Below, piece by piece: positions 1 through 64,000 of a stretch of 64,000 nt of DNA. Within the stretch, counting starts at the first letter, position 1. Each line of letters starts with the position of its first letter. Source of the stretch: Candidatus Poribacteria bacterium. GTDB lineage: Bacteria > Poribacteria > WGA-4E > PCPOR2b. Where the stretch lies: the NCBI GenBank assembly GCA_022826645.1, contig JAJDUM010000027.1, positions 12,033-76,032 on the forward strand, given 5' to 3'. The position numbers were made by a program, and so were the translations under genes. Under the pieces are notes generated by a model that saw only the letters and a list, made by a program, of their open reading frames with translations, did not search any database and was not told where the DNA came from.

Positions 1-2
1 AT

Positions 3-509
3 GTGGCGATGACACAAATTTGGGGGATTATGGCGCTACGGCTTGCAGATGCGGATATCTTGCCATTCGATTATGCAACCTACGCTGACGAATTACTAAG
101 TTATTTGAAAGCACTGCAAAATGAAAATAAGCATAGCATCATCACTAAGGACAACCCGGAACGACTCCGCACACTACTTCGACAGTGGGAAAAAGCTGCA
201 GCCACGGTCCACCGTACGCTCCGCATTCGGCTGGAAAATGGAGAGATCGGTGAAACAGCAGAAATTAATCGCAGTTTACAAGGCTTAGAAAAAATATTAA
301 CTTCTGAATCGGGATTACCGATGCGCCCGTGGTTTAAGCATCTTGCTTATGCGCCGGGTCTTTATAGCGGATATGCTGCAACTATTTTTCCAGGAATCCA
401 AGATGCGTTAGAAATGAAGGATGAAAAACAGGCGGCGATCGAAGTAGAGCGGTTGGCAGAGGTGTTTCAGCGGATGATTGAATCACTTGAACGGATTGCG
501 TTGATGTGA
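3..509 (+). CDS. M28-family peptidase, C-terminal transferrin-receptor-like dimerisation domain (5'-partial, continues upstream of window)
   Basis: ORF open to the window edge. The motif 'RPWFKHLAYAPGLYSGYAATIFPGIQDAL' resembles the TfR/PSMA-type dimerisation domain C-terminus of M28 peptidases. Confidence 0.55.
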   Translation: MAMTQIWGIMALRLADADILPFDYATYADELLSYLKALQNENKHSIITKDNPERLRTLLRQWEKAAATVHRTLRIRLENGEIGETAEINRSLQGLEKILTSESGLPMRPWFKHLAYAPGLYSGYAATIFPGIQDALEMKDEKQAAIEVERLAEVFQRMIESLERIALM

Positions 510-566
510 TAGCTTGTAACGTTTCCGTCAAGAGAATATGCAGAACACAAGCCCCAACGGAATAAG

Positions 567-1484
567 TTAAGTAGATCTATAATCCGTGAGGGCTTCATCA
601 ATTGCGCGGCGGGCTATTGAAGCAAGTACCGGGTTGGTAGTTTGATAGTAGGGCAGCGCGATCAGCCCAAAAGACAACGCCCAGCCACGCGCTCGCGTCC
701 AAGTTGCATCATCCACCTGTAGCGCTGCACGGAATGCCCCCCTGTTTTCGGTAGAAAGGAACACCCACGCAGCCATCACGTCACATGCCGGATCTCCTAC
801 GCCAAGACCACCGAAATCGATAACCCCGCTAAGTCTACCCTTCCGCACAAGCAAATTACCAGCGTGTAAATCGCCGTGCAACCATACAGGTGGATCGGTC
901 CACACTGGTGTCTCAATGGCTGACTCCCACATCCGAGTCACTTCGTTCGGATCGAGCACATCATGCAGATCTGCGATGGCAGCACGAGTCTCTTGGTCCC
1001 GCGTTGCCAGTGGTACGCCGCGGTAGAAGTTGTGTTGCCCCGGCGGTGGCCCATCAATATCCTTAATTTGCTGGAGAGCAGCTATGAATTGAGCCAGATC
1101 GGTCGCCGCTTGGAGTGGATTAACGATAGGTTCAATCGTGGCGTCCCTACCTTTGAGCCACCGATATACAGACCAATGCCACGGATAGTCTTCGTTAGGT
1201 TTCCCGCTCCCAAGCGGGATCGGAATGCTAAGGGGTAAGCGCGGCGCAAGTATAGGCAGCCATTTCTGCTCCTTGTCTACTTGCCCGACAGCGGAGGGGA
1301 TGCGAGGTAGGCGAACGACCATGTCATCGCCAAGTCGATAGAGCACGTTGCCGGTGCCGGCGGAACGGGCTGGCTCAATGGGCAGGTTCGCCCATTGCGG
1401 AAACTGTGCGTGGAGCAACCGGACAACAAGCGATACGCTGATATCAATCTCGTCGTCATGCATCTTGGTTGTCGTCATGTGCAT
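567..1484 (-). CDS. aminoglycoside/choline-kinase-like phosphotransferase (APH family)
   Basis: 305-aa ORF with the Brenner motif 'HGDLHAGNLLV' and 'VIDFG' (DFG-like), typical of the APH phosphotransferase family. Confidence 0.85.
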   Translation of the reverse strand: MHMTTTKMHDDEIDISVSLVVRLLHAQFPQWANLPIEPARSAGTGNVLYRLGDDMVVRLPRIPSAVGQVDKEQKWLPILAPRLPLSIPIPLGSGKPNEDYPWHWSVYRWLKGRDATIEPIVNPLQAATDLAQFIAALQQIKDIDGPPPGQHNFYRGVPLATRDQETRAAIADLHDVLDPNEVTRMWESAIETPVWTDPPVWLHGDLHAGNLLVRKGRLSGVIDFGGLGVGDPACDVMAAWVFLSTENRGAFRAALQVDDATWTRARGWALSFGLIALPYYQTTNPVLASIARRAIDEALTDYRST

Positions 1485-1507
1485 CTCCCGGGACAGGCAA
1501 TTCCTTG

Positions 1508-2407
1508 CTACAACACCTTACTTCCCTGCATAAACGTCGCGCAGATCCTTGCGCAGGCGGTGTGAGCATAGAAAGAGATGGGACCAACCCAACCAATTTC
1601 ACAACGCTGATAACCACACACTTTCATATCTCGGAGACAGCGAAGAAAGAGGACTTTCCCAATGCCTAAACCGCGCAACGATTCTTCCACGCCTGTAGGT
1701 CCGAATCCCCCGCGAAACATCGTTACATCGTAAGTAGCAAAACCACGGATATTGTCCCTTGAATCAAGGGCAATAAAGGTCGTTACCGGTGTATTTTTCA
1801 GCGAATTGCACGCCTCCGTCGTCCAGTTCTGGCTCCAAGTCCCCAGCATCCACTCGTAAAACGTCTGCTCTTCTTCGGGCTCCAGTCGTCTTATCTTAAA
1901 GCCGTTCTTCGCAAGTCTCGACTCTGCCTGCGCGGTGTCAAAATCATCTGTCGTAAGGTCTACTGCCATGTTGTGGACATAACGCTCAAGGTTGTAACCG
2001 CACGATTGGAGAAAGCAGAATGCCTCAGTATAGCGTGGGTCTAAGCCCGGCATAAAATAGTACGGCGAGGAATTCAGAATACGCACACGCTCTGCACCTC
2101 CCGACCGAAATAGTACTTCCAATTCTTCCAACATCATGCTCCCAATCCCTGATCTACGATGTTCCCGATCTACAGCGAAAAGTTTCAGCCACCCCTCATT
2201 GCCACGCAACACGCCGACCATAAAGCCGATTGTTTTTCCGTTGTCTCGCAGGAGAAAGGCGTGGTCAGGCGAGTGATCAGGGTCGTCGAAAATCCGCCTT
2301 TGTAGAATCTCTGCCTCAAACTGACCCGAATGAAATTCAAAATTTCCGTTGCAAAAATCGGTCAATTCATCAAGATGCTGCGGTTGAAGTTCGACAAAGT
2401 ATGGCAT
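1508..2407 (-). CDS. GNAT family N-acetyltransferase (tandem GNAT fold)
   Basis: 299 aa with 'RRSGIGSMMLEELE' and 'LRGLGIGKVLF', both acetyl-CoA-binding R/Q-x-x-G-x-G/A motifs. Confidence 0.8.
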   Translation of the reverse strand: MPYFVELQPQHLDELTDFCNGNFEFHSGQFEAEILQRRIFDDPDHSPDHAFLLRDNGKTIGFMVGVLRGNEGWLKLFAVDREHRRSGIGSMMLEELEVLFRSGGAERVRILNSSPYYFMPGLDPRYTEAFCFLQSCGYNLERYVHNMAVDLTTDDFDTAQAESRLAKNGFKIRRLEPEEEQTFYEWMLGTWSQNWTTEACNSLKNTPVTTFIALDSRDNIRGFATYDVTMFRGGFGPTGVEESLRGLGIGKVLFLRCLRDMKVCGYQRCEIGWVGPISFYAHTACARICATFMQGSKVL

Positions 2408-2467
2408 TAGGTTTTCCTAGCAATCGGTTTTCAATTTCGAAGTTACAGTCATATTCAGATTTGGGGG

Positions 2468-3916
2468 CTAAATCTCAGGAAAGACGTTACAATCGTCGGG
2501 AGCTGTCCAAAGATCGGGAGCAGCCTCTGTGGAAATGTGTGCATTTCTGTCAAATTCCTCAAGCACCTGATAATCATTTTGAGTTGTTTCGAGCGTGTTA
2601 AGCACCGTTTCACCAGACCAACCCGCCTTGACTTCGGCAAGCAGCTCATCTCGAATCGCCGAATGAGAGGTATCCTCCCCAAGGTCGTTCCATTCACCGG
2701 GGTCGGTTTCAAGATTAAACAGTTGTGGACGATCATACCCGTGATAGTAGTTCAGTTTCCAAGGCCCGCGGCGAATCATCCGAGCGGGCGGGTCGTTCTG
2801 GAGAGCACCCAACTCTGCAAGCGCTGTATTGTGCCAATCAGGAACCCTCCCGTCACCAACGAGAAATTCTCTGAGGCTGCGTCCACGCACCCCGACCATC
2901 GGTTCGCTCTCTGCCAGGTCAACAAGCGTGGGCCCAATATCAAGTAGGCTGATCACATCAGAGATGGTCCGACCTTCGGCAAATTGTCCGGGTAAAGAGA
3001 AAACGAGGGGTACGCCGACGGAGTCTTGATAGAAGCTCGACTTCCACCACATTCGATGCTCGCCTGCCATTTCGCCGTGATCAGACGTGTAGATAATCAG
3101 TGTGTTGTCGCCAAAATGGGTGTCCGCGAGCGTGGATAGAAGTTTTCCAATCAGTTCATCCATTAATGTTACCAGACCGTAGTATGCGGCACGAGCAATT
3201 CGTACCTCCTCGTCTGTCAGTTCATCTACTCCCCGGTGTTCCCGCCACGCCTTCATGAACGGGTGAAGCGAATCGTGATACCCTGGAGGTAGTTGTGGCA
3301 CACTAATCTTTTCAAGATATTCGTCGAAAAGCCGTTTGGGAGCGATAAACGGACAGTGCGGCAGCACGTATCCAACCGTCATAAAGAAGGGACGATCCCC
3401 CGGATTTTTGTCCAGCGATTCCAGAAAGTCGCATCCAACCTGCGTGACATCTTCATCATAGCGGGTGTAGGCAGTGCGTCCGGGACCTGCAACCTTGACG
3501 CCGGCAGCGGTTTGACCGGTTGTGGCAGCGGGAATATGTCCCAGCTGTGGGCTGATATCTCCAATAATTCGCCGTTCAAAACCGTGCCGCTGGTCGGGAC
3601 CATTAAAGTGCATACGTCCACACAAAATTGTTTCGTATCCAGCATTGACAAGGTGATGGACGAAAGTGGGGATATCGGATTGGAGCCGACAACGGTTGGT
3701 CCAAACACGGATATCTGAGCTATGCCGGCTTGTCAGGAATGTCATCCGCGAAGGTACGCAAAGGGGATTAGCACAATGATTGTTAGCAAAGCGAACACCC
3801 CTCGCCGCCAATTGGTCAAGTACTGGTGTTCGCACGATTCTGTCTTCTGCACACCCAAGGAAACGTGGGCTATGCTGGTCGGACATAATTAACAGAATAT
3901 TTGGCGTGTCTGCCAT
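2468..3916 (-). CDS. sulfatase (formylglycine-dependent arylsulfatase family)
   Basis: 482 aa. N-terminal 'ILLIMSDQH' and the C-x-P-x-R signature 'CVPSRMTF' are present, with sulfatase core similarity throughout. Confidence 0.9.
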   Translation of the reverse strand: MADTPNILLIMSDQHSPRFLGCAEDRIVRTPVLDQLAARGVRFANNHCANPLCVPSRMTFLTSRHSSDIRVWTNRCRLQSDIPTFVHHLVNAGYETILCGRMHFNGPDQRHGFERRIIGDISPQLGHIPAATTGQTAAGVKVAGPGRTAYTRYDEDVTQVGCDFLESLDKNPGDRPFFMTVGYVLPHCPFIAPKRLFDEYLEKISVPQLPPGYHDSLHPFMKAWREHRGVDELTDEEVRIARAAYYGLVTLMDELIGKLLSTLADTHFGDNTLIIYTSDHGEMAGEHRMWWKSSFYQDSVGVPLVFSLPGQFAEGRTISDVISLLDIGPTLVDLAESEPMVGVRGRSLREFLVGDGRVPDWHNTALAELGALQNDPPARMIRRGPWKLNYYHGYDRPQLFNLETDPGEWNDLGEDTSHSAIRDELLAEVKAGWSGETVLNTLETTQNDYQVLEEFDRNAHISTEAAPDLWTAPDDCNVFPEI

Positions 3917-3967
3917 ATCAAAACCTCAATTGGAAGTTGAACCTTGGAGTGGGTGGGAAGTTCTCTG

Positions 3968-4819
3968 TCAAACGCTATCTCCCGCCAACACGAATCGTTC
4001 CAAAGCCGCTGCAACACCGTCCGAGTCATTTGAGGACGTCACGTGGAACCCTTCCTGTTTAAGTGCGTCGTCTGCATTCTCCATGACTACGCCCGTTCCC
4101 GCAAATTGCAACATGTCCAAATCGTTATAGTTGTCGCCTATGGCAAGGATTTCGGACGCGTCTATCTTCATCTGTTCAGCGAGATAGCGTAGCGGTAGAT
4201 CTTTACCAACCTTAGCGTGTGAGAGACCGAGAAAGGCGTGCCGCCCGTTATTGATGATTACAAGGATTGGTTTGACCTGTCCGTTTAAGCGCGTTTGAAA
4301 AAGTGCAGCAATTTCATGCGCCTTTTCTGCGGGAACAACAGAGATGACCTCAATCACATCACCCGGCAGATCGGTTGCAAGATTATTGACCCAATTCAGG
4401 TGGGCTTTATTTTCCTCAAGATACCCGCGTTCCCAACCATCAAGTTGGTCGCCATAGTTCTCAACGAAGAGATTCGCGGAATCCTGCGTTCCTTCAAAAG
4501 CAACGGGGCGGAGTCCTAATTCCTTCGATATCTGGACAACCTTTTTGGCAACGGCACAAGGCAGCAGTTGGTGGTGAAGTAGCTCCCCGTTGAGACGTTT
4601 GAGGATTGCACCGTTATGTGCCGCCAACAACACCTCTGGGAACTGAAGTTGTAAAACCCTCGGTTTTGCCGTGATGAAACGCCGCCCGGTTGCAACAACA
4701 ATAATGGCGCCCGTCTCGGCGACGCGGTGTACAACCTCTTTTGTGCGTGTTGTAATCTTTCCGGCCGAATTGGCGAGTGTGCCGTCAATGTCAAGGGCGA
4801 TCAGTTTGTATTTTGGCAT
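3968..4819 (-). CDS. Cof-type HAD-IIB family hydrolase
   Basis: 283 aa with 'LIALDIDGTL' (HAD motif I), 'GDNYNDLDML' (motif IV) and the Cof-like cap. Confidence 0.88.
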   Translation of the reverse strand: MPKYKLIALDIDGTLANSAGKITTRTKEVVHRVAETGAIIVVATGRRFITAKPRVLQLQFPEVLLAAHNGAILKRLNGELLHHQLLPCAVAKKVVQISKELGLRPVAFEGTQDSANLFVENYGDQLDGWERGYLEENKAHLNWVNNLATDLPGDVIEVISVVPAEKAHEIAALFQTRLNGQVKPILVIINNGRHAFLGLSHAKVGKDLPLRYLAEQMKIDASEILAIGDNYNDLDMLQFAGTGVVMENADDALKQEGFHVTSSNDSDGVAAALERFVLAGDSV

Positions 4820-4820
4820 C

Positions 4821-5756
4821 TTAATTTGCTTGGTTGAGCAACTCCGCTTGTGCTGTCAATACTGTTTCAGCCAACAGTTCTTCGTCCCCTTTGGCGGTAC
4901 TACATTTGGTGCCAAGGAATATCGGCTGAGGACTTGACGCTAGCACCGAGGCACAGGACAGTGCATCCTCTTCAGTAAAGCCACTTTCGGGATCGAGGTG
5001 GGAATTGTGAGAGTCCGTGAATCCATCTGCCGAGGGACCGGCTCCGGACAGAATCACGCCTGACAGAGGCACGTCCGACTCCAGAATCTGATTTAGGCTC
5101 GATAGTGGCACATCGCCGTTGACCAGCAGGCGTCCCCAGTTCACCATGAGCGCAATGGGAGGTCCTGATACGCTTTCTCGGTTCACAAAGGATAGGACTT
5201 GGATAAGATCGGTTAGCGTCAACGAAGCCTTCTTCGCTGCAGGAAACGGTATCGGATGGTCAGAAGGGAGCCAGTCCGTTACTTCTACCGCCAATGTGGT
5301 GTCTGGCAGGATAGACGCAGCCAGTTGGTGCAAATGGGTCAAACTCTTGTGGAATGCGATGGCGTGCGGGATGGTTTCGCCGGAGCGTCCCCCGGCGTGG
5401 ACGAAGACACTGCGGACACGGATGCCAGCCTCGGATAACGTCATACATTGCTGCAATGATGAGCAGGCATCCACCACCGCTGTTTGACGGAGCGATTCGT
5501 CCAGTGAGGACAGACCGTACGCGGGATTCTTCTGTCCAGAAGTTGCCCACTGCGCCACAAAGGTTGCCACAATCGAAGCGGACAGTTCGGTAAGCACGTC
5601 AACGACCTCCGGCACCACCGGTACGCCAGCCAAAATCGGAACTTCAAAGGTATTGATATTCCACTCTTCCACCGCTTTGCGATACCAATTCGCCTGCTCG
5701 GACGGCGAAAGCGTTCCAACTATGGTATACGCGCCTAGAACTTTTTCGGTAATCAT
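4821..5756 (-). CDS. hypothetical protein (possible TIM-barrel/sugar-phosphate isomerase-like)
   Basis: 311-aa ORF with a 1-nt gap to the downstream HAD gene. An AAAGGA RBS and a candidate promoter lie upstream. No diagnostic motif was recognised. Confidence 0.5.
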   Translation of the reverse strand: MITEKVLGAYTIVGTLSPSEQANWYRKAVEEWNINTFEVPILAGVPVVPEVVDVLTELSASIVATFVAQWATSGQKNPAYGLSSLDESLRQTAVVDACSSLQQCMTLSEAGIRVRSVFVHAGGRSGETIPHAIAFHKSLTHLHQLAASILPDTTLAVEVTDWLPSDHPIPFPAAKKASLTLTDLIQVLSFVNRESVSGPPIALMVNWGRLLVNGDVPLSSLNQILESDVPLSGVILSGAGPSADGFTDSHNSHLDPESGFTEEDALSCASVLASSPQPIFLGTKCSTAKGDEELLAETVLTAQAELLNQAN

Positions 5757-5804
5757 TCTGATGTCCTTTCATCATAGGGGTAGGTCATGTTAGGAAGATG
5801 AAAA

Positions 5805-5833
5805 ATCGTAGCAGACTCCCGTCTTTTTGTCAA
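5805..5833 (-). promoter_or_regulatory. candidate sigma70-type promoter (TTGACA-N17-TACGAT) for the 4821..5756 gene
   Basis: On the minus strand, TTGACA (complement of 5828-5833), a 17-nt spacer, and TACGAT (complement of 5805-5810), about 45 nt upstream of the ATG. Confidence 0.45.
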
Positions 5834-5854
5834 GTGTTTTCACACGAATGCGGC

Positions 5855-5883
5855 TTGACAAAACGCCGTGTTTTTGCTATGAT
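5855..5883 (+). promoter_or_regulatory. candidate sigma70-type promoter (TTGACA-N17-TATGAT) facing the antisense of the PhyH gene
   Basis: A consensus -35 at 5855-5860 and -10 at 5878-5883 with a 17-nt spacer. It lies back-to-back with the minus-strand promoter. Confidence 0.4.
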
Positions 5884-5988
5884 AACATGAGTTGCCAGAC
5901 AACCTGCAGATCGATTTTTCTGTGCACAAAGTTTATCAGGAACAACCTAATTCATGGCTTGGGCTTTTCACACAACCTCCTTTTCTGG

Positions 5989-6780
5989 TCAAGGGATGTT
6001 TGCCCAATTTCCGTCGGCATCGACGCCACAACAGAGGATGCTGTTCTGATTCCACCCTTCGTGAGCAATCACATCCGTGGAAGCGTAGCGCATCGTCAGT
6101 CCACAACGACGACGATTGGAGTTGTTCCGCGGAGAGCCGTGGAGTAGCAGGTCCGAATGTAGTGACATCTCACCAGCCTTTAGTTCAACATGAACGGGCT
6201 CGGCACGAATCTCTGTGGCTTCGGCAGTTCGGTTTAGCACATTGTCCTCAGCGGGATCACTGGTGTGGTGTTTTAGCTCGCCGCGGCGATGGGATCCGGG
6301 GATAAACTGCATACAGGCGTTTTCGATATCCGCATCGTCGATGGCAAGCCAAACAGTGACAGTCTTTGAGGGGGTTAGGGGCCAGTAATGTGCGTCCTGA
6401 TGCCATGAGACGGTTTTTCCATCGCCGGGCATCTTGCAGAAATAGTGCGTTCCCCAGCAGACGAAGTTGGGTCCGAGTAGATCCTGAACATATTCTAAGA
6501 TGATCGGATTCACGACGAGGTCGTAGAGGCCTTGGCAGTGTTTGTGATAGCCGTTGATTGAGTAGCTATTTTTCTCAGGTTCAAGGTTCGCGAGTAACTT
6601 ATCAAGATATTCTCGGTTTGCAACCGTCTCCTTGTTTCTGAAGATACGAAATCCTTTTAGGTAGCCATTCTGATTGTAAAGTTCAATCTGTTCTTGGGAA
6701 AGCCGACGTGGCTGGCTACATTTCGATGGATAGAATCTTAAATCTCTCTGGAGATGGGGCCATGTGCTGTCGTTTGCCAT
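5989..6780 (-). CDS. phytanoyl-CoA dioxygenase (PhyH) family Fe(II)/2OG oxygenase
   Basis: 'WHQDAHYWP' (the HxD iron ligands) with PhyH-like architecture. The start was chosen at 'MANDSTWPH'. Confidence 0.85.
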   Translation of the reverse strand: MANDSTWPHLQRDLRFYPSKCSQPRRLSQEQIELYNQNGYLKGFRIFRNKETVANREYLDKLLANLEPEKNSYSINGYHKHCQGLYDLVVNPIILEYVQDLLGPNFVCWGTHYFCKMPGDGKTVSWHQDAHYWPLTPSKTVTVWLAIDDADIENACMQFIPGSHRRGELKHHTSDPAEDNVLNRTAEATEIRAEPVHVELKAGEMSLHSDLLLHGSPRNNSNRRRCGLTMRYASTDVIAHEGWNQNSILCCGVDADGNWANIP

Positions 6781-6879
6781 AGTGTGTATAACCTCTTTTA
6801 TCGGGTGAGTTTTTTTATTTTGCCGCACACCAAAGTATACAGGATGGACCATTTAATCGGAAGTGTATTTTAAACATAG

Positions 6880-7164
6880 ATGACTATTCAAGAATTTCAG
6901 AATCTGATTGAACAGATATACTATAATCGAGATGCTGAGCGCGGTGTAGAGGGCACATTTGTTTGGTTTACTGAAGAGGTTGGCGAACTTGCCAAAGAGA
7001 TTCGGCGTGAGGAACGGGATATAGAACGACTTCGCGCTGAGTTCGCTGACGTGTTTGCGTGGATGTCAACACTCGCCAGTTTACTCGGTGTCGATCTAAC
7101 CGAAGCTGCAAAAATTTATGCCGATGGCTGTCCCAAGTGCCATTCTACACCCTGCGATTGTTAG
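6880..7164 (+). CDS. MazG-like nucleotide pyrophosphohydrolase (small single-domain)
   Basis: 94 aa with 'EEVGELAKEI...ELADVFAW', the EExxE...D MazG metal-binding helix pair. Confidence 0.72.
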   Translation: MTIQEFQNLIEQIYYNRDAERGVEGTFVWFTEEVGELAKEIRREERDIERLRAEFADVFAWMSTLASLLGVDLTEAAKIYADGCPKCHSTPCDC

Positions 7165-7241
7165 ATAAACTGGCAATTCTGTCTTAACTCACTGGCTCTA
7201 TGAATCAAAATCTATTTTGAGGAATCCTCAAGGAGGTCGCC

Positions 7242-8078
7242 GTGGACATAGCTCCATTAATCGAAGGACAGGAAAGTGTCTTAACCGATAAACAGAAGAA
7301 ACAGTGGAAAGAAGATGGCTATCTCGTTCTGAAAGGCATCCTGTCTCCAGAGGAGATTGAGAACCTGACAGCCGTCGTGGATCAGATGTACGAGGAACAT
7401 CTACAACAACCGGACGTGAAGCCGGACGCAGGATTGGATCGACGAAACGTCATGGAAGAACACGACATCTTTGTTGATCTAATGGATCATCCCGTGACGT
7501 TTCCGATCGTGCTTGAACTGATGAGCCCCTATATACACCTAAGTATGTCGGAGGTAATTGTCCGACCGACCGACCCCGAAGGCAAGGGACTGCTGCACAC
7601 AGATGGCGGTCAGGCGATGCGCCAGATACGGGTGAGTGAGAGCAGTCTCCCATTCCAGATAAAGTTCCAATATTTCCTGACCGATCTACCCGAACCGGAT
7701 ATGGGAAATTTCACGGTCGTTCCCGGCAGCCACAACCGCCTCTTCCCAGACGGCGGTTTTGAAGAGGGACCGTATATCCCTGAAGCGTTGCCACTATGTG
7801 TAGAGGCAGGCGATCTGGCTATCTTTCCTCACGCGATGTGGCACGGTTTTGTTGCAAACAGATCGGACAAGCCCCGCAAAACGCTGATTTATTGTTACGT
7901 CCATCAATGTATGCGGGCGTTTGATTTTGAAAAGCCCTCGTCGGAACTATTGGAGCGGTGCACACCACGACAACGGCGTTTGGTTGGAGATATTGGTGAT
8001 TGGAAGGCTGGCTCCTACTTCTACTCACCGCCAGATCAGGTAGAAATCATGCTCGGCAATGAATCTTCAGGTGAATAG
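7242..8078 (+). CDS. phytanoyl-CoA dioxygenase (PhyH) family protein
   Basis: 'LHTDGGQ' (HxD) and a C-terminal 'HAMWHGF' His. GTG start with an AAGGAGG RBS 6 nt upstream. Confidence 0.82.
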   Translation: MDIAPLIEGQESVLTDKQKKQWKEDGYLVLKGILSPEEIENLTAVVDQMYEEHLQQPDVKPDAGLDRRNVMEEHDIFVDLMDHPVTFPIVLELMSPYIHLSMSEVIVRPTDPEGKGLLHTDGGQAMRQIRVSESSLPFQIKFQYFLTDLPEPDMGNFTVVPGSHNRLFPDGGFEEGPYIPEALPLCVEAGDLAIFPHAMWHGFVANRSDKPRKTLIYCYVHQCMRAFDFEKPSSELLERCTPRQRRLVGDIGDWKAGSYFYSPPDQVEIMLGNESSGE

Positions 8079-8095
8079 ATCCCGACTTGGCGGGA

Positions 8096-9244
8096 TTAAT
8101 CGCTGGATGCATTTGGCAGGATGGTGGCTTTGACGCAACGCATCTCTAACGCGCTCTGCACCGCGTCTGCCACCCCCGCTTGAGTGAAGGGAAATTCTGT
8201 TTGCATCCGACGCCAAGGGTAACGGTCGCGGGCTCGATCAAGCATGTCGATGCCAGCGGGAAGGTCGTTGGCGGTAATTCCCCAACTTCCCACCAACTTT
8301 ATGTCCTTGATGCAGATGCGGTGCCAGTTCGTTTCAATGGATCCCGCGTCGGTGAACTGCCCCATTTCTACATAGGTTCCCCCGTCCCGAAGCATTTCGA
8401 TCCCCTCTGGACCCGCTGAGGGGTGACCGCTGCAATCAATTACAAGGTCAGCACCAAAACCGCCGACGATCTCGCGAACAGCGTCAATCCGAGCCTGTGG
8501 TGTCGTATGCTCCTCGATCGACACGGTCGCCTCTGCACCAAACTCACGACACAACGCCAGTCTCGGATTCTCAGGTGCGCCTACCATGATGACACGCCCC
8601 GCCCCCATCTCCTTGGCGGCGGTAATCATTAACACCCCGATCGGACCTGAACCTTGGATGACGACGGTATCCCCGAACCGGAAACCGTTGATAGATGCGG
8701 CGCGGTTAAGCGCACGGATGCAGCAGGCTAAGGGTTCCGTCAGTGCCCCCAACATCAACGACATGTCGCCCGGCAAACGGTAGATTTTTGTGGCGGGTAA
8801 CATCTCTAAGTCAACATAGACCATCTCTGCCCATCCGCCCCACAAGTGAGGTGGCTTGTCAAAGGGCAGATAGCGACCATAGTAGGTAGGGTTGAGGCAG
8901 CGGTTGGCGTGCTCCGGGTAGTGGGCACAATAGTAGCATTCCCCACACGGCATCAGCGGCGGCAGCATGACCTTGCTCCCAACTTCCAGCGGGTTTCCCA
9001 TGAAGTCCACCTCCAAGGCAGGCCCCTTTTCGACAACCACGCCAGCCAATTCATGCCCCAGCGTAAAGGGCCAAGGGAGGGGTTTGGGCCAATGCCCTTT
9101 GAGGATGTGTAGGTCGGTACCGCACACGCCGCAGGCACCAATCTCGATTAGCGCCGCTTTGTCGGGAACATTTGGTCGGGGAACAGTCTGGATCTGGGGT
9201 TCCGCGCCAGGACCATCAAAGGTTGCCACACGCACTGTTTGCAT
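8096..9244 (-). CDS. zinc-dependent alcohol dehydrogenase (MDR family)
   Basis: 'GACGVCGTDLHILKGHW' (catalytic Zn) and 'GSGPIGV' (Rossmann). The start was taken at 'MQTVRVATF' with a GGAG RBS. Confidence 0.9.
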   Translation of the reverse strand: MQTVRVATFDGPGAEPQIQTVPRPNVPDKAALIEIGACGVCGTDLHILKGHWPKPLPWPFTLGHELAGVVVEKGPALEVDFMGNPLEVGSKVMLPPLMPCGECYYCAHYPEHANRCLNPTYYGRYLPFDKPPHLWGGWAEMVYVDLEMLPATKIYRLPGDMSLMLGALTEPLACCIRALNRAASINGFRFGDTVVIQGSGPIGVLMITAAKEMGAGRVIMVGAPENPRLALCREFGAEATVSIEEHTTPQARIDAVREIVGGFGADLVIDCSGHPSAGPEGIEMLRDGGTYVEMGQFTDAGSIETNWHRICIKDIKLVGSWGITANDLPAGIDMLDRARDRYPWRRMQTEFPFTQAGVADAVQSALEMRCVKATILPNASSD

Positions 9245-9371
9245 AGGAAACTCCAATTCTATGAGATGTTAACATAATGAAGCCTTCGCATCAGTTATGA
9301 TTTCGTTGGACAATCGGCACAGTGTACAGTACAATTTAGGGTTACTAAACTGAAATGTGAGGTGAATCGTA

Positions 9372-9629
9372 ATGCTTCTGACCGTGGAAGGGGATTATCG
9401 TGACGGGGAAATCAAGCTGGCAGAAATTCCCGATAACGTTGAGCAAGCTGATGTGCTTGTTATCTTCCTAAAGACAAAAAAGAATCCTAGCACTCCTCTG
9501 TCTTCAGTTCATTCGCCGCAATCCCGAATAATGACTTTCGGTCAGTTCGCCGGGGAAACGAAAACTAATGAAGATGATTTCCGTCTAGCTGAGTGGCGAG
9601 GCGAACCGGAGTTTGAAGATGCGGAGTAA
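9372..9629 (+). CDS. putative VapB-like antitoxin
   Basis: An 85-aa ORF overlaps the start of the downstream PIN-domain gene. 'GDYRDGEIKLAEIP' resembles small antitoxins paired with PIN toxins. Confidence 0.55.
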   Translation: MLLTVEGDYRDGEIKLAEIPDNVEQADVLVIFLKTKKNPSTPLSSVHSPQSRIMTFGQFAGETKTNEDDFRLAEWRGEPEFEDAE

Positions 9630-10023
9630 ATATGTTGTAGATACACACGCAATGGTCTGGTTTATCGCGGGTGATTCCCGCCTTGGACCAAATGCTATGC
9701 AAATCTTATCCAACTTTGATAGTGAATTAATCCTTCCCATTACAGCTCTCGCCGAAGTATGCTGGATTATCGAACGCGGTAGAACGAGCATTCCGAGTGT
9801 TGCCGCCTTCCTCCTAATGATCGATACAGATCCCCGCGTGACCGTTACTCCGCTTGACCGTACCATCCTTGACAGAACTTTATCGCTAACTGAAATCAAT
9901 GAGATGCATGACCGACAAATTGCTGCAACTACTTTGGTTCTGATTGACCAAGGAGAAAGCGTCGCTCTGCTCACCTACGACGAGAATATCCGCGAAGCGG
10001 ATCTTGTGCCTGTTATCTGGTGA
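9613..10023 (+). CDS. vapC: PIN-domain toxin (VapC family)
   Basis: 'YVVDTHAMVWF' (the first acidic PIN residue) and a later 'LLTYDENI' (conserved D). Gene order and overlap with the upstream small ORF are typical. Confidence 0.78.
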   Translation: MKMRSKYVVDTHAMVWFIAGDSRLGPNAMQILSNFDSELILPITALAEVCWIIERGRTSIPSVAAFLLMIDTDPRVTVTPLDRTILDRTLSLTEINEMHDRQIAATTLVLIDQGESVALLTYDENIREADLVPVIW

Positions 10024-10089
10024 CTTGTTACGTATGACGGCTGCCCCCAATACGGATTATGTGGAGCAAGGGCTAACTTCATTTTCCGT

Positions 10090-12000
10090 TCACCAGGGAA
10101 TGATAGGCAGAACGATGTGCGAAGGATGGTTGCAGTCAAGGTACACCGTATTCTGTGCCACGACGGTATGCGTATGCCGTCCCATCGGCTCGCCGGTGTT
10201 CGGGTTGATATCAAATCGCGGGAAGTTGCTGCTCGATATATCGACCCGAATCCGGTGCCCTGCCTTGAAGAGATTACAGGTCGGCGGCAGGGCGATTTGG
10301 ACCTGATAAACCTCACCCGGTTCCATCAACTGTTCTCGCTCCCAACCCTCCCGGTAACGGATACGGAGGATAGAATCAACAAGGTTCATGTGGTAGCCAG
10401 CGGGATAATCCTCGTTTGATGGATAAACATCAATCAGCTTAGCCGTGAAGTCGGTATCCACCGCCGAAGATGAGATCCACAGTTTCACCATCATCGCCCC
10501 GGTCACCTCAATATCTTCATCCAGTGGTGGTGTTTGAAATACGAGGACATCCGACCGCACCGCAAGAGGGAGATACGGCGGTTTAGCCCCTACGATACCG
10601 GGTTCTTCCTTCTGGTGCGCTGCGCCATCCATAATGATACTACGCATCCGTGCTCTGGGCGGCGTGTACTGTGGGGCCATTCCTTCGCCCAACGCTACCT
10701 GCTCGTAAAACCCAGTGACGTTTGCAGCGATCGTCGGCACCGGATTGTCTGGATCGTGGCTGAAACGGACCGGTGGGTCAGTCGCGCCGGGCATATCCGG
10801 CTTCAGCTCTCCACCTGCATGGAGGTAATATGTGACATGTTTCGTGCGGGCTGGGGGCCACTCCTTTTCTGATCGCCACTCACCGCCATGATTCAAACGT
10901 CCCTCGCTGTTACGTCTGCCATCACCACCACCCATCACAAAGATGCGCACCGGCGGGTCATCTTCCAAGCCGTTGGGCGCATCCTTCAGCCAACGATCGA
11001 ACCAGCAGAGACGTTCCTGATTGTATATCTCGTCGCCCCACGCAGCATCGGCTCCGAAGTCAACGTCACCCACATAAGACGCTCCCGCGCCCCGCATGGC
11101 ACCGTGATTCCAGGGGCCCATCACCAAGCATTGGGGGGTCTTGTTTTGGTTGTGCATCGTCGTAAAGTAGTTGGTCGTGGCAACTGAAAAAGGATCATAC
11201 CAACCGCCGCTGAACACTGAAGGCGCATCTATGTGTCGATCAAAGTAGCGCTCTTGGTCACAGCATTCCTGCTGCCAAAATTCATCATATTCGCCACGAT
11301 AGTAGTAGTTGAAAAGCGTCTGTTCAAGGTTGGGAACCGACGCAAGCGGCGTGTGGCCCGGCTTGAAGGGGGTCGAATAGACCAATTCACGCATACGCTC
11401 CATCGCCTGTGCGATCGAATCCTTCGCTACAGGGTTGTCGCGAATCTCTTGTGAATCGTGGGCGTGGAGGAATAGTGCACCGAACATGTGGAGTGCCATT
11501 GCCCCACCTTCACGCGCCTCGTGTGCGTAAATGTTGGTGGGACCTACATCCTGCCACATTGCGGTCAAGTGGGGCGGCTGGTGCAACGCCATCACGCTCT
11601 GGACAATTGCGCCGTGTGAGCTGCCCACGGTCCCGACACGTCCATTCGACCAAGGTTGGTCGGCGATCCATTCCACAGTATCGTAGCCATCGGGGCCTTC
11701 AGTAGGATTGGCTGTGTGGAAGTATTGCCCCGTGCCTTCGGAACGCTGGCGACCCCGTAAGTCTTGGATGACGGTCACGTATCCGTGGCGGGTAAAAAAC
11801 TCAGCTACCGGTTCTACCCACATTTGCGGGCTGTTCTTGTCGTATGAGGTACGTCCGAGGATAGTGGGAAACGCGCCTGGTACTATCTCTCCGTTGAGGA
11901 TAGGTCGATAGATGTCAGTCGCCAGCCGTACGCCATCGCGCATCGATACCATCACGTCCTTGAATATGGCGATTCCGTATTTTGGTTCGGATCTACTCAT
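10090..12000 (-). CDS. CocE/NonD family hydrolase (X-Pro dipeptidyl-peptidase S15-like)
   Basis: An alpha/beta hydrolase N-terminus with 'GSSHG' (G-x-S-x-G) and a large C-terminal beta-sandwich domain. The start was set at 'MSRSEPKYG'. Confidence 0.78.
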   Translation of the reverse strand: MSRSEPKYGIAIFKDVMVSMRDGVRLATDIYRPILNGEIVPGAFPTILGRTSYDKNSPQMWVEPVAEFFTRHGYVTVIQDLRGRQRSEGTGQYFHTANPTEGPDGYDTVEWIADQPWSNGRVGTVGSSHGAIVQSVMALHQPPHLTAMWQDVGPTNIYAHEAREGGAMALHMFGALFLHAHDSQEIRDNPVAKDSIAQAMERMRELVYSTPFKPGHTPLASVPNLEQTLFNYYYRGEYDEFWQQECCDQERYFDRHIDAPSVFSGGWYDPFSVATTNYFTTMHNQNKTPQCLVMGPWNHGAMRGAGASYVGDVDFGADAAWGDEIYNQERLCWFDRWLKDAPNGLEDDPPVRIFVMGGGDGRRNSEGRLNHGGEWRSEKEWPPARTKHVTYYLHAGGELKPDMPGATDPPVRFSHDPDNPVPTIAANVTGFYEQVALGEGMAPQYTPPRARMRSIIMDGAAHQKEEPGIVGAKPPYLPLAVRSDVLVFQTPPLDEDIEVTGAMMVKLWISSSAVDTDFTAKLIDVYPSNEDYPAGYHMNLVDSILRIRYREGWEREQLMEPGEVYQVQIALPPTCNLFKAGHRIRVDISSSNFPRFDINPNTGEPMGRHTHTVVAQNTVYLDCNHPSHIVLPIIPW

Positions 12001-12005
12001 AGCTG

Positions 12006-12641
12006 CTACAGTCCTTGAAGAAATGGGTTTTCCCGCTTTTCCCTGCCGATCGTGGTACGAGCCCCGTGTCCGGGGCAAACAACCGTATCGTCGTCAAGCT
12101 GCCAGAGCTTTTGGCAGATTGAATCTAACAACTGTTGATAATCACCACCCCACAGGTCAGTGCGGCCGATACTATCCTGAAAGAGCGTATCCCCTGCGAA
12201 AAGGATTTTCTCGTTTTCAAGATTCAGACAGATCCCGCCGGGGCTATGTCCGGGGGTTTCAATCACAGACAGGATATACCCTGCCCAATCAATCTTATCC
12301 CCTTCACAGATGTACCTGTCTATCGTTGGTGGTTCTGGTGCTGCGAGTCCAAACATGTTACCCTGTAATTCCAGATTATCCAAAAGAATCTGATCTGCTC
12401 TATGGATAAGTACCGGCGCCTCTGTCTGTTGCTGAATCACAGCGGTAGCGGAAACATGGTCGAGGTGCCCATGCGTGTGTATCAAGTATTTGACCGTTAA
12501 TTTATGCGCTTGCAGCATTTGAAGGACCCCATCCGCGTCGCCCGGATCAATAACGACCGCTACGTGCGTTTCACTGCAACCGAGAATCCAACAGTTCGAT
12601 TGAAAAGGTGGAACAGTTAGACATTTTAATATTAAACTCAT
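12006..12641 (-). CDS. MBL-fold metallo-hydrolase (glyoxalase II-like)
   Basis: 'HTHGHLDH' (HxHxDH) and later 'PGHSPG'. The start was set at 'MSLILKCL'. Confidence 0.85.
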   Translation of the reverse strand: MSLILKCLTVPPFQSNCWILGCSETHVAVVIDPGDADGVLQMLQAHKLTVKYLIHTHGHLDHVSATAVIQQQTEAPVLIHRADQILLDNLELQGNMFGLAAPEPPTIDRYICEGDKIDWAGYILSVIETPGHSPGGICLNLENEKILFAGDTLFQDSIGRTDLWGGDYQQLLDSICQKLWQLDDDTVVCPGHGARTTIGREKRENPFLQGL

Positions 12642-12788
12642 CCGATTCACCCCAATGAATTTTATCACACCGGTGCTTCGATTGTCTATATTGATATCGG
12701 TCTGGTGCATAAATGGTGAGTAATTGCGCTTTGTGTCTTCAAGTGCCCGGTAGTGTCTCTCGCTTTCCCCTGTTTCTTGGCTGAGAGA

Positions 12789-13020
12789 TTTCTTTTAATG
12801 AATTCTAAAAATGAACAGACACCTTCGCTCCTCGGTTTCGATCCCGCCTGCCTGCCCCGATCCTATCGGGGGATTCATCGGGGATTCATCGGGGATGTAT
12901 CGGGTCCGGTAGGTGCGGTTTCTAACCGCACCGGTGCCGACTTAGCCTGCCCCGATTCATCAGGATCCTCGGAACGGGACTCGATAAATCGGGATTTGGA
13001 GCGTCTCATTAATTCTAAGG
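12789..13020 (+). repeat. modular intergenic repeat element (family A copy): 'gaattctaaaaatgaacagacac' terminus, 'ggtgcggtttctaaccgcacc' hairpin, 'cgataaatcggg' hairpin
   Basis: The same modules recur at 14474, 43317-43488 (inverted), 57686-57851 and 59333-59459. ORF 12753..13091 over this region is judged spurious. Confidence 0.7.
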
Positions 13021-13127
13021 CCCACTATTTGATAGCAGCCACATTGACCGCATTGAAATTGGACCCTAAAATGGGAACCCCTTTTTTATAGACATATTGT
13101 AATAAAAATATTACAATTTAGGCTGTT

Positions 13128-13469
13128 ATGGAAATAATCCCTCAAGATGTACGCAATTGCGTGACGCTAGATGGACGCGAACCTTATGAGGAATGGGTCA
13201 ACTCTTACCGGAATAGAAAGACCCGTGCCATCATACGGAAACGAATTAACAGGTTACATCTGGGAAATTTTGGAGATTATAAACGATTGACCGCGGACCT
13301 GTACGAACTGCGAATTCATTACGGACCGGGCTATCGTCGGATGTACTTTTGGGTAGTGGACCGTGTGATAGTAGTCCTGCTTTGCGGTGGATCTAAGAAA
13401 ACACAAAGGCGAGACATTCAAAGAGCAAAAGACTATTGGAAAGAACTAAGGAAACAAATTGATGAATAG
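13128..13469 (+). CDS. type II TA system killer protein (RelE/ParE-superfamily addiction-module killer, HigB-like)
   Basis: 113 aa. 'LHLGNFGDYKRL...LYELRIHYGPGYRRMYF' matches the addiction-module killer family, which always precedes an HTH antidote. Confidence 0.78.
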   Translation: MEIIPQDVRNCVTLDGREPYEEWVNSYRNRKTRAIIRKRINRLHLGNFGDYKRLTADLYELRIHYGPGYRRMYFWVVDRVIVVLLCGGSKKTQRRDIQRAKDYWKELRKQIDE

Positions 13470-13809
13470 AGAAACGGTACTGAAACACACAACAATCTTC
13501 AAAAAGAATCTGCTAAAAGCACTTGCTGACCCAAACGAGGCACAAGCCTATCTGGAAGCAGCACTCATGGCATATGAAGCGGATAGCAACACAGATGCCT
13601 TGCTATTGGCAATGCGCGATGTCGCTCAGGCACAAGGGGGTATCGGACAGCTTGCCAAGCGTGTAGGTATCAGTCGTGAACACCTGTACAATGTGTTAGC
13701 GAGCAAGCACAACCCTCGTTTGGATAACCTGCTGAGTATCCTTTCAGGCTTAGGTTTCCAGGTGCGGTTGGAACCCAAAAGCGATCTAAAGAGAGCAGTG
13801 GGAGTTTAA
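13462..13809 (+). CDS. addiction-module antidote protein (HigA-like HTH antitoxin)
   Basis: An HTH 'LAKRVGISREHLYNVLASKHNP' partner, overlapping the killer gene stop by a few nucleotides. Confidence 0.78.
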   Translation: MNRETVLKHTTIFKKNLLKALADPNEAQAYLEAALMAYEADSNTDALLLAMRDVAQAQGGIGQLAKRVGISREHLYNVLASKHNPRLDNLLSILSGLGFQVRLEPKSDLKRAVGV

Positions 13810-13876
13810 AGTAAATATCAACACGTCCAGCAACGTGCGTTAAATTTAATGTAAAACAGATTGGAGAAGGTCAAGC

Positions 13877-14461
13877 GTGTTAAGGGAAGAACGAAAGAAA
13901 ATTGTGATACGCTGTGCGAAAGCGGTCTTTTCGCAGAAGGGGTATCATCAAGCGAGTATCTCAGATATCATCCAGCGAGCAGGTATCGCTAGGGGTACGT
14001 TTTATCTCTATTTTCAAAGCAAAAGGGATATCTTTAATAACATTCTCGACGAGCTCGTTAGAGAACTTGAAGGGGTTATAAAGCGGCTTGATTTAGATCC
14101 TTCAGCCACTTCATTAGAACAGTTGAAAAGTATCCTGCGATCGATTATCATGCTTGCATTAGAAGATCGGGACATGACCCAGATTGTATTGAATTGCACC
14201 GGCGGTTTGGACAGTGAGTTTGACGGTAAGTTGCGAGAATTTTATGAGACGGCGCTAGGCATGATCGAATCTAGTCTCCAACACGGAATTGAACTCGGTT
14301 TAGTGAGAAAATGCAACACGAAGGTGATTGCCTGCTGCGTTCTAGGCTGCATGAAAGAGGTGGTCAATCACGTTTTTTCAGACGCGGAAGCTATTTCTCA
14401 ACTGGATCAAATCTTAGATGAAGTTTTAAATTTCGGATTGCAAGGAATTTTAACCGCTTAG
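13877..14461 (+). CDS. TetR/AcrR family transcriptional regulator
   Basis: N-terminal HTH 'ASISDIIQRAGIARGTFYLYFQSKRDIF', the TetR signature. GTG start. Confidence 0.85.
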   Translation: MLREERKKIVIRCAKAVFSQKGYHQASISDIIQRAGIARGTFYLYFQSKRDIFNNILDELVRELEGVIKRLDLDPSATSLEQLKSILRSIIMLALEDRDMTQIVLNCTGGLDSEFDGKLREFYETALGMIESSLQHGIELGLVRKCNTKVIACCVLGCMKEVVNHVFSDAEAISQLDQILDEVLNFGLQGILTA

Positions 14462-14473
14462 ATGGTTTATGGT

Positions 14474-14540
14474 GAATTCTAAAAATAAATAGACACTTTT
14501 CCCGCAGCGAACCGTTGCGTTGACCGGGAACCCGTCGCCC
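14474..14540 (+). repeat. short copy of family-A intergenic repeat ('gaattctaaaaataaatagacac' + hairpin cgcagcgaaccgttgcg)
   Basis: The 23-bp terminus is identical to that at 57686-57708. Confidence 0.6.
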
Positions 14541-14602
14541 GAACATGAAGCCTTTCTTAGAGAGTATATCGGCACACAAAAACATTGAGAGAAGGAGGAA
14601 TA

Positions 14603-14956
14603 ATGACTATTGATGTCAAAAATAGAGATGGTGTTATCGTCTTAAAGCCTCAGGGCACACTCGTCGGTCCGGCAGGCAATGAGCTCAAACAGGTGATTGA
14701 AACCCATCTACAAGATGCCGTTGAATCAACCAATTTTCTGTTTGATTTTGCCGATTGCCTGCGGATAGATAGTTCCGCTGTGGGCGTGATAATAGGGTTG
14801 CATGTATCCATCGCACAACAGGGCGGAGTCGTCGGGGTCACGAACCTCAGCACCAGCCTCAAAAATTACTTTGTGATGGCGAAACTGATTACGGCGTTCA
14901 AACATTTCAACAGTGAGAACGAAGCGATCGTCAATCTTCGAGCGATAGGAAGCTAG
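14603..14956 (+). CDS. STAS-domain anti-sigma-factor antagonist (SpoIIAA-like), paralog 1
   Basis: STAS fold with the conserved phospho-Ser context 'IDSSAVGVIIGL'. The RBS GGAGG is 6 nt upstream of the ATG at 14603. Confidence 0.78.
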   Translation: MTIDVKNRDGVIVLKPQGTLVGPAGNELKQVIETHLQDAVESTNFLFDFADCLRIDSSAVGVIIGLHVSIAQQGGVVGVTNLSTSLKNYFVMAKLITAFKHFNSENEAIVNLRAIGS

Positions 14957-15267
14957 AACAACTTTTAAGGCGTAGGGCAGGTAAAACTGCCCTAAGGAAT
15001 CGGGGATTTCTGATGGGGGATACCCCCGCAGGGAAAATAGATGGGGTGTCTTTCGGGGCACCCCCACCGTTTCAAAGCAAACAGACACACCGTTATTACC
15101 GCACCCATCAACCTGAATTGAGTCTCATCTTGAGATTCCTAACAAACGTCGGTGATTCAGAATTGTCAGATCAATGACAAAGCATCATTGATTCACCCGG
15201 CGAGCCATAACACAGTTGAAAATCGTCCTATAAGTCCTCTTATCGAATTGTCTGCAAGGAGGAGCCG

Positions 15268-15612
15268 ATGGAGATTCATATCAAAAACAGAGATGGCGTC
15301 ATTGTCATGAAACCAATCGGAAGCATCATTGGACCAGCAAGCAATGCGTTCAAACACGCAATTATCGACGAAATAAAAGGCAGCACTGAATCGCCCAACT
15401 TCGTATTTGACTTTGCCGGTGTCTCCCGGATAGATAGCGTCGGCATCGGCGCGTTGGTGGGATCCCATTTATCAATCGCACAAAGAGGTGGACAGGTCGG
15501 TATAATCAACATCAGTAAGAACATCAGTAACCCCTTTGTCATGGCGAAACTGATTACGACGTTCAAACATTTCAACAGTGAGAACGAAGCGATCGTCAAT
15601 CTACGGGGATGA
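15268..15612 (+). CDS. STAS-domain anti-sigma-factor antagonist, paralog 2
   Basis: 'IDSVGIGALVGS'. The last ~65 nt are nearly identical to paralog 1 (15540-15609 vs 14876-14945). Confidence 0.78.
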   Translation: MEIHIKNRDGVIVMKPIGSIIGPASNAFKHAIIDEIKGSTESPNFVFDFAGVSRIDSVGIGALVGSHLSIAQRGGQVGIINISKNISNPFVMAKLITTFKHFNSENEAIVNLRG

Positions 15613-15709
15613 GCAGCAGAGATGTCTGATAATGGGGCTTATAGGATATTTCGCAAATCGAGTTTCTGCGGAAAAGGGGAGCAATTTGTGAAAAAGGAGG
15701 CGATCAGCT

Positions 15710-15991
15710 ATGGAGGTCGTGCGTCGGAAGCAAATCGCTAAACGTGCTTTGACTGATTTAGAAGAGGTGGTGTTAGATGTTTTGCATGAGGCGGGCGTAC
15801 CCCTCCGGGGCGGGGAAATTAGTAGGCGGATAGATATTCCTGCTTCACAAATCGCTAGTGTTTCATATCCGCTGATTCATGGTGTTCTGGAGTCCCTTGC
15901 ACGTAAAGGTCTTGTCTTTCAACCTATGGCTGATATAGGCAAACGCGAATGGGGGCTTACAGAGAAGACGACTGAAAGAATGAAAGATTAA
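15710..15991 (+). CDS. hypothetical small protein (possible winged-helix)
   Basis: 93-aa ORF with an RBS-like 'aaggagg' upstream. No recognisable motif. Confidence 0.4.
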   Translation: MEVVRRKQIAKRALTDLEEVVLDVLHEAGVPLRGGEISRRIDIPASQIASVSYPLIHGVLESLARKGLVFQPMADIGKREWGLTEKTTERMKD

Positions 15992-16154
15992 AAAAGGGAT
16001 CTTTATGACAAAGGCAATGACGCGCCTTGAAGGTTATATCGTCGCTGTGCTCCTGCTATCGGCGGTCCTATATGACACGAATTTTGCGATGTTCACCCAA
16101 ATCAACCCCTACGGCATATCAGATGGGCGTATCATCGAGTAGACTGTCGAAGAT

Positions 16155-16445
16155 ATGCCTATCATAGGCGTAGCGGTGCTGCTCGCATCGGATAATCCGA
16201 GGGAAGTCTTCGTGTGGGTGTCCGGGGACGTGGGCGGGAGCCGCACCGAGCATCATGAGACCCTTCAAAAGCAGGAAGGCGATACGATTACTATTCACCT
16301 CACAACACTAACGACGATACGAGACGGTGTGGGGTGCACTCAGGCGGCGAGAGCCTATTACGAGACGTTTTATCTTGGAATCTTGTCGCCGGGCGATTAT
16401 AAAATCAGCGTCAACGGCGTGGAGAAGCAACTTCGTATTGACTAA
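16155..16445 (+). CDS. hypothetical protein (possibly the 3' part of a gene interrupted by an in-frame TAG at 16140)
   Basis: The ORF is in the same frame as upstream ORF 16005..16142, which has a signal-peptide-like N-terminus. Confidence 0.3.
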   Translation: MPIIGVAVLLASDNPREVFVWVSGDVGGSRTEHHETLQKQEGDTITIHLTTLTTIRDGVGCTQAARAYYETFYLGILSPGDYKISVNGVEKQLRID

Positions 16446-16573
16446 CTCGAATTATGGGACATTCCCACCTTATGGCAGTCAGCTTGACAACACGTTGAGG
16501 TACCTTTGAGCCTCCTGTGGTTTGTCAATGCAGAGGCTGACTGCCGCCAACTTTGATTAAGGAGGATTTACCA

Positions 16574-17134
16574 ATGAAAAGCAGTTTAGTCCGTTTTAGT
16601 AAGCCGTTACTGTTGCTGGTATTCGTTTGTCTCACTTTTGTCAGTTGCGATGCAATAGACGAAATACTCACCCTAACCACGTTAACCGAGGCGGTAGCTA
16701 TCATCGGTGCTGCGAGCGGTAGCGACCTAACTGGTATAGCGATGTTCATGCAAGAAGGCGATGCAATCACGGTCTTCATTGAGATTGAGGGAGTCTCTCC
16801 GGGGCTCCACGCCGTTCATATTCACGAAACCGGCGATTGCAGCGCACCTGATGGTTCATCCGCTGACGGTCATTGGAATCCGACGGACGCCCCTCACGGC
16901 AAATGGGGTGTAGGGGAGTTTCATCTCGGCGACTTGGGCAATATAGAAGTCGATGAAGACGGGATAGGAACGTTTGAGTTGACGACGAACCTATGGGAAA
17001 TAGGAACAGGCTCTGACCTTGATATTGTAGGCAAGGGTATCATCGTCCACGCGGGCGCTGATGATTTTACCTCACAGCCATCGGGTAACGCCGGCGCACG
17101 GATCGGTTGCGGGGTAATAGAGTTAATAAAATAG
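16574..17134 (+). CDS. sodC: superoxide dismutase [Cu-Zn], lipoprotein-type
   Basis: 'HAVHIHETGDC', 'GHWNP', 'GDLGN' and 'HAGADD' are Cu/Zn SOD copper and zinc ligands. A lipobox 'LTFVSC' and an AAGGAGG RBS are present. Confidence 0.9.
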   Translation: MKSSLVRFSKPLLLLVFVCLTFVSCDAIDEILTLTTLTEAVAIIGAASGSDLTGIAMFMQEGDAITVFIEIEGVSPGLHAVHIHETGDCSAPDGSSADGHWNPTDAPHGKWGVGEFHLGDLGNIEVDEDGIGTFELTTNLWEIGTGSDLDIVGKGIIVHAGADDFTSQPSGNAGARIGCGVIELIK

Positions 17135-17588
17135 CTTAGAACCTGTTATAAAAAGCAAGAATCTGTCCTAAAGTGCTGTAAAATTGTCAACCCACAGCGA
17201 GCCGCGTTGGGGGATAGAGGGTGGGTCTACCGGTCCGTCGGTGGAACCAAACCCTTACCATGACACGGTTTGCTGAATACAGTGATAATATGTCGTTGAA
17301 TAGTATATGCCCTTCTGAATTGGCGAAGAAACCGAGTTTTGAAGTCTGTCCCCCCGATGAATTGAGACAGGCGGGACAGGCGAGACCAAGAAAAAAACTC
17401 GGTTTCAGGGTAAATTATGTTACCCAAAATGACTTTTCAAACAGGCTCTTAGATACAGACTTATGGCGGTCAATTTGCACCGGTTCTCTAGTGAGTCACG
17501 GCACCCACCATAGCCAGAGGGTGATTGCCGCCAATACTTATGATAGTCAATCTCACAAGTGGTAGCTCTTATCTGTTAGGGAGATTTT

Positions 17589-18815
17589 ATGATATTGCGT
17601 TTAGTGCTGCTAATCAATTTGCTACTGACTGTTGGGGTGGGCTTTACATCTGCCCAAACTGTATCTATTACTGACCCCAATCTCCGCGCCGCTATTGAGG
17701 ACACCTTGGGCAAACGGGGCGGTGCACCCATCACTCAGACGGAGATGGCAACCTTGACCGAACTTAGAGCCCCTAACGCCGACATTACCGATCTGGCTGG
17801 ACTTGAAGCCGCGACGAATTTAGCACGACTTGATTTGGGTGATGCGTATGTAGCGTTAGAAGGTCGTTTTATCAACAGTAATTCTATTTCAAATCTCTCG
17901 CCGCTGGAGGGCTTAACTCAGCTCACCCGGCTGGACCTCGAGGGGAACCAGATCAGAGACCTCTCGCCCTTAGCAGGACTTATCAATTTGGTCATATTGG
18001 AACTTGGGACCAACGCCATATCCGACATCACGGTTCTATCAGGACTGACCAACCTGTTCTCTGTGAGGCTTTGGAACAACAACATCTCTGACATCTCACC
18101 TTTGGTTGCCAATAGCGGGCTTGGACAAGGCGAAGAAGTGAATGTGAGTGAAAACCCCCTCAGCGACACATCGATAAACATCCACATCCCCGCGCTCCAG
18201 AGCCGAGGGGTTGAAGTCCACTTTTCCAACCTCAAGCCGGTGCTAGCAGAATATCTGTTAGCACTGCCTGCGGGGTTGAGCTTGATCCATATTCCTTTGA
18301 AAGTGGTAACCGTTGACGGGCTGACAAAAACTATTATTACAATCGGTGATCTTTACGATGCGCTGGGGGGATCGACCGTCAACTTCCTTATCACCTACGA
18401 TCCCGTCGCCCAAGAGTGGTTTGCGTATTTCGGTGATGCCGCCAAAAATGGTCCCGGCGACCGAGCCTTGACCGACGGCATGGGGATTTTGGTCGGTATG
18501 TTGGTGCCTGTCTCGGTTCGTCTCAACGGCAACCCGCTGTTGATGGGTAAAAAAGAAGGCACCGTTGTCCTGTACGCTGGGCTTAACCTCTTGGGACTGC
18601 CCTTGAAAGATGAAAGGATAACCCGTGTGAGTGACCTGTTGACACTTGATGGATTTTTGGACAACACCCTTGCGATTGTACTGACCGAAGCGGGAGAGTT
18701 TAAGCTGGTCGCACGGGCGAACGATCCTGGTGATATTGAGGTCAAGGAGGGGCAAGGCTTTATCGTTATCGTTGAACGCGCGGCGAGGGTTAGTATTTCT
18801 GGTGATGGCTGGTAA
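17589..18815 (+). CDS. secreted leucine-rich-repeat (LRR) protein
   Basis: A signal peptide is followed by repeated 22-aa LxxLxxLxLxxNxIxDISPL units. Confidence 0.78.
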   Translation: MILRLVLLINLLLTVGVGFTSAQTVSITDPNLRAAIEDTLGKRGGAPITQTEMATLTELRAPNADITDLAGLEAATNLARLDLGDAYVALEGRFINSNSISNLSPLEGLTQLTRLDLEGNQIRDLSPLAGLINLVILELGTNAISDITVLSGLTNLFSVRLWNNNISDISPLVANSGLGQGEEVNVSENPLSDTSINIHIPALQSRGVEVHFSNLKPVLAEYLLALPAGLSLIHIPLKVVTVDGLTKTIITIGDLYDALGGSTVNFLITYDPVAQEWFAYFGDAAKNGPGDRALTDGMGILVGMLVPVSVRLNGNPLLMGKKEGTVVLYAGLNLLGLPLKDERITRVSDLLTLDGFLDNTLAIVLTEAGEFKLVARANDPGDIEVKEGQGFIVIVERAARVSISGDGW

Positions 18816-18824
18816 TAGTTCTGG

Positions 18825-19475
18825 ATGTTTTTGACAACCGTAGCCTTTCGAGAGGTCAGCCTTGCCACAAGCGATGACGTTTATTCACAAAGTGCCGACG
18901 CTATCTTTGCCGAATCGCTTAACTCACTCGGTGTTGAGGTCTTAACTACTGAAACGGTCCCCCTCCGCGCCAGCAATTATACCGAATCACTGACACGCAT
19001 CAAGGCACTCGCTCCGGATGCCATCATGGTCTCAGTGCAACCGTTTGATATGCCGGAGATTATGGTTCAGGCACGTCAGGTGGGCATAGATACATCTGTT
19101 CCCATAATTCTGCCGTTGCTCAGTTCGACCGAGGGGCAGAAAGCGGGCGATGCCGCCGAAGGAGTTATCACCGTTGCCGCATGGTCTATCGAGGCGGACA
19201 CCCCATACAATCAGGCGTTTGTTCGCAACTTCCGTGCAAAATATGAATCGGACCCTAACCTGTTCGGCGCGTTGGCTTACACCTCGGTCTATCTCCTGAC
19301 GAATGCAATCTCCAGTGCCGGCTCAATCGAATCGGACGCGGTTCGTGATGCACTCGCTGAGACGGAGGGCTTTGATACAGTGTTGGGCAGCTTCTCTTTT
19401 GACGCGGTGGGCGATCCGGTGTATGATCCGGTCACGTTGATAGTAGAAAATGGCGTATTGGAAGCGTTTGAGTAG
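18825..19475 (+). pseudogene. C-terminal fragment of a LivK-type (branched-chain amino acid, type I periplasmic-binding fold) ABC substrate-binding protein
   Basis: The 216 aa match only the C-terminal lobe of PBP type I proteins. There is no signal peptide, and stop codons lie upstream in frame. Confidence 0.5.
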
Positions 19476-19501
19476 ACAACATTCGACAAAACGGAGGACT
19501 T

Positions 19502-22500
19502 ATGCAACAGCAATCTGTCTTATTTCACATAAAAAAGTCGATTCGGGCTTTACCGATAGTGTTGGCACTCTGTGTAGTGTTGGTATCTATTCCATCAGGG
19601 GTCTATGCCAAAACGGGTGCAAGACAAGAGCTTCAACTCAAAGCGGCATCGACATTACAGCGAATAAGATCCGCTTCAGCCACCGGAGTTCGCGTTCGCT
19701 GGCATCAGGACAGAGGGACGGTGCGGAGCCTCTACAATCTGACCGTACCCGCACCCGTGGGGACGCCAGAAACATCGGCGCGCCAATGCCTTAGCGACTA
19801 CTGCGACCTGTTTGCGATGACCGATCCGACGGTCGAGTTACGGTTAAAAGCGGTCCAGAACAGTTTAACGGGCAGGCATATCCGATTCCACCAATACCAT
19901 AGAGGGGTCGAAGTGTATGGCGCATCAATCTCCGTCCATACCAATCGTAGTGATCAGATCCGGGTTATCCACAACAACTACTTCCCCCAAATCGACATAA
20001 GCACATCGGCATCACTTTCAGCGGAACAGGCGATAAGCATCGCCCTCGCCGAGTCGGGTGCGATTGATTTGCGGAAGCCGTCGCAGGCGGGGTTGGTCAT
20101 TTTCCCTGCTCGCAATGGTGCGTATCACCTCGCTTACCGCGTGATCGTGCACCTCCATCGCCCGTTAGCGGGTTGGGAGTATATCATAGACGCCCACACC
20201 GGTGCGCCGTTACATCGACGGAGTGTGCTTCGGTTTGCGGACGGACGGGGTCGCGTGTTTAACCCGAATCCCGTTGTCGCGCTTAAAGACTTGACACTGA
20301 TGGATCAGGACGATTCTGCCGATGCGATCCCCGATGAAGCCTACACCGATGTGATACTCCCCGAACTGGACGGGACCGGTTTTCTGGATGGGCGATACGT
20401 GAGCACGCGATTGACCCCCGAACGTGCCAACGAACCGCCCTTGGAATACAACTACCTGCGCGACGATCCCCGATTCGAGGAAGTGATGGTCTACTATCAC
20501 GTCGATGCGGTGGGTCGTTATCTGAAAGGGCTCGGCTTCGATTTCGTAGACGATTGGCAGCTCCCGACCAATGTCCACGTCAATGAATCAAACAATGCGT
20601 TCTACGACGACAGCGACGGCTCAATAAACTTCGGGGATGGCGGTGTCGATACCGCCGAAGATGCCGAAGTGATTATCCACGAATACGGTCATGCGGTTCT
20701 GGATCGACAGGTGTCCGGCATCTACATCGGCGAAGGGGGTGCGATACACGAAGGGTTTAGCGATTTTCTGGCAGCCAGTTTTTTCAGCGCGGTCAGCGAC
20801 GGTTTCGGTGATACGCTTGTTTTTGACTGGGCGGGTTTAGAAGCTCCTGAGTATTTAACCCGTCCCGTAGATGGTCACAAGCACTACCCCGAAGATCTGG
20901 TAGGGCTCCCCCACGACGACGGCGAGATGTGGTCTGCGTCGTTATGGGAGCTTTTCCAAGCACTCGGACGCGACGGGTCGATACGGTTGGTTATCGAAAG
21001 CCATTTCTATCTATCGTCCGACACAGAATTTGTCGATGGTGCATCCGCACTCTTTACAGCGGATCAGGAGCTAAACGGCGGCGTCAATTCAGATCTCATC
21101 TTGGGAGTTATGGAGAATCGCGGCTTCCTTACGCCACCGACATTGGCATCGGACGACTTCGAGACAAACGACACCGCGGACACCGCTGCTGCTGTTGAGC
21201 TTCCGTTTATCAACGGGGAGGTGTCTATCCACACAGGCGACGATGTGGATTACTATCAATTTGAGTTAACCGACCCGATGCAGGTGGGGGTGGGCATAGA
21301 TTTCCAACCGATCTACGGAGAGTTGATGCTCACCTTGACCGGACCCACGGGTGTCGCGCTGGTTAGCTTTGAGACAAAAGCGGTCACATCGCTTGAACTG
21401 GAACCGGGCAATTATCTAATTGCTGTTTCAGGCGTCAACGGTGCAACCAACGATTATCAGCTCGCGCTTATCATCGACAACCACGGCGATACACCGGAAT
21501 CGGCAACCGCTGTAGCGATTGGTGATACGGTAGAGAGTTTCATTGAGTTCAGTGGCGATACCGATTTCTTCTCATTTGACGGTGAACAAGGGGAACTGAT
21601 CAACATCACAGTTAAGACGGACGATTCCGACCTCGATTCGCTCCTGGTCGTTTATGGACCGGATGGTGTTCTGCTTGCCAAAAACGACGATGTCGCCTCT
21701 CTTTTTGGACCGTTCCCCGAACGCAATCCGAGTGGGATAGATTCCCGCGTGAATGAAGAACTACCCGCCGATGGGACATATCTGCTCGCAGTGAGTAACA
21801 TCGCCCCGCCGAAACTGAACGCCCCTTTTGGTGGGGTCAACTATTCTTATACGTTGTCGATAAAAGAAAATGTTGACGACCATGCGCCGTGCGGTAGCGG
21901 CGAGGAGACGCCATTAGTCCGGGACGAACCTGTAACGGGAGTGATCAATCTATTTACCGATCCAGAGAATCCCTTTGACGAAGATGCCGACGGGTTTCGG
22001 TTCGATGCCGCTGCGGGCGATGTCATCAGCTTGCACCTTGCCGTCGAAAGCAGCAGCGAGTTTGCATTTACAACCCTCCGCCTGTTAGATGAATTGGGTA
22101 ATGAGTTACTCTCTACCCAGACCCCTTTCGATGGCTCAGACGTGCAGATTGAGGGCTTTGAAATCGGTGTCGATGGCGGCTATTGTGTCGAAGTCAGCGG
22201 TAGGGGTTCCCCGACAGACGAGGATTACACCTATACGCTCACCCTCTCTGAAGGCGAACTCCAGGACGATGATCACGATGGTCTGAGGGGCGATCCGACG
22301 CCTATCACATCGGGTGTGCCTGTTGAGGGGATCATCAGTTTTGACGGGGATGCCGATGCGTTTCAGTTTGACACGATAGCGGGCGCAATCGTTACGTTAA
22401 ATGTGGAGTTAAACCCCCAAGCCCCGTTCTTCGGTGTGATGGTGACGCTGTATGACTCCGACTTAGAGCGGTTGACGGCGTCTTTCTGGAGCGGGTTTGA

Positions 22501-23515
22501 TGAACCGGCGGATGATATTTTCGATTTTGATGAGCTACGAAACGGATTTACGATCCCTGCGACCGGCACTTACTATGTTGAGGTCACCTCTTTTTTCGGA
22601 GAGAGTGACGAGGATTCTAGCTACACGCTCACCTTAACGATCGAGGGGGGCAGCGAACTCGGACTGTTTCCGCCCTATGATGTGAATCAAGATGGGGTGG
22701 TGGACATCTTTGATCTGGTGCTTGTCGGTCAACATTTCGGCGAGACATTCATTAACGCCACGCCCATCGCTGATTTTGGACAGCTCCGATCGGTCTCGCC
22801 CGAAGGGGAGTTGCGGCTTCTGATGACGCCGAGTGCAACCGATAGACGACAGTTGACAGTCTCAATCGACGCCACAGCGATTGCTGATCTCTACGGCTAC
22901 CATTTCTCAATCCAGTATGATTCGACGGTGTTGGAACTTCTGACCGCCTCACCAAGCCCGCAGCTGGCAGATGCGCTGCAACAGAGTTATTGGAATGTCT
23001 CCCAACAAGGAACACAACTGGAACTAATGCAGACGCGGCAAGGCGTAACCGAAGGGGTCGCGGCTGAAGGGGCATTGGCGACACTCGTTTTTGATGTCAA
23101 ACAGACCCAACTACCGACCTTGCCCGTCCAGTTGGTTTCGGTCCAACTGGCGGATTCGCGGCCACGCGCGATTCCGGTCAATCTTGTTGCGGAACGGATC
23201 TTGATGACGGAACTGTTCCCTGATAAGCCGATGTTAATGCAAAACTATCCCAACCCGTTTAACCCCGAAACGTGGATCCCATATCAACTCTCTACCGATT
23301 CGGAGGTGGTTCTCTCAATTTACGATTCAAACGGTGAGCCCGTCCGTCGGTTCGATTTGGGGTATCAGCACGTCGGGACATACGCCACTCGCGGCAGAGC
23401 GGTTCACTGGAACGGCAGAAATGAGTTCGGTGAAAATGTGGTAAGCGGTGTCTATTTCTATCACCTCAATGCTGGTGATTATTCCCAAACACGGAAGATG
23501 CTGATACTCAAGTGA
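19502..23515 (+). CDS. secreted zinc metalloprotease (M4/M36 thermolysin-fungalysin clan) with propeptide, multiple PPC-like domains, a dockerin-like segment and a T9SS C-terminal sorting domain
   Basis: Signal peptide. 'HEYGHAVLD' (HExxH) plus 'HEGFSD' (third ligand Glu). Repeated 'GDxDxDYYxF' PPC-like motifs. 'DVNQDGVVDIFDLV' is dockerin-like. The C-terminus 'NYPNPFNPETWIPYQL...VYFYHL' has the T9SS CTD signature. Confidence 0.85.
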   Translation: MQQQSVLFHIKKSIRALPIVLALCVVLVSIPSGVYAKTGARQELQLKAASTLQRIRSASATGVRVRWHQDRGTVRSLYNLTVPAPVGTPETSARQCLSDYCDLFAMTDPTVELRLKAVQNSLTGRHIRFHQYHRGVEVYGASISVHTNRSDQIRVIHNNYFPQIDISTSASLSAEQAISIALAESGAIDLRKPSQAGLVIFPARNGAYHLAYRVIVHLHRPLAGWEYIIDAHTGAPLHRRSVLRFADGRGRVFNPNPVVALKDLTLMDQDDSADAIPDEAYTDVILPELDGTGFLDGRYVSTRLTPERANEPPLEYNYLRDDPRFEEVMVYYHVDAVGRYLKGLGFDFVDDWQLPTNVHVNESNNAFYDDSDGSINFGDGGVDTAEDAEVIIHEYGHAVLDRQVSGIYIGEGGAIHEGFSDFLAASFFSAVSDGFGDTLVFDWAGLEAPEYLTRPVDGHKHYPEDLVGLPHDDGEMWSASLWELFQALGRDGSIRLVIESHFYLSSDTEFVDGASALFTADQELNGGVNSDLILGVMENRGFLTPPTLASDDFETNDTADTAAAVELPFINGEVSIHTGDDVDYYQFELTDPMQVGVGIDFQPIYGELMLTLTGPTGVALVSFETKAVTSLELEPGNYLIAVSGVNGATNDYQLALIIDNHGDTPESATAVAIGDTVESFIEFSGDTDFFSFDGEQGELINITVKTDDSDLDSLLVVYGPDGVLLAKNDDVASLFGPFPERNPSGIDSRVNEELPADGTYLLAVSNIAPPKLNAPFGGVNYSYTLSIKENVDDHAPCGSGEETPLVRDEPVTGVINLFTDPENPFDEDADGFRFDAAAGDVISLHLAVESSSEFAFTTLRLLDELGNELLSTQTPFDGSDVQIEGFEIGVDGGYCVEVSGRGSPTDEDYTYTLTLSEGELQDDDHDGLRGDPTPITSGVPVEGIISFDGDADAFQFDTIAGAIVTLNVELNPQAPFFGVMVTLYDSDLERLTASFWSGFDEPADDIFDFDELRNGFTIPATGTYYVEVTSFFGESDEDSSYTLTLTIEGGSELGLFPPYDVNQDGVVDIFDLVLVGQHFGETFINATPIADFGQLRSVSPEGELRLLMTPSATDRRQLTVSIDATAIADLYGYHFSIQYDSTVLELLTASPSPQLADALQQSYWNVSQQGTQLELMQTRQGVTEGVAAEGALATLVFDVKQTQLPTLPVQLVSVQLADSRPRAIPVNLVAERILMTELFPDKPMLMQNYPNPFNPETWIPYQLSTDSEVVLSIYDSNGEPVRRFDLGYQHVGTYATRGRAVHWNGRNEFGENVVSGVYFYHLNAGDYSQTRKMLILK

Positions 23516-23848
23516 GCTTTGTTGCTTACGGCAACCATTAAAAAAAGCAAGATGCGTTTGAAAATCTCAAAACGGCGGCTTAATGATGAAGCAAAAGCGA
23601 TTCAAAAGGCAGCACCGCCGCCCACACCACAGAGAAGAAGGAGTGAGTAGACCGTTTTTGTTAAAAAAAAAGCTAAAGATTTTGGTATGAAACCGATATA
23701 ATATATAGCGACTTGCATTTTTGGAGGCAAACCGCAAACGTTTATAGGTACACTTTCCTCACAACGCACTGTTCAGCTGTTAGATGAGCAGCGCTTAACA
23801 GGCTTGTTACATATCGTTAGATGTAACCGCCACGACGGAGGAATAGCG

Positions 23849-24478
23849 ATGACACCTCACCGCGGTCCCCACTATTCTAAAAATTGTCCCTTCCATATCA
23901 CCAAAAACCAACCGCTGAGCGCAGCCGAGTCGGTGGTCCGATGCGTCGATTGCGTCACCTGTGGTTCAGACCGACTTAAACCCGCCAAAGCGGATCTGCA
24001 TCAACTCGCCTATCTTACCATCGTTGAAAACGATCCAAAATATGACCAAAACCACCCAAGCGGTGCGAGCCTCGGCACGTTTATCCGGTCCCGTGTGTGT
24101 GCCACGCTCTGGAACGAGCGCGATAAAGACCTGAAAGCCATACCCTATTCTGCCCTTGAAGGCGATGACGGTGCACAACACCAGAAGGTCAATCGATTGA
24201 TCGACGAGCTAGTCGCCGAGTCCCTTTTGCGCGAGAGCGTCGAAGATACTGCCATACGGCATCTGGATCTCGAGATTTTCAAGATGGCACTCCCCCAACT
24301 GCTAGAGTGTTTATCCGAAAAAGAGCGGATGGTCCTGGAGATGAAGTTTTATCAAGGACTCAGAGCTGTTGAGATAGCTGACAGGCTTGGTCTCAGTGAG
24401 GGTCGGGTCAGCCAGCTGTCCCGCAAAGCACTCGCGAAGTTGGGTAAAGCCTACCTGTTTGGAACCACCCCATCATAA
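23849..24478 (+). CDS. sigma-70 family RNA polymerase sigma factor (FliA/SigB-like) with N-terminal Cys-rich segment
   Basis: The region-4 HTH 'RAVEIADRLGLSEGRVSQLSRKAL' and a region-2-like 'LAYLTIVEN'. The N-terminus has CxxH...CxxC...C. The GGAGG RBS is 7 nt before the ATG at 23849. Confidence 0.72.
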   Translation: MTPHRGPHYSKNCPFHITKNQPLSAAESVVRCVDCVTCGSDRLKPAKADLHQLAYLTIVENDPKYDQNHPSGASLGTFIRSRVCATLWNERDKDLKAIPYSALEGDDGAQHQKVNRLIDELVAESLLRESVEDTAIRHLDLEIFKMALPQLLECLSEKERMVLEMKFYQGLRAVEIADRLGLSEGRVSQLSRKALAKLGKAYLFGTTPS

Positions 24479-24541
24479 TGAACCACTGAAAATCTTAACA
24501 ATCTTGTCTGTAACAAGCCAAACCGAAGAAAGCGAGGGATC

Positions 24542-25111
24542 GTGATGAATTACAAGCAGAAGTTAGGATACATGGTGCTGGGTGCGGCGATGCCCTTGGT
24601 GGGGATGGCAGTGTCAATCTTTTCCCCGTCGTTGAACGCACAGAAACGCGGCGAGTATATTGTGTATACAGGGCTGACGGTGGTTGACGGTAAAGGGAAT
24701 GATGCGATTCGCTTTACCGTCGGTGAGAATCGGAATCTTATAGTTGTCTACGATAAGAAGGGCAAAAGGGCGATTGGCTTACACACCGGTGAGACAGGTA
24801 CCGGCATAATCGTCTTTGACAAGGCGGGGAATGCAGCCATTGGACTCGGCTTCGATGAGACAAGGGGGAATGAGATACGCCTGTCTGATAAGGCGGGGGG
24901 TGCAACGATTGGTCTACGCGCCGATCAGACGATTAATCGCATATCTGTCTATGATAAAACAGGGAAAAAAGGGGTTAGCACATTATACGCTGACGAGATA
25001 GGCAGTAACCTAATCATCTATGACCAGCCAACTAACGTCACCAGGTTTATAAACAGAAGGATTAAAGATCTTCAGGAAGATTCTCTAACAACTGAGGAGG
25101 AAATACGATGA
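24542..25111 (+). CDS. hypothetical secreted repeat protein (4x ~23-aa 'YDKxGKxAIGL' repeats)
   Basis: GTG start after a GAGGGA RBS. A hydrophobic N-terminus and internal tandem repeats are visible in the translation. Confidence 0.5.
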   Translation: MMNYKQKLGYMVLGAAMPLVGMAVSIFSPSLNAQKRGEYIVYTGLTVVDGKGNDAIRFTVGENRNLIVVYDKKGKRAIGLHTGETGTGIIVFDKAGNAAIGLGFDETRGNEIRLSDKAGGATIGLRADQTINRISVYDKTGKKGVSTLYADEIGSNLIIYDQPTNVTRFINRRIKDLQEDSLTTEEEIR

Positions 25112-25383
25112 GATCGACTAACGGCATACCCAAACAAGGTGTAAGAGTCTTGGTCAGATATTCGTACGGACTCGCTGTCGCAGAGTCCGGCGATACGATG
25201 ATGATGCTATCCAGAGGCAACCTCATTAATCACATCACCTGTAAGACGGAAACGCAAAGGCATCAGGCGGTAGAACTGATGTGCGCGTTCGCCGAAGGCA
25301 GAGTCAGACGAAGGATCGCTCCCGTTACTTGGATTGACCCTGAAATCCTATCGTTCCACCCGGCACTCGCACTGCAAAGGTGA
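25108..25383 (+). CDS. hypothetical small protein
   Basis: The ATGA overlap with the upstream stop suggests translational coupling. Confidence 0.35.
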   Translation: MRSTNGIPKQGVRVLVRYSYGLAVAESGDTMMMLSRGNLINHITCKTETQRHQAVELMCAFAEGRVRRRIAPVTWIDPEILSFHPALALQR

Positions 25384-25411
25384 GCGGTGCTTAAGTGAAG
25401 GAGGTTCAAAT

Positions 25412-25957
25412 ATGTTAGTTCGTATCTCATTCACCATAACGATGGCTATCTTTGGAATCGCGCTTATCTGTTTCTTTATGTTCGGTTGTAGCGTATCACC
25501 GCCACTGTATGTCATTGATGTGCAGAAACTCGCCGGCGCAGAACCCAAAGCGGCGGATCAGTTGCTGCAAAAGATGGTCCCGTGCGAGTTAAGACATGAG
25601 GATCGGTGGGAAGAAGGGCAGGGTGATGTCGAAAACATCATCGGCAAGCTCCATAACAGGATGTATGAGATAGAGAACGGGCAGATTAATAAATGGGAAC
25701 GGAAGCCGATGGTAAAACTGTTCTTCGACGCGGACTACGAGGAGCAGGTCAATGGGGTTACGATACATTTTATCGAATATGTCGAAGAAATAGCTGCGCT
25801 CCATCAGCTTGGGTATTCACCAGAGGATCGGATAAAACATCGCTACTCGCCCAATGCGTGGCACTTTATCACGCAGGAATATCTGCATCAGGTCTATTTG
25901 CAGGATGCAGGAGAATCAACCGCGGTCACGATTCATTTAGATGCGTTGACCCATTAG
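25412..25957 (+). CDS. hypothetical membrane-anchored or lipoprotein
   Basis: GGAGG RBS. The N-terminal TM segment 'MAIFGIALICFFMFGCS' includes a lipobox-like 'FGCS'. Confidence 0.45.
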   Translation: MLVRISFTITMAIFGIALICFFMFGCSVSPPLYVIDVQKLAGAEPKAADQLLQKMVPCELRHEDRWEEGQGDVENIIGKLHNRMYEIENGQINKWERKPMVKLFFDADYEEQVNGVTIHFIEYVEEIAALHQLGYSPEDRIKHRYSPNAWHFITQEYLHQVYLQDAGESTAVTIHLDALTH

Positions 25958-26148
25958 GTATTTTATGCGTTGAATACTACACACAACGACAAAAAAGCCC
26001 TCCACCCCGACTGGTCTCCCGATGGGAAGCTGATAGCCTTCGACCGAATCGTGGCGGACGACCTTCCCCACCATGCCAATATCTACATAGTGGATCCTGT
26101 TACCAGATCTGTGAAAATTGAGAAGCAATCCCTCCATCGGTTGCAACC

Positions 26149-26727
26149 TTAGAATTGCCAATTGGCGATCAAGAGGTGCATTGCAAAGCCTGAAGCTAAA
26201 GGCATCGTTATGTTATCATCTACTCCAACGGGCAAGAGTTCCACAACGGTCGCGACAAGCGCGCCAGTAATTGCGACGGCTGGGTGGAGTCTCATCAGTA
26301 GTGCAACCGCAGCGCACACGACGAAACAGGCGAGGCTGCCTTCTAAACTTTTTCGGGAAAAGAGTTTAATTCGCCCCCACTGCTTACCGATTAACGCTGC
26401 GCAGAGGTCTCCAAGGGTAAGGAAACAGAGACATACGATTGCCAACGTTTTATCGAAGAAAAGTACGCAGAGGAAGGATCCGATAAGAAAGTATGTGGCA
26501 CCCGTAGGTCCTCCCTTCTGTTCTTGCGAACGTAGTATCGGGGAAAAAATACGCAGAAATATGGCTCGGACAGATGGGACTAGAACCTTGAGCAGTTCGG
26601 TTCCAAGAGCGAGGGCAACAAGCCCGCCAACGCCGATGATGGCAAAGTCCCGCGATGTAAAGAGATACAGGATAGGAACAACTAACCCCAAAAGATGGAT
26701 ACTTTTGCGCGTTAATTCTCGTGCCAT
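26149..26727 (-). CDS. integral membrane protein, CTP-dependent polyprenol/phytol kinase or CDP-alcohol-related family (uncertain)
   Basis: It has 5-6 predicted TM helices. It loosely resembles dolichol/phytol kinase (DUF92/CTP_transf_1). Confidence 0.45.
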   Translation of the reverse strand: MARELTRKSIHLLGLVVPILYLFTSRDFAIIGVGGLVALALGTELLKVLVPSVRAIFLRIFSPILRSQEQKGGPTGATYFLIGSFLCVLFFDKTLAIVCLCFLTLGDLCAALIGKQWGRIKLFSRKSLEGSLACFVVCAAVALLMRLHPAVAITGALVATVVELLPVGVDDNITMPLASGFAMHLLIANWQF

Positions 26728-26964
26728 GATATCACCGCCTACTTTCACATTAGTGTTGTCAGACGATGAAACCGTGGCAAGAACTGTACCAACTGGCACA
26801 ATACCCGATAAACGCAAGCGTAGGCGGCAAAACCAGACACGGCACTGCGCTATTCGTCATGCAGATTTTACCGGGCGGTGCAGAATTTGCACACACAAAT
26901 AAGGGCGAGAACGCTCACATATCGCAGCGTTGAATCCGCCAGTTTCCTGTGTGCATTTTACATA

Positions 26965-27783
26965 TCACGCTGCTTCAAGCACATTTTCTGGTAGATTTTC
27001 GAGCCGCCCCATCCAATATCCCACATCAAACTTGTCATCCCCAATCAAGAATCGCCAGAACTTAATCCGGTTGACAATCTCAAGGCGGACATCATTGCCG
27101 TACCATTTGTGGTTCTTGTTCAAAATGCCCGGAATTGATGGGTCATCAAGATCGTCGGTATTCCAGAGACACATCTGGCGCACGGTTGGATTTAGCCTTA
27201 ACTTGAACATATACCGCATACGGTCAGTCTGATTGGGTTGGGCACAATGCCAGATACCGTGGTGAACCACCAGTATGGTGCCGGCTTTGCACACGACAGG
27301 CAGCTGCTCCAGAAAGTTCTGGTATCGAGCGATGTCTGACTCGCAGACACGACGGTAGTGGCTGCCCGGTAGAATCATTGTCCCACCCATCTCACGCGGC
27401 GTGTCGTGCGCGAAATAGAAGAACTGAATGTCAAAATGCATGCGCGTGTCGATAATCGCGTCTGCATGCCAGTGTTGTCCTACATCTCTACCGGCGTTGA
27501 CGGTATGAACAGCGTGGTGGTCGTAAAGCGGATCGGGTCCAACCAGACTGTGGATGATCCCTTGAACTTCAGGTTGCCGAAAGACAGCGCCGATAGGCGA
27601 AGGCTCAGGCCAAACTTCGCTTAGAGGGTCTCCCGCGGTTCCACGTCCAATGCCTTGATCTTCCATCTCGGCATGGACAGCTTCATTCAGGGCCGTAGGG
27701 ATTAATTCATCAAAGCGCAGGTATCCATCGGCGACAAAATGTGCCATCTGTTTGGAGTCCAACAGATACGTTTTATCAATCAT
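26965..27783 (-). CDS. phytanoyl-CoA dioxygenase (PhyH) family protein
   Basis: 'QHWHADA' (HxD) and a C-terminal 'HHGIWHCAQ'. The start was taken at 'MIDKTYLL' with a GGAG RBS. Confidence 0.8.
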   Translation of the reverse strand: MIDKTYLLDSKQMAHFVADGYLRFDELIPTALNEAVHAEMEDQGIGRGTAGDPLSEVWPEPSPIGAVFRQPEVQGIIHSLVGPDPLYDHHAVHTVNAGRDVGQHWHADAIIDTRMHFDIQFFYFAHDTPREMGGTMILPGSHYRRVCESDIARYQNFLEQLPVVCKAGTILVVHHGIWHCAQPNQTDRMRYMFKLRLNPTVRQMCLWNTDDLDDPSIPGILNKNHKWYGNDVRLEIVNRIKFWRFLIGDDKFDVGYWMGRLENLPENVLEAA

Positions 27784-28060
27784 CAATTTTCTCCATTTTT
27801 TCGAGGATGTATTCAAACCTGAGGTACGAAGTACTGTATTCCATGCCCGGATAGGCAGGAAATTGCTGTGGAAATTGAACGACACGCCACCCATGCTGCA
27901 TAGCTTCAACTACGGAATTATAGGGAGGTTTGTCGCTATCACCAGTTGTGGGGTTCGTGCCTCCCGTCCCATCATACATCGACCACGCCACAACATTGCT
28001 ATCCAAAGCCGGTGTATGGAGATAAAGCACGAGGATTTTCTGTCGTAACTGCGGCATCAC
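27776..28060 (-). CDS. hypothetical small protein, 8-nt overlap with downstream PhyH gene
   Basis: 94-aa ORF with an operon-like arrangement. Confidence 0.4.
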   Translation of the reverse strand: MMPQLRQKILVLYLHTPALDSNVVAWSMYDGTGGTNPTTGDSDKPPYNSVVEAMQHGWRVVQFPQQFPAYPGMEYSTSYLRFEYILEKMEKIDD

Positions 28061-28174
28061 TCTACCTTTCTAGGGCGTGTTGACATTTTACTATCGCCAA
28101 TGCGGTACCGGCCAATACGATTGTCTCAAAATGCTTCAAGGCCTACCAGATGGGTTCAATTTGTCAAATTGACA

Positions 28175-28207
28175 CACAGAATCTAACAGAATTTAACAGA
28201 ATCTAAC
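28175..28207. repeat. 3x 10-bp tandem repeat (cagaatctaa / cagaatttaa / cagaatctaa) in upstream region
   Basis: Read directly from the sequence. It may be operator-like. Confidence 0.5.
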
Positions 28208-28395
28208 ACTTTTTGCAAAATTTCTATAAAAACTTAGGGGTCCGTTAATCGGGCAGTTGAGCCTGTAGAGATTCATACCTTGATCTGCCAATCCCGATTT
28301 AGGACAAGAAATTTGCAGAAATCTGGTGTCTCCTCAAATACACCGGGCTAGTTCAATTGGTCAAATGTCGACCGAACCTACCTATTTTGAGATGT

Positions 28396-29553
28396 TTAGC
28401 CGATACGCCGAGAAGCAAGTACATCTTCATTCAGCTTTGATCCCAGTCCGGGCAGATCCGATGGGATGAGTTCGCCGTTCTCAATCTGGAGGGGCGGATC
28501 GATGAAGTCATGTTCCCACGCGGCCTCCGGCGCGGTGCCGGCATACTCCATATAGAGCAGATTGGGTATCGTCGCGGAGACGTGGGAGGTCGCCCGGGTG
28601 AGCACGGGACCACACCAGTTGTGGGGTGCTAATTTGACATCGTGAACCTCCGCCATCGCTGCAACCTTGAAGGTTTCCAGAATACCGCCATTATTGCCTA
28701 CCTCTGACTGAAGAATCTGGATGCCGCTGTCGGCGAGGACTTTTTCGGCGCTCCGCCGTTCGGAGAGTAGTTCCCCTGTGGCAATAGGTATCGAGGTTGA
28801 ATCCGCGACCTGCTTGATGAGGTTGGGTTGATCAGGCGGATTGGTCGGTTCTTCAAAGAAGAAAGGATTTAAGGGTTCCAGTGCCTTGACGGTCATCAGC
28901 GCACCTTCGAGGCTAAACCTCGCGTGTGCATCAATTGCCATGTTGAAATCTGCGCCGAGCGCATTCCGCATTGCTTCCACCTCTTTAATGGCTCCGTCTA
29001 GCTGCGCCGTCTCCGGTGTACCTTGAATCCCGTAATATCCAAACGGATCCCATTTGAACATATCGAAGCCCATCTCTTTTGTGCTTACTGCCCGTTCGAC
29101 CCGTTCTTCAACAGTCTTGGATTCACCGAAAACACCATGGTTAGCGTAGAGTGGGATTCGCTCCCGGACACGTCCGCCAAGCAGGGTATAGATAGGAAGC
29201 CCTGCCACCTGTCCCAAAATGTCCCACATCGCAATCTCAATGGCGCTGACCGCCGCGAACCACTCCCAACCCGAACCACCCTGAGCGGCTCGGTTTAGGA
29301 AGGCTTCAATCTCCAAGGGATTAGCGCCTTCAAGCTCTCTTGACATTGAATCCACAAAGTCTCGAATCGCCAATGATCGTGCCTCCCCAGAGGCGTGACA
29401 TTCTCCGATTCCGTCAATCCCTTGATCTGTCCGAATCCTGACGATCAGAAATGCGTAGCCACGAGTGTTTGGCTTAATCAAAATCGGCTCTACTGTTTCA
29501 ATTTTTATGGGGTGACTTGCTTTCGATGCTGCTTCTGAATGAGGTCCTTCCAT
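28396..29553 (-). CDS. enolase-superfamily enzyme (mandelate racemase/muconate lactonizing, sugar-acid dehydratase-like)
   Basis: An N-terminal capping domain and a barrel with 'DAHARF', 'FFEEP' and 'ATGE' (metal ligands D/E/D). Confidence 0.85.
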   Translation of the reverse strand: MEGPHSEAASKASHPIKIETVEPILIKPNTRGYAFLIVRIRTDQGIDGIGECHASGEARSLAIRDFVDSMSRELEGANPLEIEAFLNRAAQGGSGWEWFAAVSAIEIAMWDILGQVAGLPIYTLLGGRVRERIPLYANHGVFGESKTVEERVERAVSTKEMGFDMFKWDPFGYYGIQGTPETAQLDGAIKEVEAMRNALGADFNMAIDAHARFSLEGALMTVKALEPLNPFFFEEPTNPPDQPNLIKQVADSTSIPIATGELLSERRSAEKVLADSGIQILQSEVGNNGGILETFKVAAMAEVHDVKLAPHNWCGPVLTRATSHVSATIPNLLYMEYAGTAPEAAWEHDFIDPPLQIENGELIPSDLPGLGSKLNEDVLASRRIG

Positions 29554-29736
29554 CGTTTTCCCTTTCTTCAAGAATTGTACGAGCTTGAACCATAAACGGT
29601 ATTATATCGTTATCTATCTGGATTGTAAAGTGTATTTTGCCAACTGAAGATAACCCCTTCGGCAATAGTCTGGGACGCTGCTATGTCACTCCTTAAATTC
29701 TTTTTTTTGTTTTCTGCTAATTTTTTCGCATTTTTC

Positions 29737-29771
29737 CTTGACACCCCTCTTTATGCCTGCTAAAATATTAG
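29737..29771 (+). promoter_or_regulatory. candidate promoter TTGACA-N17-TAAAAT with overlapping palindrome gctaaaatattagc (possible BlaI-type operator)
   Basis: -35 at 29737-29742, -10 at 29760-29765. The 14-bp near-palindrome at 29758-29771 overlaps the -10. Confidence 0.45.
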
Positions 29772-29863
29772 CACTTTATCAAAAAAGATTCGATTGGTAA
29801 GCAAAAGTCCCTGAATTTTGATGTCATTGAGGCTGACATTTACGCACCCCAAGAGAGGATAGC

Positions 29864-30253
29864 ATGGAAGATTATGGTACCGTAAAATTGAGCCGTCGCG
29901 AGCGGCAGATTATGGACATCATTTATCAACAGGGCCAGGTGTCGGCAGCCGATGTACTGGCAAATCTCCCAGATGCGCCCAGCTATTCGACAGTACGGGC
30001 ATTGTTGCGGATTTTGGAGGAGAAGGGGCATCTCACCCACCAAAAAGATGGACCTCGCTACATCTATCGTCCGACACAGCCGCGCCATGAGGCGGGACAG
30101 TCTGCGCTCAAACAGATTGTTCAGACCTTCTTTGATAAATCGATCGAAAAAACGGTTGCAGCGTTAGTGGCTGATGAGGAAGTTTCAGACGAGGAACTTA
30201 ACCGTTTAAGCCAACTCATTGAGCAAGCGAAAAAAGGAGGACCTCCATCATGA
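29864..30253 (+). CDS. BlaI/MecI/CopY family transcriptional repressor
   Basis: 'LSRRERQIMDIIYQQGQVSAADV...STVRALLRILEEKG' is a winged helix, with a C-terminal dimerisation helix. Confidence 0.88.
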   Translation: MEDYGTVKLSRRERQIMDIIYQQGQVSAADVLANLPDAPSYSTVRALLRILEEKGHLTHQKDGPRYIYRPTQPRHEAGQSALKQIVQTFFDKSIEKTVAALVADEEVSDEELNRLSQLIEQAKKGGPPS

Positions 30254-33081
30254 TCCCTTTGATTGAAACCCTCGAAATAAACGCATGGCTGAAATTCTTG
30301 ATTGACGCAACGATGAAAAGTTTCGTGATTCTCGCCGTTGCAGGGCTATTCGGGTTCATTCTGCGTCGTCGCTCGGCGGCGGTGCGCGGTTGGGTTTGGA
30401 GTTTGGCGATAGTGGGCTGCCTGACTATACCGTTATTTTCGCTGATACTTCCGCAGTGGGAAGTTGGCGTTCTACCGTCAACGTCGGAGAGATTTGAGGG
30501 GGACCGCCGGGTAGATAGCAGGCAGTCAGCCAGATTACCTGTTCCAGTTGTATCGCATCCGTTAGCATCCACTACTGCGTCATCAACCCAAACCACACCA
30601 ACACAGATTCCACCAGCAGCCGTAACTAATGAGAGTGGTGCTCCTCAATCCACTATGTTAGGAACAGGTGTCCCTTCGCTTCATTGGACCGATTGGTTAG
30701 CGGTGTGCTGGGTAGCAGGTGCACTACTTTTTATCGCTCGATTGTGTGTGGGAATCGGTGCTGTCTGGCACCTCTCTGCCCGTAGCGATGATTTCAACGT
30801 TTCAGTTCCGTATGTGCCTTCTGGTTGGAAGCGGTCAGTCAGTGTCCGTCAGGGCAACGCGGTCACAGTACCGATGGTGTGGGGGTTGTTTCATCCGGTG
30901 ATTTTATTGCCTGCTGATGCGGAGGAGTGGAGTCATGAACAGCAACGCGCTGTATTGCTTCACGAATCAGCACATATTCAACGGCAGGATTGGTTGATGC
31001 AAACATTGGCACAGATAACGTGTGCGGTGTACTGGTTTAACCCACTCGTTTGGTTTGCCGCGCGTCGGCTGCGGACGGAGGTGGAGCGTGCATGTGACGA
31101 CCATGTGCTTAACGCGGGGTATCAATCAACGGACTACGCCCAACATCTACTCGATATTGTAAGGAATATCAAAGCAGGGCGCTCCATTTCGCGGGCGGCT
31201 GTGGCGATGGCACGTCCCTCTAAAATTGAAGGGAGGCTCCGAGCAATTCTGGCAAAAAACCAGAATCGGCGGTCCGTGACGAAGGTCGCATTAGTGCTGA
31301 TCCTATTCGGCTGCATCTGTTTTGTCGTCTTGATAGGAATGATGCAGTTAACAGAAACGAGGAACCCAACTGATGACCCGGCATTACTGGACGAAGCGTA
31401 CGAACACAAAGAACAGATTTACGGCATAATAGACGACGGACCGAGATGGAGAGTATACGATCTGCTTCGTGCCGAACTTGTTCTAGGGAAACCTGCGCCT
31501 GACTTTTCGAGCATCAGCCTAGACGGCGTCCCGATATCGCTGAATGATTTGCGAGGCAAAGTGGTCGTACTCCACTATTGGTCAATACAATACGACGAGA
31601 CGGATATAGCGAAAGTCAAACGACTATACAGCAGGCACGGTGACGATTCCAATTTCGTCTTAATCTCTATCTGTGTACAGAGTAGGGCAGCTGAAGGGGA
31701 AGCGGAAGTAAAACAGTTGGTCGAGACACACGCGATGCCGGGGGTCCATCTGCTCTTTGAATCCAAGATGGTGCCGTACCCGTTCGCTGTGCAGGGTTGG
31801 CCCTATTATGTGGTCATCGATAAGGCGGGAATCGTCCGCGAGAGTGATCGTGGCTACGCACTAAGAGGGCATGCGCTGAGAGATTTGGAGGTGGAACAGT
31901 TGGTCACAGCACTGCTGGCAGAGGATATAGACACCTCTGGCGAGCGTATTATCCCTCGAATCAGTCAAATCCGTTCTGAGTTCTACATATCTCAAGACCA
32001 GAAGGAAAAAGCACTCGCTGAATATGAAAAGCTCCTCGATTTCCTCTATCAAGAACCAGAGCAAACGGGTGAGGCGGCGGCATTAATGGATCGGGCATAT
32101 GACCGGATGGTTGAAGCCAGGAATTTGTCAGGTTCGGGTCTCGATTTCCGCCGTTATAGACCCAGTTCAAGGCAATTGTCCTCTCAATACAAAGAAGAAT
32201 TGAGACAAATCTTCTCCCAGCAATTTGACAGAGAAAAGACACTCGGGGTGTACGAACAAACAGGTAAGGTACAAATACAACGAAGACTATCCTTAGAACA
32301 GTTAGCGCAGCAACCTTTGACTGTTGATCAACAACGCCTTTTAACCCAGCTCCTCAAAAACGACGAGGACTTAGCACAAGTCTTGTCGAGTGAACCGTAT
32401 TTAGCCTATCTGAAGGCTCAGGCTCGACATGGACAGGTGTATAAAGATTTTTCTGCTTATGTCGCCGCCGTGCCGACACCGAAGCAGAAAACCGCTATCC
32501 GTTCCGCACTTAAATTGGTGCTATCCCCAATAACAGATTTGTCCGCGCTACCCCCAGCGACAAAGGCAGAGCAACTAGAGATATGTGTCGATTCATATTT
32601 CCGTGCACGCGAGTGGTTACTCACCAAGGCTGACACACCACCCATAATAGATGGCATGGAAGAGTTTCATAATATTCAGAAGTATACCAGATTCTTCAGT
32701 ACATACTTTGAGTCCTCAATGGGAGAGATGTATAGGGATACACTACTCAGCATTGATAATAGCTGGACGGATTCGTATATCCTCGGTTTGTATCGGAATG
32801 AGTCGCAACTGTACGCAATCGGTGAGGCTGTGTATTTTATGGCAAACATCGACGCGGCAGTGTATCAGGATGGGTTCCGCGAGCGTTTGGAAAAGTTTGG
32901 CTCGCGAGAGGGTTTACTCCGGTGCGCGATTGGGTTCCCTGACGAATTTGCGTTTATGCGTTCGCTTTTTGAGGATACCGATGCACTCGAAAAATGGATT
33001 TTAGAACCCCCATCTCTCTCTCAAGAAAAAGGGATTTTACTCCGACCAGTTCCTCTTGAGAGGGGAATCGAAATAGAGTAA
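30250..33081 (+). CDS. BlaR1/MecR1-like M56 peptidase signal transducer fused to a thioredoxin-like (TlpA/redoxin) domain and a long helical C-terminal extension
   Basis: A 4-nt overlap with blaI. TM helices, 'LLHESAHIQRQD' (the HExxH M56 motif) and 'LRGKVVVLHYWS' (thioredoxin-fold beta1). Confidence 0.82.
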   Translation: MIPLIETLEINAWLKFLIDATMKSFVILAVAGLFGFILRRRSAAVRGWVWSLAIVGCLTIPLFSLILPQWEVGVLPSTSERFEGDRRVDSRQSARLPVPVVSHPLASTTASSTQTTPTQIPPAAVTNESGAPQSTMLGTGVPSLHWTDWLAVCWVAGALLFIARLCVGIGAVWHLSARSDDFNVSVPYVPSGWKRSVSVRQGNAVTVPMVWGLFHPVILLPADAEEWSHEQQRAVLLHESAHIQRQDWLMQTLAQITCAVYWFNPLVWFAARRLRTEVERACDDHVLNAGYQSTDYAQHLLDIVRNIKAGRSISRAAVAMARPSKIEGRLRAILAKNQNRRSVTKVALVLILFGCICFVVLIGMMQLTETRNPTDDPALLDEAYEHKEQIYGIIDDGPRWRVYDLLRAELVLGKPAPDFSSISLDGVPISLNDLRGKVVVLHYWSIQYDETDIAKVKRLYSRHGDDSNFVLISICVQSRAAEGEAEVKQLVETHAMPGVHLLFESKMVPYPFAVQGWPYYVVIDKAGIVRESDRGYALRGHALRDLEVEQLVTALLAEDIDTSGERIIPRISQIRSEFYISQDQKEKALAEYEKLLDFLYQEPEQTGEAAALMDRAYDRMVEARNLSGSGLDFRRYRPSSRQLSSQYKEELRQIFSQQFDREKTLGVYEQTGKVQIQRRLSLEQLAQQPLTVDQQRLLTQLLKNDEDLAQVLSSEPYLAYLKAQARHGQVYKDFSAYVAAVPTPKQKTAIRSALKLVLSPITDLSALPPATKAEQLEICVDSYFRAREWLLTKADTPPIIDGMEEFHNIQKYTRFFSTYFESSMGEMYRDTLLSIDNSWTDSYILGLYRNESQLYAIGEAVYFMANIDAAVYQDGFRERLEKFGSREGLLRCAIGFPDEFAFMRSLFEDTDALEKWILEPPSLSQEKGILLRPVPLERGIEIE

Positions 33082-33167
33082 TAAAATCCACCAATCAAGA
33101 TTTTACCAACCCCCGCACTTCCTCCCTGTATTTCCAATCTCAATTCTCGTATAATTTTAAAAAAAGT

Positions 33168-33196
33168 ATTACGATTTTTGACTTTTCGAGAGGCGT
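33168..33196 (+). promoter_or_regulatory. candidate promoter TTGACT-N17-TATACT for the giant surface protein gene
   Basis: The hexamers are read directly. An AAGGAG RBS precedes the ATG at 33279. Confidence 0.45.
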
Positions 33197-33278
33197 GATA
33201 TATACTCTTACCGCTTGCTTTTCCTTAGAGTGTATTCAAACAGATCGTGTCTCACAGTTGTAAGGAGATCTGACGCCT

Positions 33279-36200
33279 ATGATAAAGTATCTGATACTCG
33301 GCGGAAGTGCCCTGCTTCTCGGATTCCTATTCTTTCCGCGTGGAGAGGAGGCGGTCGTTGACGGTCAAGATTTTATCGCCCCTGTTCGTACCGTCGAAGA
33401 TGAACCCCTCCACTACACCGGTATTCTGCGTACAGATCCCATCGTCACAACATACGATTTAGGATATGTGTATAGGATTGATAAAGCGGAAATTCGCTTT
33501 GAGAATCCCGATGAGGCGGGACCTCGGCAGTATGATATCCTTGTTCACACGGATCGTGTAGGGCAGCGATTTGAGCGTGCTTTCTCTTATACAGGCAGTT
33601 CCCGCGAATATACATACCCACGCCAAGCATTTCCCCTTCCAATTGAAGCGCGATGGATCCAAGTCGTCATTAATGACTGGTTCAGCAGCAAGCCACAACT
33701 TGAAGAAGGTACGTTCCGCGTTGGTCTCCGCTATCAATCCCACAGTCCGATCATGGCTCTTGACGCAAACTACAACGATGCCGGACTCGAACGACTTACA
33801 GATTTGCTTCGCTCTGAGAACTCTAAATGGATTGCGGCAGCACGGATAGAGAAAGAGGTAAACCAGGGAGATGGGAAAAAAGCGATAGAAATCTCCTATG
33901 AGGCACCGGCAAGCGCGATTCAGGTGATCGGCGATCTCGGATCGAATCAGAAAATCTACGGCGTGCGTCTGACAACGGATGGTCCCGGAAACAATCTCAA
34001 ACGGTATCGCTTCTCCGTCAGCAATGATGGACAGGAATACACGGAAGTATATGTCTCCCACACGCTCGTTGATGAAGTGGTTACCCATGTCCGTCAATTC
34101 AAACCGCCAATATCGGGACGTTATATCCGCTTGCAGATTGAACATGGGGATTGGTACGGTGATTATCCTGAGATTCGTGAGCTTGAAATTTTCACGGACA
34201 CCTATCGGCTGCTGCCTCCCAGCGATAACAGATTAGATGAATACAACGCAGTGCAGATGCACTACGAAAATCTCGGTGAGGGAGGAAATGCACTGGCACC
34301 ACATCTGGCGCAAGGCTTTGCATTTGATAGAGACACGGGAGATGAAGATCGTTACTGGTTACTGGAAGGTGGCACACCGGATGGGGTAGATGTGGGAAAC
34401 ACACCGAGCGAGCGGAGCTTCGCTTACCACTACGATACGGTTAGCATGAGATTTACCGATCTGCAGCCATCGCTGTTATACTGGATGAAAGTGACCTATC
34501 TTCAGAATAGGAGCGGTACCCGGATCCAGAATCTTGACGTTGATGGATTTCTACTGCACGATGCAATCGCAATTCCGACAAGCAGGGCAGAGTACCACAC
34601 CTTCGCACTTCCAAGTCAGGCGTATGCCGACGGTGAGATCGTGCTCAATTTTAACCGTTTGGCAGGTCCAAATGCAGCGGTTTCGGAAGTCTCTATCTTC
34701 GAAGCGAATCCCACCACTGGAGTGGTCAACGGATCCGCTGAATCAGAGAAACTGAATGACCAAAGGGTTGGGCGAGCGATTCGCGTGAGCAAGCAGATTG
34801 TAATTGACGGGACACCAGATGAGTGGCCACTGCTCTACCCAATGCTTCCTCAACACTACGATCGTCCTGTCGATTCACCTGTGGCACTCTACGCACAGTG
34901 GGATGACGAGAACTTCTATATTGCGGGTATTATCAACCGGCACGCTGAACCGCGTCCGACTTCTCGAAAATCCAGCGGCAACGAGGAGCTGCATCTGTTT
35001 GTAGATACGGCACTGACCCGTTCCCCGGGAATGTACACTCCAACTGAACATCACTTCGTCTTTACAATCCACAATCCAGATCGTCCTCAACCTCGCGTAC
35101 AGCCCTCGCAGATACACCATCACCTTGATGCAATCCCGAAAAACATCGACTTTCACGAGTCGATCGAAGTGCGCGCTACAAAAACAGAGATTGGATACAG
35201 CCTTGAAGCCAGAATCCCTAAAGATCAGGCATTAAATGCGTTTCGACCAGCAATCGACAGCTCTATCGGTTTGAATTACATCATGACTCACCTTAAATTG
35301 ATGAATGATCAGTCTGGACGATTTGCTTACGCTTCGGACGAATTCACCGCCCCGCCAAGCCGCTGGAACGAGGTCGAACTTGTAAGCCGGATCAGCGGAC
35401 AGCCTGTGTTAATGGATGAATTTGCAACCCAGTCGATTTCGTCCTTTAACGCTGGCGACACACTGACCCTCTGCGTGTGGGACACTGATCGAAATACAGA
35501 TCGCTACCGAGTCGAATCCATACAAGTGGAATTACGAAATGATACGACCGGACAACTGCTACCAGTTCTCCTTCATGAGTCCGACTTTGCTGCGCTCGCT
35601 GACGCGAATCCGACAAACGATTTCAGCCAAAACAGTTCCGTATTTGCTGCGAAGGTTTCCACCGCATTTGGCGGAACCGCAGAAAATAGTACTGAACCAG
35701 ATAGCTCAGGGGTGGCAGATCTGCAAACACTTTTCGTTCGTGGTGAGGAGACAGTGTCCCTAATATACATCGATCCGTACTATAGTAACACCGCACGAAA
35801 CCGCGCTGTGGATATCAGTGCACGGGTCAATACTGGAATGACCGGAACAATTGCAATCACGACAGAATCTGGGATACTAATCGAGTCCTTCCGACTTGGT
35901 GAACCCCTGTACATACAGGTTAAGGATACGGATTTACTTAGACCAGTGAATGAGCTTGTGCGTGAAAACGAATCTACAGATCAAGAGGTTGATGCGCCAC
36001 TACCTCGCAACATGCAGATAACTGTCAAGTGTATTGTACCAGAAATGCAAGAGGTTGAACCTGTGAAACTCACCTATCAGCCGGAACAGGAATACTATGT
36101 TGGATCGGTTTCTACAGGTTACAGTGAAGCTCCAACGCCAGATAACGGTCGTTTGGAGGCGTTGGGCGCGCAGAGAGTGGTAGCGATTTATTTGGAGGAG

Positions 36201-39200
36201 ATTCAAACCACCGGCAAAACAGACGTTCCGGTCAGCGCACAAGTAAGCGCTGCCGTCGGTGACACCGGACGGATCGAGTTAATCGGGATAGATCGGGACT
36301 TGTCTTCAAACGATCAGAAATTTATCAAGGCAGGCAGTACACTCACTGTAGTATTACGGGATGCAGATTTGAACCGTGACGAAGATCAGCGGGAAACAGT
36401 TGATGTGCTGGTATACGGTAACCGGCTTAACGACCGGTACCAATTCACTCTGAAAGAGGCGCACGATGTCTCGGGTCAATTCACCGGGACATTTGGGACT
36501 CGTTATGCGAGCGAGGCAAACTCCGCCAACAGCGTACTTGAGGTCACAGGTAACGAAGTAGTAACAATCAGCTATATTGATGCCCTATCCGGTTCAGGTA
36601 ATACCCAGGTTACGGTCACAGATACGGCACAGGTCAGTGCCGGTAAAAATGGGGCACTCGACATCCTCAAAGCGAATTACGTTACCGATTTGGAGAACTT
36701 TAAAGCAGGTGACAGACTCTATTTTCGTCTTCATGACACGGATATTACTGATGAATTTATTGAAATCACGCTCACTGGGGACACGTTGAAAGATCAAGAA
36801 ACGGTGCAGCTGTTCCAATCGATGGAGGAAGATACCCGCATCTACCCCGTCGAGGGGACATTCTTCGGATTAATCCAAACCGCGTATGGCACCCAGCATC
36901 AAGAGAACGATGGCATCTTACAGGTAAAAGGCGCGGAACAGGTAAAAGCCATTTACATGGATGAACTGCAATCCACAGGCGAAACTAACGTCGCATTTTA
37001 TGATACCTGTGAGGCGAACGTTGGGATCACGGGAAAGCTTAAAGTTTATAACAAGGCAAATTTCGATTATGCCTTGGCTCAGAACTTTGAGGCATCGAGT
37101 TTTCGAGCCGGTGACACCTTGATTTTGGAAGTTCAAGATGCCGATCTCGACACCACGACTGTAACTGTAGAACTGCTTGAATCCGATTTTACGGAGGGCA
37201 CAGTTCGGGATAGAACCGGTGTGATTTTGGCTAAAACGGAAGACAGTGTAGATATCTTCCGTGGTGAGATTAGAACTGCCTACGGCAATGCCCCTATTCC
37301 AAACGACGATATTTTGCAGGTCCAAGGCGAAGGCGTTGTTACATGCAGCTATATTGATGTGCTACAAAATACGGGGGCAACGTCAGTACCTATTCAGAAG
37401 AGCCTTTCAATAGAAACGGGGGATAAAGGTGAGCTGGAAATCTATAGCGCAGACAGTGGTGTGATTATCAGTGGATCTGCTGTGGGTACTGGGAGTTTCA
37501 GCGTAGGTGAAAGACTAAGGATACGGTTAGCAGATAAGGACATGAACCTCTTCCCAAAGGTATCTGACAGCGCAATAGTGTCGGTCTGGGGCAATGTCGT
37601 CGCTGACACAGTTCAGGTCATTTTGCGCGAAACATCAACTAACACCGCGGTTTTTGAAGGCGACCTGCTGACTCAAAAAGGGGAACCGATAATCGCCGAA
37701 GGCACTGCACCAGCCACCACAGATAAGGCTCTGGAGATTACGGATAAAGAGGTTATTACCGCCGAATATATTGACGAAATTACCACTACCGGCGAAACGG
37801 ACGTGCGGACTCAGCTCCAAGCGGTTGTATTGGGCAGCAGTGCAGGTATGTTACGCATCGTTGATGCCCATGTCGTAGATCCACTGCTTAATCCGGCAGA
37901 AACAATTCCAAGTTTCACAGCTACGCCAACAGATTTCGCTTCCGTCCATGAATTAGGCAGCTTTAACGCTGGTGAAACCGTCTACTTCTGGCTCGAGGAT
38001 TTGCTGCTTAGCACAGTTGTCGAAGCCGACGAAGTCAAGATTACGGTTACCGGTGACAAAACAAAAGATGGGGTCGAAGTTATACTCCGTAGAAAGTTGG
38101 GAACTGAAGGGATTTTTACCGGCTCTGTTCCCACCCGCTACGGCACAACACCGGTTGCGGATGAAACTCTGGACGTGCAAGGCGACGAAGATATACGGGC
38201 GATCTATACACCGAATTTTTTGGGCGTGAACTACCCCGTCGTCGAAGATTCCGCTTACACCAATAAAGGCGTCCGGGGATATCTCACAGTCACCCGTGCA
38301 GACGGGACATCGGTTCGGCACTTTAACATAGGGCGTCCCCTTTACTTTCGCGTAGAGGACGCCGACCTGAATCTCGATTTCTTTAAGGTCGAATCGACCA
38401 CCCTCACGGTTGTGACAGAAGCGCAGGAACTGTCAATTATACTGCGTGAGGAAAACTCCAATTCGCATATTTTCCGTGGGCAGGTGCCCACGCAGTATGG
38501 GCGTATGATCAGTCAGAAATCGATCCCCTCTTTGAGGGAGAATGATCAATCCGCCCTACTTGGCCTGCTTGGCGGGGATATTGTCAGGGCAACCTATGAA
38601 GATGGACTGACCGATACTGGGGAAACAAATGTGGAAATAAGTGTGAGCTGTCGCGCAAACTCTATCGCTTGGGCACCCTTCACAGATCGCCCCGTACTGA
38701 TTGATGGACATGAGGATGGCTGGCCCCTTGAGAGAGCGCTCAAAACCTCTCAAGATGCAGGAATTCTCTGGTTACAGTGGGATCGGGACCATCTCTACCT
38801 TCTTGCTCAAATTTATGATGAAGATATCGTTGTGCCAGATGTGATCGAGTATTATCGAGGTGCAGACGCGCTAGAATTGCATATAGATCTGCAACCGGAC
38901 TCCGTCAAAAAGCCAAGCTATTTGCAGACGGAGAACAATCCAGATCGGCATGTCATCTGGATATGTCCAAAAGGCGGTGGTTTTCACGGAGATCGACCCT
39001 ATATCGGGCAAGGTGCGCCGGAATTTATCCCCAACTATCAGGCGGCTAATCTTGATGTTGCGGTGAGGCAGCAAGCGAATTATTACGTTATGGAAGCGCG
39101 CATCCCTTTCTTCCCTGTGCTTCGTGGATTTCATCCGTTGAAAACGAAACAGCAGAACCGCATCGGCTTCAACTTTGTTATCCACCGATCTAATAACCAG

Positions 39201-39290
39201 GCGATTTATTGGGCATCACAGATACCAGAGGCGGTCCCGGTATTTCCCAGTGATTTGGGATTGCTGATTTTGGAGTCACCGGTGCCTTAA
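33279..39290 (+). CDS. giant (2003 aa) membrane-anchored surface protein with N-terminal discoidin-like domains, CBM9/DOMON-like domains and ~9 tandem ~130-aa repeats
   Basis: An N-terminal TM helix. Repeats of the form 'VxAxxGxxGxLxI...FxAGDxLxxxLxDxDxN...VxGxExVxxxYxDxLxxTGxTxV'. CBM9-like 'DGxxDEWP...WDxxxLYxxAxIxD' segments near aa 500 and aa 1800. Confidence 0.8.
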   Translation: MIKYLILGGSALLLGFLFFPRGEEAVVDGQDFIAPVRTVEDEPLHYTGILRTDPIVTTYDLGYVYRIDKAEIRFENPDEAGPRQYDILVHTDRVGQRFERAFSYTGSSREYTYPRQAFPLPIEARWIQVVINDWFSSKPQLEEGTFRVGLRYQSHSPIMALDANYNDAGLERLTDLLRSENSKWIAAARIEKEVNQGDGKKAIEISYEAPASAIQVIGDLGSNQKIYGVRLTTDGPGNNLKRYRFSVSNDGQEYTEVYVSHTLVDEVVTHVRQFKPPISGRYIRLQIEHGDWYGDYPEIRELEIFTDTYRLLPPSDNRLDEYNAVQMHYENLGEGGNALAPHLAQGFAFDRDTGDEDRYWLLEGGTPDGVDVGNTPSERSFAYHYDTVSMRFTDLQPSLLYWMKVTYLQNRSGTRIQNLDVDGFLLHDAIAIPTSRAEYHTFALPSQAYADGEIVLNFNRLAGPNAAVSEVSIFEANPTTGVVNGSAESEKLNDQRVGRAIRVSKQIVIDGTPDEWPLLYPMLPQHYDRPVDSPVALYAQWDDENFYIAGIINRHAEPRPTSRKSSGNEELHLFVDTALTRSPGMYTPTEHHFVFTIHNPDRPQPRVQPSQIHHHLDAIPKNIDFHESIEVRATKTEIGYSLEARIPKDQALNAFRPAIDSSIGLNYIMTHLKLMNDQSGRFAYASDEFTAPPSRWNEVELVSRISGQPVLMDEFATQSISSFNAGDTLTLCVWDTDRNTDRYRVESIQVELRNDTTGQLLPVLLHESDFAALADANPTNDFSQNSSVFAAKVSTAFGGTAENSTEPDSSGVADLQTLFVRGEETVSLIYIDPYYSNTARNRAVDISARVNTGMTGTIAITTESGILIESFRLGEPLYIQVKDTDLLRPVNELVRENESTDQEVDAPLPRNMQITVKCIVPEMQEVEPVKLTYQPEQEYYVGSVSTGYSEAPTPDNGRLEALGAQRVVAIYLEEIQTTGKTDVPVSAQVSAAVGDTGRIELIGIDRDLSSNDQKFIKAGSTLTVVLRDADLNRDEDQRETVDVLVYGNRLNDRYQFTLKEAHDVSGQFTGTFGTRYASEANSANSVLEVTGNEVVTISYIDALSGSGNTQVTVTDTAQVSAGKNGALDILKANYVTDLENFKAGDRLYFRLHDTDITDEFIEITLTGDTLKDQETVQLFQSMEEDTRIYPVEGTFFGLIQTAYGTQHQENDGILQVKGAEQVKAIYMDELQSTGETNVAFYDTCEANVGITGKLKVYNKANFDYALAQNFEASSFRAGDTLILEVQDADLDTTTVTVELLESDFTEGTVRDRTGVILAKTEDSVDIFRGEIRTAYGNAPIPNDDILQVQGEGVVTCSYIDVLQNTGATSVPIQKSLSIETGDKGELEIYSADSGVIISGSAVGTGSFSVGERLRIRLADKDMNLFPKVSDSAIVSVWGNVVADTVQVILRETSTNTAVFEGDLLTQKGEPIIAEGTAPATTDKALEITDKEVITAEYIDEITTTGETDVRTQLQAVVLGSSAGMLRIVDAHVVDPLLNPAETIPSFTATPTDFASVHELGSFNAGETVYFWLEDLLLSTVVEADEVKITVTGDKTKDGVEVILRRKLGTEGIFTGSVPTRYGTTPVADETLDVQGDEDIRAIYTPNFLGVNYPVVEDSAYTNKGVRGYLTVTRADGTSVRHFNIGRPLYFRVEDADLNLDFFKVESTTLTVVTEAQELSIILREENSNSHIFRGQVPTQYGRMISQKSIPSLRENDQSALLGLLGGDIVRATYEDGLTDTGETNVEISVSCRANSIAWAPFTDRPVLIDGHEDGWPLERALKTSQDAGILWLQWDRDHLYLLAQIYDEDIVVPDVIEYYRGADALELHIDLQPDSVKKPSYLQTENNPDRHVIWICPKGGGFHGDRPYIGQGAPEFIPNYQAANLDVAVRQQANYYVMEARIPFFPVLRGFHPLKTKQQNRIGFNFVIHRSNNQAIYWASQIPEAVPVFPSDLGLLILESPVP

Positions 39291-39619
39291 ATTGTTTTTT
39301 GTTGACGTGGCCGATCCGAAGTGATATGATTGGAAATACTATACAGTGCAAATGTCGTGCGTATTGAAAACCACAGAATTTATGGGGATTCATTGGGCGT
39401 TGGGAACGATGACCTGTAGGCGGGGCATCTTGCCCCGCATCCTCCTACCGATGAATTGCCGAACTATCCCCTGATAAGGAGAGCAGGAGGTTGACTTTAA
39501 CCGTTCAACTGCGTAACTCCTATTATTTTTAGAATCCACTATAGCTATCGAGATAATTTATGGCGGTGTGGATGTGTGTTCATTTCAGTCAAAACACAAG
39601 CAGAATCTCATAAGGCATC

Positions 39620-40258
39620 ATGGAAACTACTAATGTTCCCGTCACAGGTGTTATACTTGCCGGTGGGCGAAGCCGCCGGATGGGGCAAAACAAAGCGTTG
39701 ATGCCTTTAGGAGATGAACCACTAATCGCACACGTCATCCGTCAAATGGAATCAGTTACGGACGAACTCCTTTTGATCACGAATGAACCCGAGTTATACA
39801 CTGCCCTGAAGTTGCCGATGTACAGAGACATACTACCGGACACGGGGGCATTGGGCGGTATCTACACAGGGCTGACGTACGCTGCAAACCGCACCGTGAT
39901 CTGCGTTGGCTGCGATATGCCGCTGTTACAGCCGAATCTCCTATCTCACCTGACCACCCTCCTTGACAATTATGATGCTGTAGTCCCGTGTGTTGAAGTG
40001 GAAGAGCGTTCTGCAAACGTGCTGCAAACCCTTGCCGCCATTTACACGAAACGGTGCTTGCCCATCATTGACCGTATGTTGGCTGGGGGCGAATTGCGCG
40101 TTCATGCGCTGTACGATCGTATTGATACACGTATCGTCCAACCACAGGAATGGCGGCGGTTTGACCCGCGGGGACTTTCGTTTTTCAATATCAATACACC
40201 TGAAGACTTTGAAATAGCTAACAGATATATCGGAGAAAATTATCATGTTAACAGTTGA
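39620..40258 (+). CDS. mobA: molybdenum cofactor guanylyltransferase
   Basis: 'GVILAGGRSRRMG' and 'DMPLL', MobA family. Confidence 0.9.
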   Translation: METTNVPVTGVILAGGRSRRMGQNKALMPLGDEPLIAHVIRQMESVTDELLLITNEPELYTALKLPMYRDILPDTGALGGIYTGLTYAANRTVICVGCDMPLLQPNLLSHLTTLLDNYDAVVPCVEVEERSANVLQTLAAIYTKRCLPIIDRMLAGGELRVHALYDRIDTRIVQPQEWRRFDPRGLSFFNINTPEDFEIANRYIGENYHVNS

Positions 40259-41447
40259 AGAAGCACGCCAGCAAATGTTAGATACCATTACCGTGCTGCC
40301 CGACGAAGCCGTCGGAATCTTAGACAGCCTCGGTACAGTCCTCGCAGAAGACGTGTACGCCAGTGAGAACATACCACCTTTTCACAACTCCGCTATGGAT
40401 GGCTTTGCTGTGGTTGCGGCAGATGTGTTAAACGCATCTGAGGCGCGCCCGGTCCGGCTTTCGATAGTAGAGACAATTCAAGCGGGCCATGCCCCCACAA
40501 CCTGCATTCAGCGCGGGAGTGCTGCACGCATTATGACGGGCGCGATGATGCCTGAAGGTGCGGACGCTGTCGTTATGAAGGAAGTGACGGAATCGGAAGG
40601 GGAGCAGGTCACAATTTTTGAAGGAGTAGAGGTAGATGAGAACGTCCGGTTCACCGGCGAGAGTGTAAAGCAGGGCGATCTGGTCATGTCGCAAGGGAAA
40701 CTTATTCGCCCACAAGAAATTGCCATGTTTGCCTCGCTGAATCGATCTGAGGTCGCGGTTTACAAGCGTCCGAAAGTTGCCGTGGTTTCCACAGGTGATG
40801 AACTCACACCACTCGGCGAACCACTTGCAGCTGGCAAAATCCGGGACAGTAACCGTTACGGCATCTGCGCTCAGATTGAAGAGGCTGGCTGCGATCCCAT
40901 TGACATGGGAATTGCACGTGACGATGAGGCTGAGACAGAGCGGAAGTTCCGCAAAGCGTTGGAAGGAGCGGATGCTCTCATTACCAGTGGCGGGGTTTCT
41001 GTGGGGGAGTTCGACGTTGTGAAGACAGTGCTATCCAAGCTGGGTGAAATCAACTTCTGGCGAGTGGCAATGAAGCCCGGGAAGCCACAAGCCTACGGTA
41101 TCGCTGACGGCAAACCTATCTTTGGATTGCCCGGGAATCCGGTTTCGTCGTTGGTCGTGTTTGAACTCTTTGTCCGTCCCGCGCTCCTCAAAATGGCGGG
41201 ACATTCGGAGCTGCTTCGTCCGACTTTCAGGGCGATTTTGGAGGAAGAGGTTTCCAACAAAGACGGTCGCGTTAGCTTTATGCGCTCAGTTATCACATCG
41301 CGGGATGGAAAGTATTATGCTAAGACAACGGGACCCCAAGGATCGGGCATCCTTCATTCGCTTGTCTTAGCCAACGGTTTTATCGTTATTCCAGCAGGCA
41401 CAACGATAGCCGCCGGTGAAACAGTAGAAGCACAGTTTATGGGGTGA
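40245..41447 (+). CDS. moeA: molybdopterin molybdotransferase
   Basis: MoeA N-terminal, MoCF_biosynth ('TSGGVSVGEFD') and C-terminal domains. Overlaps mobA. Confidence 0.9.
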   Translation: MLTVEEARQQMLDTITVLPDEAVGILDSLGTVLAEDVYASENIPPFHNSAMDGFAVVAADVLNASEARPVRLSIVETIQAGHAPTTCIQRGSAARIMTGAMMPEGADAVVMKEVTESEGEQVTIFEGVEVDENVRFTGESVKQGDLVMSQGKLIRPQEIAMFASLNRSEVAVYKRPKVAVVSTGDELTPLGEPLAAGKIRDSNRYGICAQIEEAGCDPIDMGIARDDEAETERKFRKALEGADALITSGGVSVGEFDVVKTVLSKLGEINFWRVAMKPGKPQAYGIADGKPIFGLPGNPVSSLVVFELFVRPALLKMAGHSELLRPTFRAILEEEVSNKDGRVSFMRSVITSRDGKYYAKTTGPQGSGILHSLVLANGFIVIPAGTTIAAGETVEAQFMG

Positions 41448-41510
41448 GTAGGGGATAGCGATTATCATCCCCTCTCCTGAGATTCCACTGTTCCCCTGAA
41501 TGCAACCGGC

Positions 41511-42656
41511 TTAGGTGTCTATTCGGTTGGCTTCAATATAATCCCAATCATACTCTATACCCAATCCGGGCTTCTGAGAGACGATCACATTACCTTCAGA
41601 ATCGATTGGATCTGTAATCGTTTTTAGCTCGGGCGAAGGCTGTTCATAATCAACACCGGGACGTAGGAGTCCCCTCTCGTAATACCGACAGGTAGCTTCG
41701 GGCGCAGCGCAGGCAAGATGGACGTGGGGTGCACCTGTGCCGTGCAGTTCGCACTGTATACCGTAAGCCTGACAAAGATTGATTAACTTCCAGCAACCGG
41801 TGATCCCACCATAGAAGATGTCGATACGCATCATGTCGGACGCCCCCTGTAGTATCCACTCCGCTCGGCTGAACACGCCGCCGGGGACGTGTTCCGGGGA
41901 ACAGATGGCGATATCCACCTCGCGGGTGAGTCGCCGGTACGCTTCGACACGGGTCTCAATCATAGGGTGCTCCAACCAGTAGTAATCGAGTTTCTCCAAC
42001 TCTCGCCCCACCCAGATCGCTTCATCCAAGGTATAAACACCGAACGGGTCAAGCATCAGCACCATATCATCCCCTACCGCGTCGCGCACTGCTTTGCATA
42101 CCTCGACATCTTCCTTTGGGAAGCCCGGGAGCTGCGGTGCAGGCTCCTCGGTGTGTGGGTTCCAGCAGATGTAGGCATGGACTTTGTATGCCTTATAGCC
42201 TTTCGCTTTACAAGCTTTCGCGTGCTCGGCATAAACTTCGGGACCACCTAAGTTGGGAAAAGTACTTGCATAGGCTCGGACCTTATCACGTGCCCCACCC
42301 AAGAGTTGGTAGACCGGGACGCCAGCCTTGTTACCCAATAGGTCCCACAGTGCGCAATCAGCTATCCCCATCTCACCCTCCGACGGCCTATGACTGAAAG
42401 TGGACATCTGGTCCATCCAGTGCCAGATCTGCTCCCGGTGTAATGGGTTTTCGCCCAAGATGAGTGGCTTGATGACCCCCTCCATTGTGGCTTTGTCACC
42501 CCCAAGCATGTGTCCGTTGATACCTTCGTCAGTAGAAATCTTGGTGATTGAACCGATACTCTCCACTTCATCTCCCCAGACACCATACCCCCACTTGGTC
42601 GGGTGCCCCCGGGTCGTTGTCCGAAACTGAATGACCTCCACATCAGTTATTTTCAT
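41511..42656 (-). CDS. enolase-superfamily enzyme (mandelate racemase/muconate lactonizing family)
   Basis: Barrel-domain metal ligands ('MLDPFG', 'WLEHP'). Confidence 0.85.
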   Translation of the reverse strand: MKITDVEVIQFRTTTRGHPTKWGYGVWGDEVESIGSITKISTDEGINGHMLGGDKATMEGVIKPLILGENPLHREQIWHWMDQMSTFSHRPSEGEMGIADCALWDLLGNKAGVPVYQLLGGARDKVRAYASTFPNLGGPEVYAEHAKACKAKGYKAYKVHAYICWNPHTEEPAPQLPGFPKEDVEVCKAVRDAVGDDMVLMLDPFGVYTLDEAIWVGRELEKLDYYWLEHPMIETRVEAYRRLTREVDIAICSPEHVPGGVFSRAEWILQGASDMMRIDIFYGGITGCWKLINLCQAYGIQCELHGTGAPHVHLACAAPEATCRYYERGLLRPGVDYEQPSPELKTITDPIDSEGNVIVSQKPGLGIEYDWDYIEANRIDT

Positions 42657-43242
42657 GTTTTTCCTCCTCAGATAGCGGCGGCTTGGAAGTTCAAGACTGC
42701 CTCTTTTTCCGTGCTTTATCCGTGAGACAAAATCGTAGTAAGAATATAAGTCGTATGATATACTGGATACACCGATTTGTCGACAGGAAACGTATCTTGA
42801 TCCAAGTTGATTGCAAGGTTAGTCCCCTTATTCCCCTGTCCCGCCAGTTTGGGATTTCGCTTATGCAGAACAAGCAGAGGGACAGTGATATCGGTTTATC
42901 ATCAGGTACAGGAAGTCCCTCCTACAAGCCCCTCAACCTGCGGGAAGAGAGGCGATTCGATCTGAATCACGGACTAAACAGATGAAGCGGATAACGCGGA
43001 TAAGAATGCGTAAAACGTGATGCGTGAAAGCAGATTGTAATGTATAGGGTTCATTAGTTCAATCAACCAATGTAGCTCTAGAGGGCGACATGTAGGTGAT
43101 TTTAACTTATATAGGACTTACGTACTTGAACACGCAAAGCTTTGTAGTTCGGTGATTCATCACCGCAGTACGCCATTTCCAACGCCCGATGAATCCCCGA
43201 TAAATCGGGATTAAGAAACGGGCAACTACAGTAAGGTCTTAG

Positions 43243-43302
43243 GTTTGTAGTAGCGCAATTCATTGCGCGTCCGGACGGGCGATAAATCGCCCTACTACAA
43301 AC
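43243..43302 (+). repeat. double-hairpin repeat (family B) gtttgtagtagcgcaattcattgcgcgtccggacgggcgataaatcgccctactacaaac
   Basis: A near-identical copy at 58851-58912. gtagtag/ctactac arms flank two internal palindromes. Confidence 0.75.
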
Positions 43303-43316
43303 TGAACTGCGTAACT

Positions 43317-43488
43317 CCTATTATAGTAAAGTTTAGAATTAATTGAACACTCTGTACCGGCGAGGTTAGGAAACCTCGCCTACCGCGGATGGAAAAATCC
43401 GGGCTCTCACCCCGGTAGGTGCGGTTTCTAACCGCACGGCACGGGACAGAACATGGGCAGCGAAAGTGTCTATCTGTTTTTAGAATCC
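43317..43488 (-). repeat. family-A modular intergenic repeat, inverted copy (left boundary of defense island)
   Basis: It is the reverse complement of 57686-57851. It shares 'ccggtacag..ttgaattaattctaaactttactataat', the 'gtgcggtttctaaccgcac' hairpin and the 'gtgtctat..tttttagaat' end. Confidence 0.75.
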
Positions 43489-43504
43489 ACTATAATTAAA
43501 ATTA

Positions 43505-44731
43505 ATGAGAATCACAATGCCAGATTTTACAGACAAAGAATTGCTACAAATCGTCGAATTCGGCGAAGCGGACCGCGTTGAGTTGAAGGAATCTTTGTCC
43601 GGCAGTGCTACGGAAAGAATCAGGGAAGCCGTATGTGCGTTTGCCAACGATCTGCCACGCCACCAAAAACCGGGCTTGGTTTTCGTGGGGGTGAGAGACG
43701 ACAAAACCATTACAGGTCTATCGGTCACGGACGAGTTGCTCCAGCAGTTGGCTGATATGAAAACCGATGGGAATATTGTGCCGCCGCCCTCGTTGAACGT
43801 TGAAAAGCGCGTGCTGCAAGGTAAAGAGATTGCCGTCGTCACGGTACAACCCTCCGACTCGCCGCCGGTTCGATTTAGAGGTGCTATTTATATCCGTACC
43901 GGCCCGCGTCGAGGCATCGCTACAGCACAGGATGAAAGGATTCTCAACGAAAAGCGGCGATATGGAGATGTCCCCTTCGACCTACACCCCATCCTTGCAT
44001 CGGGCATCTCCAATCTTAACCTCGCCCGGTTCGAGAATGAATATCTGCCACAGGCTGTTACCGCCGAGATCCTGGAAGCCAATGATCGCACTTCCGAAGA
44101 ACGACTTGTCGCAACGAAGATGATTGCCCCGGGCGATGAACGAATCGCGACGGTATTGGGAGTACTAGTGATCGGCAGAAACCCACAAGATTTTCTTCCA
44201 GGTGCTTACGTGCAGTTCCTCAGAATTGATGGTAACGCATTAACCGATAATATTCTTGACAGCGAAGAGATACGCGGCGCAATCCCAGAACTCCTCCGCC
44301 GTTTGGATGAGAAGCTAATCGCTCACAATCGTACTGCTGTTGATTTCACAACCAGCGTCCTTGAACAACGGACGGAACTTTATCCCATCCCAGCGTTACA
44401 ACAGATCACCCGGAATGCCGTTATGCACAGAACCTACGAAGCAACCCATGCGCCGATTCGTGTGTCTTGGTTCAATGACCGCATTGAGGTTTTTAGTCCC
44501 GGTGGCGCGTTCGGGGTGATAACGGAGGCAAATTTCGGACAGCCCGGACTAACCGATTATCGCAACCCCAATCTGGCGGAGGCGATGAAGAATCTCGGTT
44601 ATGTGCAACGTTTTGGCGTGGGAATACCGACCGCGAAAAGACTCCTGACCGAGGCAGGGCACTCGGAACCGGAATTTAAAATTAACGACAATTACGTGGT
44701 CGTTACCATAAAAGCAGCGCAAAAATCCTGA
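43505..44731 (+). CDS. Schlafen/AlbA_2 DNA-binding domain + HATPase_c_4 (RecG-C-terminal-like) protein, defense-island associated putative regulator
   Basis: N-terminal 'ADRVELKESL...FANDL' (AlbA_2 E..K motif). C-terminal 'RNPNLAEAMKNLGYVQRFGVGI' (HATPase_c_4). Confidence 0.72.
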   Translation: MRITMPDFTDKELLQIVEFGEADRVELKESLSGSATERIREAVCAFANDLPRHQKPGLVFVGVRDDKTITGLSVTDELLQQLADMKTDGNIVPPPSLNVEKRVLQGKEIAVVTVQPSDSPPVRFRGAIYIRTGPRRGIATAQDERILNEKRRYGDVPFDLHPILASGISNLNLARFENEYLPQAVTAEILEANDRTSEERLVATKMIAPGDERIATVLGVLVIGRNPQDFLPGAYVQFLRIDGNALTDNILDSEEIRGAIPELLRRLDEKLIAHNRTAVDFTTSVLEQRTELYPIPALQQITRNAVMHRTYEATHAPIRVSWFNDRIEVFSPGGAFGVITEANFGQPGLTDYRNPNLAEAMKNLGYVQRFGVGIPTAKRLLTEAGHSEPEFKINDNYVVVTIKAAQKS

Positions 44732-44737
44732 GAGGAG

Positions 44738-45742
44738 ATGGCAATGCCCGTTCCAGTGCTAACGTTCTTCAACAATAAAAGCGGTGCTGGCAAGACATCC
44801 CTTGTCTATCATCTGGCGTGGATGCTATCCGATATGGATTATCAAGTGCTCGCTTGTGACCTCGATCCGCAGGCGAACCTCACCCGCATGTTTATCAATG
44901 AGGAACGTCTAGAAATACTGTGGCCTGACGATGGAGAGAGGAAAACCATCTATAATGCCCTCCAACCGCTTTTGGACGGGACCGGAGACATTGAGCAACC
45001 TTACCTAGAACGGATAGCACCGAAGTTGAGCCTCATCGTAGGGGATCTCTCGTTATCCGCTACCGAAGATGAATTTTCGAGCCAATGGCAAGCGTGTCTT
45101 GACCGTCGCCCACGTGCTTTCCGTGTGATTTCAGCACTATGGCGCATTTTACAAACAGCAGCGAACGATAGTGGTGCTGAGATTGTCTTGGTAGATGTGG
45201 GGCCCAATCTAGGGGCTTTGAATAGAGCGGTGTTGGTTGCGACGGATTACGTTATCGTTCCGCTTGGAACAGATCTGATTTCACTTCAAGGACTGCGGAA
45301 CCTTGGTCCGATGCTACGAGATTGGCACAGTGGATGGAAAGATAGATGCGACCGCAACCCCATCCCTGACCTATGTATACCCAATGGATGGATTCAACCC
45401 ATCGGCTATCTGGTACGGCAACCTGATATCCGTTTGAATCGCCCTATAACGGTTGATGACAAATGTTTCAACCGTATGCCAGAGGAATATGCCCGAAACC
45501 TACTAGGCGATAACAATGGCCCCTATCCTGAGACACCGGCACAAGATGAAAAACACGCCCTCGCTATTGTCAAGCACTATCGAAGCCTAGTACCGATGGC
45601 ACAGGAGGCACGAAAGCCCATGTTCCATCTCACTCCGGCCGATGGGGCCATCGGCAGCCATGCCGCCGCCGCCAATGGGGCTCGTGCGGATTTCAAGGCT
45701 TTGGCTGAGAAGATAATCGCAAGGATTGAACTTGGGATATGA
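44738..45742 (+). CDS. ParA/MinD-family ATPase
   Basis: Deviant Walker A 'NNKSGAGKTS' and 'ACDLDPQANL'. It is 334 aa, with a C-terminal extension. Confidence 0.82.
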   Translation: MAMPVPVLTFFNNKSGAGKTSLVYHLAWMLSDMDYQVLACDLDPQANLTRMFINEERLEILWPDDGERKTIYNALQPLLDGTGDIEQPYLERIAPKLSLIVGDLSLSATEDEFSSQWQACLDRRPRAFRVISALWRILQTAANDSGAEIVLVDVGPNLGALNRAVLVATDYVIVPLGTDLISLQGLRNLGPMLRDWHSGWKDRCDRNPIPDLCIPNGWIQPIGYLVRQPDIRLNRPITVDDKCFNRMPEEYARNLLGDNNGPYPETPAQDEKHALAIVKHYRSLVPMAQEARKPMFHLTPADGAIGSHAAAANGARADFKALAEKIIARIELGI

Positions 45743-45795
45743 ACCAATGAACTAATGAACTAATGAACCAAAACAACCTGAGATAGGTATAAATT

Positions 45796-48700
45796 ATGTC
45801 CAATCGTAACACCCGAATCCGAGACAATCACGATCGTGGAACGGTCGGCGATTTTCTGAAAGCCAACATCGAAAACGGTTCGGCACTCTCAGTTGTATCG
45901 GCATACTTCACAATCCACGCCTTTGAAGGACTCAAAGAACATCTGTGGAAAATTGACGGCCTTCGATTCCTGTTCGGTGAACCCGACTTTATCAAAAATC
46001 TCGACGCAAGGGACACCGATCCGAAAGCCTTCAAAATTGAGGACGAGGGGTTGCAGCTTGACCAGACGCTTCAACAGAGACCGATTGCAAAAGCGTGCGC
46101 TGAGTGGATAGACAAGAAGGTGGAGATTAAGTCAACCCGACAATCGAATCTACTCCATGGGAAAATGTATCACATCGCCAACAACGACGCAGAAAAAGCC
46201 ATCATGGGCAGTTCTAATTTTACCGTGCAGGGACTCGGGTTGAGTCAGTCCAACAATAACATTGAGCTCAACTTAGAGGTGGAGAACGACCAAGACCGTC
46301 GGGACCTGAAAGCGTGGTTTGATGACCTCTGGAACGACGATAAACGGGTCGAAGATGTCAAGAAAAAGGTAATTGACAGGTTAGAGAAGCTGGGGGACGA
46401 TCAGGCACCAGAGTTCATCTATTACAAGACCCTTTACGAGTTGTTCCGGGATGAATTAGAAACCCGCATGAACAACGAGCAGAAAATAGAGGACACGCAC
46501 CTATACGACACACAAATTTGGGATACGTTGTACGCCTTTCAGAAAGATGGTGTAAAAAGCGTCATCGCCCGTCTGTTGCGTCACAACGGCTGCATCCTCG
46601 CTGATAGCGTGGGATTGGGCAAGACCTACACAGCGTTGGCGGTTATCAAGTTCTTTGAATTAAGGAATGAGCGTGTACTGGTGTTGTGTCCCAAAAAACT
46701 GCGCGAAAACTGGGCACTATATCCAGTGTATTACAGTCAACTCAACAACCCGTTCGAGGAAGACAAATTCGGCTACTCGCTGCTATCGCATACCGACCTA
46801 TCCCGCTACGAAGGCGACGCCGACGGCACCGGTTTGGAGGGGTTTAACTGGAGTAATTTTGACTTGGTGGTGATCGACGAATCGCACAACTTCCGCAACG
46901 ACACCAAACCCACCCTTGATGATGCGGGTAATATCACCCGCCACAGTCGCTACACACGGTTGTTAGAGGAGGTTATCAAGGAGGGCGCCCAAACGAAGGT
47001 GCTGATGCTTTCAGCGACGCCGGTCAATACGTCCCTCATTGACCTGCGGAATCAGATCTACCTGATGACCGGAAAGCGCGAAGAGGTCTTCCAGAAAAGT
47101 TTGGGGATCAGCAATATCCGCGCTTTGTTGGGGCAGGCACAAAAGGAGTTTAAGGCATGGGAAGATGATAAGGACAGTGGTAGAGATAAATCGAAATTGC
47201 TGGCTAAATTGGGAGCCGACTTCTTCCAGTTACTCGGCGGCGTTTCTATCGCCCGCTCTCGACGGCACATTGAGACTTTCTACGCCGATGAAATCGATAG
47301 AATCGGCGAGTTCCCCGAACAACTGAAACCGGAAAACCATCACCCACCCACCGACCTGACCGGCGCACTCTCCTATAAATATTTGGCGGATCAGATAGAG
47401 AAATTCTCCCTGTCTGTCTACACGCCGTCCAGTTACGTCATCGGTGAAGCAGCAAAACAGCGATTGGCACAAGAGAAACAGGACTTCCGTTTCAACCAGT
47501 TGGACCGTGAGAAGTTCCTGATTGGAATGATGCAGACCAACTTTCTCAAGCGTCTGGAGAGTTCCGCACACTCCCTCACAGAAACGCTCCAACGCACAAT
47601 CGGCAAAATTGACACCTTGTTGGAAAAGATCGAACGTTATGAACAAAACCAGCAGATGCCGGAAACAGAAAGTGACCGCCTCGCAGAGACCGACATCCTT
47701 CCGGAGGACGACGAAGACGATGAGGAGTTTCTGGTAAATAAGGCGCGTTACCCCTATCACTTGGGAGAATTGGATTGCGTCCGTTGGAAAGAAGATCTCA
47801 TAAAGGACAAAGGGACGTTGGGGGAGGCGTTGGAGAGCGTCAAAGGGATCACGCCGGAGCGAGACGGCAAACTTCAAGCGATTAAGGCGCATATTCGCGA
47901 CAAGGCAGCACACCCCCCGACCGACAAGGACGGAGAGATCAATCGCAAGCTCTTAGTATTCACCACCTTCAAGGACACGGCGGAGTACCTCTATGATAAC
48001 CTCTCGGATCTGGCAGCGGAACTGAACCTGAAGGTGGCGATGGTCTCCGGTGACGTGACGCGCACCCAATCCCGACCAAACAACTTCAACGCCATCCTCA
48101 CCAATTTCGCGCCACGAGCCCGGGGACGCGCCGATAACGACGGCGATGAAATTGACCTGCTAATCGCCACCGATTGCATATCGGAGGGACAAAATCTACA
48201 GGATTGCGACACGGTGCTGAACTATGACATCCACTGGAATCCGGTGCGTATCATCCAACGCTTCGGCCGTATTGACCGCATCGGCAGCCGCAACCTCTCG
48301 GTGCGAATGATTAACTATTGGCCCACCGAGGATATGGAGGTCTATCTGCGCCTGCAAAGCCGTGTCGAGGCTCGCATGGCACTCGCGGACGCGGCGGCAA
48401 CCGGCAGTGAGGACCCGTTGAACGAATCGGCTTATGAACAAGCCCAAATGGAACTGAATTTCCGCGACCAGCAGCTGAAACAACTGCGCGAAGAGGTGTT
48501 AGATTTCGACGACCTCTCCGACGGGGTTGTTCTGAGCGATTTTACGCTCGACTACTTCTTCACCCAACTATTGCGGTATCTGGAAAAGAACAAAAAGGAG
48601 TTGGAAGCGGCACCCAACGGCGTGTATGCTGTCACCCACGATGAAAGCCATCCGACAGAAACCGGGGTCATCTTTTTTCTCCGCCAGCGGAATGCCAACA

Positions 48701-49089
48701 CAGATATACAGAGAAAAACAGCCAGTCCTATCCACCCCTTTTATGCGGTCTATATCCGCAACAGTGACGACATCCGCTACGGTTGTGCAAACACCAAACA
48801 GGTGCTCGATCTGTTTGAATCGGCGGCGGTCGGTAAGATCGATCCGTTGCATGACCTATGTATCCAGTTTGACACCGAAACCCAAAATGGCAAGGACATG
48901 ACGCTCTACAACAAACTATTGAAAACGGTCATCGCTCACATCAGCAGAGCGCACACAACAACACAAACCAGAAATCTGAAGCGTGGGGGTCCACGCGACT
49001 TAAAACTAACTCCGAGATCCGAAACCCCCAGAGACACCAGCGATTTTGAGTTAGTAACGTGGCTGGTTATCACAACCCCGCAATCATAG
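45796..49089 (+). CDS. PLD-family (single HKD) nuclease domain fused to SNF2-family helicase
   Basis: The N-terminal 'HGKMYHIANND...GSSNFTVQG' is an HxK...GSxN motif. Helicase motifs 'DSVGLGKT', 'VVIDESHNFRN', 'LSATPVNT' and 'QRFGRIDRIG'. Confidence 0.85.
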   Translation: MSNRNTRIRDNHDRGTVGDFLKANIENGSALSVVSAYFTIHAFEGLKEHLWKIDGLRFLFGEPDFIKNLDARDTDPKAFKIEDEGLQLDQTLQQRPIAKACAEWIDKKVEIKSTRQSNLLHGKMYHIANNDAEKAIMGSSNFTVQGLGLSQSNNNIELNLEVENDQDRRDLKAWFDDLWNDDKRVEDVKKKVIDRLEKLGDDQAPEFIYYKTLYELFRDELETRMNNEQKIEDTHLYDTQIWDTLYAFQKDGVKSVIARLLRHNGCILADSVGLGKTYTALAVIKFFELRNERVLVLCPKKLRENWALYPVYYSQLNNPFEEDKFGYSLLSHTDLSRYEGDADGTGLEGFNWSNFDLVVIDESHNFRNDTKPTLDDAGNITRHSRYTRLLEEVIKEGAQTKVLMLSATPVNTSLIDLRNQIYLMTGKREEVFQKSLGISNIRALLGQAQKEFKAWEDDKDSGRDKSKLLAKLGADFFQLLGGVSIARSRRHIETFYADEIDRIGEFPEQLKPENHHPPTDLTGALSYKYLADQIEKFSLSVYTPSSYVIGEAAKQRLAQEKQDFRFNQLDREKFLIGMMQTNFLKRLESSAHSLTETLQRTIGKIDTLLEKIERYEQNQQMPETESDRLAETDILPEDDEDDEEFLVNKARYPYHLGELDCVRWKEDLIKDKGTLGEALESVKGITPERDGKLQAIKAHIRDKAAHPPTDKDGEINRKLLVFTTFKDTAEYLYDNLSDLAAELNLKVAMVSGDVTRTQSRPNNFNAILTNFAPRARGRADNDGDEIDLLIATDCISEGQNLQDCDTVLNYDIHWNPVRIIQRFGRIDRIGSRNLSVRMINYWPTEDMEVYLRLQSRVEARMALADAAATGSEDPLNESAYEQAQMELNFRDQQLKQLREEVLDFDDLSDGVVLSDFTLDYFFTQLLRYLEKNKKELEAAPNGVYAVTHDESHPTETGVIFFLRQRNANTDIQRKTASPIHPFYAVYIRNSDDIRYGCANTKQVLDLFESAAVGKIDPLHDLCIQFDTETQNGKDMTLYNKLLKTVIAHISRAHTTTQTRNLKRGGPRDLKLTPRSETPRDTSDFELVTWLVITTPQS

Positions 49090-49165
49090 CTGTAGGAGGG
49101 ATTTCCGAATTCCGATATATCGTTCAGGATTGAAGATGGGAAAACAAAAAACGGGAAGCGGATCT

Positions 49166-49611
49166 TTAGCCCCAACGGTGCGACAGGTTTATAGCTGTGG
49201 GAGGGGCATCCTTGCCCCGATCTCCGTGCGCTCCCAAGCCCCAGCGGGGCGGCATGTGTTGGAGTGATGCGTGATGCGTAAATAGTTCATTGGTTTAATT
49301 CTTGTCTGAATCAGGATTTGCAGGATTAAAGAATTTACAGGATAGAAAACGAAACGTGAAACGGGATGTGCGTTGGTTCATTTAGCACCAGAGAGGCGAC
49401 ATGTTTATAGCCGGGTGATAGGACCCTTCTTCCAAGCCCCAGCGGGGCGACATGTGCCATTTGTCTGAATCGCAGATTAAAACGGATTTAACGGATTTAA
49501 CGGATAAGGCAAAGAAAATGGGAAAATCAGCTTTTAGCCCCAGCGGGGCGACATGTTTATAGTACGCGGAATACGCAAATAACCAAAGCCCCAGCGGGGC
49601 GACATGTTAGA
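49166..49611 (+). repeat. cluster of REP-like hairpin repeats, unit ~ 'agccccagcggggcgacatgt(ttatag)' (stem GCCCC/GGGGC, loop AGC), 5-6 copies with irregular spacing
   Basis: Copies at 49166, 49236, 49392, 49434, 49535 and 49586. Inverted copies at 59111, 59157, 60722 and 60767. Confidence 0.75.
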
Positions 49612-49680
49612 ACTTATACAGTTCAGGTTGTAGGGAACAACGATCGTTGTTCCCTACGGACATAACAAGGGATAAAGCAC

Positions 49681-52600
49681 ATGACCAACGAAGAAATCAG
49701 AAAGAAGGAAGAAATCGAATCCGCCTTGGCTGCGATGATTGATGGCGATTTTTTGGAAACCGCAAATAACCTACTTGAGGTGTTAGATTACCACGCGCCA
49801 CTTACTGAGGAACTTCTGGAAACGGTGGATAACTTTATTCAGGAATACCCGGCTGAAAATGAAAACACCAAGACGGAACAAGAATTCCGTGAGAATGCCA
49901 AATCAATAGAATTAGTATCTCAAGTTGGGAGCGATGGAATTGCTGACAGGCAGCCAGACCGCTTGGAGTCAAAAACCTTCGACGGGGGACTTATACAGAG
50001 TTTTGTTTTCTGTGCTGTCGAATTAAAAGATAACGACTACTCCCGGAGCAAATACGCCCAATTCACACGAGAGATCAACAAACGGCTCCCCCTTGCGACT
50101 GTGGTGTTTTTTCGGGTTCAAGACCGTTTAACCATAGGTTTTGTCGGTCGCCGCCAACACAAGCGTGACCCAAATCTCGACGTACTGGAACAGGTCAGCC
50201 TAATCAAGGACATTCGACTAAATAAGCCACACCCGGCGCATAGAGAGATTCTGTATGAACTTTCGTTGGACGAATGCGCGAAGTGGATGGACGCCAAGGA
50301 CCAACCGGAAAACTTCGATGGCTTGCTCGCGGCGTGGCTTGCCCGACTGGACACCTCCGAACTCAACAAACGCTTCTTCAACGAACTCGCCAACTGGTAT
50401 TTCTGGGCTGTCGATCAGGTGACGTTCCCAGACGACGCGGGGGAAGACGTCGAAGTCCGCAACGCCACCAGCGTCATCCGCCTGCTCACACGACTAATTT
50501 TTGTGTGGTTCGTCAGGGAAAAGGGACTGGTGCCGGACGCGCTCTTTAACCCAAACGATCTCGATGACATCCTCAATAATCTCGATCCGGGGGAAAGCAC
50601 CTACTACAAAGCAATCCTTCAAAACCTGTTCTTTGCCACGCTCAATCAGGAGATGAACACCGAGCAGTATCCCAATAACCGCAAATTTCGCGGTGAGGGA
50701 CGGCAGCACTACAACATCACATCGTTCTATCGTTACAAAGACTGTTTCATTGACCCGGACGATGCCTTACGACAGTTTGAGGCAATCCCTTTTCTGAATG
50801 GCGGGCTATTTGAGTGCTTGGATGGGCAATCTAAAGATGATCCTACAGAGATTCTACGGATTGACGGCTTTTCCGACAGGAACGACATTCCGCTGCATGT
50901 CCCTAATGAACTGTTCTTTTCGGAGGAACGGAGCGTTGACCTCAATGCCGCTTACGGCACAAGAGGGAAACGACATAAAGTACGCGGCCTGATTCACATT
51001 CTCAGCAGCTACAAATTCACGATTGCCGAGAACACCCCGATTGAGGAGGAGGTCGCTCTGGACCCCGAACTGCTCGGCAAGGTGTTTGAAAACCTCCTCG
51101 CCGCCTACAACCCCGAAACCAAAGTAACCGCCCGCAAACAGACCGGCTCCTACTACACCCCCCGCGAGATTGTCAACTACATGACCGACGAGTCGTTGAT
51201 TGCCTATCTAAAAAATGAGCTCATCCGCCCCGTTGAGTCCGATGCACAAAAAGCGGAGATCGAGAAGAAACTTCGCGGGCTGCTCGCCTATAACGATGCC
51301 CCAAACCCATTCGATGAGGCGGAAACCGAGGTGCTAATCAAAGCCATTGACGCCCTCAAGATCCTTGATCCCGCCTGCGGTTCGGGCGCGTTTCCGATGG
51401 GGGTGCTGCATAAACTGGTATTCATTCTCGGAAAATTGGATCCGCGCAATGAGCAGTGGAAGCAACGGCAAATCGCCAGAGTCGAAAGTACCATTGAGAG
51501 GGCGGAGGACATTGACGATAGCACATTTCGGGAAAATACTATCCGCGAACTTGAGGGGGAAATTGAGAACATCAACGAGGCATTTGAACGGAACGAACTG
51601 GACTACGGGCGGAAACTCTACCTGATTGAAAACTGCATCTACGGCGTGGACATTCAGCCCATCGCCACCCAGATTGCCAAGCTCCGCTTCTTTATCTCCC
51701 TCATCGTAGATCAGCAGATTGACGGATCACGGGAGAATCACGGGGTACGCCCGCTGCCGAACCTGGAAACGAAGTTTGTCGCGGCGAATACGCTCATCGG
51801 CGTGGATAAACCGTTGCAAACACAAATCCGCAGCCCGCAGGTTGACCGCAAGGAGAAGGAACTGGAGGATGTGCGCCGCAGACACTTCACCGCTCGCACC
51901 CCAAGCACCAAAGCCAAATACCGTGCCCTCGATGCCCAAATCCGCACCGAAATTGGTGAATTGCTCAGAGACCTCGGCTTTCCCGATGAGACGACTGAGA
52001 AAATCGCTAATTGGGACCCCTACAATCAGAACGCAAGTGCGGATTGGTTCGATTCGGAATGGATGTTTGGGGTCAGGGATGGGTATGATATTACGATTGG
52101 CAATCCGCCGTATATTCAATTGCAAAGCGATGGTGGACAATTAGGGCGTTTGTATGTACCGTGCAATTTTGATAGCTTTATCAGGACAGGGGATATTTAT
52201 TGCCTGTTCTATGAAAAAGCGAATCAACTGTCGAAAAAGAGCGGGCATGTCTGTTTTATTACTTCTAACAAATGGATGCGCGCAGCGTATGGCAAAAAGC
52301 TGAGAGATTATTTTATCTCACATACCCAACCGATTCAACTGCTAGATATGGGACCAGATGTATTTGATGCCACCGTGGACACCAACATCCTGCTACTGCA
52401 AAACGCCCTATCCGATGGCAGTACACACCTCCCCTTCACAGCTACAACTATCAAATCTGATTTCGACAAACATGCTGGCGACATAGCCAAATACCTGAAG
52501 GATAACGGTGTGACTATGGAACTGCCCTCTAAAGGCGAACCGTGGGCGATACTCTCACCGACTGAACTTGCCCTGAAACGCAAGATAGAAGAGGTTGGCA

Positions 52601-53409
52601 AACCGCTCAAAGACTGGGATATAAACATCTATCGTGGAATTGTAACAGGTTTCAATGAAGCATTTGTCATAGACGAAGCCAAGCGTGAAGAATTGATAGC
52701 GGTTGACCCAAAGTCAGCCAAAATCATCAAACCACTTCTGCGCGGACGAGACATCAAACGCTATCATGCCCAATGGGTGGGATTGTATTTGATAAGTACT
52801 TTTCCTGTGCTTGATTTGAACATTGACGATTATCCTGCGGTTAAAAGTCATCTTCTGGAGTTTGGCAGAGATCGATTGGCACAGGTTGGTAAAACACTTG
52901 CTGACGGCACTAAATCTCGTAAGAAGACAGGAAATAAATGGTTTGAGTTACAAGATCAAATCGCTTACTACCCCGAGTTTGCAAAGGAGAAAGTTATTTA
53001 TCCAGAGATAACAAAGTTTCTCCCATTTGTTTACGACCCAAATGAGTTCTACATCAATAATAAGAGTTTTATCATTACGGGTGGAAATTATTTGAAATAT
53101 CTTACAGGATATCTTAACTCTCGGATCGCAGCAAAGTGGATTCGTGAAAACTGTCCAGAATTGGGTGATGACAGAAGAGAGTTGAGAAAAGTATTCTTTG
53201 AGAATATTTTAATTCCTCCTGTTACGGAAGCGAACCAACACCTTGTCACGCAGATAGAAACGCGGGTGGACCAAATCCTCGACGCCAAAGACACGAATCC
53301 AGACGCGAATGTATCCGAACTTGAAAAAGAGATTGATCAGATAGTATACTTGTTATACGATCTCACCGATGAAGAAATTAAAATTGTGGAGGCTGCGGAA
53401 ACTGTCTGA
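49681..53409 (+). CDS. Type IIG/IIL restriction-modification enzyme (PglX/DrmMI-like N6-adenine methyltransferase with putative N-terminal PD-(D/E)xK nuclease and C-terminal TaqI_C-type TRD)
   Basis: 'DPACGSGAFPMG' (motif I) and 'ITIGNPPYIQ' (motif IV NPPY). N-terminal 'DGG..FVFCAVELK' (D...ExK). The C-terminal target-recognition domain is homologous to the next gene's C-terminus. Confidence 0.85.
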   Translation: MTNEEIRKKEEIESALAAMIDGDFLETANNLLEVLDYHAPLTEELLETVDNFIQEYPAENENTKTEQEFRENAKSIELVSQVGSDGIADRQPDRLESKTFDGGLIQSFVFCAVELKDNDYSRSKYAQFTREINKRLPLATVVFFRVQDRLTIGFVGRRQHKRDPNLDVLEQVSLIKDIRLNKPHPAHREILYELSLDECAKWMDAKDQPENFDGLLAAWLARLDTSELNKRFFNELANWYFWAVDQVTFPDDAGEDVEVRNATSVIRLLTRLIFVWFVREKGLVPDALFNPNDLDDILNNLDPGESTYYKAILQNLFFATLNQEMNTEQYPNNRKFRGEGRQHYNITSFYRYKDCFIDPDDALRQFEAIPFLNGGLFECLDGQSKDDPTEILRIDGFSDRNDIPLHVPNELFFSEERSVDLNAAYGTRGKRHKVRGLIHILSSYKFTIAENTPIEEEVALDPELLGKVFENLLAAYNPETKVTARKQTGSYYTPREIVNYMTDESLIAYLKNELIRPVESDAQKAEIEKKLRGLLAYNDAPNPFDEAETEVLIKAIDALKILDPACGSGAFPMGVLHKLVFILGKLDPRNEQWKQRQIARVESTIERAEDIDDSTFRENTIRELEGEIENINEAFERNELDYGRKLYLIENCIYGVDIQPIATQIAKLRFFISLIVDQQIDGSRENHGVRPLPNLETKFVAANTLIGVDKPLQTQIRSPQVDRKEKELEDVRRRHFTARTPSTKAKYRALDAQIRTEIGELLRDLGFPDETTEKIANWDPYNQNASADWFDSEWMFGVRDGYDITIGNPPYIQLQSDGGQLGRLYVPCNFDSFIRTGDIYCLFYEKANQLSKKSGHVCFITSNKWMRAAYGKKLRDYFISHTQPIQLLDMGPDVFDATVDTNILLLQNALSDGSTHLPFTATTIKSDFDKHAGDIAKYLKDNGVTMELPSKGEPWAILSPTELALKRKIEEVGKPLKDWDINIYRGIVTGFNEAFVIDEAKREELIAVDPKSAKIIKPLLRGRDIKRYHAQWVGLYLISTFPVLDLNIDDYPAVKSHLLEFGRDRLAQVGKTLADGTKSRKKTGNKWFELQDQIAYYPEFAKEKVIYPEITKFLPFVYDPNEFYINNKSFIITGGNYLKYLTGYLNSRIAAKWIRENCPELGDDRRELRKVFFENILIPPVTEANQHLVTQIETRVDQILDAKDTNPDANVSELEKEIDQIVYLLYDLTDEEIKIVEAAETV

Positions 53410-53465
53410 ATCACGGATTAGACGGATTTAGCGGATAGCGCGGATTTTTTAATCCGTGTCCTTCG

Positions 53466-53507
53466 TTAATCCGCGATAATCATCGATTCTGACAGTGAGA
53501 GGATTGG
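53466..53507 (+). repeat. family-D repeat 'taatccgcgataatca(t/g)cgattctgacagtgagaggattg'
   Basis: Copies at 58694-58736 and 58939-58974. The flanking 'tctgaatcacgga' is also at 42961 and 58981. Confidence 0.7.
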
Positions 53508-53589
53508 AATTGTGGAGGAAGCTATCCAACTGAAAGTGGGGTTGGGTTAAATAATATTTGACAGGTACGGAATTAAGGAGACCAAGGGA

Positions 53590-56253
53590 ATGAATAAAGT
53601 TTTTATCTCCTATGTTAGGGAAAATATAGAAATAGTTGACCGGCTCTACCAAGAACTCACAGCACACGGGATCGAAGTCTGGCTGGATCGGGAAAATATT
53701 GATCCAGGATCTCGCTGGGAGCAAGCAATTCGGAGAGCTATTCAACAAGGAGCTTTTTTCATTGCCTGTTTCTCCGAGGAATATCATAATCGTGGTCAGA
53801 CCTACATGAACCAAGAACTTACGTTCGCAATTGATGAGCTGCACCAACGCTCCCCTGATCAAATATGGTTTATTCCCGTAAAATTAAACGAATGCGAGAT
53901 TCCTGACCGTGACATTGGTGGCGGGAAAACCTTACAAGCCCTACAGTATGTCAATCTCTATGAAAACTGGGACGATAGTATCCAACGTATTCTTAAAGTC
54001 ATTCAACCCGGATTATCTGAACCTGTTATAAACGCAAATGCTGTAGAGCAATCCGAAACGCAAGTTCAGCCACAGGAGGCAAACGCCTATTTCGATCAAG
54101 GCAATGTTTACCAAAGCAAGGGTGATTATGACCATGCCATCGAAGCTTTTAACACAGCAATAGAACTCAAACCTGATTTTGCCGAAGCCTATACCAATCG
54201 CGGTCTAGCTCACCAGAACAAAGGTGATTTTGACCTTGCCTTTAAAGACCACGCCAAAGCGATAGATCTGAATCCCGATTATGCCGAAGCCTATTTCAAT
54301 CGCGGTGGTGCTCATAAGAGCAAAAACAATTATGTTCATGCCCTTGTAAACTTTAACACAGCAATAGAACTCAAACCCGATTTTGCCGGGGCCTATAACC
54401 ATCGTGGCGTAGTTTACCTTGATAGAGGTGATGATGATTGTGCCATCGCAGATTTTACCAGAGCGATAGATCTGAATCCCGATTTTATTGCCGAAGCCTA
54501 TACCAATCGCGGACTTGCTTACCATAAAAAAGGTGAAATTGACAATGCCCTCAAAGACTATACCAAAGCGATAGACCTGAATCCTAATTTTGTTGCCGAA
54601 GTCTATTACAATCGCGGGTCCGCTTACGGGAACAAAGGGGATTTTGACCGCGCTATTGGGGATTTGAACAAAGCAATAGAGCTCAAACCCGATGATGCCA
54701 AAGCCTATAGCAATCGTGGAGTTGCTTACCACGGCAAGGGCGATTTTGACCATGCTATTACAGACTATACCAAAGCAGCAAAACTCAACCCCGATTCTAC
54801 TGAAATCTATTACAATCGCGGAGTTGCTTACGGGGCAAAAGGCGATTTTGACCGCGCTATTATAGATTATACCAAAGCGATACAACTCAACCCCGATTCT
54901 CCCATAGCCTATAATAATCGCGGGGTAGCTTACCACGGCAAAGGCGATTTTGACCGCGCTATTACAAACTATACCAAAGCGATAAACCTGAATCCCGTTT
55001 TTGTCAATGCCTATTGCAATCGTGGTGAGACGTGGTTACACCTAGAAGAGTGGGATAAAGCCAGGGCAGACCTGAGTGTCGCCAGAAAGATGGGGATAGA
55101 TATCGTTGCTTTATTTCATAATGAATACAAGAACGTTGAGGCGTATGAACGGGCAAATCGTGTTAAATTGCCCGAAGATATCGCCGCGATGCTGACGCAG
55201 CGGCGGCGGAGCCGTTTCCCCAAAACCGAAAAGTTCTTGAGTGCTGACGGCACCCCCCTTGAATCGCCCGATATATTGAATCTGCTTGCAAAACTCCGCA
55301 ACGCGGGACCACCCCTGTCGCAATACCTTCAGACGCGCCCCACTTTTGGACTCAAGACCGGTGCGAGCGGAGCCTTTGTCGTGGATAGTGCGACGCGAGA
55401 TCAACTCATTGCGGATCACCCTGCATCTGCTGATATTTTGAAACCGTTTCTGCACGGACGGGACATCAGACGCTGGGGGGTGGAGAGCCCCGATTCATGG
55501 TTAATTTTTGTCCACCGTCGCATAGAGATAGACCGTTATCCTGCCATCCGAAAACACCTGGAACAATATAGATCGGTCTTGAGCAAAAGGGCGGGTAAAC
55601 AGAAATGGTACGAACTGCCAACCACCAAAAAAGGCACCGAGCGCTTTACACAAACAAAACTCATTTGCCCAAATAACTACAATCACCAAACCTTCGCTGT
55701 TGATACGGACGGGTTTTACTGTGGAGATACATGCTACCTGATTCCGACTGAGGAGACATGGTTATGCGGTCTCCTCAATTCCCGCGCTGTGGAGTGGTTC
55801 TATTCGCAGGTGTCAAAACAGTTGACGGGGGATTATCTTCGGGCGCGCAGCCGCCATATCCAAGAAATCCCTATCCCCGAGCTCACGTCAACACAGAAAT
55901 CCCTAATCGGCAAAATCGTTGATTATCTCATCTTTCTTCAGGGACAACCGACGACGAGGAGCGGGGATTTAGCACATGCCCGCGATGCTGTGATGCTCGG
56001 GTATTTTGAGCGGATCATTGACGGACTGGCTTATGAGTCCTATCTACGTGAAGAACTGCATCAAGGGGAAAAACAGTTCTTCAACCCGTTGTTGGATGAG
56101 CGGTTGCCGCAACTTGAAGAAATTCGGGGCGATAAAATGGCCGCGTTACAAGAAATCTTCGAGCGATTGTATGAAAGAATGCATCCGATCCGGCGAAACC
56201 TTTTCTTTCTGAACAGTGTAAAACCGATCCGCATCATTGAGGACAGAACGTGA
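53590..56253 (+). CDS. TIR-domain protein with ~10 TPR repeats and a C-terminal TaqI_C-like DNA target-recognition domain (candidate defense effector/sensor)
   Basis: N-terminal 'KVFISYVREN...GIEVWLD...IDPGSRW...FIACFSEEY...MNQELTFAI' is a bacterial TIR_2 pattern including a candidate catalytic Glu. Then 34-aa 'AEAYxNRGxAYxxKGDFDxAIxDYTKAIxLNPD' repeats. The C-terminal 'FGLKTGASGAFVVD...ILKPFLHGRDIRRW...YPAIRKHL...KWYEL...LLNSRAVEWF' aligns with the TRD of the upstream RM enzyme. Confidence 0.8.
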   Translation: MNKVFISYVRENIEIVDRLYQELTAHGIEVWLDRENIDPGSRWEQAIRRAIQQGAFFIACFSEEYHNRGQTYMNQELTFAIDELHQRSPDQIWFIPVKLNECEIPDRDIGGGKTLQALQYVNLYENWDDSIQRILKVIQPGLSEPVINANAVEQSETQVQPQEANAYFDQGNVYQSKGDYDHAIEAFNTAIELKPDFAEAYTNRGLAHQNKGDFDLAFKDHAKAIDLNPDYAEAYFNRGGAHKSKNNYVHALVNFNTAIELKPDFAGAYNHRGVVYLDRGDDDCAIADFTRAIDLNPDFIAEAYTNRGLAYHKKGEIDNALKDYTKAIDLNPNFVAEVYYNRGSAYGNKGDFDRAIGDLNKAIELKPDDAKAYSNRGVAYHGKGDFDHAITDYTKAAKLNPDSTEIYYNRGVAYGAKGDFDRAIIDYTKAIQLNPDSPIAYNNRGVAYHGKGDFDRAITNYTKAINLNPVFVNAYCNRGETWLHLEEWDKARADLSVARKMGIDIVALFHNEYKNVEAYERANRVKLPEDIAAMLTQRRRSRFPKTEKFLSADGTPLESPDILNLLAKLRNAGPPLSQYLQTRPTFGLKTGASGAFVVDSATRDQLIADHPASADILKPFLHGRDIRRWGVESPDSWLIFVHRRIEIDRYPAIRKHLEQYRSVLSKRAGKQKWYELPTTKKGTERFTQTKLICPNNYNHQTFAVDTDGFYCGDTCYLIPTEETWLCGLLNSRAVEWFYSQVSKQLTGDYLRARSRHIQEIPIPELTSTQKSLIGKIVDYLIFLQGQPTTRSGDLAHARDAVMLGYFERIIDGLAYESYLREELHQGEKQFFNPLLDERLPQLEEIRGDKMAALQEIFERLYERMHPIRRNLFFLNSVKPIRIIEDRT

Positions 56254-57671
56254 GAATTACTGAGATTGAAATCAAAAACTTCAAAGCCTTTTATGGCACC
56301 TACCGAATCGACCTACGCAAGACTGGAAAGAACCTATTGGTTTACGGTGAAAATGGGAGCGGAAAATCGTCCCTGTATTTTGCGTTAAAGTTGTTCTTGG
56401 AATCCGGCGATAATCCTTCACATAGATTTGAAAACGATCAGAACATCTTTATCGGAGATCCGGGCTATATCAAGCTGTGTCTCCGCGCTGACCGGCGGTC
56501 AAATCAGATGACCTACGAATGGTCGGAGAGCGTTAGAGAGACGGATGACGAACTGATTATTGAGGCATCAAGGGCAAAGGGCTTCCTCGATTATAAGGAC
56601 CTTCTGGAGACGCACTACGTCCATCGTGAAAGTAATACTGTCAATGTATTCAATTTGCTGGTTGAGACACTCTTGGCAAACACCGTCAACCCCCGGACAA
56701 ATCGAACCCTTGCGCAGGATTGGGCTGTTATTCAGCCACCGTATCCACGCCGAAACGCAACAAGTCAAATTGCGGACCTTGAAAGCTGGATAGAGATTTT
56801 CAACACTGAATTAGCAAACAGATTAGCAGAGCTGCAGCCAAAAGTATCCGAAATCCTTGGCAAGTTTGGACACAACGTTGCCCTTAATTTCGATTTTCCG
56901 GGGGTTAAATATAACCGTGAGGACAGAACGCTTGATAATCAGGGGATTTTCCTAACGGTTGAGCTCTTCGATAGAAATATTCCCGAACATCACCGCTTCC
57001 TGAACGAAGCGAGGCTATCGGCAATCGCTATCGCTATCTACTTTTCGTCAATCCTGATTCAGCCAGAAGGTGCCCTGAAGATTCTCGCCTTAGATGATGT
57101 GCTGATCGGCTTAGACATGTCAAACCGACTGCCGGTGCTTGATATGCTAGCCGAGTATTTTTCAGACTACCAAATCTTTTTGACGACGTACGATAAGGCG
57201 TGGTATGAGATTGTCAGACAACGGACATCTGATGCCGATTGGGAATACACCGAATTCTATACTTCAGAGTCCAACGAACACGAGATTCCCATTCATGTGC
57301 AAGATAAGCCGTATCTTGAAAAGGCGAAAGTGTATTTTAACGACAACGACTACAAAGCCTGCGTCATCTACCTTCGCACCGCCTTTGAAGCAGCTATCAA
57401 GAAATTCTGCGATAGGAAAAACCTCCGAGTTAGATACCGTGAAAATCCGAAAGAACTACAAAGCAACGACTTCTGGGAACCGATAAAAAAGATGGAGTTA
57501 GACGATGGTACACCCTTTTTAGGGCAGGAGCTCATTGACGAGATTGAACTGTACCGAAGTATTATCCTAAACCCACTCAGCCATGCTCGTATTGTCCCCG
57601 TCGTCAAAAAGGAAGTTTCTGAAGCAATAGAAGCGGTGGAAAAACTTGAAGATAAATTAGCAGGAAATTAA
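56250..57671 (+). CDS. ABC/SMC-type (RecF/OLD-like) AAA ATPase, translationally coupled to the TIR-TPR-TRD gene
   Basis: Walker A 'GENGSGKSS', a signature-like 'EARLSAIAIA', Walker B 'ILALDDVLIGLD' and H-loop-like 'FLTTYD'. The start overlaps the upstream stop by 4 nt. Confidence 0.8.
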   Translation: MRITEIEIKNFKAFYGTYRIDLRKTGKNLLVYGENGSGKSSLYFALKLFLESGDNPSHRFENDQNIFIGDPGYIKLCLRADRRSNQMTYEWSESVRETDDELIIEASRAKGFLDYKDLLETHYVHRESNTVNVFNLLVETLLANTVNPRTNRTLAQDWAVIQPPYPRRNATSQIADLESWIEIFNTELANRLAELQPKVSEILGKFGHNVALNFDFPGVKYNREDRTLDNQGIFLTVELFDRNIPEHHRFLNEARLSAIAIAIYFSSILIQPEGALKILALDDVLIGLDMSNRLPVLDMLAEYFSDYQIFLTTYDKAWYEIVRQRTSDADWEYTEFYTSESNEHEIPIHVQDKPYLEKAKVYFNDNDYKACVIYLRTAFEAAIKKFCDRKNLRVRYRENPKELQSNDFWEPIKKMELDDGTPFLGQELIDEIELYRSIILNPLSHARIVPVVKKEVSEAIEAVEKLEDKLAGN

Positions 57672-57685
57672 AGGAGTGCTATAGC

Positions 57686-57851
57686 GGATTCTAAAAATAA
57701 ATAGACACTTTCGCTCCCCATGTTTGGTAGGCGCTGTTTCCAACTGCGCCGATGCGGTGCGGTTAGAAACCGCACCTACCGGGGTGATAGCCCGGATTTC
57801 CCCCCCCCCCCCGGTACAGAATGTCCAATTAATTCTAAACTTTACTATAAT
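57686..57851 (+). repeat. family-A modular intergenic repeat (right boundary of defense island), includes a 12-nt poly-C tract
   Basis: 'ggattctaaaaataaatagacac', 'gcggtgcggttagaaaccgcacc' and 'ccggtacagaatgtccaattaattctaaactttactataat'. It is the inverse of 43317-43488. Confidence 0.75.
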
Positions 57852-57859
57852 TACTGCCT

Positions 57860-58651
57860 TTGATGCGGAAAGGCGATTACTCGATGAATACGACAGCAGA
57901 AGAAGTGGAATTTGATTATCAAGCGTATATGAAGGACTACGTGCCGGATCCAGACAAAATTCATTGGGGCCCCGAGGCACGTCAAAAACGACGAGAGGCA
58001 GCAATCCATAACAATCGCGGTCTTGCTTATCGGGAGGAAGGGGATTTTGGCCGTGCCATTGAAGCCTTTACCAAAGCGATAGAACTGAATCCTAACTATG
58101 CCGTAGCCTATAACAATCGTGGTTTGGCTTACAACAATGTAGGCGAATTTGACCGTGCCATTACGGACTATACCAAAGCGATAGAACTCAAACCCGATTT
58201 TGTTGAAGCCTACAATCATCGCTATGATGCTTACTATGCTAAAGGCAATTGTGACCGCGCTATCATAGAATACAGGGATATCGTCCAAAAGGTTATTGGG
58301 GCTGCGCTTGAGGTGCATAGGTCCTTAGGCAACGGCTTTCAAGAGGTGATTTACCAGCAAGGATTGGCGTTTGAATTAGAACAAGCCGGTTTGACATTTG
58401 CCCGTGAAGTTAAGCGCGACATTTTCTATAAGGAATTGCCGGAGCCTATAGGCACGCGTCGAGCGGATTTCGTGGTCGAAGAAAAGGTATTGGTGGTATT
58501 GAAGGCTATTTCTCGATTGGATAAGGTACACATAGTTCAGGTATTCAACTACTTAAAGGCATATCGGCTAGAAGTAGGATTACTGCTCAATTTCGGTTCA
58601 AAAAGTTTGACATTCCAAAGATTGGTTCTTTCGCAACCGGATCGTCGCTGA
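57860..58651 (+). CDS. TPR-repeat + GxxExxY-family (PD-(D/E)xK-fold) protein
   Basis: Three TPR units nearly identical to those in the TIR protein. The C-terminus 'VIGAALEVHRSLGNGFQEVIYQQ...RADFVVEEKVLVVLKA...QVFNYLKAYRLEVGLLLNFG' matches the GxxExxY family. Confidence 0.7.
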   Translation: MMRKGDYSMNTTAEEVEFDYQAYMKDYVPDPDKIHWGPEARQKRREAAIHNNRGLAYREEGDFGRAIEAFTKAIELNPNYAVAYNNRGLAYNNVGEFDRAITDYTKAIELKPDFVEAYNHRYDAYYAKGNCDRAIIEYRDIVQKVIGAALEVHRSLGNGFQEVIYQQGLAFELEQAGLTFAREVKRDIFYKELPEPIGTRRADFVVEEKVLVVLKAISRLDKVHIVQVFNYLKAYRLEVGLLLNFGSKSLTFQRLVLSQPDRR

Positions 58652-58850
58652 TGCAGATTGCACCGTTTTAATTCCGCGTTATCCTTAAATCCGCGATAAT
58701 CAGCGATTCTGACAGTGAGAGGATTGTAGTGGTGTATCGGGGCAGGTCCCGATTTATCGGGATCCTCGCGTTGCGGGAGATGCCTCTCCCACGTCCAACG
58801 GCGTAGATAACGCAGATTTTTTGCATCGGTGTCCGCCGCACGGTTTCGTG

Positions 58851-58912
58851 GGTTTGTAGTAGCGCAATCCATTGCGCGTCCGGACGGGCGATAAATCGCC
58901 CTACTACGAACC
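58851..58912 (+). repeat. family-B double-hairpin repeat, second copy
   Basis: ~95% identical to 43243-43302. Confidence 0.75.
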
Positions 58913-59110
58913 AGAGCATTCTCAATCCGTGTAATCCCTGAATCCGCGATAATCAGCGATTCAGACAATGGGGGACACCGTCTGAATCACGGATCCTCAG
59001 GATAAGGCACGCAACGTCTCTTAATCCTGATAATCCTTTAATCCTGTAAATCTTGGTTCAGACAATATAGGTAATTTCCTCAATATATCAGGTATGATTC
59101 CAATGTAACA

Positions 59111-59184
59111 CATGTCGCCCCGCTGGGGCTTTGGGCTGTTTGGTGTGTAGCACTAGCTATAAACATGTCGCCCCACTGGGGCTA
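59111..59184 (-). repeat. two inverted REP-like hairpin units (acatgtcgccccgctggggc)
   Basis: Reverse complement of the 49.2-49.6 kb unit. Confidence 0.7.
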
Positions 59185-59332
59185 AATACGACGCTGTTAC
59201 GTACGTGGGTAAATACTTATCACATATCACGCCCCGCCCCGATAAATCCCCGATGAATCGTCCGATAAATTGAGACCAGGGGGACAGGCGGGATTCCTCC
59301 GATATATCGGGAGATGCTCGACGAGTCGGCAC

Positions 59333-59459
59333 CGGTGCGGTTGGAAACCGCACCTACCGGGTTGGAGTGAATGCGGTGCGGTTGGAAACCGCACCTACCG
59401 GCCCCGATAAATCGGGATCGAAACCGAGGGGCGAAGGTGTCTATTCATTTTTAGAATTC
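59333..59459 (-). repeat. family-A repeat copy with tandem duplicated 'gcggtgcggttggaaaccgcacctaccgg' hairpin and 'gtgtctattcatttttagaattc' end
   Basis: Same orientation and module order as 43317-43488. It lies directly upstream of the hydrolase gene. Confidence 0.7.
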
Positions 59460-59491
59460 ACCATAAATTGACAGTAGAGAAGGAGATCCAG

Positions 59492-60517
59492 ATGGCAAAG
59501 ACAACTCCTCGGTTTTTGACTGCGGAACTTGGCGTTGAACACCTACTGAAGCAAGTACCGCCCCTGCATTTTACCGGAACCTCCAAGGCAGAGTGGCAGG
59601 CGTGGCGTAAAGCCTTTCGACGTAAACTGATTACGGATCTGGGTCCAAAGCCAGAAGCAATCCCGTTAGACGTCGAGGTATTAGAACGGACAGAGATGGA
59701 CGGATATGTGCGCGAGAAGATTATATTTAATCCTGACCCTTTCTCTTCTATCCCCGCTTATGTCCTTAGTCCTGAAGGAGCAGGCCCGAACAACCGCTGC
59801 CCAGCGGTGCTCTGTGCACACGGACACGGCATCGGAAAAGACCCGCTCGCCGGCATAGGTGAGGACTACCAGAAACAGTTCGCTGTGAAGTTAGCGCGGC
59901 AAGGATTCGTTACAATCACACCCGATTGGCGCACCTTTGGTGAACGTAAAGATCGCGATGAATGGGTCCGACGCCCCGGACGCGATGGATGCAATGTCGC
60001 CTATATGGCGTATGGGTATTTTGGCTATCAGCTACTCCAGCTTCATATATGTGATGCCCAGCGCTGCTTGGACTATCTGCAATCCCGACCCGACGTAAAC
60101 GGGAGCCAGCTTGGGTGTATGGGCTGCTCGTTCGGCGGAACGATGACCACCTATGTTTCCGCATTAGATCGACGGATCAAGGCAGCGGTGATTGTCTGCT
60201 ACCTCAGCACCTTGACCGATGCGCTCAACGATCGCGGACGCGGAAATACCTGTGGTTCTCAGTTTATGTTCGGGCTGCGTGGACACGGAGATATATCAGA
60301 TGTTGCCGGCTTGATTGCTCCACGTCCCTGTATGGCACAAATCGCATCGGACGATAACTGCTTCATCGCGGCGGATGCCAAGAACGCGTTCAATCATCTT
60401 GAGCAAATTTATGCTGCGGCGGATCGTCCAGAGAACCTTGAGCTGGACTACTTTGAAGGTGGACATGAGGTTGACGTTGAGCCGGGGCTTGCGTTTCTGA
60501 AAAAACATCTGATGTAA
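59492..60517 (+). CDS. alpha/beta hydrolase (dienelactone hydrolase / acetyl-xylan esterase-like)
   Basis: 'GCMGCSFGG' (GxSxG nucleophile elbow). An AAGGAG RBS is 6 nt before the ATG at 59492. Confidence 0.8.
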   Translation: MAKTTPRFLTAELGVEHLLKQVPPLHFTGTSKAEWQAWRKAFRRKLITDLGPKPEAIPLDVEVLERTEMDGYVREKIIFNPDPFSSIPAYVLSPEGAGPNNRCPAVLCAHGHGIGKDPLAGIGEDYQKQFAVKLARQGFVTITPDWRTFGERKDRDEWVRRPGRDGCNVAYMAYGYFGYQLLQLHICDAQRCLDYLQSRPDVNGSQLGCMGCSFGGTMTTYVSALDRRIKAAVIVCYLSTLTDALNDRGRGNTCGSQFMFGLRGHGDISDVAGLIAPRPCMAQIASDDNCFIAADAKNAFNHLEQIYAAADRPENLELDYFEGGHEVDVEPGLAFLKKHLM

Positions 60518-60721
60518 AACTTTGAAACACATCTCCTCATTTAGGAAAAGAGCAGATAAGAGGCTTTAATTTCCCACATCGTAACAGTTAATAACCTTTG
60601 GTGCTAGCGAGTGAGCAAGTTGTTTCCACATTGTTCAAGTCGCTTTGGATCCCGATGTATCAGGGGGTTCATTGATTCATTAGTTGGTTCATCCATGCTT
60701 CTTGTGTTCCGCCCTTCGGTT

Positions 60722-60796
60722 ACACCTGTCGCCCCTCTGGGGCTTTGGGGTATGGGGCTATCCGTATTCTATACACCTGTCGCCCCGCTGGGGCTA
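60722..60796 (-). repeat. two REP-like hairpin units (acacctgtcgcccc(t/g)ctggggc)
   Basis: Variant of the same family, with cctgt in place of catgt. Confidence 0.65.
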
Positions 60797-60917
60797 TAAT
60801 GAAGCGATGCACCGATGCTTTTGAGTTTCACGCATCACGTTATCAACAACTGCAAACTAGCACCATTGGTTTAATATTCTTTGAAAGGTTATCTTGACGA
60901 AACTACAAATTCGCCCG

Positions 60918-62513
60918 ATGGTGGTTATCATACGGGATGGGTGGGGACACAACCCCTATCCAGAGTGGAATAGCGCCAATGCGATCCATCTCGGCAAAAC
61001 GCCGGTTGACGATTCGCTTAGGCGGGAATACCCGCATGTCTGCATTCATACGTCCGGTGAAGATGTCGGTCTGCCGACAAGTACAATGGGAAACAGCGAG
61101 GTAGGACACCAGAATATCGGCGCGGGTCGAATTGTTGATCAGGAACTCCTGCGAATCAGTAAAATGGTTCAATCGGGTGAGTTCTCAAGAAACCGATCAC
61201 TGATCGCTGCCATGGAGGGTGTCAAAGCACGGGGAACCAACCTGCATATCATCGGTTTAGCAAGCGACGCCGGTGTGCACAGCTCATTAGACCACCTCTA
61301 TGCACTGCTTGCATTGGCGAAAGAAACAGGAGTCTCGGCTGACCGTGTGCTGGTTCATAACTTTAGCGACGGGCGCGACTGCTCACCCATGAGCGGCATC
61401 AACTTCTGTAGGCAGATCGAAGCCAAGATGAAGGAGATTGGGGTTGGACAGATTGCTTCAGTCGTGGGGCGATACTATGCTATGGACCGTGATGATCGTT
61501 GGGATCGGGTAGAGAAAGCCTACCGGCTGCTGACCGAGGGCGTGGGAAACCGTGTGGGGACCGCGGTGGCAGGATACCAGCACTACTATGACTCCCCGAC
61601 CCAAGCCAACCAAATCGGGGATGAATTCATTGAACCGACGGTTGTTATTGATCACAAGGGGAATCCGTTACCGCGCATCTCTCACGGCGACGCGGTCATC
61701 TTCTACAACTTTCGAGGCGATAGACCGCGCGAACTCTGTAACGCTTTCTGCGCCCCAGAGTTTCCATTTGAAGCAATGGGTAAAGACGGAACTGTTCGGG
61801 AAATGGGTTTTGAACGCGGAGAGCAATTGGAGATCCAGTTCGTCGTAATGAGTGAATATGAACGAGGGCTTCCTGTAGAAGTCGCCATTCCGAAACCGCC
61901 CAAGATGCACAATATTCTGGGAGCGTATGCAAGCGATGTCGGGTTGGCACAATTTCGCTGTGCCGAAACAGAGAAATTCCCTCACGTCACCTTTTTCTTC
62001 AACGATTATCAGGACGAACCATTCGATGGAGAAGATCGACAGATAATTCCGTCCCCACGCGATGTATCAACGTACGATCAGAAACCCGAAATGTCGGCAC
62101 CAGCGGTCACCGAAGAGATGCTACGTCGAATAGCCTCGGACAAATACGACCTGTGCATCTTGAACTACGCCAACGGTGATATGGTTGGTCACACCGGATC
62201 ATTGCCTGCCTCAATTAAGGCGGTAGAGACTGTAGACGCATGTGTAGGGAGAGTCGTTGACGCCGTGATAGCAAAGGGCGGAGCGTTAATCGTGACCGCC
62301 GATCACGGGAACTGTGAACAGTTGATCGATCCTGAGATCGGCGGTCCTCACACCGCACATACAACATATCCTGTAAATCTGATCGTTGTAGATGATCGCT
62401 TTAAGGGTTGTCAGTTAAGGACAGACGGCAGGTTAGCAGATATTGCCCCGACTGCGCTCCGACTCCTGGGGTTAGATCAACCGACTGAAATGAGTGGCAA
62501 ATCACTGATATGA
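60918..62513 (+). CDS. gpmI: 2,3-bisphosphoglycerate-independent phosphoglycerate mutase
   Basis: 'VVIIRDGWG', 'SEVGHQNIGAGR' and 'DGRD', with iPGM transferase and phosphatase domains. The ATG is at 60918. Confidence 0.9.
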   Translation: MVVIIRDGWGHNPYPEWNSANAIHLGKTPVDDSLRREYPHVCIHTSGEDVGLPTSTMGNSEVGHQNIGAGRIVDQELLRISKMVQSGEFSRNRSLIAAMEGVKARGTNLHIIGLASDAGVHSSLDHLYALLALAKETGVSADRVLVHNFSDGRDCSPMSGINFCRQIEAKMKEIGVGQIASVVGRYYAMDRDDRWDRVEKAYRLLTEGVGNRVGTAVAGYQHYYDSPTQANQIGDEFIEPTVVIDHKGNPLPRISHGDAVIFYNFRGDRPRELCNAFCAPEFPFEAMGKDGTVREMGFERGEQLEIQFVVMSEYERGLPVEVAIPKPPKMHNILGAYASDVGLAQFRCAETEKFPHVTFFFNDYQDEPFDGEDRQIIPSPRDVSTYDQKPEMSAPAVTEEMLRRIASDKYDLCILNYANGDMVGHTGSLPASIKAVETVDACVGRVVDAVIAKGGALIVTADHGNCEQLIDPEIGGPHTAHTTYPVNLIVVDDRFKGCQLRTDGRLADIAPTALRLLGLDQPTEMSGKSLI

Positions 62514-62562
62514 AAGTCCGCCGTCATACCTCCTCACCCTTTCCATTTCATATTTCATAACA

Positions 62563-63630
62563 ATGGCGCACATTCCGCTGATAACCACAACCGGCAGGAC
62601 GGATGATAATCCGGGTGACACCTTCATCGGGGTGGGACTCCAATATCTTTTTGAACAGGCACTGGGACCTCAGGTGTGGGTGCTTGTAGATCGTTTCGGT
62701 CCGAAGGGTTTCCGGGACTATGAAGATGTTATTCGAGAAGCCCCGTTTCTGGTCTATGGCGGGATGCCGCAATACAATAACTACGACGACTGGAAGCACT
62801 GGTACGACGATGCGATGTGGTGTGATTTTATCATTAAGTGGGGGCTAAAAATCTTTACAATGGCAGGAGGGGCAGGTTTTTCTCATCCCGACATCGACGT
62901 TGATGCCTACGTTGCACATTGCATGAAGAGCAAAAAAACCGTACGGATCATTCGTCAGCGGGTGGAAAATAGCCTCTGCTTCACCGTTCGTGATTCGTAC
63001 GCACATGCACTGTTGAATACGCTCGAAATACCGAACAGCTACCTTCCGTGTTCCGCGGTATGGGCGAGTAAAATGTGGAATATCGAACCTTCAAGGCAGA
63101 GACCTTATCTTATACTTGTTCCCCCATCACCACGGCACACACCAAAGCGAGTAGGACGTAGACGCATTCCCCGGCGTCGTAGACTCCAACAATTCGCGGA
63201 TAGTTGGACGAACCTTTACACAACACTCAAGCGGAGCGGTCATAACGTTCGGGTGCTCTGCCATGCTCACAGAGAATATACCGCTCTCCGAGGCGCGATT
63301 CCGTCTAACGCGCTCTGGTTTCACGGAGATCCCTACACGTTATTGCGACAGTATGCCGCAGCCCATACAGTCGTCTCTGCACGGCTCCATGGCAGCCTCC
63401 CTGCGTATGGCATTTCCGGCACGCGAGTATTAAACCTCTCAGTGGATGTACGAGGCTCCGCTGTTGAGATCTTTCCAAGGATACGGAATCTCCGTATCAG
63501 CGATGCGACGCCAGATGTACTTGTCTCAATGATAGATCAACTCGAACCGTCAACACCAGAAGACTTTCGAAATCCAGAAGCGGCATATCGGGAATTAATT
63601 GAATCATCTCTGCCCAGAAAGATGAAATAA
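62563..63630 (+). CDS. polysaccharide pyruvyl transferase family protein (putative)
   Basis: The 'VVSARLHGSL' motif is typical of the PS_pyruv_trans family. Remaining similarity is weak. Confidence 0.55.
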   Translation: MAHIPLITTTGRTDDNPGDTFIGVGLQYLFEQALGPQVWVLVDRFGPKGFRDYEDVIREAPFLVYGGMPQYNNYDDWKHWYDDAMWCDFIIKWGLKIFTMAGGAGFSHPDIDVDAYVAHCMKSKKTVRIIRQRVENSLCFTVRDSYAHALLNTLEIPNSYLPCSAVWASKMWNIEPSRQRPYLILVPPSPRHTPKRVGRRRIPRRRRLQQFADSWTNLYTTLKRSGHNVRVLCHAHREYTALRGAIPSNALWFHGDPYTLLRQYAAAHTVVSARLHGSLPAYGISGTRVLNLSVDVRGSAVEIFPRIRNLRISDATPDVLVSMIDQLEPSTPEDFRNPEAAYRELIESSLPRKMK

Positions 63631-63660
63631 AAAAGGGGCAGGTGTGGAACCTGCCCCCTC
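63631..63660. terminator. bidirectional intrinsic terminator hairpin (GGGGCAGG-tgtggaa-CCTGCCCC) between convergent genes
   Basis: An 8-bp GC-rich stem. A run of five A's precedes it on the plus strand (a T-tract for the minus-strand gene), and TCTCTGG follows on the plus strand. Confidence 0.6.
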
Positions 63661-63715
63661 TCTGGTTAGACTATATTTTCGACGAAATTCTCTATAGGTA
63701 CGAATTGGACAACTG

Positions 63716-64000
63716 CTACCCTGTCAAGGAAGCATGCCAGTCTGTCCAATCCTCAAGATTGTTGAGATTCACAGCGTCTAAGATGGAACCGTCGTCGCCA
63801 ACTCCGGCTGCGCCCAGAATAGCCCCACGGGTATCATCATCGTGATTGTAACCTGTGATAGCTGCGTTTAATTCATTGACCGCTGCTTGATCAAGGCTCC
63901 CGCCTTTCTTGTCCAGAATCCATTGCTCAAACTCGGTATAGCTTGGACGGTTCTCGTTGATATATGCGAGTGTTTCTTCCTTATCAAGACCAAGCCCATC
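63716..64000 (-). CDS. 3' end of an unidentified gene (continues beyond window end)
   Basis: A 95-codon open frame on the minus strand running to the window edge. Its TAG stop is the complement of 63716-63718. It is not in the ORF track because there is no in-window start. Confidence 0.4.
   Translation of the reverse strand, partial: DGLGLDKEETLAYINENRPSYTEFEQWILDKKGGSLDQAAVNELNAAITGYNHDDDTRGAILGAAGVGDDGSILDAVNLNNLEDWTDWHASLTG

Follow-up and report, generated by a model that had tools for sequence, protein, structure and literature searches.

Can a gene that joins a PLD nuclease to an SNF2 helicase, and that lies beside a large adenine methylase, be assigned a role in defence? Such a gene occurs in the window, a 64,000-nucleotide stretch of DNA from a Candidatus Poribacteria bacterium (GCA_022826645.1 JAJDUM010000027.1:12033-76032). 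The product of the gene at 45796-49089 probably performs restriction and translocation in an ATP-dependent, RM-like defence module of two genes, with the methylase encoded at 49681-53409 as its partner. The domain content of the pair, its near-invariant nuclease, ATPase and methylase motifs and an obligatory linkage across phyla are established.

The fused gene and its motifs

The helicase gene is confirmed as a genuine PLD/HKD-SNF2 fusion (Table 1), and its start codon is right, since homologues align from residue 1. The motifs on which the original prediction was built are all present in the translation: HGKMYHIANND...GSSNFT near the N-terminus at aa 121-143, VVIDESHNF at aa 358-366 and QRFGRIDRIG at aa 821-830. 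Its assignment of the N-terminus to PLD/HKD was borne out by Pfam PLDc_2 (aa 89-179, E 3.9e-9, 36.9 bits against a cut-off of 27), and RE_NgoFVII, the N-domain of PLD-type restriction nucleases, matched aa 99-178 (25.8 bits, cut-off 23.8). The SNF2 ATPase said to follow is there as well, as SNF2-rel_dom (37.5 bits, cut-off 24.9), ResIII (aa 245-410) and Helicase_C all exceeded their Pfam thresholds. A PDB sequence search gave CHD1L, Snf2, Sth1 and RapA as top matches, with a weak match of aa 96-175 to the PLD restriction enzyme BfiI (2c1l).

Table 1. Positions of the helicase-nuclease, its partner methylase and neighbouring features, counted from the first nucleotide of the window
Feature	Position	Strand	Evidence
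Accessory Schlafen AlbA_2 + HATPase_c_4 protein	43505-44731	+	Pfam
Accessory ParA-like AAA_31 ATPase	44738-45742	+	Pfam
PLD(HKD)-SNF2 helicase-nuclease gene	45796-49089	+	ORF, ATG start, 1097 aa; Pfam, PADLOC
Single-HKD PLD-fold domain, N-terminal, aa ~11-200	45826-46395	+	Pfam PLDc_2, RE_NgoFVII; AF2
HxK catalytic motif H121-G-K123	46156-46164	+	Conservation in aligned relatives
GSSNFT, GSxN part of HKD motif, aa 138-143	46207-46224	+	Conservation
SNF2/ResIII ATPase lobe 1, aa 245-415	46528-47040	+	Pfam ResIII, SNF2-rel_dom
Walker A GLGKT	46612-46626	+	Within ATPase lobe 1
DESH box	46876-46887	+	Within ATPase lobe 1
Helicase_C lobe 2, aa 715-830	47938-48285	+	Pfam Helicase_C, E 8e-16
Motif VI QRFGRIDRIG	48256-48285	+	Inside Helicase_C lobe 2
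Helicase-methylase spacer, 590 bp, short dispersed repeats and palindrome	49090-49680		Sequence
Partner methylase, 1242 aa	49681-53409	+	Pfam Eco57I E 2e-34, TaqI_C, N6_Mtase
DUF4391-like N-domain of methylase, aa ~60-220	49858-50340	+	PF14335 sub-threshold, hhalign
SAM-binding motif DPACGSGAF, aa 563-571	51367-51393	+	Translation, conservation
Catalytic NPPY motif, aa 808-811	52102-52113	+	Translation, conservation
TaqI_C target-recognition domain, aa 1017-1167	52729-53181	+	Pfam TaqI_C, E 4e-10
TIR-TPR-TRD protein, 887 aa	53590-56253	+	Pfam TIR_2, TPR, TaqI_C/MmeI_TRD
SMC_N/AAA_23 ABC-type ATPase, 473 aa	56250-57671	+	Pfam

In the AF2 model, the pLDDT of the PLD domain is mostly ~70-88, lower at aa ~61-90. 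The full-length model is poor (pLDDT 60.9, pTM 0.42) and thus supports no statement on PLD pairing or on the C-terminal region; it was used for no claim, and a structure search with it gave generic SF2, SNF2, RIG-I and RapA matches (TM about 0.2).

Conservation was followed in 79 relatives of the helicase from many phyla (43-93% identity). The His of HxK is present in all 79 and the Lys in 78; in GSSNFT the residues G, S, S, N and T are each found in 79/79 and F in 78/79. GKT and DESH are likewise invariant, as is QRFGRxDR (Q, R, G, R, D and R each in 79/79), and with GLGKT, DESH, SATPVN and QRFGRIDRIG each in at least 76 relatives the signature of an SNF2-family SF2 ATPase is complete. Where HxK(x)4D would have its canonical Asp, the aligned relatives show Ala or a variable residue (HGKMYHIA), so that this Asp is not conserved in its normal place. 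This Asp is dispensable in several members of the PLD nucleases. Across the 79 relatives, all catalytic residues are under purifying selection.

The best PADLOC model was PDLC01075 ('C3a139, HKD+Snf2'; E 1.5e-109, helicase aa 102-1051), aligned near full-length (profile positions 94-921 of 948), which originates from cluster 139 of Shah et al. 2018 (PMC6546367). The fused architecture is already known, from C3a139, from CDD cd09178, to which the HKD-SNF2 fusion corresponds in the passage of PMC9881135 that cites it, and from published surveys; it has also been described for the Pbe and type-2 BR/Hma systems (PMC10853773, PMC12839542).

The partner methylase and a sister clade on plasmids

The methylase consists of a DUF4391-like N-domain, a helical spacer, a gamma-class N6-adenine methylase and a TaqI_C-type target-recognition domain (TRD). 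DPACGSGAF and NPPY are both intact, and GNPPY is conserved in at least 90% of 55 homologues. It had been called PglX-like; PglX and DrmMI are indeed members of its broad family, yet it is no orthologue of PglX (NCBIfam BREX_1_MTaseX, the BREX-1 PglX model, 76.5 bits against a cut-off of 500). Its helical spacer, Eco57I/MmeI-type core and TaqI_C/MmeI_TRD are those of type IIG/IIL enzymes (Eco57I, MmeI, BpuSI). Type IIG enzymes, however, carry an N-terminal PD-(D/E)XK nuclease where the window methylase has a DUF4391-like domain that lacks a conserved catalytic motif, and here a separate ATP-dependent nuclease-motor appears to be encoded alongside.

A sister clade of the helicase is found on plasmids of E. 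coli, Enterococcus, Listeria, Methanomethylovorans and others. These helicases are homologous over their full length (about 38% identity), with intact and identical SNF2 motifs, and have downstream of them a DUF4391 gene that stands by itself and a methylase that is short (about 600 aa) and type III Mod-like, the genes often overlapping. As in the window, a PLD-SNF2 helicase partners a DUF4391 module and an adenine methylase, but DUF4391 is a separate protein on the plasmids and is fused to the methylase N-terminus here. In all seven plasmid-clade helicases examined, HxK is replaced by Q-x-[F/L], and a DEAD/DEAH Res-like helicase is encoded in 5/7 loci examined. HxK has therefore been lost where a Res-like protein is usually present, and an active HKD kept in the clade without a Res-like subunit.

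The likeness of the methylase N-domain to DUF4391 is assigned with moderate confidence from profile comparisons. Pfam DUF4391 gave no match for the window methylase itself; three homologues had sub-threshold matches to PF14335 (E about 1e-5), and hhalign of the N-domain against seven plasmid-clade proteins at the DUF4391 position, six of them so annotated, gave a probability of 87.6% (E 3.5e-6).

This domain is central to an alternative, that the methylase is a complete type IIG RM enzyme with a cryptic nuclease at its N-terminus, PLD-SNF2 being no more than a helper that acts on the DNA once the first cut is made, by processing or degradation, or that broadens the range of targets. REase_MTase_IIG models are the best PADLOC matches of the methylase (E 1e-149), and the AF2 model of the N-domain (pLDDT 82.8) has an alpha/beta core of about five strands compatible with a divergent PD-(D/E)XK fold. 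The PLD protein DrmC was also reportedly dispensable in class 1 DISARM in the work of Ofir et al. 2018. However, the position at which a D/E-x-K motif might be sought is variable across homologues (VEL, IAL, LKL, IGL, FPL), Pfam nuclease profiles gave no match on the domain, and Foldseek with its model gave no PDB match below E 0.1. Profiles and model thus indicate that the methylase N-terminus holds no recognisable nuclease, and DUF4391, which it resembles, is in the plasmid clade a separate protein that is not annotated as a nuclease. The strictness of HKD where there is no Res-like subunit, set against its loss in the sister clade, also argues against a purely accessory PLD-SNF2 protein, and a self-sufficient type IIG enzyme is unlikely.

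Linkage of the two genes and their neighbours

Linkage was assessed in the 67 related loci whose sequence extends 3 kb or more downstream. A methylase homologue is present in 67/67: clustering places it directly downstream on the same strand in 61, tblastn finds it in four more, and in two it lies just upstream. The genes overlap by 4-38 nt in 21 pairs and are no more than 100 nt apart in 37 of the 67 loci, the gap in most relatives being -38 to +85 nt; other genes sit between them in 18 loci. The window has a longer spacer, which holds six copies of the repeat AGCCCCAGCGGGGCGACATGT (10 matches in the window, 0 expected). With a repeat-bearing gap of 590 bp between the genes, their co-transcription is not assured in the window, and a promoter and terminator scan of 43000-58500 gave no excess over shuffled sequence. 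The idea that 175-bp inverted repeats are transposon ends was unsupported, the repeat being made of modules that recur at other intergenic sites.

Relatives occur in Poribacteria, Chloroflexota, Verrucomicrobiota, Proteobacteria, Bacteroidota, Cyanobacteria and others, and a search with the helicase gives 1527 clusters (50% identity) at E ≤ 1e-30, a number that includes other SNF2-type relatives. The flanking genes are unrelated between loci, indicating a mobile two-gene module. Homologues are not housekeeping helicases; they stand in variable, island-like settings, always with a homologous Eco57I-family methylase. The idea of a nuclease-translocase effector acting with the modification enzyme is accordingly supported. 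As PLD/HKD-SNF2 is always beside a large adenine methylase, cutting and translocation in an RM-like system are most likely the part played by the helicase, and the core gene pair contains no recognisable nuclease other than PLD.

Could two independent systems simply travel together, one a stand-alone PLD-SNF2 defence (type IV-like, or a sensor of DNA ends or structures) and the other an orphan or separate methylase? The long spacer of the window and the genes inserted at 18 loci would fit, and stand-alone PLD-helicase restriction enzymes exist, SauUSI being an example cited in PMC12839542. Against this, co-occurrence is complete across phyla with frequent overlap of stop and start codons, and in the plasmid clade, too, this helicase family pairs with DUF4391 and a methylase. 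The methylase N-domain, moreover, diverges in step with the helicase (Spearman 0.67, 0/300 permutations); the TRD, the most variable part of the methylase (mean identity 24%), does not (-0.08). This gradient along the methylase could simply stem from physical linkage to the helicase gene. Independence of the two genes is rather improbable.

A further possibility is that the PLD domain is non-catalytic and serves in dimerisation or DNA binding in a motor-only protein, cleavage being due to a variable accessory nuclease or replaced by a BREX-like block. The plasmid clade keeps the fold without HxK, the canonical Asp is not in its usual place, and DUF1016/YhcG PD-(D/E)XK nuclease genes occur in 8 loci. 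Nevertheless, accessory nucleases are found in only about 10% of loci, and the invariant His and GSSN, with a Lys conserved in 78/79, would be hard to explain over distant phyla if there were no catalysis; a dead PLD domain in this clade is thus very unlikely. Finally, although the closest solved relatives of the motor are RapA and chromatin remodellers, a function in housekeeping or regulation, such as repair, epigenetic control or the recycling of transcription in the manner of RapA, is highly improbable given the low NCBIfam RapA score (40 bits, cut-off 576), the patchy distribution, the unrelated flanks, the other cargo carried at the same site in related Poribacteria, the nearest relatives outside Poribacteria being in other sponge-symbiont phyla, and the constant linkage to a TRD-bearing methylase.

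Several neighbours recur. Members of the AlbA_2-HATPase_c_4 protein cluster turn up in 11 further related loci, where they frequently separate the helicase gene from the methylase gene, and the ParA-like gene in three, adjoining the AlbA_2 gene in two. The TIR-TPR-TRD architecture is also found in a related locus (L005), and an FRG-TPR-TRD version stands alone with an ATPase in another (L089). A homologue of the ABC ATPase directly follows a longer methylase in 11 related loci, and a 68% identical copy is paired with a TPR-TRD protein in L089. The TIR-TPR-TRD and ABC ATPase genes probably form a separate neighbouring module. DUF1016/YhcG, AlbA_2-HATPase_c_4, TIR-TPR and ABC ATPase genes are typical accessories of defence and restriction loci. 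Metabolic genes lie beyond these neighbours.

A TRD shufflon, in which the TRD of the TIR-TPR reading frame would be a silent cassette switching methylase specificity, as in the inversion loci of PMC9881135, was rejected: both lie on the same strand, the two TRDs are only 29% identical, the intact TIR-TPR-TRD frame is conserved in L005, and in L089 the TRD occurs without any methylase. Inverted TRD copies in L019 result from an IS insertion that disrupted the methylase.

Known systems, mechanism and significance

Class 1 DISARM likewise unites PLD nuclease and SNF2 helicase with a large adenine methylase of the Eco57I family in one locus, but there the first two are separate proteins (DrmC and DrmD) and here they are fused. 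The DrmD and DrmMI models match the helicase and the methylase weakly, and the helicase is not a DrmD orthologue (NCBIfam DISARM_DrmD, 148.6 bits, cut-off 610). With neither DrmA (a DUF1998-associated helicase) nor DrmB among the window neighbour genes, and no PglZ phosphatase or BrxC ATPase in the island, the locus is neither DISARM nor BREX.

In type-2 BR/Hma systems an HKD endoDNase forms the N-terminal part of a Swi2/Snf2 helicase, which works with an N6-methylase in an RM-like logic; their defining components are an AAA+ ATPase with DUF499 and a DUF3780 gene of its own (PMC12839542). The window resembles it in its helicase and N6-methylase, with a weak match to PADLOC HmaA (E 3e-27), but the window proteins scanned gave no Pfam match to DUF499 or DUF3780, their only ATPases being ParA-like AAA_31 and SMC_N/AAA_23. 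PLD/HKD nucleases tied to an SF2 helicase-like motor have precedents in the CglI/NgoAVII-type ATP-dependent restriction enzymes (PMC5861437) and in PbeA of PbeABCD (PMC10853773); Pfam RE_NgoFVII matches the window PLD domain, and the helicase has a weak PADLOC match to PbeA (E 1e-13). In MADS, mad6-8 are mandatory in an eight-gene operon, whereas the window has only a weak mad3 match to an ATPase (E 1.7e-11); neither a helicase nor an SNF2 or PLD component is described in the MADS paper. Membership of DISARM, BREX, Hma/type-2 BR and MADS was rejected, as defining partners are absent or scores far below curated cut-offs.

Type ISP enzymes (LlaGI, LlaBIII) combine a nuclease, an SF2 ATP-dependent dsDNA translocase, a gamma-class N6-adenine methylase (NPPY) and a TRD in a single polypeptide. 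Their nuclease is of the Mrr/PD-(D/E)XK kind, and, as in the window module, cleavage is expected to require an encounter of two motors or nucleases. By analogy, the module is best read as a split, type ISP-like ATP-dependent restriction system with PLD-SNF2 as its nuclease-translocase. It differs from type ISP in having two polypeptides (a nuclease-motor and an adaptor-methylase-TRD), a single-HKD PLD nuclease and an SNF2-type motor. A DUF4391-like domain would occupy the coupler position. The module is therefore a functional analogue, and not a member, of type ISP.

In the split system, the methylase-TRD protein would read a specific, probably asymmetric, DNA site and methylate adenine on host DNA. 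At an unmethylated site on incoming DNA its DUF4391-like N-domain would recruit or license the PLD-SNF2 protein, whose SNF2 motor would hydrolyse ATP and move along, or reel in, double-stranded DNA. As a single-HKD PLD domain is only half an active site, cleavage should need two paired PLD domains, either joined in a lasting dimer or brought into contact by the collision of two converging complexes, as happens with type ISP and type I enzymes. For the module we infer that the two proteins interact physically, which of them controls the other, that the motor translocates, that dimers are required and that there is an anti-phage phenotype. A literature search found no experimental work on any member of the PLD-SNF2 and methylase clade, and no functional study of DUF4391 or of PLD with SNF2 and type IIG.

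More tentatively, PLD-SNF2 with DUF4391 might be a distinct and widespread class of ATP-dependent restriction, in which DUF4391 would couple the motor to a DNA-recognising methylase. In one form DUF4391 may be part of a type IIG-like methylase-TRD, with cleavage left to an active HKD nuclease, an arrangement found in the window locus and at least 80 others; the second may have a free DUF4391, a type III-like Mod, usually a Res-like helicase, and a dead PLD. Within this wider reading, TIR/FRG-TPR-TRD with the ABC ATPase would be a further new module, with a restriction-type TRD put to new use in the targeting of an abortive-infection effector.

At face value this amounts to a correct annotation rather than a discovery, HKD-SNF2 fusions beside methylases being already present in domain and defence databases and in surveys. 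Its value could lie in a large two-gene family of many phyla that would offer a compact, testable model for the licensing of a motor-nuclease by a methylase. The contrast between the clades, with HKD kept where there is no Res-like subunit and lost where one is usually present, points to the cutting subunit. It may also give a first functional hint for DUF4391, as an adaptor between motor and methylase. The closest relatives outside Poribacteria belong to other symbiont phyla, suggesting that members of the sponge microbiome exchange defence cassettes.

The PLD-SNF2 protein and its methylase partner

The PLD-SNF2 gene of the window is an ATG-started ORF encoding 1097 aa. Its start codon is correct, since homologues align with the window protein from residue 1. 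The original prediction of a PLD nuclease lying N-terminal to an SNF2 helicase was borne out. The translation contains HGKMYHIANND...GSSNFT (aa 121-143), VVIDESHNF (aa 358-366) and QRFGRIDRIG (aa 821-830), and the product scored above the curated Pfam cut-offs for PLDc_2 (aa 89-179; 36.9 bits, cut-off 27; E 3.9e-9), the restriction-enzyme PLD domain RE_NgoFVII, SNF2-rel_dom, ResIII and Helicase_C (E 8e-16). The three motifs are thus no chance matches. Sequence searches of the PDB matched the motor to SNF2 remodellers and RapA, and aa 96-175 weakly to the PLD restriction enzyme BfiI.

Motif conservation was counted over 79 aligned helicases. The HxK histidine, GSSN, Walker A GKT, DESH and each of the motif VI residues (Q, R, G, R, D and R) were present in all 79, and the HxK lysine in 78, with one Arg. 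The methylase retains DPACGSGAF and NPPY. Every one of these catalytic centres is under selection. In the helicase alignment, the usual position of the Asp that completes the canonical HxK(x)4D motif does not hold it; several PLD nucleases are without this Asp.

When one genome per species was scanned, 80 related loci emerged, with helicases of 43 to 93% identity, from Poribacteria, Chloroflexota, Latescibacterota, Binatia, Verrucomicrobiota, Planctomycetota, Cyanobacteria, Bacteroidota, several proteobacterial classes and others. The closest proteins (76 to 93%) are from Candidatus Poribacteria assemblies. The loci were searched with the window proteins and all of their ORFs were clustered, and linkage was counted in the 67 loci with at least 3 kb downstream of the helicase gene. 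A methylase homologue was present in all 67: directly downstream on the same strand in 61, just upstream of the helicase in two, and detected by tblastn in a further four as divergent or longer versions. Twenty-one pairs of genes overlap, by 4 to 38 nt, and the gap is ≤ 100 nt in 37 of the 67. Helicase and methylase form a conserved unit, the genes around which are otherwise unrelated between loci.

Some additional genes recur, namely AlbA_2-HATPase_c_4 (11 related loci, often between helicase and methylase), an ATPase of ABC/SMC type whose gene immediately follows that of the methylase (11 loci), TIR/TPR proteins (11 loci, mostly in sponge symbionts) and a DUF1016/YhcG PD-(D/E)XK nuclease (eight loci). 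Such genes are typical of restriction and defence loci. The relatives are therefore not housekeeping helicases lacking an island context, a result that would have counted against the original prediction.

In the window, the two genes are parted by a spacer of 590 bp, unusual in this family, and the pair may or may not be co-transcribed there. It is filled by six copies of the short repeat AGCCCCAGCGGGGCGACATGT, of which the window has ten at ≤ 3 mismatches (0 expected), and also contains the perfect palindrome GTAGGGAACAACGATCGTTGTTCCCTAC.

After Poribacteria, the closest helicase relatives (56 to 65% identity; loci L008 and L010-L019) are mostly in MAGs of other phyla (Binatia, Latescibacterota, Chloroflexota/Dehalococcoidia, Caldilineaceae and Spongiisociaceae). 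Several of these groups are typical sponge symbionts, and exchange of the helicase-methylase cassette within sponge microbiomes is suggested. Many homologues of the methylase N-terminus are just 400 to 800 aa long, even on megabase contigs, and in several loci (L018, L022, L040 and L068) the methylase is divided into two ORFs. In another (L019:13259-21342), an IS with a DDE_3 transposase interrupts it, leaving TRD fragments. Genuine inactivation or phase variation could account for the short and split methylases, as could frameshift errors in MAGs built from long reads.

The island and its probable downstream module

The pair lies in a six-gene block (43505-57671) flanked by metabolic genes. 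At the matching chromosomal site in other Poribacteria, which follows genes for a giant F5/8-CBM9 protein, MoeA and an MR_MLE dehydratase, the pair has different companions.

Features of the window at and around the PLD-SNF2 gene
Feature	Position	Remark
Shared chromosomal site	41511-60517	compared with L001, L005 and L020
66-nt repeat	43237, 58846	
Inverted repeat, left arm	43320-43494	ends 10 nt before the AlbA_2 gene
AlbA_2/HATPase_c_4 protein	43505-44731	
ParA-like ATPase	44738-45742	
PLD-SNF2 helicase	45796-49089 (+)	
AGCCCCAGCGGGGCGACATGT, six copies	49160-49610 (+)	
Palindrome GTAGGGAACAACGATCGTTGTTCCCTAC	~49630	
Eco57I/TaqI_C methylase	49681-53409	1242 aa
69-nt repeat	53446, 58666, 58919	
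TIR-TPR-TRD protein	53590-56253	
SMC_N-type ATPase	56250-57671	overlaps preceding gene by 4 nt
Inverted repeat, right arm	57680-57851	begins 9 nt past the ATPase stop codon
TPR repeats fused to GxxExxY domain	57860-58651	just outside right arm; TIGR04256, E 1e-34
AGCCCCAGCGGGGCGACATGT, further sites	59110-59183 (-), 60724-60793 (-)	

Comparison with the related Poribacteria loci L001, L005 and L020 revealed that the cargo differs at this site, which lies between an MR_MLE-type dehydratase gene and an alpha/beta-hydrolase gene. The pair is constant, and TIR-TPR genes, a Fic gene or AlbA_2/ParA genes are variable. The site behaves like a defence hotspot.

An inverted repeat of ~175 bp brackets the entire island, its arms being 91 to 96% complementary in three blocks. 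Pieces of it, a GGTGCGGTTnGAAACCGCACC hairpin and a promoter-like box GTGTCTAT...TTTTTAGAAT, recur upstream of ORF 59468 and in L020; thus, instead of marking the end of a transposon, it may be a module dispersed among intergenic sites.

The last two genes of the island probably form a module of their own. At its C-terminus, the TIR-TPR protein has a TaqI_C-type TRD (Pfam) and a tail, and this TRD is just 29% identical to that of the adjoining methylase. The same architecture is found in the Poribacteria genome L005 (19698-22676; 74% identity), and a metagenome contig (L089:4612-8510) encodes an FRG-TPR-TRD protein (53% identity) whose gene overlaps that of an ATPase, 68% identical to the window's, by 4 nt. 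No helicase or methylase core was found within 6 kb of this L089 pair. An effector-TPR-TRD protein and an ABC ATPase thus seem to make up a two-gene module that can stand alone, with effector domains (TIR, FRG) that look exchangeable. The TRD and tail of the window's TIR-TPR protein align instead with the TRD-plus-tail of longer methylases whose genes have that of the ATPase immediately after them (11 related loci), and the module seems to have arisen from the 3' end of an operon of methylase and ATPase.

The probable nuclease and the methylase N-domain

Type IIG enzymes carry an N-terminal PD-(D/E)XK nuclease of their own, so the methylase N-terminus was examined for one. It is well conserved among homologues. 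However, its sole candidate ExK position varies in them (VEL, IAL, LKL, IGL and FPL), profile searches gave no nuclease match to the N-terminus, and a confident AF2 model of the domain (pLDDT 82.8) had no Foldseek match in the PDB below E 0.1. Three methylase homologues gave sub-threshold Pfam matches to DUF4391 (E ~1e-5), and profile-profile comparison of 55 N-domains with seven proteins in DUF4391 position (six annotated as DUF4391) gave 87.6% probability (E 3.5e-6, 133 columns). The domain is instead predicted to be DUF4391-like.

The link to DUF4391 is informative because of a sister clade on plasmids, detected by tblastn (559 records) as full-length helicases ~38% identical to that of the window. 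Seven of these loci were examined (L002, L003, L004 and L085-L088), from E. coli, Enterococcus, Methanomethylovorans, Desulforapulum, Aeromonas, Sulfitobacter and Acinetobacter. In each, the helicase gene is followed by a free-standing DUF4391 gene, often overlapping it, and then by a short type III-like Mod methylase; a DEAD/DEAH Res-like helicase comes next in five. All seven helicases have intact SNF2 motifs and, in place of HxK, Q-x-[F/L]. The PLD site is therefore kept in the clade without a Res-like subunit and lost where this subunit is usually present. Among the comparative arguments, this contrast speaks most strongly for the PLD domain as the nuclease of the window's system. In Acinetobacter gerneri, the cassette may be Tn7-like cargo as it directly follows TnsA/Mu-transposase/TniB/TniQ genes.

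Pairwise identities of the helicase were correlated (Spearman) with those of each methylase region. The coefficient was 0.67 for the N-domain (reached by none of 300 label permutations), 0.42 for the helical spacer, 0.34 for the methylase core and -0.08 for the TRD. This gradient is consistent with contact between N-domain and helicase and with free swapping of TRDs, which it supports weakly since physical linkage to the adjacent helicase gene is expected to give the same.

A single-HKD PLD domain is fused to an SNF2 motor, its obligatory partner combines the DUF4391-like domain with an adenine methylase and a TRD, and the core pair is without any other recognisable nuclease. One HKD domain alone makes up half of an active site, which has been established for Nuc and BfiI. 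The methylase-TRD would mark host sites and, at unmarked sites, may engage PLD-SNF2 via the DUF4391-like domain; ATP-driven translocation would come next, with cutting when two PLD domains pair. The proposed system would be akin to a type ISP enzyme divided between two proteins, PLD taking the place of Mrr.

Relation to known systems

Type-2 BR/Hma has an HKD-Snf2 helicase and a methylase in common with the window locus but was rejected, as that system is defined by DUF499 and DUF3780 and neither had a match among the window proteins scanned. BREX was rejected (no PglZ or BrxC; PglX 76 bits against a cut-off of 500), as were DISARM (no DrmA or DrmB at the locus; DrmD 149 bits against 610) and MADS. 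The protein had been proposed to be a nuclease-translocase acting with a PglX-like modification enzyme; this interpretation holds up after correction, the methylase being of the same broad family as PglX but not its orthologue.

Fusions of PLD to SNF2 are already on record. C3a139 'HKD+Snf2', the PADLOC model that matches best, originates from Shah et al. 2018 (PMC6546367), in which the family was found beside type III CRISPR loci. Milman et al. 2023 listed type II RM genes with adjacent PLD (cd09178) and SNF CDS, and HKD-SF2 fusions have been reported for Pbe (PMC10853773) and BR systems (PMC12839542). At 50% identity, 1527 clusters reach E ≤ 1e-30 against the helicase, a count which includes other SNF2-type relatives. 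In cultured Rhodoferax, Polaromonas and Pollutimonas, relatives bear only the annotation 'helicase-related protein', and a literature search found no experimental study of the two-gene clade.

The gene most likely belongs to a known kind of RM-like system, dependent on ATP and with HKD-SNF2 as its nuclease-motor. Of somewhat more interest than the fusion itself are the idea of a DUF4391 adaptor, the contrast between active and dead HKD sites, and the putative TRD-guided effector module.

What the first reader, a model, noticed from the sequence alone, without database searches (positions are those of the whole stretch)
53590..57671. TIR-TPR protein carrying a Type IIG-style DNA target-recognition domain, coupled to an ABC/SMC-like ATPase: candidate novel sequence- or methylation-sensing defense module
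The 887-aa protein at 53590-56253 has three parts. It opens with a clear bacterial TIR domain ('FISYVRE...VWLD...PG..W...FIACFSEEY...QELTFAI', with a Glu in the position used by TIR NADases). Ten TPR repeats follow. The C-terminal ~230 aa align residue by residue with the TaqI_C-type TRD of the adjacent Type IIG RM enzyme (e.g. 'IYRGIVTGFNEAFVIDEAKREELIAVDPKSAKIIKPLLRGRDIKRY' vs 'TFGLKTGASGAFVVDSATRDQLIADHPASADILKPFLHGRDIRRW', and 'NSRIAAKWI' vs 'NSRAVEWF'). The gene's stop overlaps the start of an ABC/SMC-type ATPase by 4 nt, so the two are translationally coupled. I do not recognise TIR + TPR + restriction-enzyme TRD as a described defense architecture. It suggests an effector (NAD+ depletion or signalling nucleotide production) whose DNA specificity is borrowed from, and possibly matched to, the neighbouring RM enzyme, for example sensing unmethylated target sites. 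The ATPase would act as partner or regulator.
Basis: partly seen in the sequence, partly recalled or inferred. Interest (0 to 1): 0.92.

Follow-up and report, generated by a model that had tools for sequence, protein, structure and literature searches.

The report
Restriction-derived sensor protein with coupled ATPase
The TIR-TPR protein with a restriction-enzyme DNA-recognition domain is real and belongs to a conserved, undescribed two-gene module (recognition-domain protein plus an ATPase with an RNase-like tail) found in sponge symbionts and cyanobacteria, but its recognition domain does not follow the specificity of the neighbouring restriction enzyme.

Summary
ORF 53590-56253 encodes TIR (aa 4-135), about 10 TPRs, and a TaqI_C-type TRD plus C-terminal helical region. 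Its stop overlaps the GTG start of an ABC/SMC-type ATPase (GTGA).

The fusion is not a one-off. Across 84 related loci, mostly Candidatus Poribacteria, the TRD module is followed by this ATPase, and 75 of 76 junctions have the same 4-nt overlap. N-termini vary: TIR in 42 loci, FRG in 9, HNH in 1, TPR only in the rest. In cyanobacteria, including a Nostoc conjugative plasmid, the pair exists as a bare 338-aa TRD protein plus ATPase, with no TPR, TIR or methyltransferase. The ATPase carries a conserved C-terminal HEPN-like domain.

The "specificity borrowed from the neighbour" idea fails. The TPR-linked TRD is conserved (median 62% identity, dN/dS 0.11-0.19) and co-varies with the ATPase. The neighbouring methyltransferases' own TRDs are hypervariable (median 19%) and uncorrelated with it. 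56 of 84 loci have no such methyltransferase within 10 kb upstream.

Best reading: an autonomous abortive-infection-type module that resembles PrrC in logic, with TIR as an added effector. It matches no family in PADLOC or NCBIfam, and I found no description in the papers searched. Mechanism is inferred, not shown.

The parts
53590..56253 (+). Gene for the 887-aa TIR-TPR-TRD protein
   Evidence: ORF list and translation. Pfam domains. An identical copy lies on an independent ENA metagenome contig.
53599..53994 (+). TIR domain (aa 4-135) with putative catalytic Glu76
   Evidence: Pfam TIR_2, E 8e-26. Nearest solved TIRs are Cat1, PdTIR and SPARTA TIR-APAZ, all weak. The Glu motif is present in 42/42 TIR-bearing relatives.
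54082..55089 (+). TPR array, about 10 repeats (aa 165-500)
   Evidence: Pfam TPR_1 with 9 scored stretches, E 5.5e-96. Array length varies from 2 to 22 motif matches among relatives.
55096..56250 (+). Family-conserved C-terminal module (aa 503-887): TPR end-cap and linker, TaqI_C-type TRD, C-terminal helical region
   Evidence: 294 homologues and 80 genome loci. 29% identity to the neighbour's TRD, E 3e-25. 39% identity to the stand-alone Nostoc protein over aa 576-883, E 1e-72. 35-48% identity to the C-termini of 1000-1400 aa Eco57I/TaqI_C enzymes. dN/dS 0.11-0.19.
55441..55875 (+). Core TaqI_C (PF12950) match, aa 618-762
   Evidence: Pfam E 1e-15. M.BseCI TRD is the only solved-structure hit for the family profile.
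56250..57671 (+). Translationally coupled ABC/SMC-type ATPase, 473 aa, GTG start
   Evidence: GTGA overlap and GAGGA ribosome-binding site. The same 4-nt overlap occurs in 75/76 loci. Pfam SMC_N, AAA_23, AAA_15. Walker A GENGSGKS (K39), Walker B LALDD (D282/D283) and a T-T-Y314-D motif are conserved in 58 homologues. Co-varies with the TRD, Spearman 0.62.
57297..57668 (+). C-terminal HEPN-like domain of the ATPase (aa ~350-473)
   Evidence: This is the only confident part of the AF2 model (pLDDT ~70-80). The six best Foldseek PDB hits are all HEPN proteins (prob 0.99-1.0, target TM 0.62-0.68, E 0.05-0.14). Pfam DUF4145, E 0.018. R376-x3-E380 and N441-P-L-x-H445 are invariant from Poribacteria to Nostoc.
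49681..53409 (+). Neighbouring Type IIG-like Eco57I N6A methyltransferase with its own TaqI_C TRD (facultative partner)
   Evidence: Pfam Eco57I 2.2e-34, TaqI_C 4.2e-10. PADLOC REase_MTase_IIG 1.3e-149. The same family is intact upstream in 24 of 84 loci and partial in 4. Its own TRD is hypervariable.
45796..49089 (+). HKD(PLD)-SNF2 helicase-nuclease upstream of the methyltransferase (context; rarely conserved)
   Evidence: Pfam PLDc_2, SNF2-rel_dom, Helicase_C. PADLOC 'HKD+Snf2' C3a139, 1.5e-109. Found only in the window, L007, L081, L027 and L012.
53410..53589 (.). Intergenic spacer between the methyltransferase and the TIR gene, with nested CGGATT/AATCCG inverted repeats and an AAGGAG ribosome-binding site
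   Evidence: Sequence and repeat scan. Function not tested.
57860..58651 (+). TPR + PD-(D/E)XK_3 protein directly downstream (possible accessory gene in the closest relatives)
   Evidence: Pfam PDDEXK_3, 2.6e-33, plus TPR. Homologues lie downstream in L007, L008 and L027.

Best explanation
Genes 53590-56253 and 56250-57671 form an autonomous two-gene conflict (abortive-infection-type) module. Its invariant core has two proteins.
- (i) A protein built from the C-terminal half of a Type IIG enzyme (TRD plus helical region), without any methyltransferase domain.
- (ii) A translationally coupled ABC/SMC-type ATPase that ends in a HEPN-like domain.

In sponge-symbiont lineages, protein (i) has acquired an N-terminal TPR array and swappable effector heads (TIR here; FRG or HNH elsewhere). 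There the pair often sits next to a Type IIG-like methyltransferase.

Proposed working (inferred, by analogy with PrrC/EcoprrI). The restriction-derived TRD module holds the ATPase-HEPN partner latent and acts as the sensing surface. It would work as a constant bait for something that attacks or occupies restriction-enzyme TRDs, such as phage anti-restriction proteins, or for a fixed DNA ligand. On triggering, nucleotide-dependent rearrangement of the ATPase would release the toxic outputs: a HEPN-type RNase activity, and in this gene TIR-mediated NAD+ cleavage brought about by TPR/ATPase-driven assembly.

Shown here: the domain composition, the coupling, the conservation, the co-variation of TRD with ATPase, independence from the neighbour's TRD, and the variable N-terminal heads. 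Inferred: defence function, the trigger, physical TRD-ATPase contact, and the RNase and NADase activities.
For: - Core pair conserved. The ATPase lies directly downstream in most of 84 loci, with an identical 4-nt stop/start overlap in 75/76.
- The pair also exists as a bare 338-aa TRD protein plus 477-aa ATPase on Nostoc plasmid pANSO36B and in other cyanobacteria, without TPR, TIR or methyltransferase.
- Purifying selection: dN/dS 0.11-0.19 for the TRD and 0.15-0.30 for the ATPase (one outlier at 0.48), including loci without a methyltransferase.
- TRD identity co-varies with ATPase identity (Spearman 0.62) but not with the methyltransferase TRD (0.06).
- N-terminal heads are swapped as in known immune proteins: TIR of two subtypes, FRG, HNH, or none. 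The TIR Glu motif is kept in 42/42.
- HEPN-like tail on the ATPase: Foldseek top hits are all HEPN, Pfam DUF4145 E 0.018, and R376-x3-E380 plus N441..H445 are invariant.
- The pair sits in varied contexts and defence-island-like surroundings: toxin-antitoxin genes, an IS element, OLD-like ABC/DUF4435, Prok-E2/JAB, an integrase, a conjugative plasmid.
- Precedent: PrrC is an ABC-type NTPase plus a C-terminal RNase with an Arg-x3-Glu...His triad. It is silenced by the linked restriction enzyme and activated by a phage anti-restriction peptide (PMC1484252).
Against: - No experiment exists, and no defence phenotype is known for any member.
- The HEPN assignment rests on a model with overall pLDDT 46 (only the tail is confident), Foldseek E-values of 0.05-0.14, and a sub-threshold Pfam hit.
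- The canonical Rx4-6H motif is not met: the sequence reads L-N-P-L-x-H, with a basic residue four positions further upstream.
- No sequence homology to PrrC/RloC was detected (AAA_13 is absent or matches only the Walker A region).
- The position where ABC ATPases usually have the H-loop His is Tyr in all members, so ATP turnover may be atypical.
- About 25 family members have no recognisable N-terminal effector.
- ATPases are fragmented or missing in about 22 of 84 loci, so many copies are decaying.
- No relatives were found in viral contigs.
- TRD-ATPase contact was not modelled; the AF2 model of the TRD was poor.
Confidence: 0.4

Rival explanations
1. DNA-sensing module of the Lamassu/RloC type. 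The conserved TRD still binds DNA, either a fixed sequence or a structural feature of invading or replicating DNA. The SMC/Rad50-like ATPase clamps or scans DNA, and joint DNA engagement switches on TIR and/or HEPN.
For: - The domain is a bona fide TaqI_C/BseCI-type TRD, up to 48% identical to the TRDs of full Type IIG enzymes.
- The ATPase's nearest profile and structure matches are SMC/Rad50/RecF heads and LmuB.
- Swappable effector heads resemble LmuA (established knowledge of Lamassu).
- RloC's ATPase is DNA-dependent (abstract of PMC3458546, seen).
Against: - The ATPase has no long coiled coil or zinc hook, and no LmuA or LmuC counterparts are present.
- A constitutively expressed sequence reader with a fixed site, and no cognate methyltransferase in 56/84 loci, would see host DNA too. 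Some additional discrimination would be needed.
- DNA-contacting residues could not be mapped because the model was poor.
Confidence: 0.22
2. The TRD reads the same target site as the adjacent Type IIG enzyme and fires the TIR on unmethylated sites, with the ATPase as regulator.
For: - The gene is adjacent to a Type IIG-like methyltransferase in the window and in 24-28 of 84 loci.
- The two TRDs are homologous.
- A remnant of the methyltransferase lies upstream in L002/L016 and L027.
Against: - Methyltransferase TRDs vary (median 19% identity) while the TPR-linked TRD stays at 55-90%. There is no correlation (Spearman 0.06). Window versus L015: 90% versus 24%.
- Within the window the two TRDs are only 29% identical.
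- 56/84 loci and all three cyanobacterial contexts lack the methyltransferase, yet the pair is under purifying selection.
- At the same insertion site, one locus (L033) has the methyltransferase plus the pair, while about 12 loci have the pair alone.
Confidence: 0.05
3. Accessory subunits of the Type IIG-like restriction system. The TRD protein and the ATPase load, regulate or extend the methyltransferase/helicase-nuclease, as the ATPase MtsA and co-regulator MtsB do for the methyltransferase in MANTIS. TIR would be a secondary add-on.
For: - Gene order helicase-nuclease, methyltransferase, TRD protein, ATPase lies on one strand in the window.
- Linkage to the same methyltransferase family recurs.
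- Precedent for ATPase-dependent methyltransferase loading: bioRxiv 10.64898/2026.09.23.753747.
Against: - The pair persists and is conserved without the methyltransferase or the helicase.
- The helicase is present in only 5 loci.
- The methyltransferase already carries its own TRD.
- The pair's proteins are unrelated to MtsA/MtsB, Hma or MADS components.
Confidence: 0.1
4. Not defence. The protein is a eukaryote-like TIR/TPR protein used by sponge symbionts to interact with the host, with the TRD and ATPase linkage incidental.
For: - The TPR/TIR-bearing form is almost confined to sponge-associated Poribacteria, Latescibacterota and Gemmatimonadota MAGs.
- TPR-rich proteins are a known feature of sponge symbionts (literature seen).
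Against: - The conserved core is the TRD plus ATPase, not TIR/TPR, and it also occurs in free-living cyanobacteria and on a plasmid.
- The 4-nt coupling to an ABC ATPase is strict.
- The N-terminus ('MNKVFISY...') has no obvious signal peptide (by eye).
- The surrounding genes relate to restriction and defence.
Confidence: 0.05

Closest known systems
PrrC (and RloC) anticodon nucleases linked to restriction-modification loci
   Same: - A two-domain partner protein: an ABC-type NTPase head followed by a small C-terminal RNase-type domain classed in the HEPN superfamily (PMC3710099).
- An Arg-x3-Glu ... His pattern (PrrC R320/E324/H356, PMC1484252; here R376/E380/H445).
- Genetic coupling to restriction-derived protein(s).
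- 'Second-strike' logic.
   Different: - No detectable sequence homology to PrrC/RloC.
- The partner is not a complete Type I enzyme but a methyltransferase-less TRD fragment of a Type IIG-like enzyme, encoded immediately upstream with a 4-nt overlap.
- The Arg-Glu to His spacing differs, and the canonical HEPN Rx4-6H motif is not met.
- There are additional TIR, FRG or HNH heads.
Lamassu (LmuA effector + LmuB SMC-like ATPase)
   Same: - An SMC/Rad50-like ATPase is paired with a protein whose N-terminal effector domain is swapped between variants.
- LmuB is among the best PADLOC matches of the ATPase (1.2e-10 for the N-terminus, 4e-5 for the C-terminal half).
   Different: - No long coiled coil.
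- No LmuA (DUF4297) or LmuC homologues.
- The sensor part is TPR plus a restriction TRD.
- The ATPase carries its own HEPN-like tail.
PARIS (AriA ABC ATPase + AriB TOPRIM), triggered by the anti-restriction protein Ocr
   Same: A two-gene ABC-ATPase plus effector system that guards against anti-restriction (PMC11464382 abstract). The AriA profile hits the ATPase N-terminus (2.4e-10).
   Different: Only the Walker A region matches AriA. There is no DUF4435/TOPRIM partner. The trigger here is unknown.
Type IIG restriction-modification enzymes (Eco57I/MmeI-like) and gamma-class methyltransferases such as M.TaqI and M.BseCI
   Same: The C-terminal ~345 aa (TRD plus helical region) is homologous: 35-48% identity to the nearest full-length enzymes and 29% to the neighbour.
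   Different: - No methyltransferase or nuclease domain.
- The TRD is conserved rather than hypervariable.
- It is fused to TPR and effector heads and coupled to an ATPase.
Bacterial TIR immune proteins (Thoeris ThsB, SPARTA TIR-APAZ, Cat1, TIR-STAND/TPR conflict systems of Kaur et al. 2020)
   Same: A TIR_2 domain with the conserved Glu. A TPR array next to an effector head, as in NTPase-TPR conflict systems (PMC7159879).
   Different: - No ThsA, Argonaute, CARF or STAND NTPase.
- The NTPase is a separate ABC-type protein.
- PMC7159879 does not mention TaqI, TRD or ABC partners.

Membership tests
Type IIG restriction-modification enzyme | N6-adenine methyltransferase catalytic domain (Eco57I/N6_Mtase) in the same polypeptide | tested here: not met
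   No methyltransferase family among the Pfam hits of the 887-aa protein. PADLOC IIG profiles match only aa ~546-778.
Type IIG restriction-modification enzyme | TaqI_C/MmeI-type target recognition domain | tested here: met
   TaqI_C 1e-15. BLASTP 3e-25 to the neighbour's TRD. M.BseCI TRD 3e-11.
Type IIG restriction-modification enzyme | TRD varies with specificity between close relatives | tested here: not met
   The TPR-linked TRD has a minimum of 55% identity across loci. The methyltransferases' own TRDs have a median of 19%.
Thoeris | TIR protein (ThsB) encoded next to a ThsA (SIR2 or Macro/SLOG) effector | tested here: not met
   The ThsB profile gives only 1.4e-4 over aa 3-45. No ThsA-like protein among the 8 neighbouring proteins scanned.
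TIR NADase | TIR fold with the conserved catalytic glutamate | tested here: inconclusive
   TIR_2 8e-26. Glu76 lies in a (C/M)NxEL motif conserved in 42/42 members. Equivalence to the catalytic Glu was judged from motif position only. Activity was not tested.
Lamassu | LmuB SMC-type ATPase with coiled-coil arms, plus an LmuA effector protein | tested here: not met
   LmuB gives partial hits only. At 473 aa there is no room for long arms. No LmuA hit.
PARIS | AriA ABC ATPase plus AriB DUF4435/TOPRIM nuclease | tested here: not met
   AriA matches aa 1-73 only. No AriB-like gene in the window operon.
PrrC/RloC anticodon nucleases | ABC-type NTPase N-domain | tested here: met
   SMC_N, AAA_23 and AAA_15. 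Walker A, Walker B and a signature-like motif are conserved.
PrrC/RloC anticodon nucleases | C-terminal anticodon-nuclease domain homologous to PrrC, with the Arg-Glu-His triad | tested here: inconclusive
   HEPN-like fold by Foldseek and invariant R376-x3-E380 and H445. But there is no sequence match to AAA_13/PrrC and the spacing differs from R320/E324/H356.
PrrC/RloC anticodon nucleases | prrC embedded in a Type I hsdMSR locus | tested here: not met
   The partner is a TRD-only protein. The neighbouring enzyme is Type IIG-like and present in only about one third of loci.
Hma / BREX-related (MANTIS, Gao_RL) | SNF2-type helicase plus m5C or DUF1156-type methyltransferase plus DUF499 AAA+ ATPase | tested here: not met
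   Hma is defined with an m5C methyltransferase and a DUF499 ATPase (PMC8565338, PMC12839542). Here the methyltransferase is Eco57I-type N6A and the ATPase is ABC-type. Only the helicase hits HmaA (2.8e-27).
MADS | Eight-gene mad1-8 operon with Type-I-like methylase, specificity subunit and kinase; mad6-8 mandatory | tested here: not met
   Only mad3 (1.7e-11) and a weak mad5 profile hit. The operon composition differs (bioRxiv 10.1101/2023.03.30.534895).
DISARM class 1 | DrmA helicase and DrmB (DUF1998) together with DrmD, DrmMI and DrmC | tested here: not met
   DrmD and DrmMI profiles hit the helicase and methyltransferase below the NCBIfam cut-offs. No DrmB-like protein, and no separate DrmA-like protein, among the proteins scanned.
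STAND NTPase-TPR conflict systems (Avs-like; Kaur et al. 2020) | STAND (NACHT/NB-ARC-type) NTPase domain between the effector and the repeats in one polypeptide | tested here: not met
   No NTPase domain in the 887-aa protein.

The most novel reading that the evidence does not exclude
The restriction-enzyme TRD has been exapted as an 'integrated decoy'. It would be a constant bait that mimics the DNA-recognition face of Type IIG enzymes and captures phage anti-restriction proteins (DNA mimics or Stp-like peptides). Binding would be transduced through a dedicated ABC ATPase into two death effectors, a HEPN RNase and a TIR NADase. This would be a prokaryotic counterpart of plant NLR integrated decoys and a modular generalisation of the PrrC principle.
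Probability: 0.2. Interest if true: 0.85.

Novelty: new variant of a known kind. Interest (0 to 1): 0.62.

Why it matters
If the module is a defence system, it adds a new sensor type to bacterial immunity: a restriction-enzyme recognition domain that has lost its enzyme and become conserved. It would also extend the 'guard the restriction system' logic, known from PrrC and PARIS, to Type IIG-derived parts.

The family shows stepwise evolution. A bare TRD plus ATPase pair occurs in cyanobacteria and on a conjugative plasmid. TPR arrays and swappable TIR, FRG and HNH heads were added in sponge symbionts.

The Nostoc plasmid copy (WP_251960829.1 and WP_251960830.1) comes from a strain with a complete genome record, so the idea can be tested directly. 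It also offers a testable role for some of the abundant TPR/TIR proteins of sponge symbionts, which are usually read as host-interaction factors.

Tried and rejected
- **AF2 model of the TRD module.** With a 30-sequence alignment it gave pLDDT 50. This is too poor for a fold search or for mapping DNA-contact loops, so I did not use it.
- **AF2 model of the ATPase.** It gave pLDDT 46 overall. Only the C-terminal domain was usable.
- **Fold-search library.** The afdb50 library was unavailable.
- **Protein search with the ATPase.** The 120 listed hits were all at least 78% identical, so it gave no view of distant relatives. The tblastn search against plasmids supplied that view instead.
- **Viral contigs.** No relatives were found.
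- **Known systems considered and rejected.** I rejected Hma, MANTIS/Gao_RL, MADS, DISARM, Thoeris, Lamassu, PARIS and STAND-TPR as memberships.
- **One-off fusion or pseudogene?** I first suspected the fusion was created by insertion into a second Type IIG gene. I rejected this because long intact TIR/TPR-TRD ORFs recur in 70+ loci under purifying selection.
- **'Stand-alone' ~385-aa Poribacteria TRD proteins.** Most turned out to be truncated or split gene calls. They retain the TPR end-cap. L003 has an IS insertion and L006 has overlapping ORFs.
- **First count of the TIR glutamate.** It gave 33/42 because multi-domain HMM hits misplaced the extracted segments. A direct motif search gave 42/42.
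- **Upstream proteins without Pfam hits in L002-L004.** I tested whether they were split methyltransferase halves. They are TIR-TPR paralogues.
- **Papers and look-ups not available.** Krishnan et al. 2020 on ABC ATPases is not held. The look-up of P0391 failed.
- **L092.** It is a split Type IIG gene, not the module.

Full report
**1. What is in the window.**
The + strand between 43.5 and 58.7 kb carries an island flanked by housekeeping genes: MoeA and an enolase-superfamily gene upstream, a hydrolase and iPGM downstream. Its genes, in order:
- a Schlafen/AlbA_2-HATPase_c_4 protein (43505-44731);
- a ParA-like ATPase (44738-45742);
- an HKD(PLD)-SNF2 helicase-nuclease (45796-49089; PADLOC 'HKD+Snf2', 1.5e-109);
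- a 1242-aa Eco57I-type N6A methyltransferase with its own TaqI_C TRD (49681-53409; PADLOC REase_MTase_IIG, 1.3e-149);
- the 887-aa protein of the finding (53590-56253);
- a 473-aa ABC/SMC-type ATPase (56250-57671);
- a TPR-PD-(D/E)XK_3 protein (57860-58651).

An identical copy of the 887-aa protein lies on an independent ENA metagenome contig. The closest genomic relatives are Candidatus Poribacteria MAGs, so the window most likely comes from a sponge-associated poribacterium.

**2.
- Pfam assigns TIR_2 to aa 4-135 (8e-26), TPR families across aa ~165-500 (TPR_1, 5.5e-96) and TaqI_C to aa 618-762 (1e-15).
- BLASTP aligns aa 550-818 with aa 948-1226 of the neighbouring methyltransferase at 29% identity, E 3e-25.
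- A profile of the C-terminal module hits only the TRD of M.BseCI among solved structures (3e-11).
- Glu76 sits in the (C/M)NxEL motif.
- The stop and the ATPase's GTG start overlap as GTGA, with GAGGA 6 nt upstream.

**3. It is a family, not an accident.**
- A protein search with aa 510-887 found 294 relatives. Among the 120 listed are TaqI_C-only, TPR+TaqI_C and TIR+TPR+TaqI_C forms.
- A scan of one genome per species returned 80 loci. Nearly all are Candidatus Poribacteria, with a few Latescibacterota, one sponge Gemmatimonadota MAG and one Curvivirga MAG.
- In good assemblies the TRD-containing ORFs are long (600-1750 aa). Of 84 non-redundant loci, 42 begin with a TIR, in two subtypes: the window type 'FISYVRE...' and a commoner 'FITYSH...NCNKELAEAL' type. 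Nine begin with an FRG domain (Pfam 7e-13 and 5e-14 for the two tested), one with an HNH-like domain, and the rest with TPRs only.
- Most of the ~385-aa 'stand-alone' poribacterial proteins are truncated or split calls. They keep the TPR end-cap sequence. L003 has an IS element between the two halves, and in L006 the two halves are overlapping ORFs.
- TIR domains differ much more (30-40% identity) than the TRD part (77-82%) between the same proteins. TIR-TPR-only paralogues ending at the same cap motif sit just upstream in several loci. This points to N-terminal shuffling through the repeats.

**4. The invariant partner is the ATPase, not the methyltransferase.**
- The ATPase follows the TRD gene directly in most loci, with the same 4-nt overlap in 75 of 76 junctions. 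It is intact in 57 loci, shortened in 10, absent in 12 and cut by a contig end in 5.
- A methyltransferase of the window's family lies within 10 kb upstream in 24 loci intact and 4 partial, and is absent in 56. Remnants of its 3' end survive in L002/L016 and L027.
- One chromosomal site (after gene clusters c4-c5-c5-c6) holds methyltransferase plus pair in L033, but the pair alone in about 12 other genomes.
- The helicase-nuclease occurs in only five loci.
- A tblastn of the ATPase against plasmids found Nostoc cf. commune SO-36 conjugative plasmid pANSO36B. It carries a 338-aa 'TaqI-like C-terminal specificity domain-containing protein' (39% identical to window aa 576-883, E 1e-72). A 477-aa ATPase (47.6% identical) follows it with a 4-nt overlap. 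There is no TPR, TIR or methyltransferase nearby.
- A cyanobacterial clade of such 336-363-aa proteins exists. Two further contexts show the same bare pair, one of them beside Prok-E2/ThiF/JAB genes, an S1-P1 nuclease and an integrase.
- The core is therefore TRD protein plus ATPase. TPR arrays, effector heads and methyltransferase linkage are additions seen in the sponge-symbiont loci.

**5. Test of the 'matched specificity' idea.**
In 17 loci with methyltransferase, TRD protein and ATPase all intact:

| Region | Median pairwise identity |
|---|---|
| TPR-linked TRD | 62% (minimum 55%) |
| ATPase | 62% |
| Methyltransferase catalytic region | 61% |
| Methyltransferase's own TRD | 19% (range 6-96%) |

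- The last row is the usual signature of specificity swapping.
- TPR-linked TRD identity correlates with ATPase identity (Spearman 0.62) but not with the methyltransferase TRD (0.06, not significant).
- Window versus L015: 90% for the TPR-linked TRD and 24% for the methyltransferase TRD.
- dN/dS is 0.11-0.19 for the TRD module and 0.15-0.30 for the ATPase (one outlier at 0.48), including pairs of loci without any methyltransferase.
- The TRD module thus recognises something constant and evolves with the ATPase. It does not track the neighbour's target sequence. A sensor of the neighbour's unmethylated sites would be self-toxic in most genomes that carry it.

**6. Origin of the module.**
In an exhaustive search of 1.84 billion cluster representatives, the first ~10 hits are this family. 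The next hits (35-48% identity, covering query residues ~37-384) are the C-termini of 1000-1400-aa proteins with Eco57I and TaqI_C domains. The module is therefore the TRD plus C-terminal helical region of a Type IIG-like enzyme that lost the enzyme part. The window's own neighbour (29%) is not the donor.

**7. The ATPase has a second domain.**
- Fifty-eight intact homologues conserve Walker A (GENGSGKS, K39), a signature-like FLNEARLS, Walker B (LALDD) and T-T-Y314-D, where ABC ATPases usually have the H-loop His.
- The C-terminal ~125 aa is the only confident part of the AF2 model (pLDDT ~70-80 against 46 overall).
- Its six best Foldseek matches in the PDB are all HEPN proteins (1o3u, 2hsb, 2q00 chains A and B, 1ufb, 1wol; probability 0.99-1.0, target TM 0.62-0.68, E 0.05-0.14). 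SMC heads, HepT and Csm6 follow.
- Pfam gives DUF4145 (HEPN clan) at E 0.018.
- R376-T-A-x-E380 and N441-P-L-x-H445 are invariant from Poribacteria to Nostoc.
- The canonical HEPN Rx4-6H is not met (L-N-P-L-x-H), so RNase activity is plausible but unproven.

**8. Mechanism.**
Shown: composition, coupling, conservation, co-variation, swappable heads, and varied, often defence-like contexts.

Inferred: the pair is an abortive-infection-type module. The closest functional precedent is PrrC.
- PrrC is an ABC-type NTPase with a C-terminal RNase.
- Its catalytic triad is Arg320-Glu324-His356.
- It is kept latent by physical association with the linked Type Ic restriction enzyme.
- It is unleashed by the T4 anti-restriction peptide Stp (PMC1484252).
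- The PrrC/RloC family is classed as HEPN fused to an ABC ATPase, often in restriction operons (PMC3710099).

Here the 'restriction partner' is reduced to a conserved TRD fragment encoded just upstream. I propose that it masks the ATPase-HEPN protein and serves as a constant bait or sensor. In the window's version, triggering would also assemble the TIR heads for NAD+ cleavage. A DNA-sensing variant of this model (Lamassu/RloC-like) is the main rival. The evidence here cannot separate a protein trigger from a DNA trigger.

**9. Comparison with known systems.**
- No full-length match exists in PADLOC-DB 2.0 or NCBIfam 20.0. The TRD module and the ATPase tail have no NCBIfam family at all.
- Hma (m5C methyltransferase, DUF499 ATPase), MANTIS/Gao_RL and MADS share only generic ATPase or helicase similarity.
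- Thoeris, DISARM, Lamassu, PARIS and STAND-TPR systems each fail a defining feature (see the membership table).
- Full-text searches found no description of a TIR/TPR-TaqI_C protein or of the TRD-only plus ATPase pair. NCBI annotates the Nostoc genes only generically.

**10. Caveats.**
- The survey rests on MAGs, tblastn and simple ORF calling. TPR arrays are assembly-prone, and start codons of 'TPR-only' forms may be miscalled.
- The 10-kb flank could miss distant methyltransferases, although the upstream genes in those loci are unrelated housekeeping genes.
- The HEPN call is of moderate strength.
- No structure-based mapping of DNA-contact residues was possible.
- About a quarter of loci show decay of the ATPase.
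- No function has been tested for any member.

**11. Verdict.**
The finding is best filed as a new variant within ATPase-coupled, restriction-associated abortive-infection systems. It is of moderate-to-high interest (0.62) and can be tested with the Nostoc plasmid genes.

Noticed in passing
window 57860-58651 (+): A 263-aa fusion of three TPRs with a PD-(D/E)XK_3 (PF13366) nuclease-like domain lies directly downstream of the ATPase. Homologues of the nuclease part lie downstream of the TRD gene in L007, L008 and L027. It may be an accessory gene of this sub-lineage.
   Followed up: partly
window 45796-49089 and 49681-53409 (+): An HKD(PLD)-SNF2 helicase-nuclease (PADLOC 'HKD+Snf2', 1.5e-109) is paired with the Eco57I-type methyltransferase. 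The first ~150 aa of the methyltransferase are poorly conserved among 24 homologues. The D...ExK nuclease motif I expected (FDGG..VELK) is not clearly kept. The HKD helicase may therefore supply cleavage where it is present, which is in only 5 loci.
   Followed up: partly
methyltransferase homologues in L005-L085 (alignment): Poribacterial methyltransferases of this family keep their catalytic region (median 61% identity) but exchange TRDs almost completely (median 19%). Blocks of loci share near-identical TRDs (88-97%). This is a clear case of specificity-module swapping among sponge symbionts.
   Followed up: partly
window 56250-57671, residue Y314; all 58 homologues: In the conserved T-T-Y-D motif, the position where ABC ATPases usually carry the H-loop histidine is tyrosine in at least 98% of family members, the cyanobacterial ones included. 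This suggests slow or regulated ATP hydrolysis.
   Followed up: no
L002:7899-9842, L003:6868-8712 and 3764-5446, L004:8324-9967, L005, L058, L066, L085: TIR-TPR-only or TPR-only paralogues lie in tandem just upstream of the TRD gene. At least three of them (in L002, L003 and L004) end at the same end-cap motif ('...DIIALFHSNYESV..FE....LP.DIAAMLT') with which the TRD module begins. Together with divergent TIRs on near-identical TRDs, this looks like cassette-style N-terminal exchange through the repeats.
   Followed up: partly
window 53410-53589: The spacer between the methyltransferase and the TIR gene holds nested inverted repeats built from CGGATT/AATCCG units (for example GCGGATTTTTTAATCCG, unique in the window). 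It could be a terminator or an operator. Function unknown.
   Followed up: partly
window 43505-45742 (+); L027:2913-5131: A Schlafen/AlbA_2-HATPase_c_4 protein and a ParA-like ATPase form a conserved pair that travels with the HKD-SNF2 helicase in both the window and L027. This may be a separate small module of the island.
   Followed up: no
L003:1940-3604; also L008, L009, L010 (cluster c48): A ~554-aa single protein combining ABC_tran/AAA_15/AAA_21 with DUF4435 (OLD/PARIS-like), and a DUF433/DUF5615 toxin-antitoxin pair, recur next to the TRD-ATPase pair. This marks those sites as defence islands.
   Followed up: no
L087 (Nostoc cf. commune SO-36 plasmid pANSO36B, NZ_AP025734.1:195530-197976): The minimal TRD-only plus ATPase pair sits on a conjugative (MOBP, MPF_T) 229-kb plasmid, just downstream of a TrbI/VirB10 gene and two small hypothetical genes. 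It is a tractable source for experiments.
   Followed up: yes
window 17589-18815, 19502-23515, 33279-39290: Large secreted-type proteins are encoded elsewhere in the window: an LRR protein, an M36 peptidase with PPC/FlgD_ig domains, and a 2003-aa F5/8-type-C/CBM9 protein. They are unrelated to the finding.
   Followed up: no
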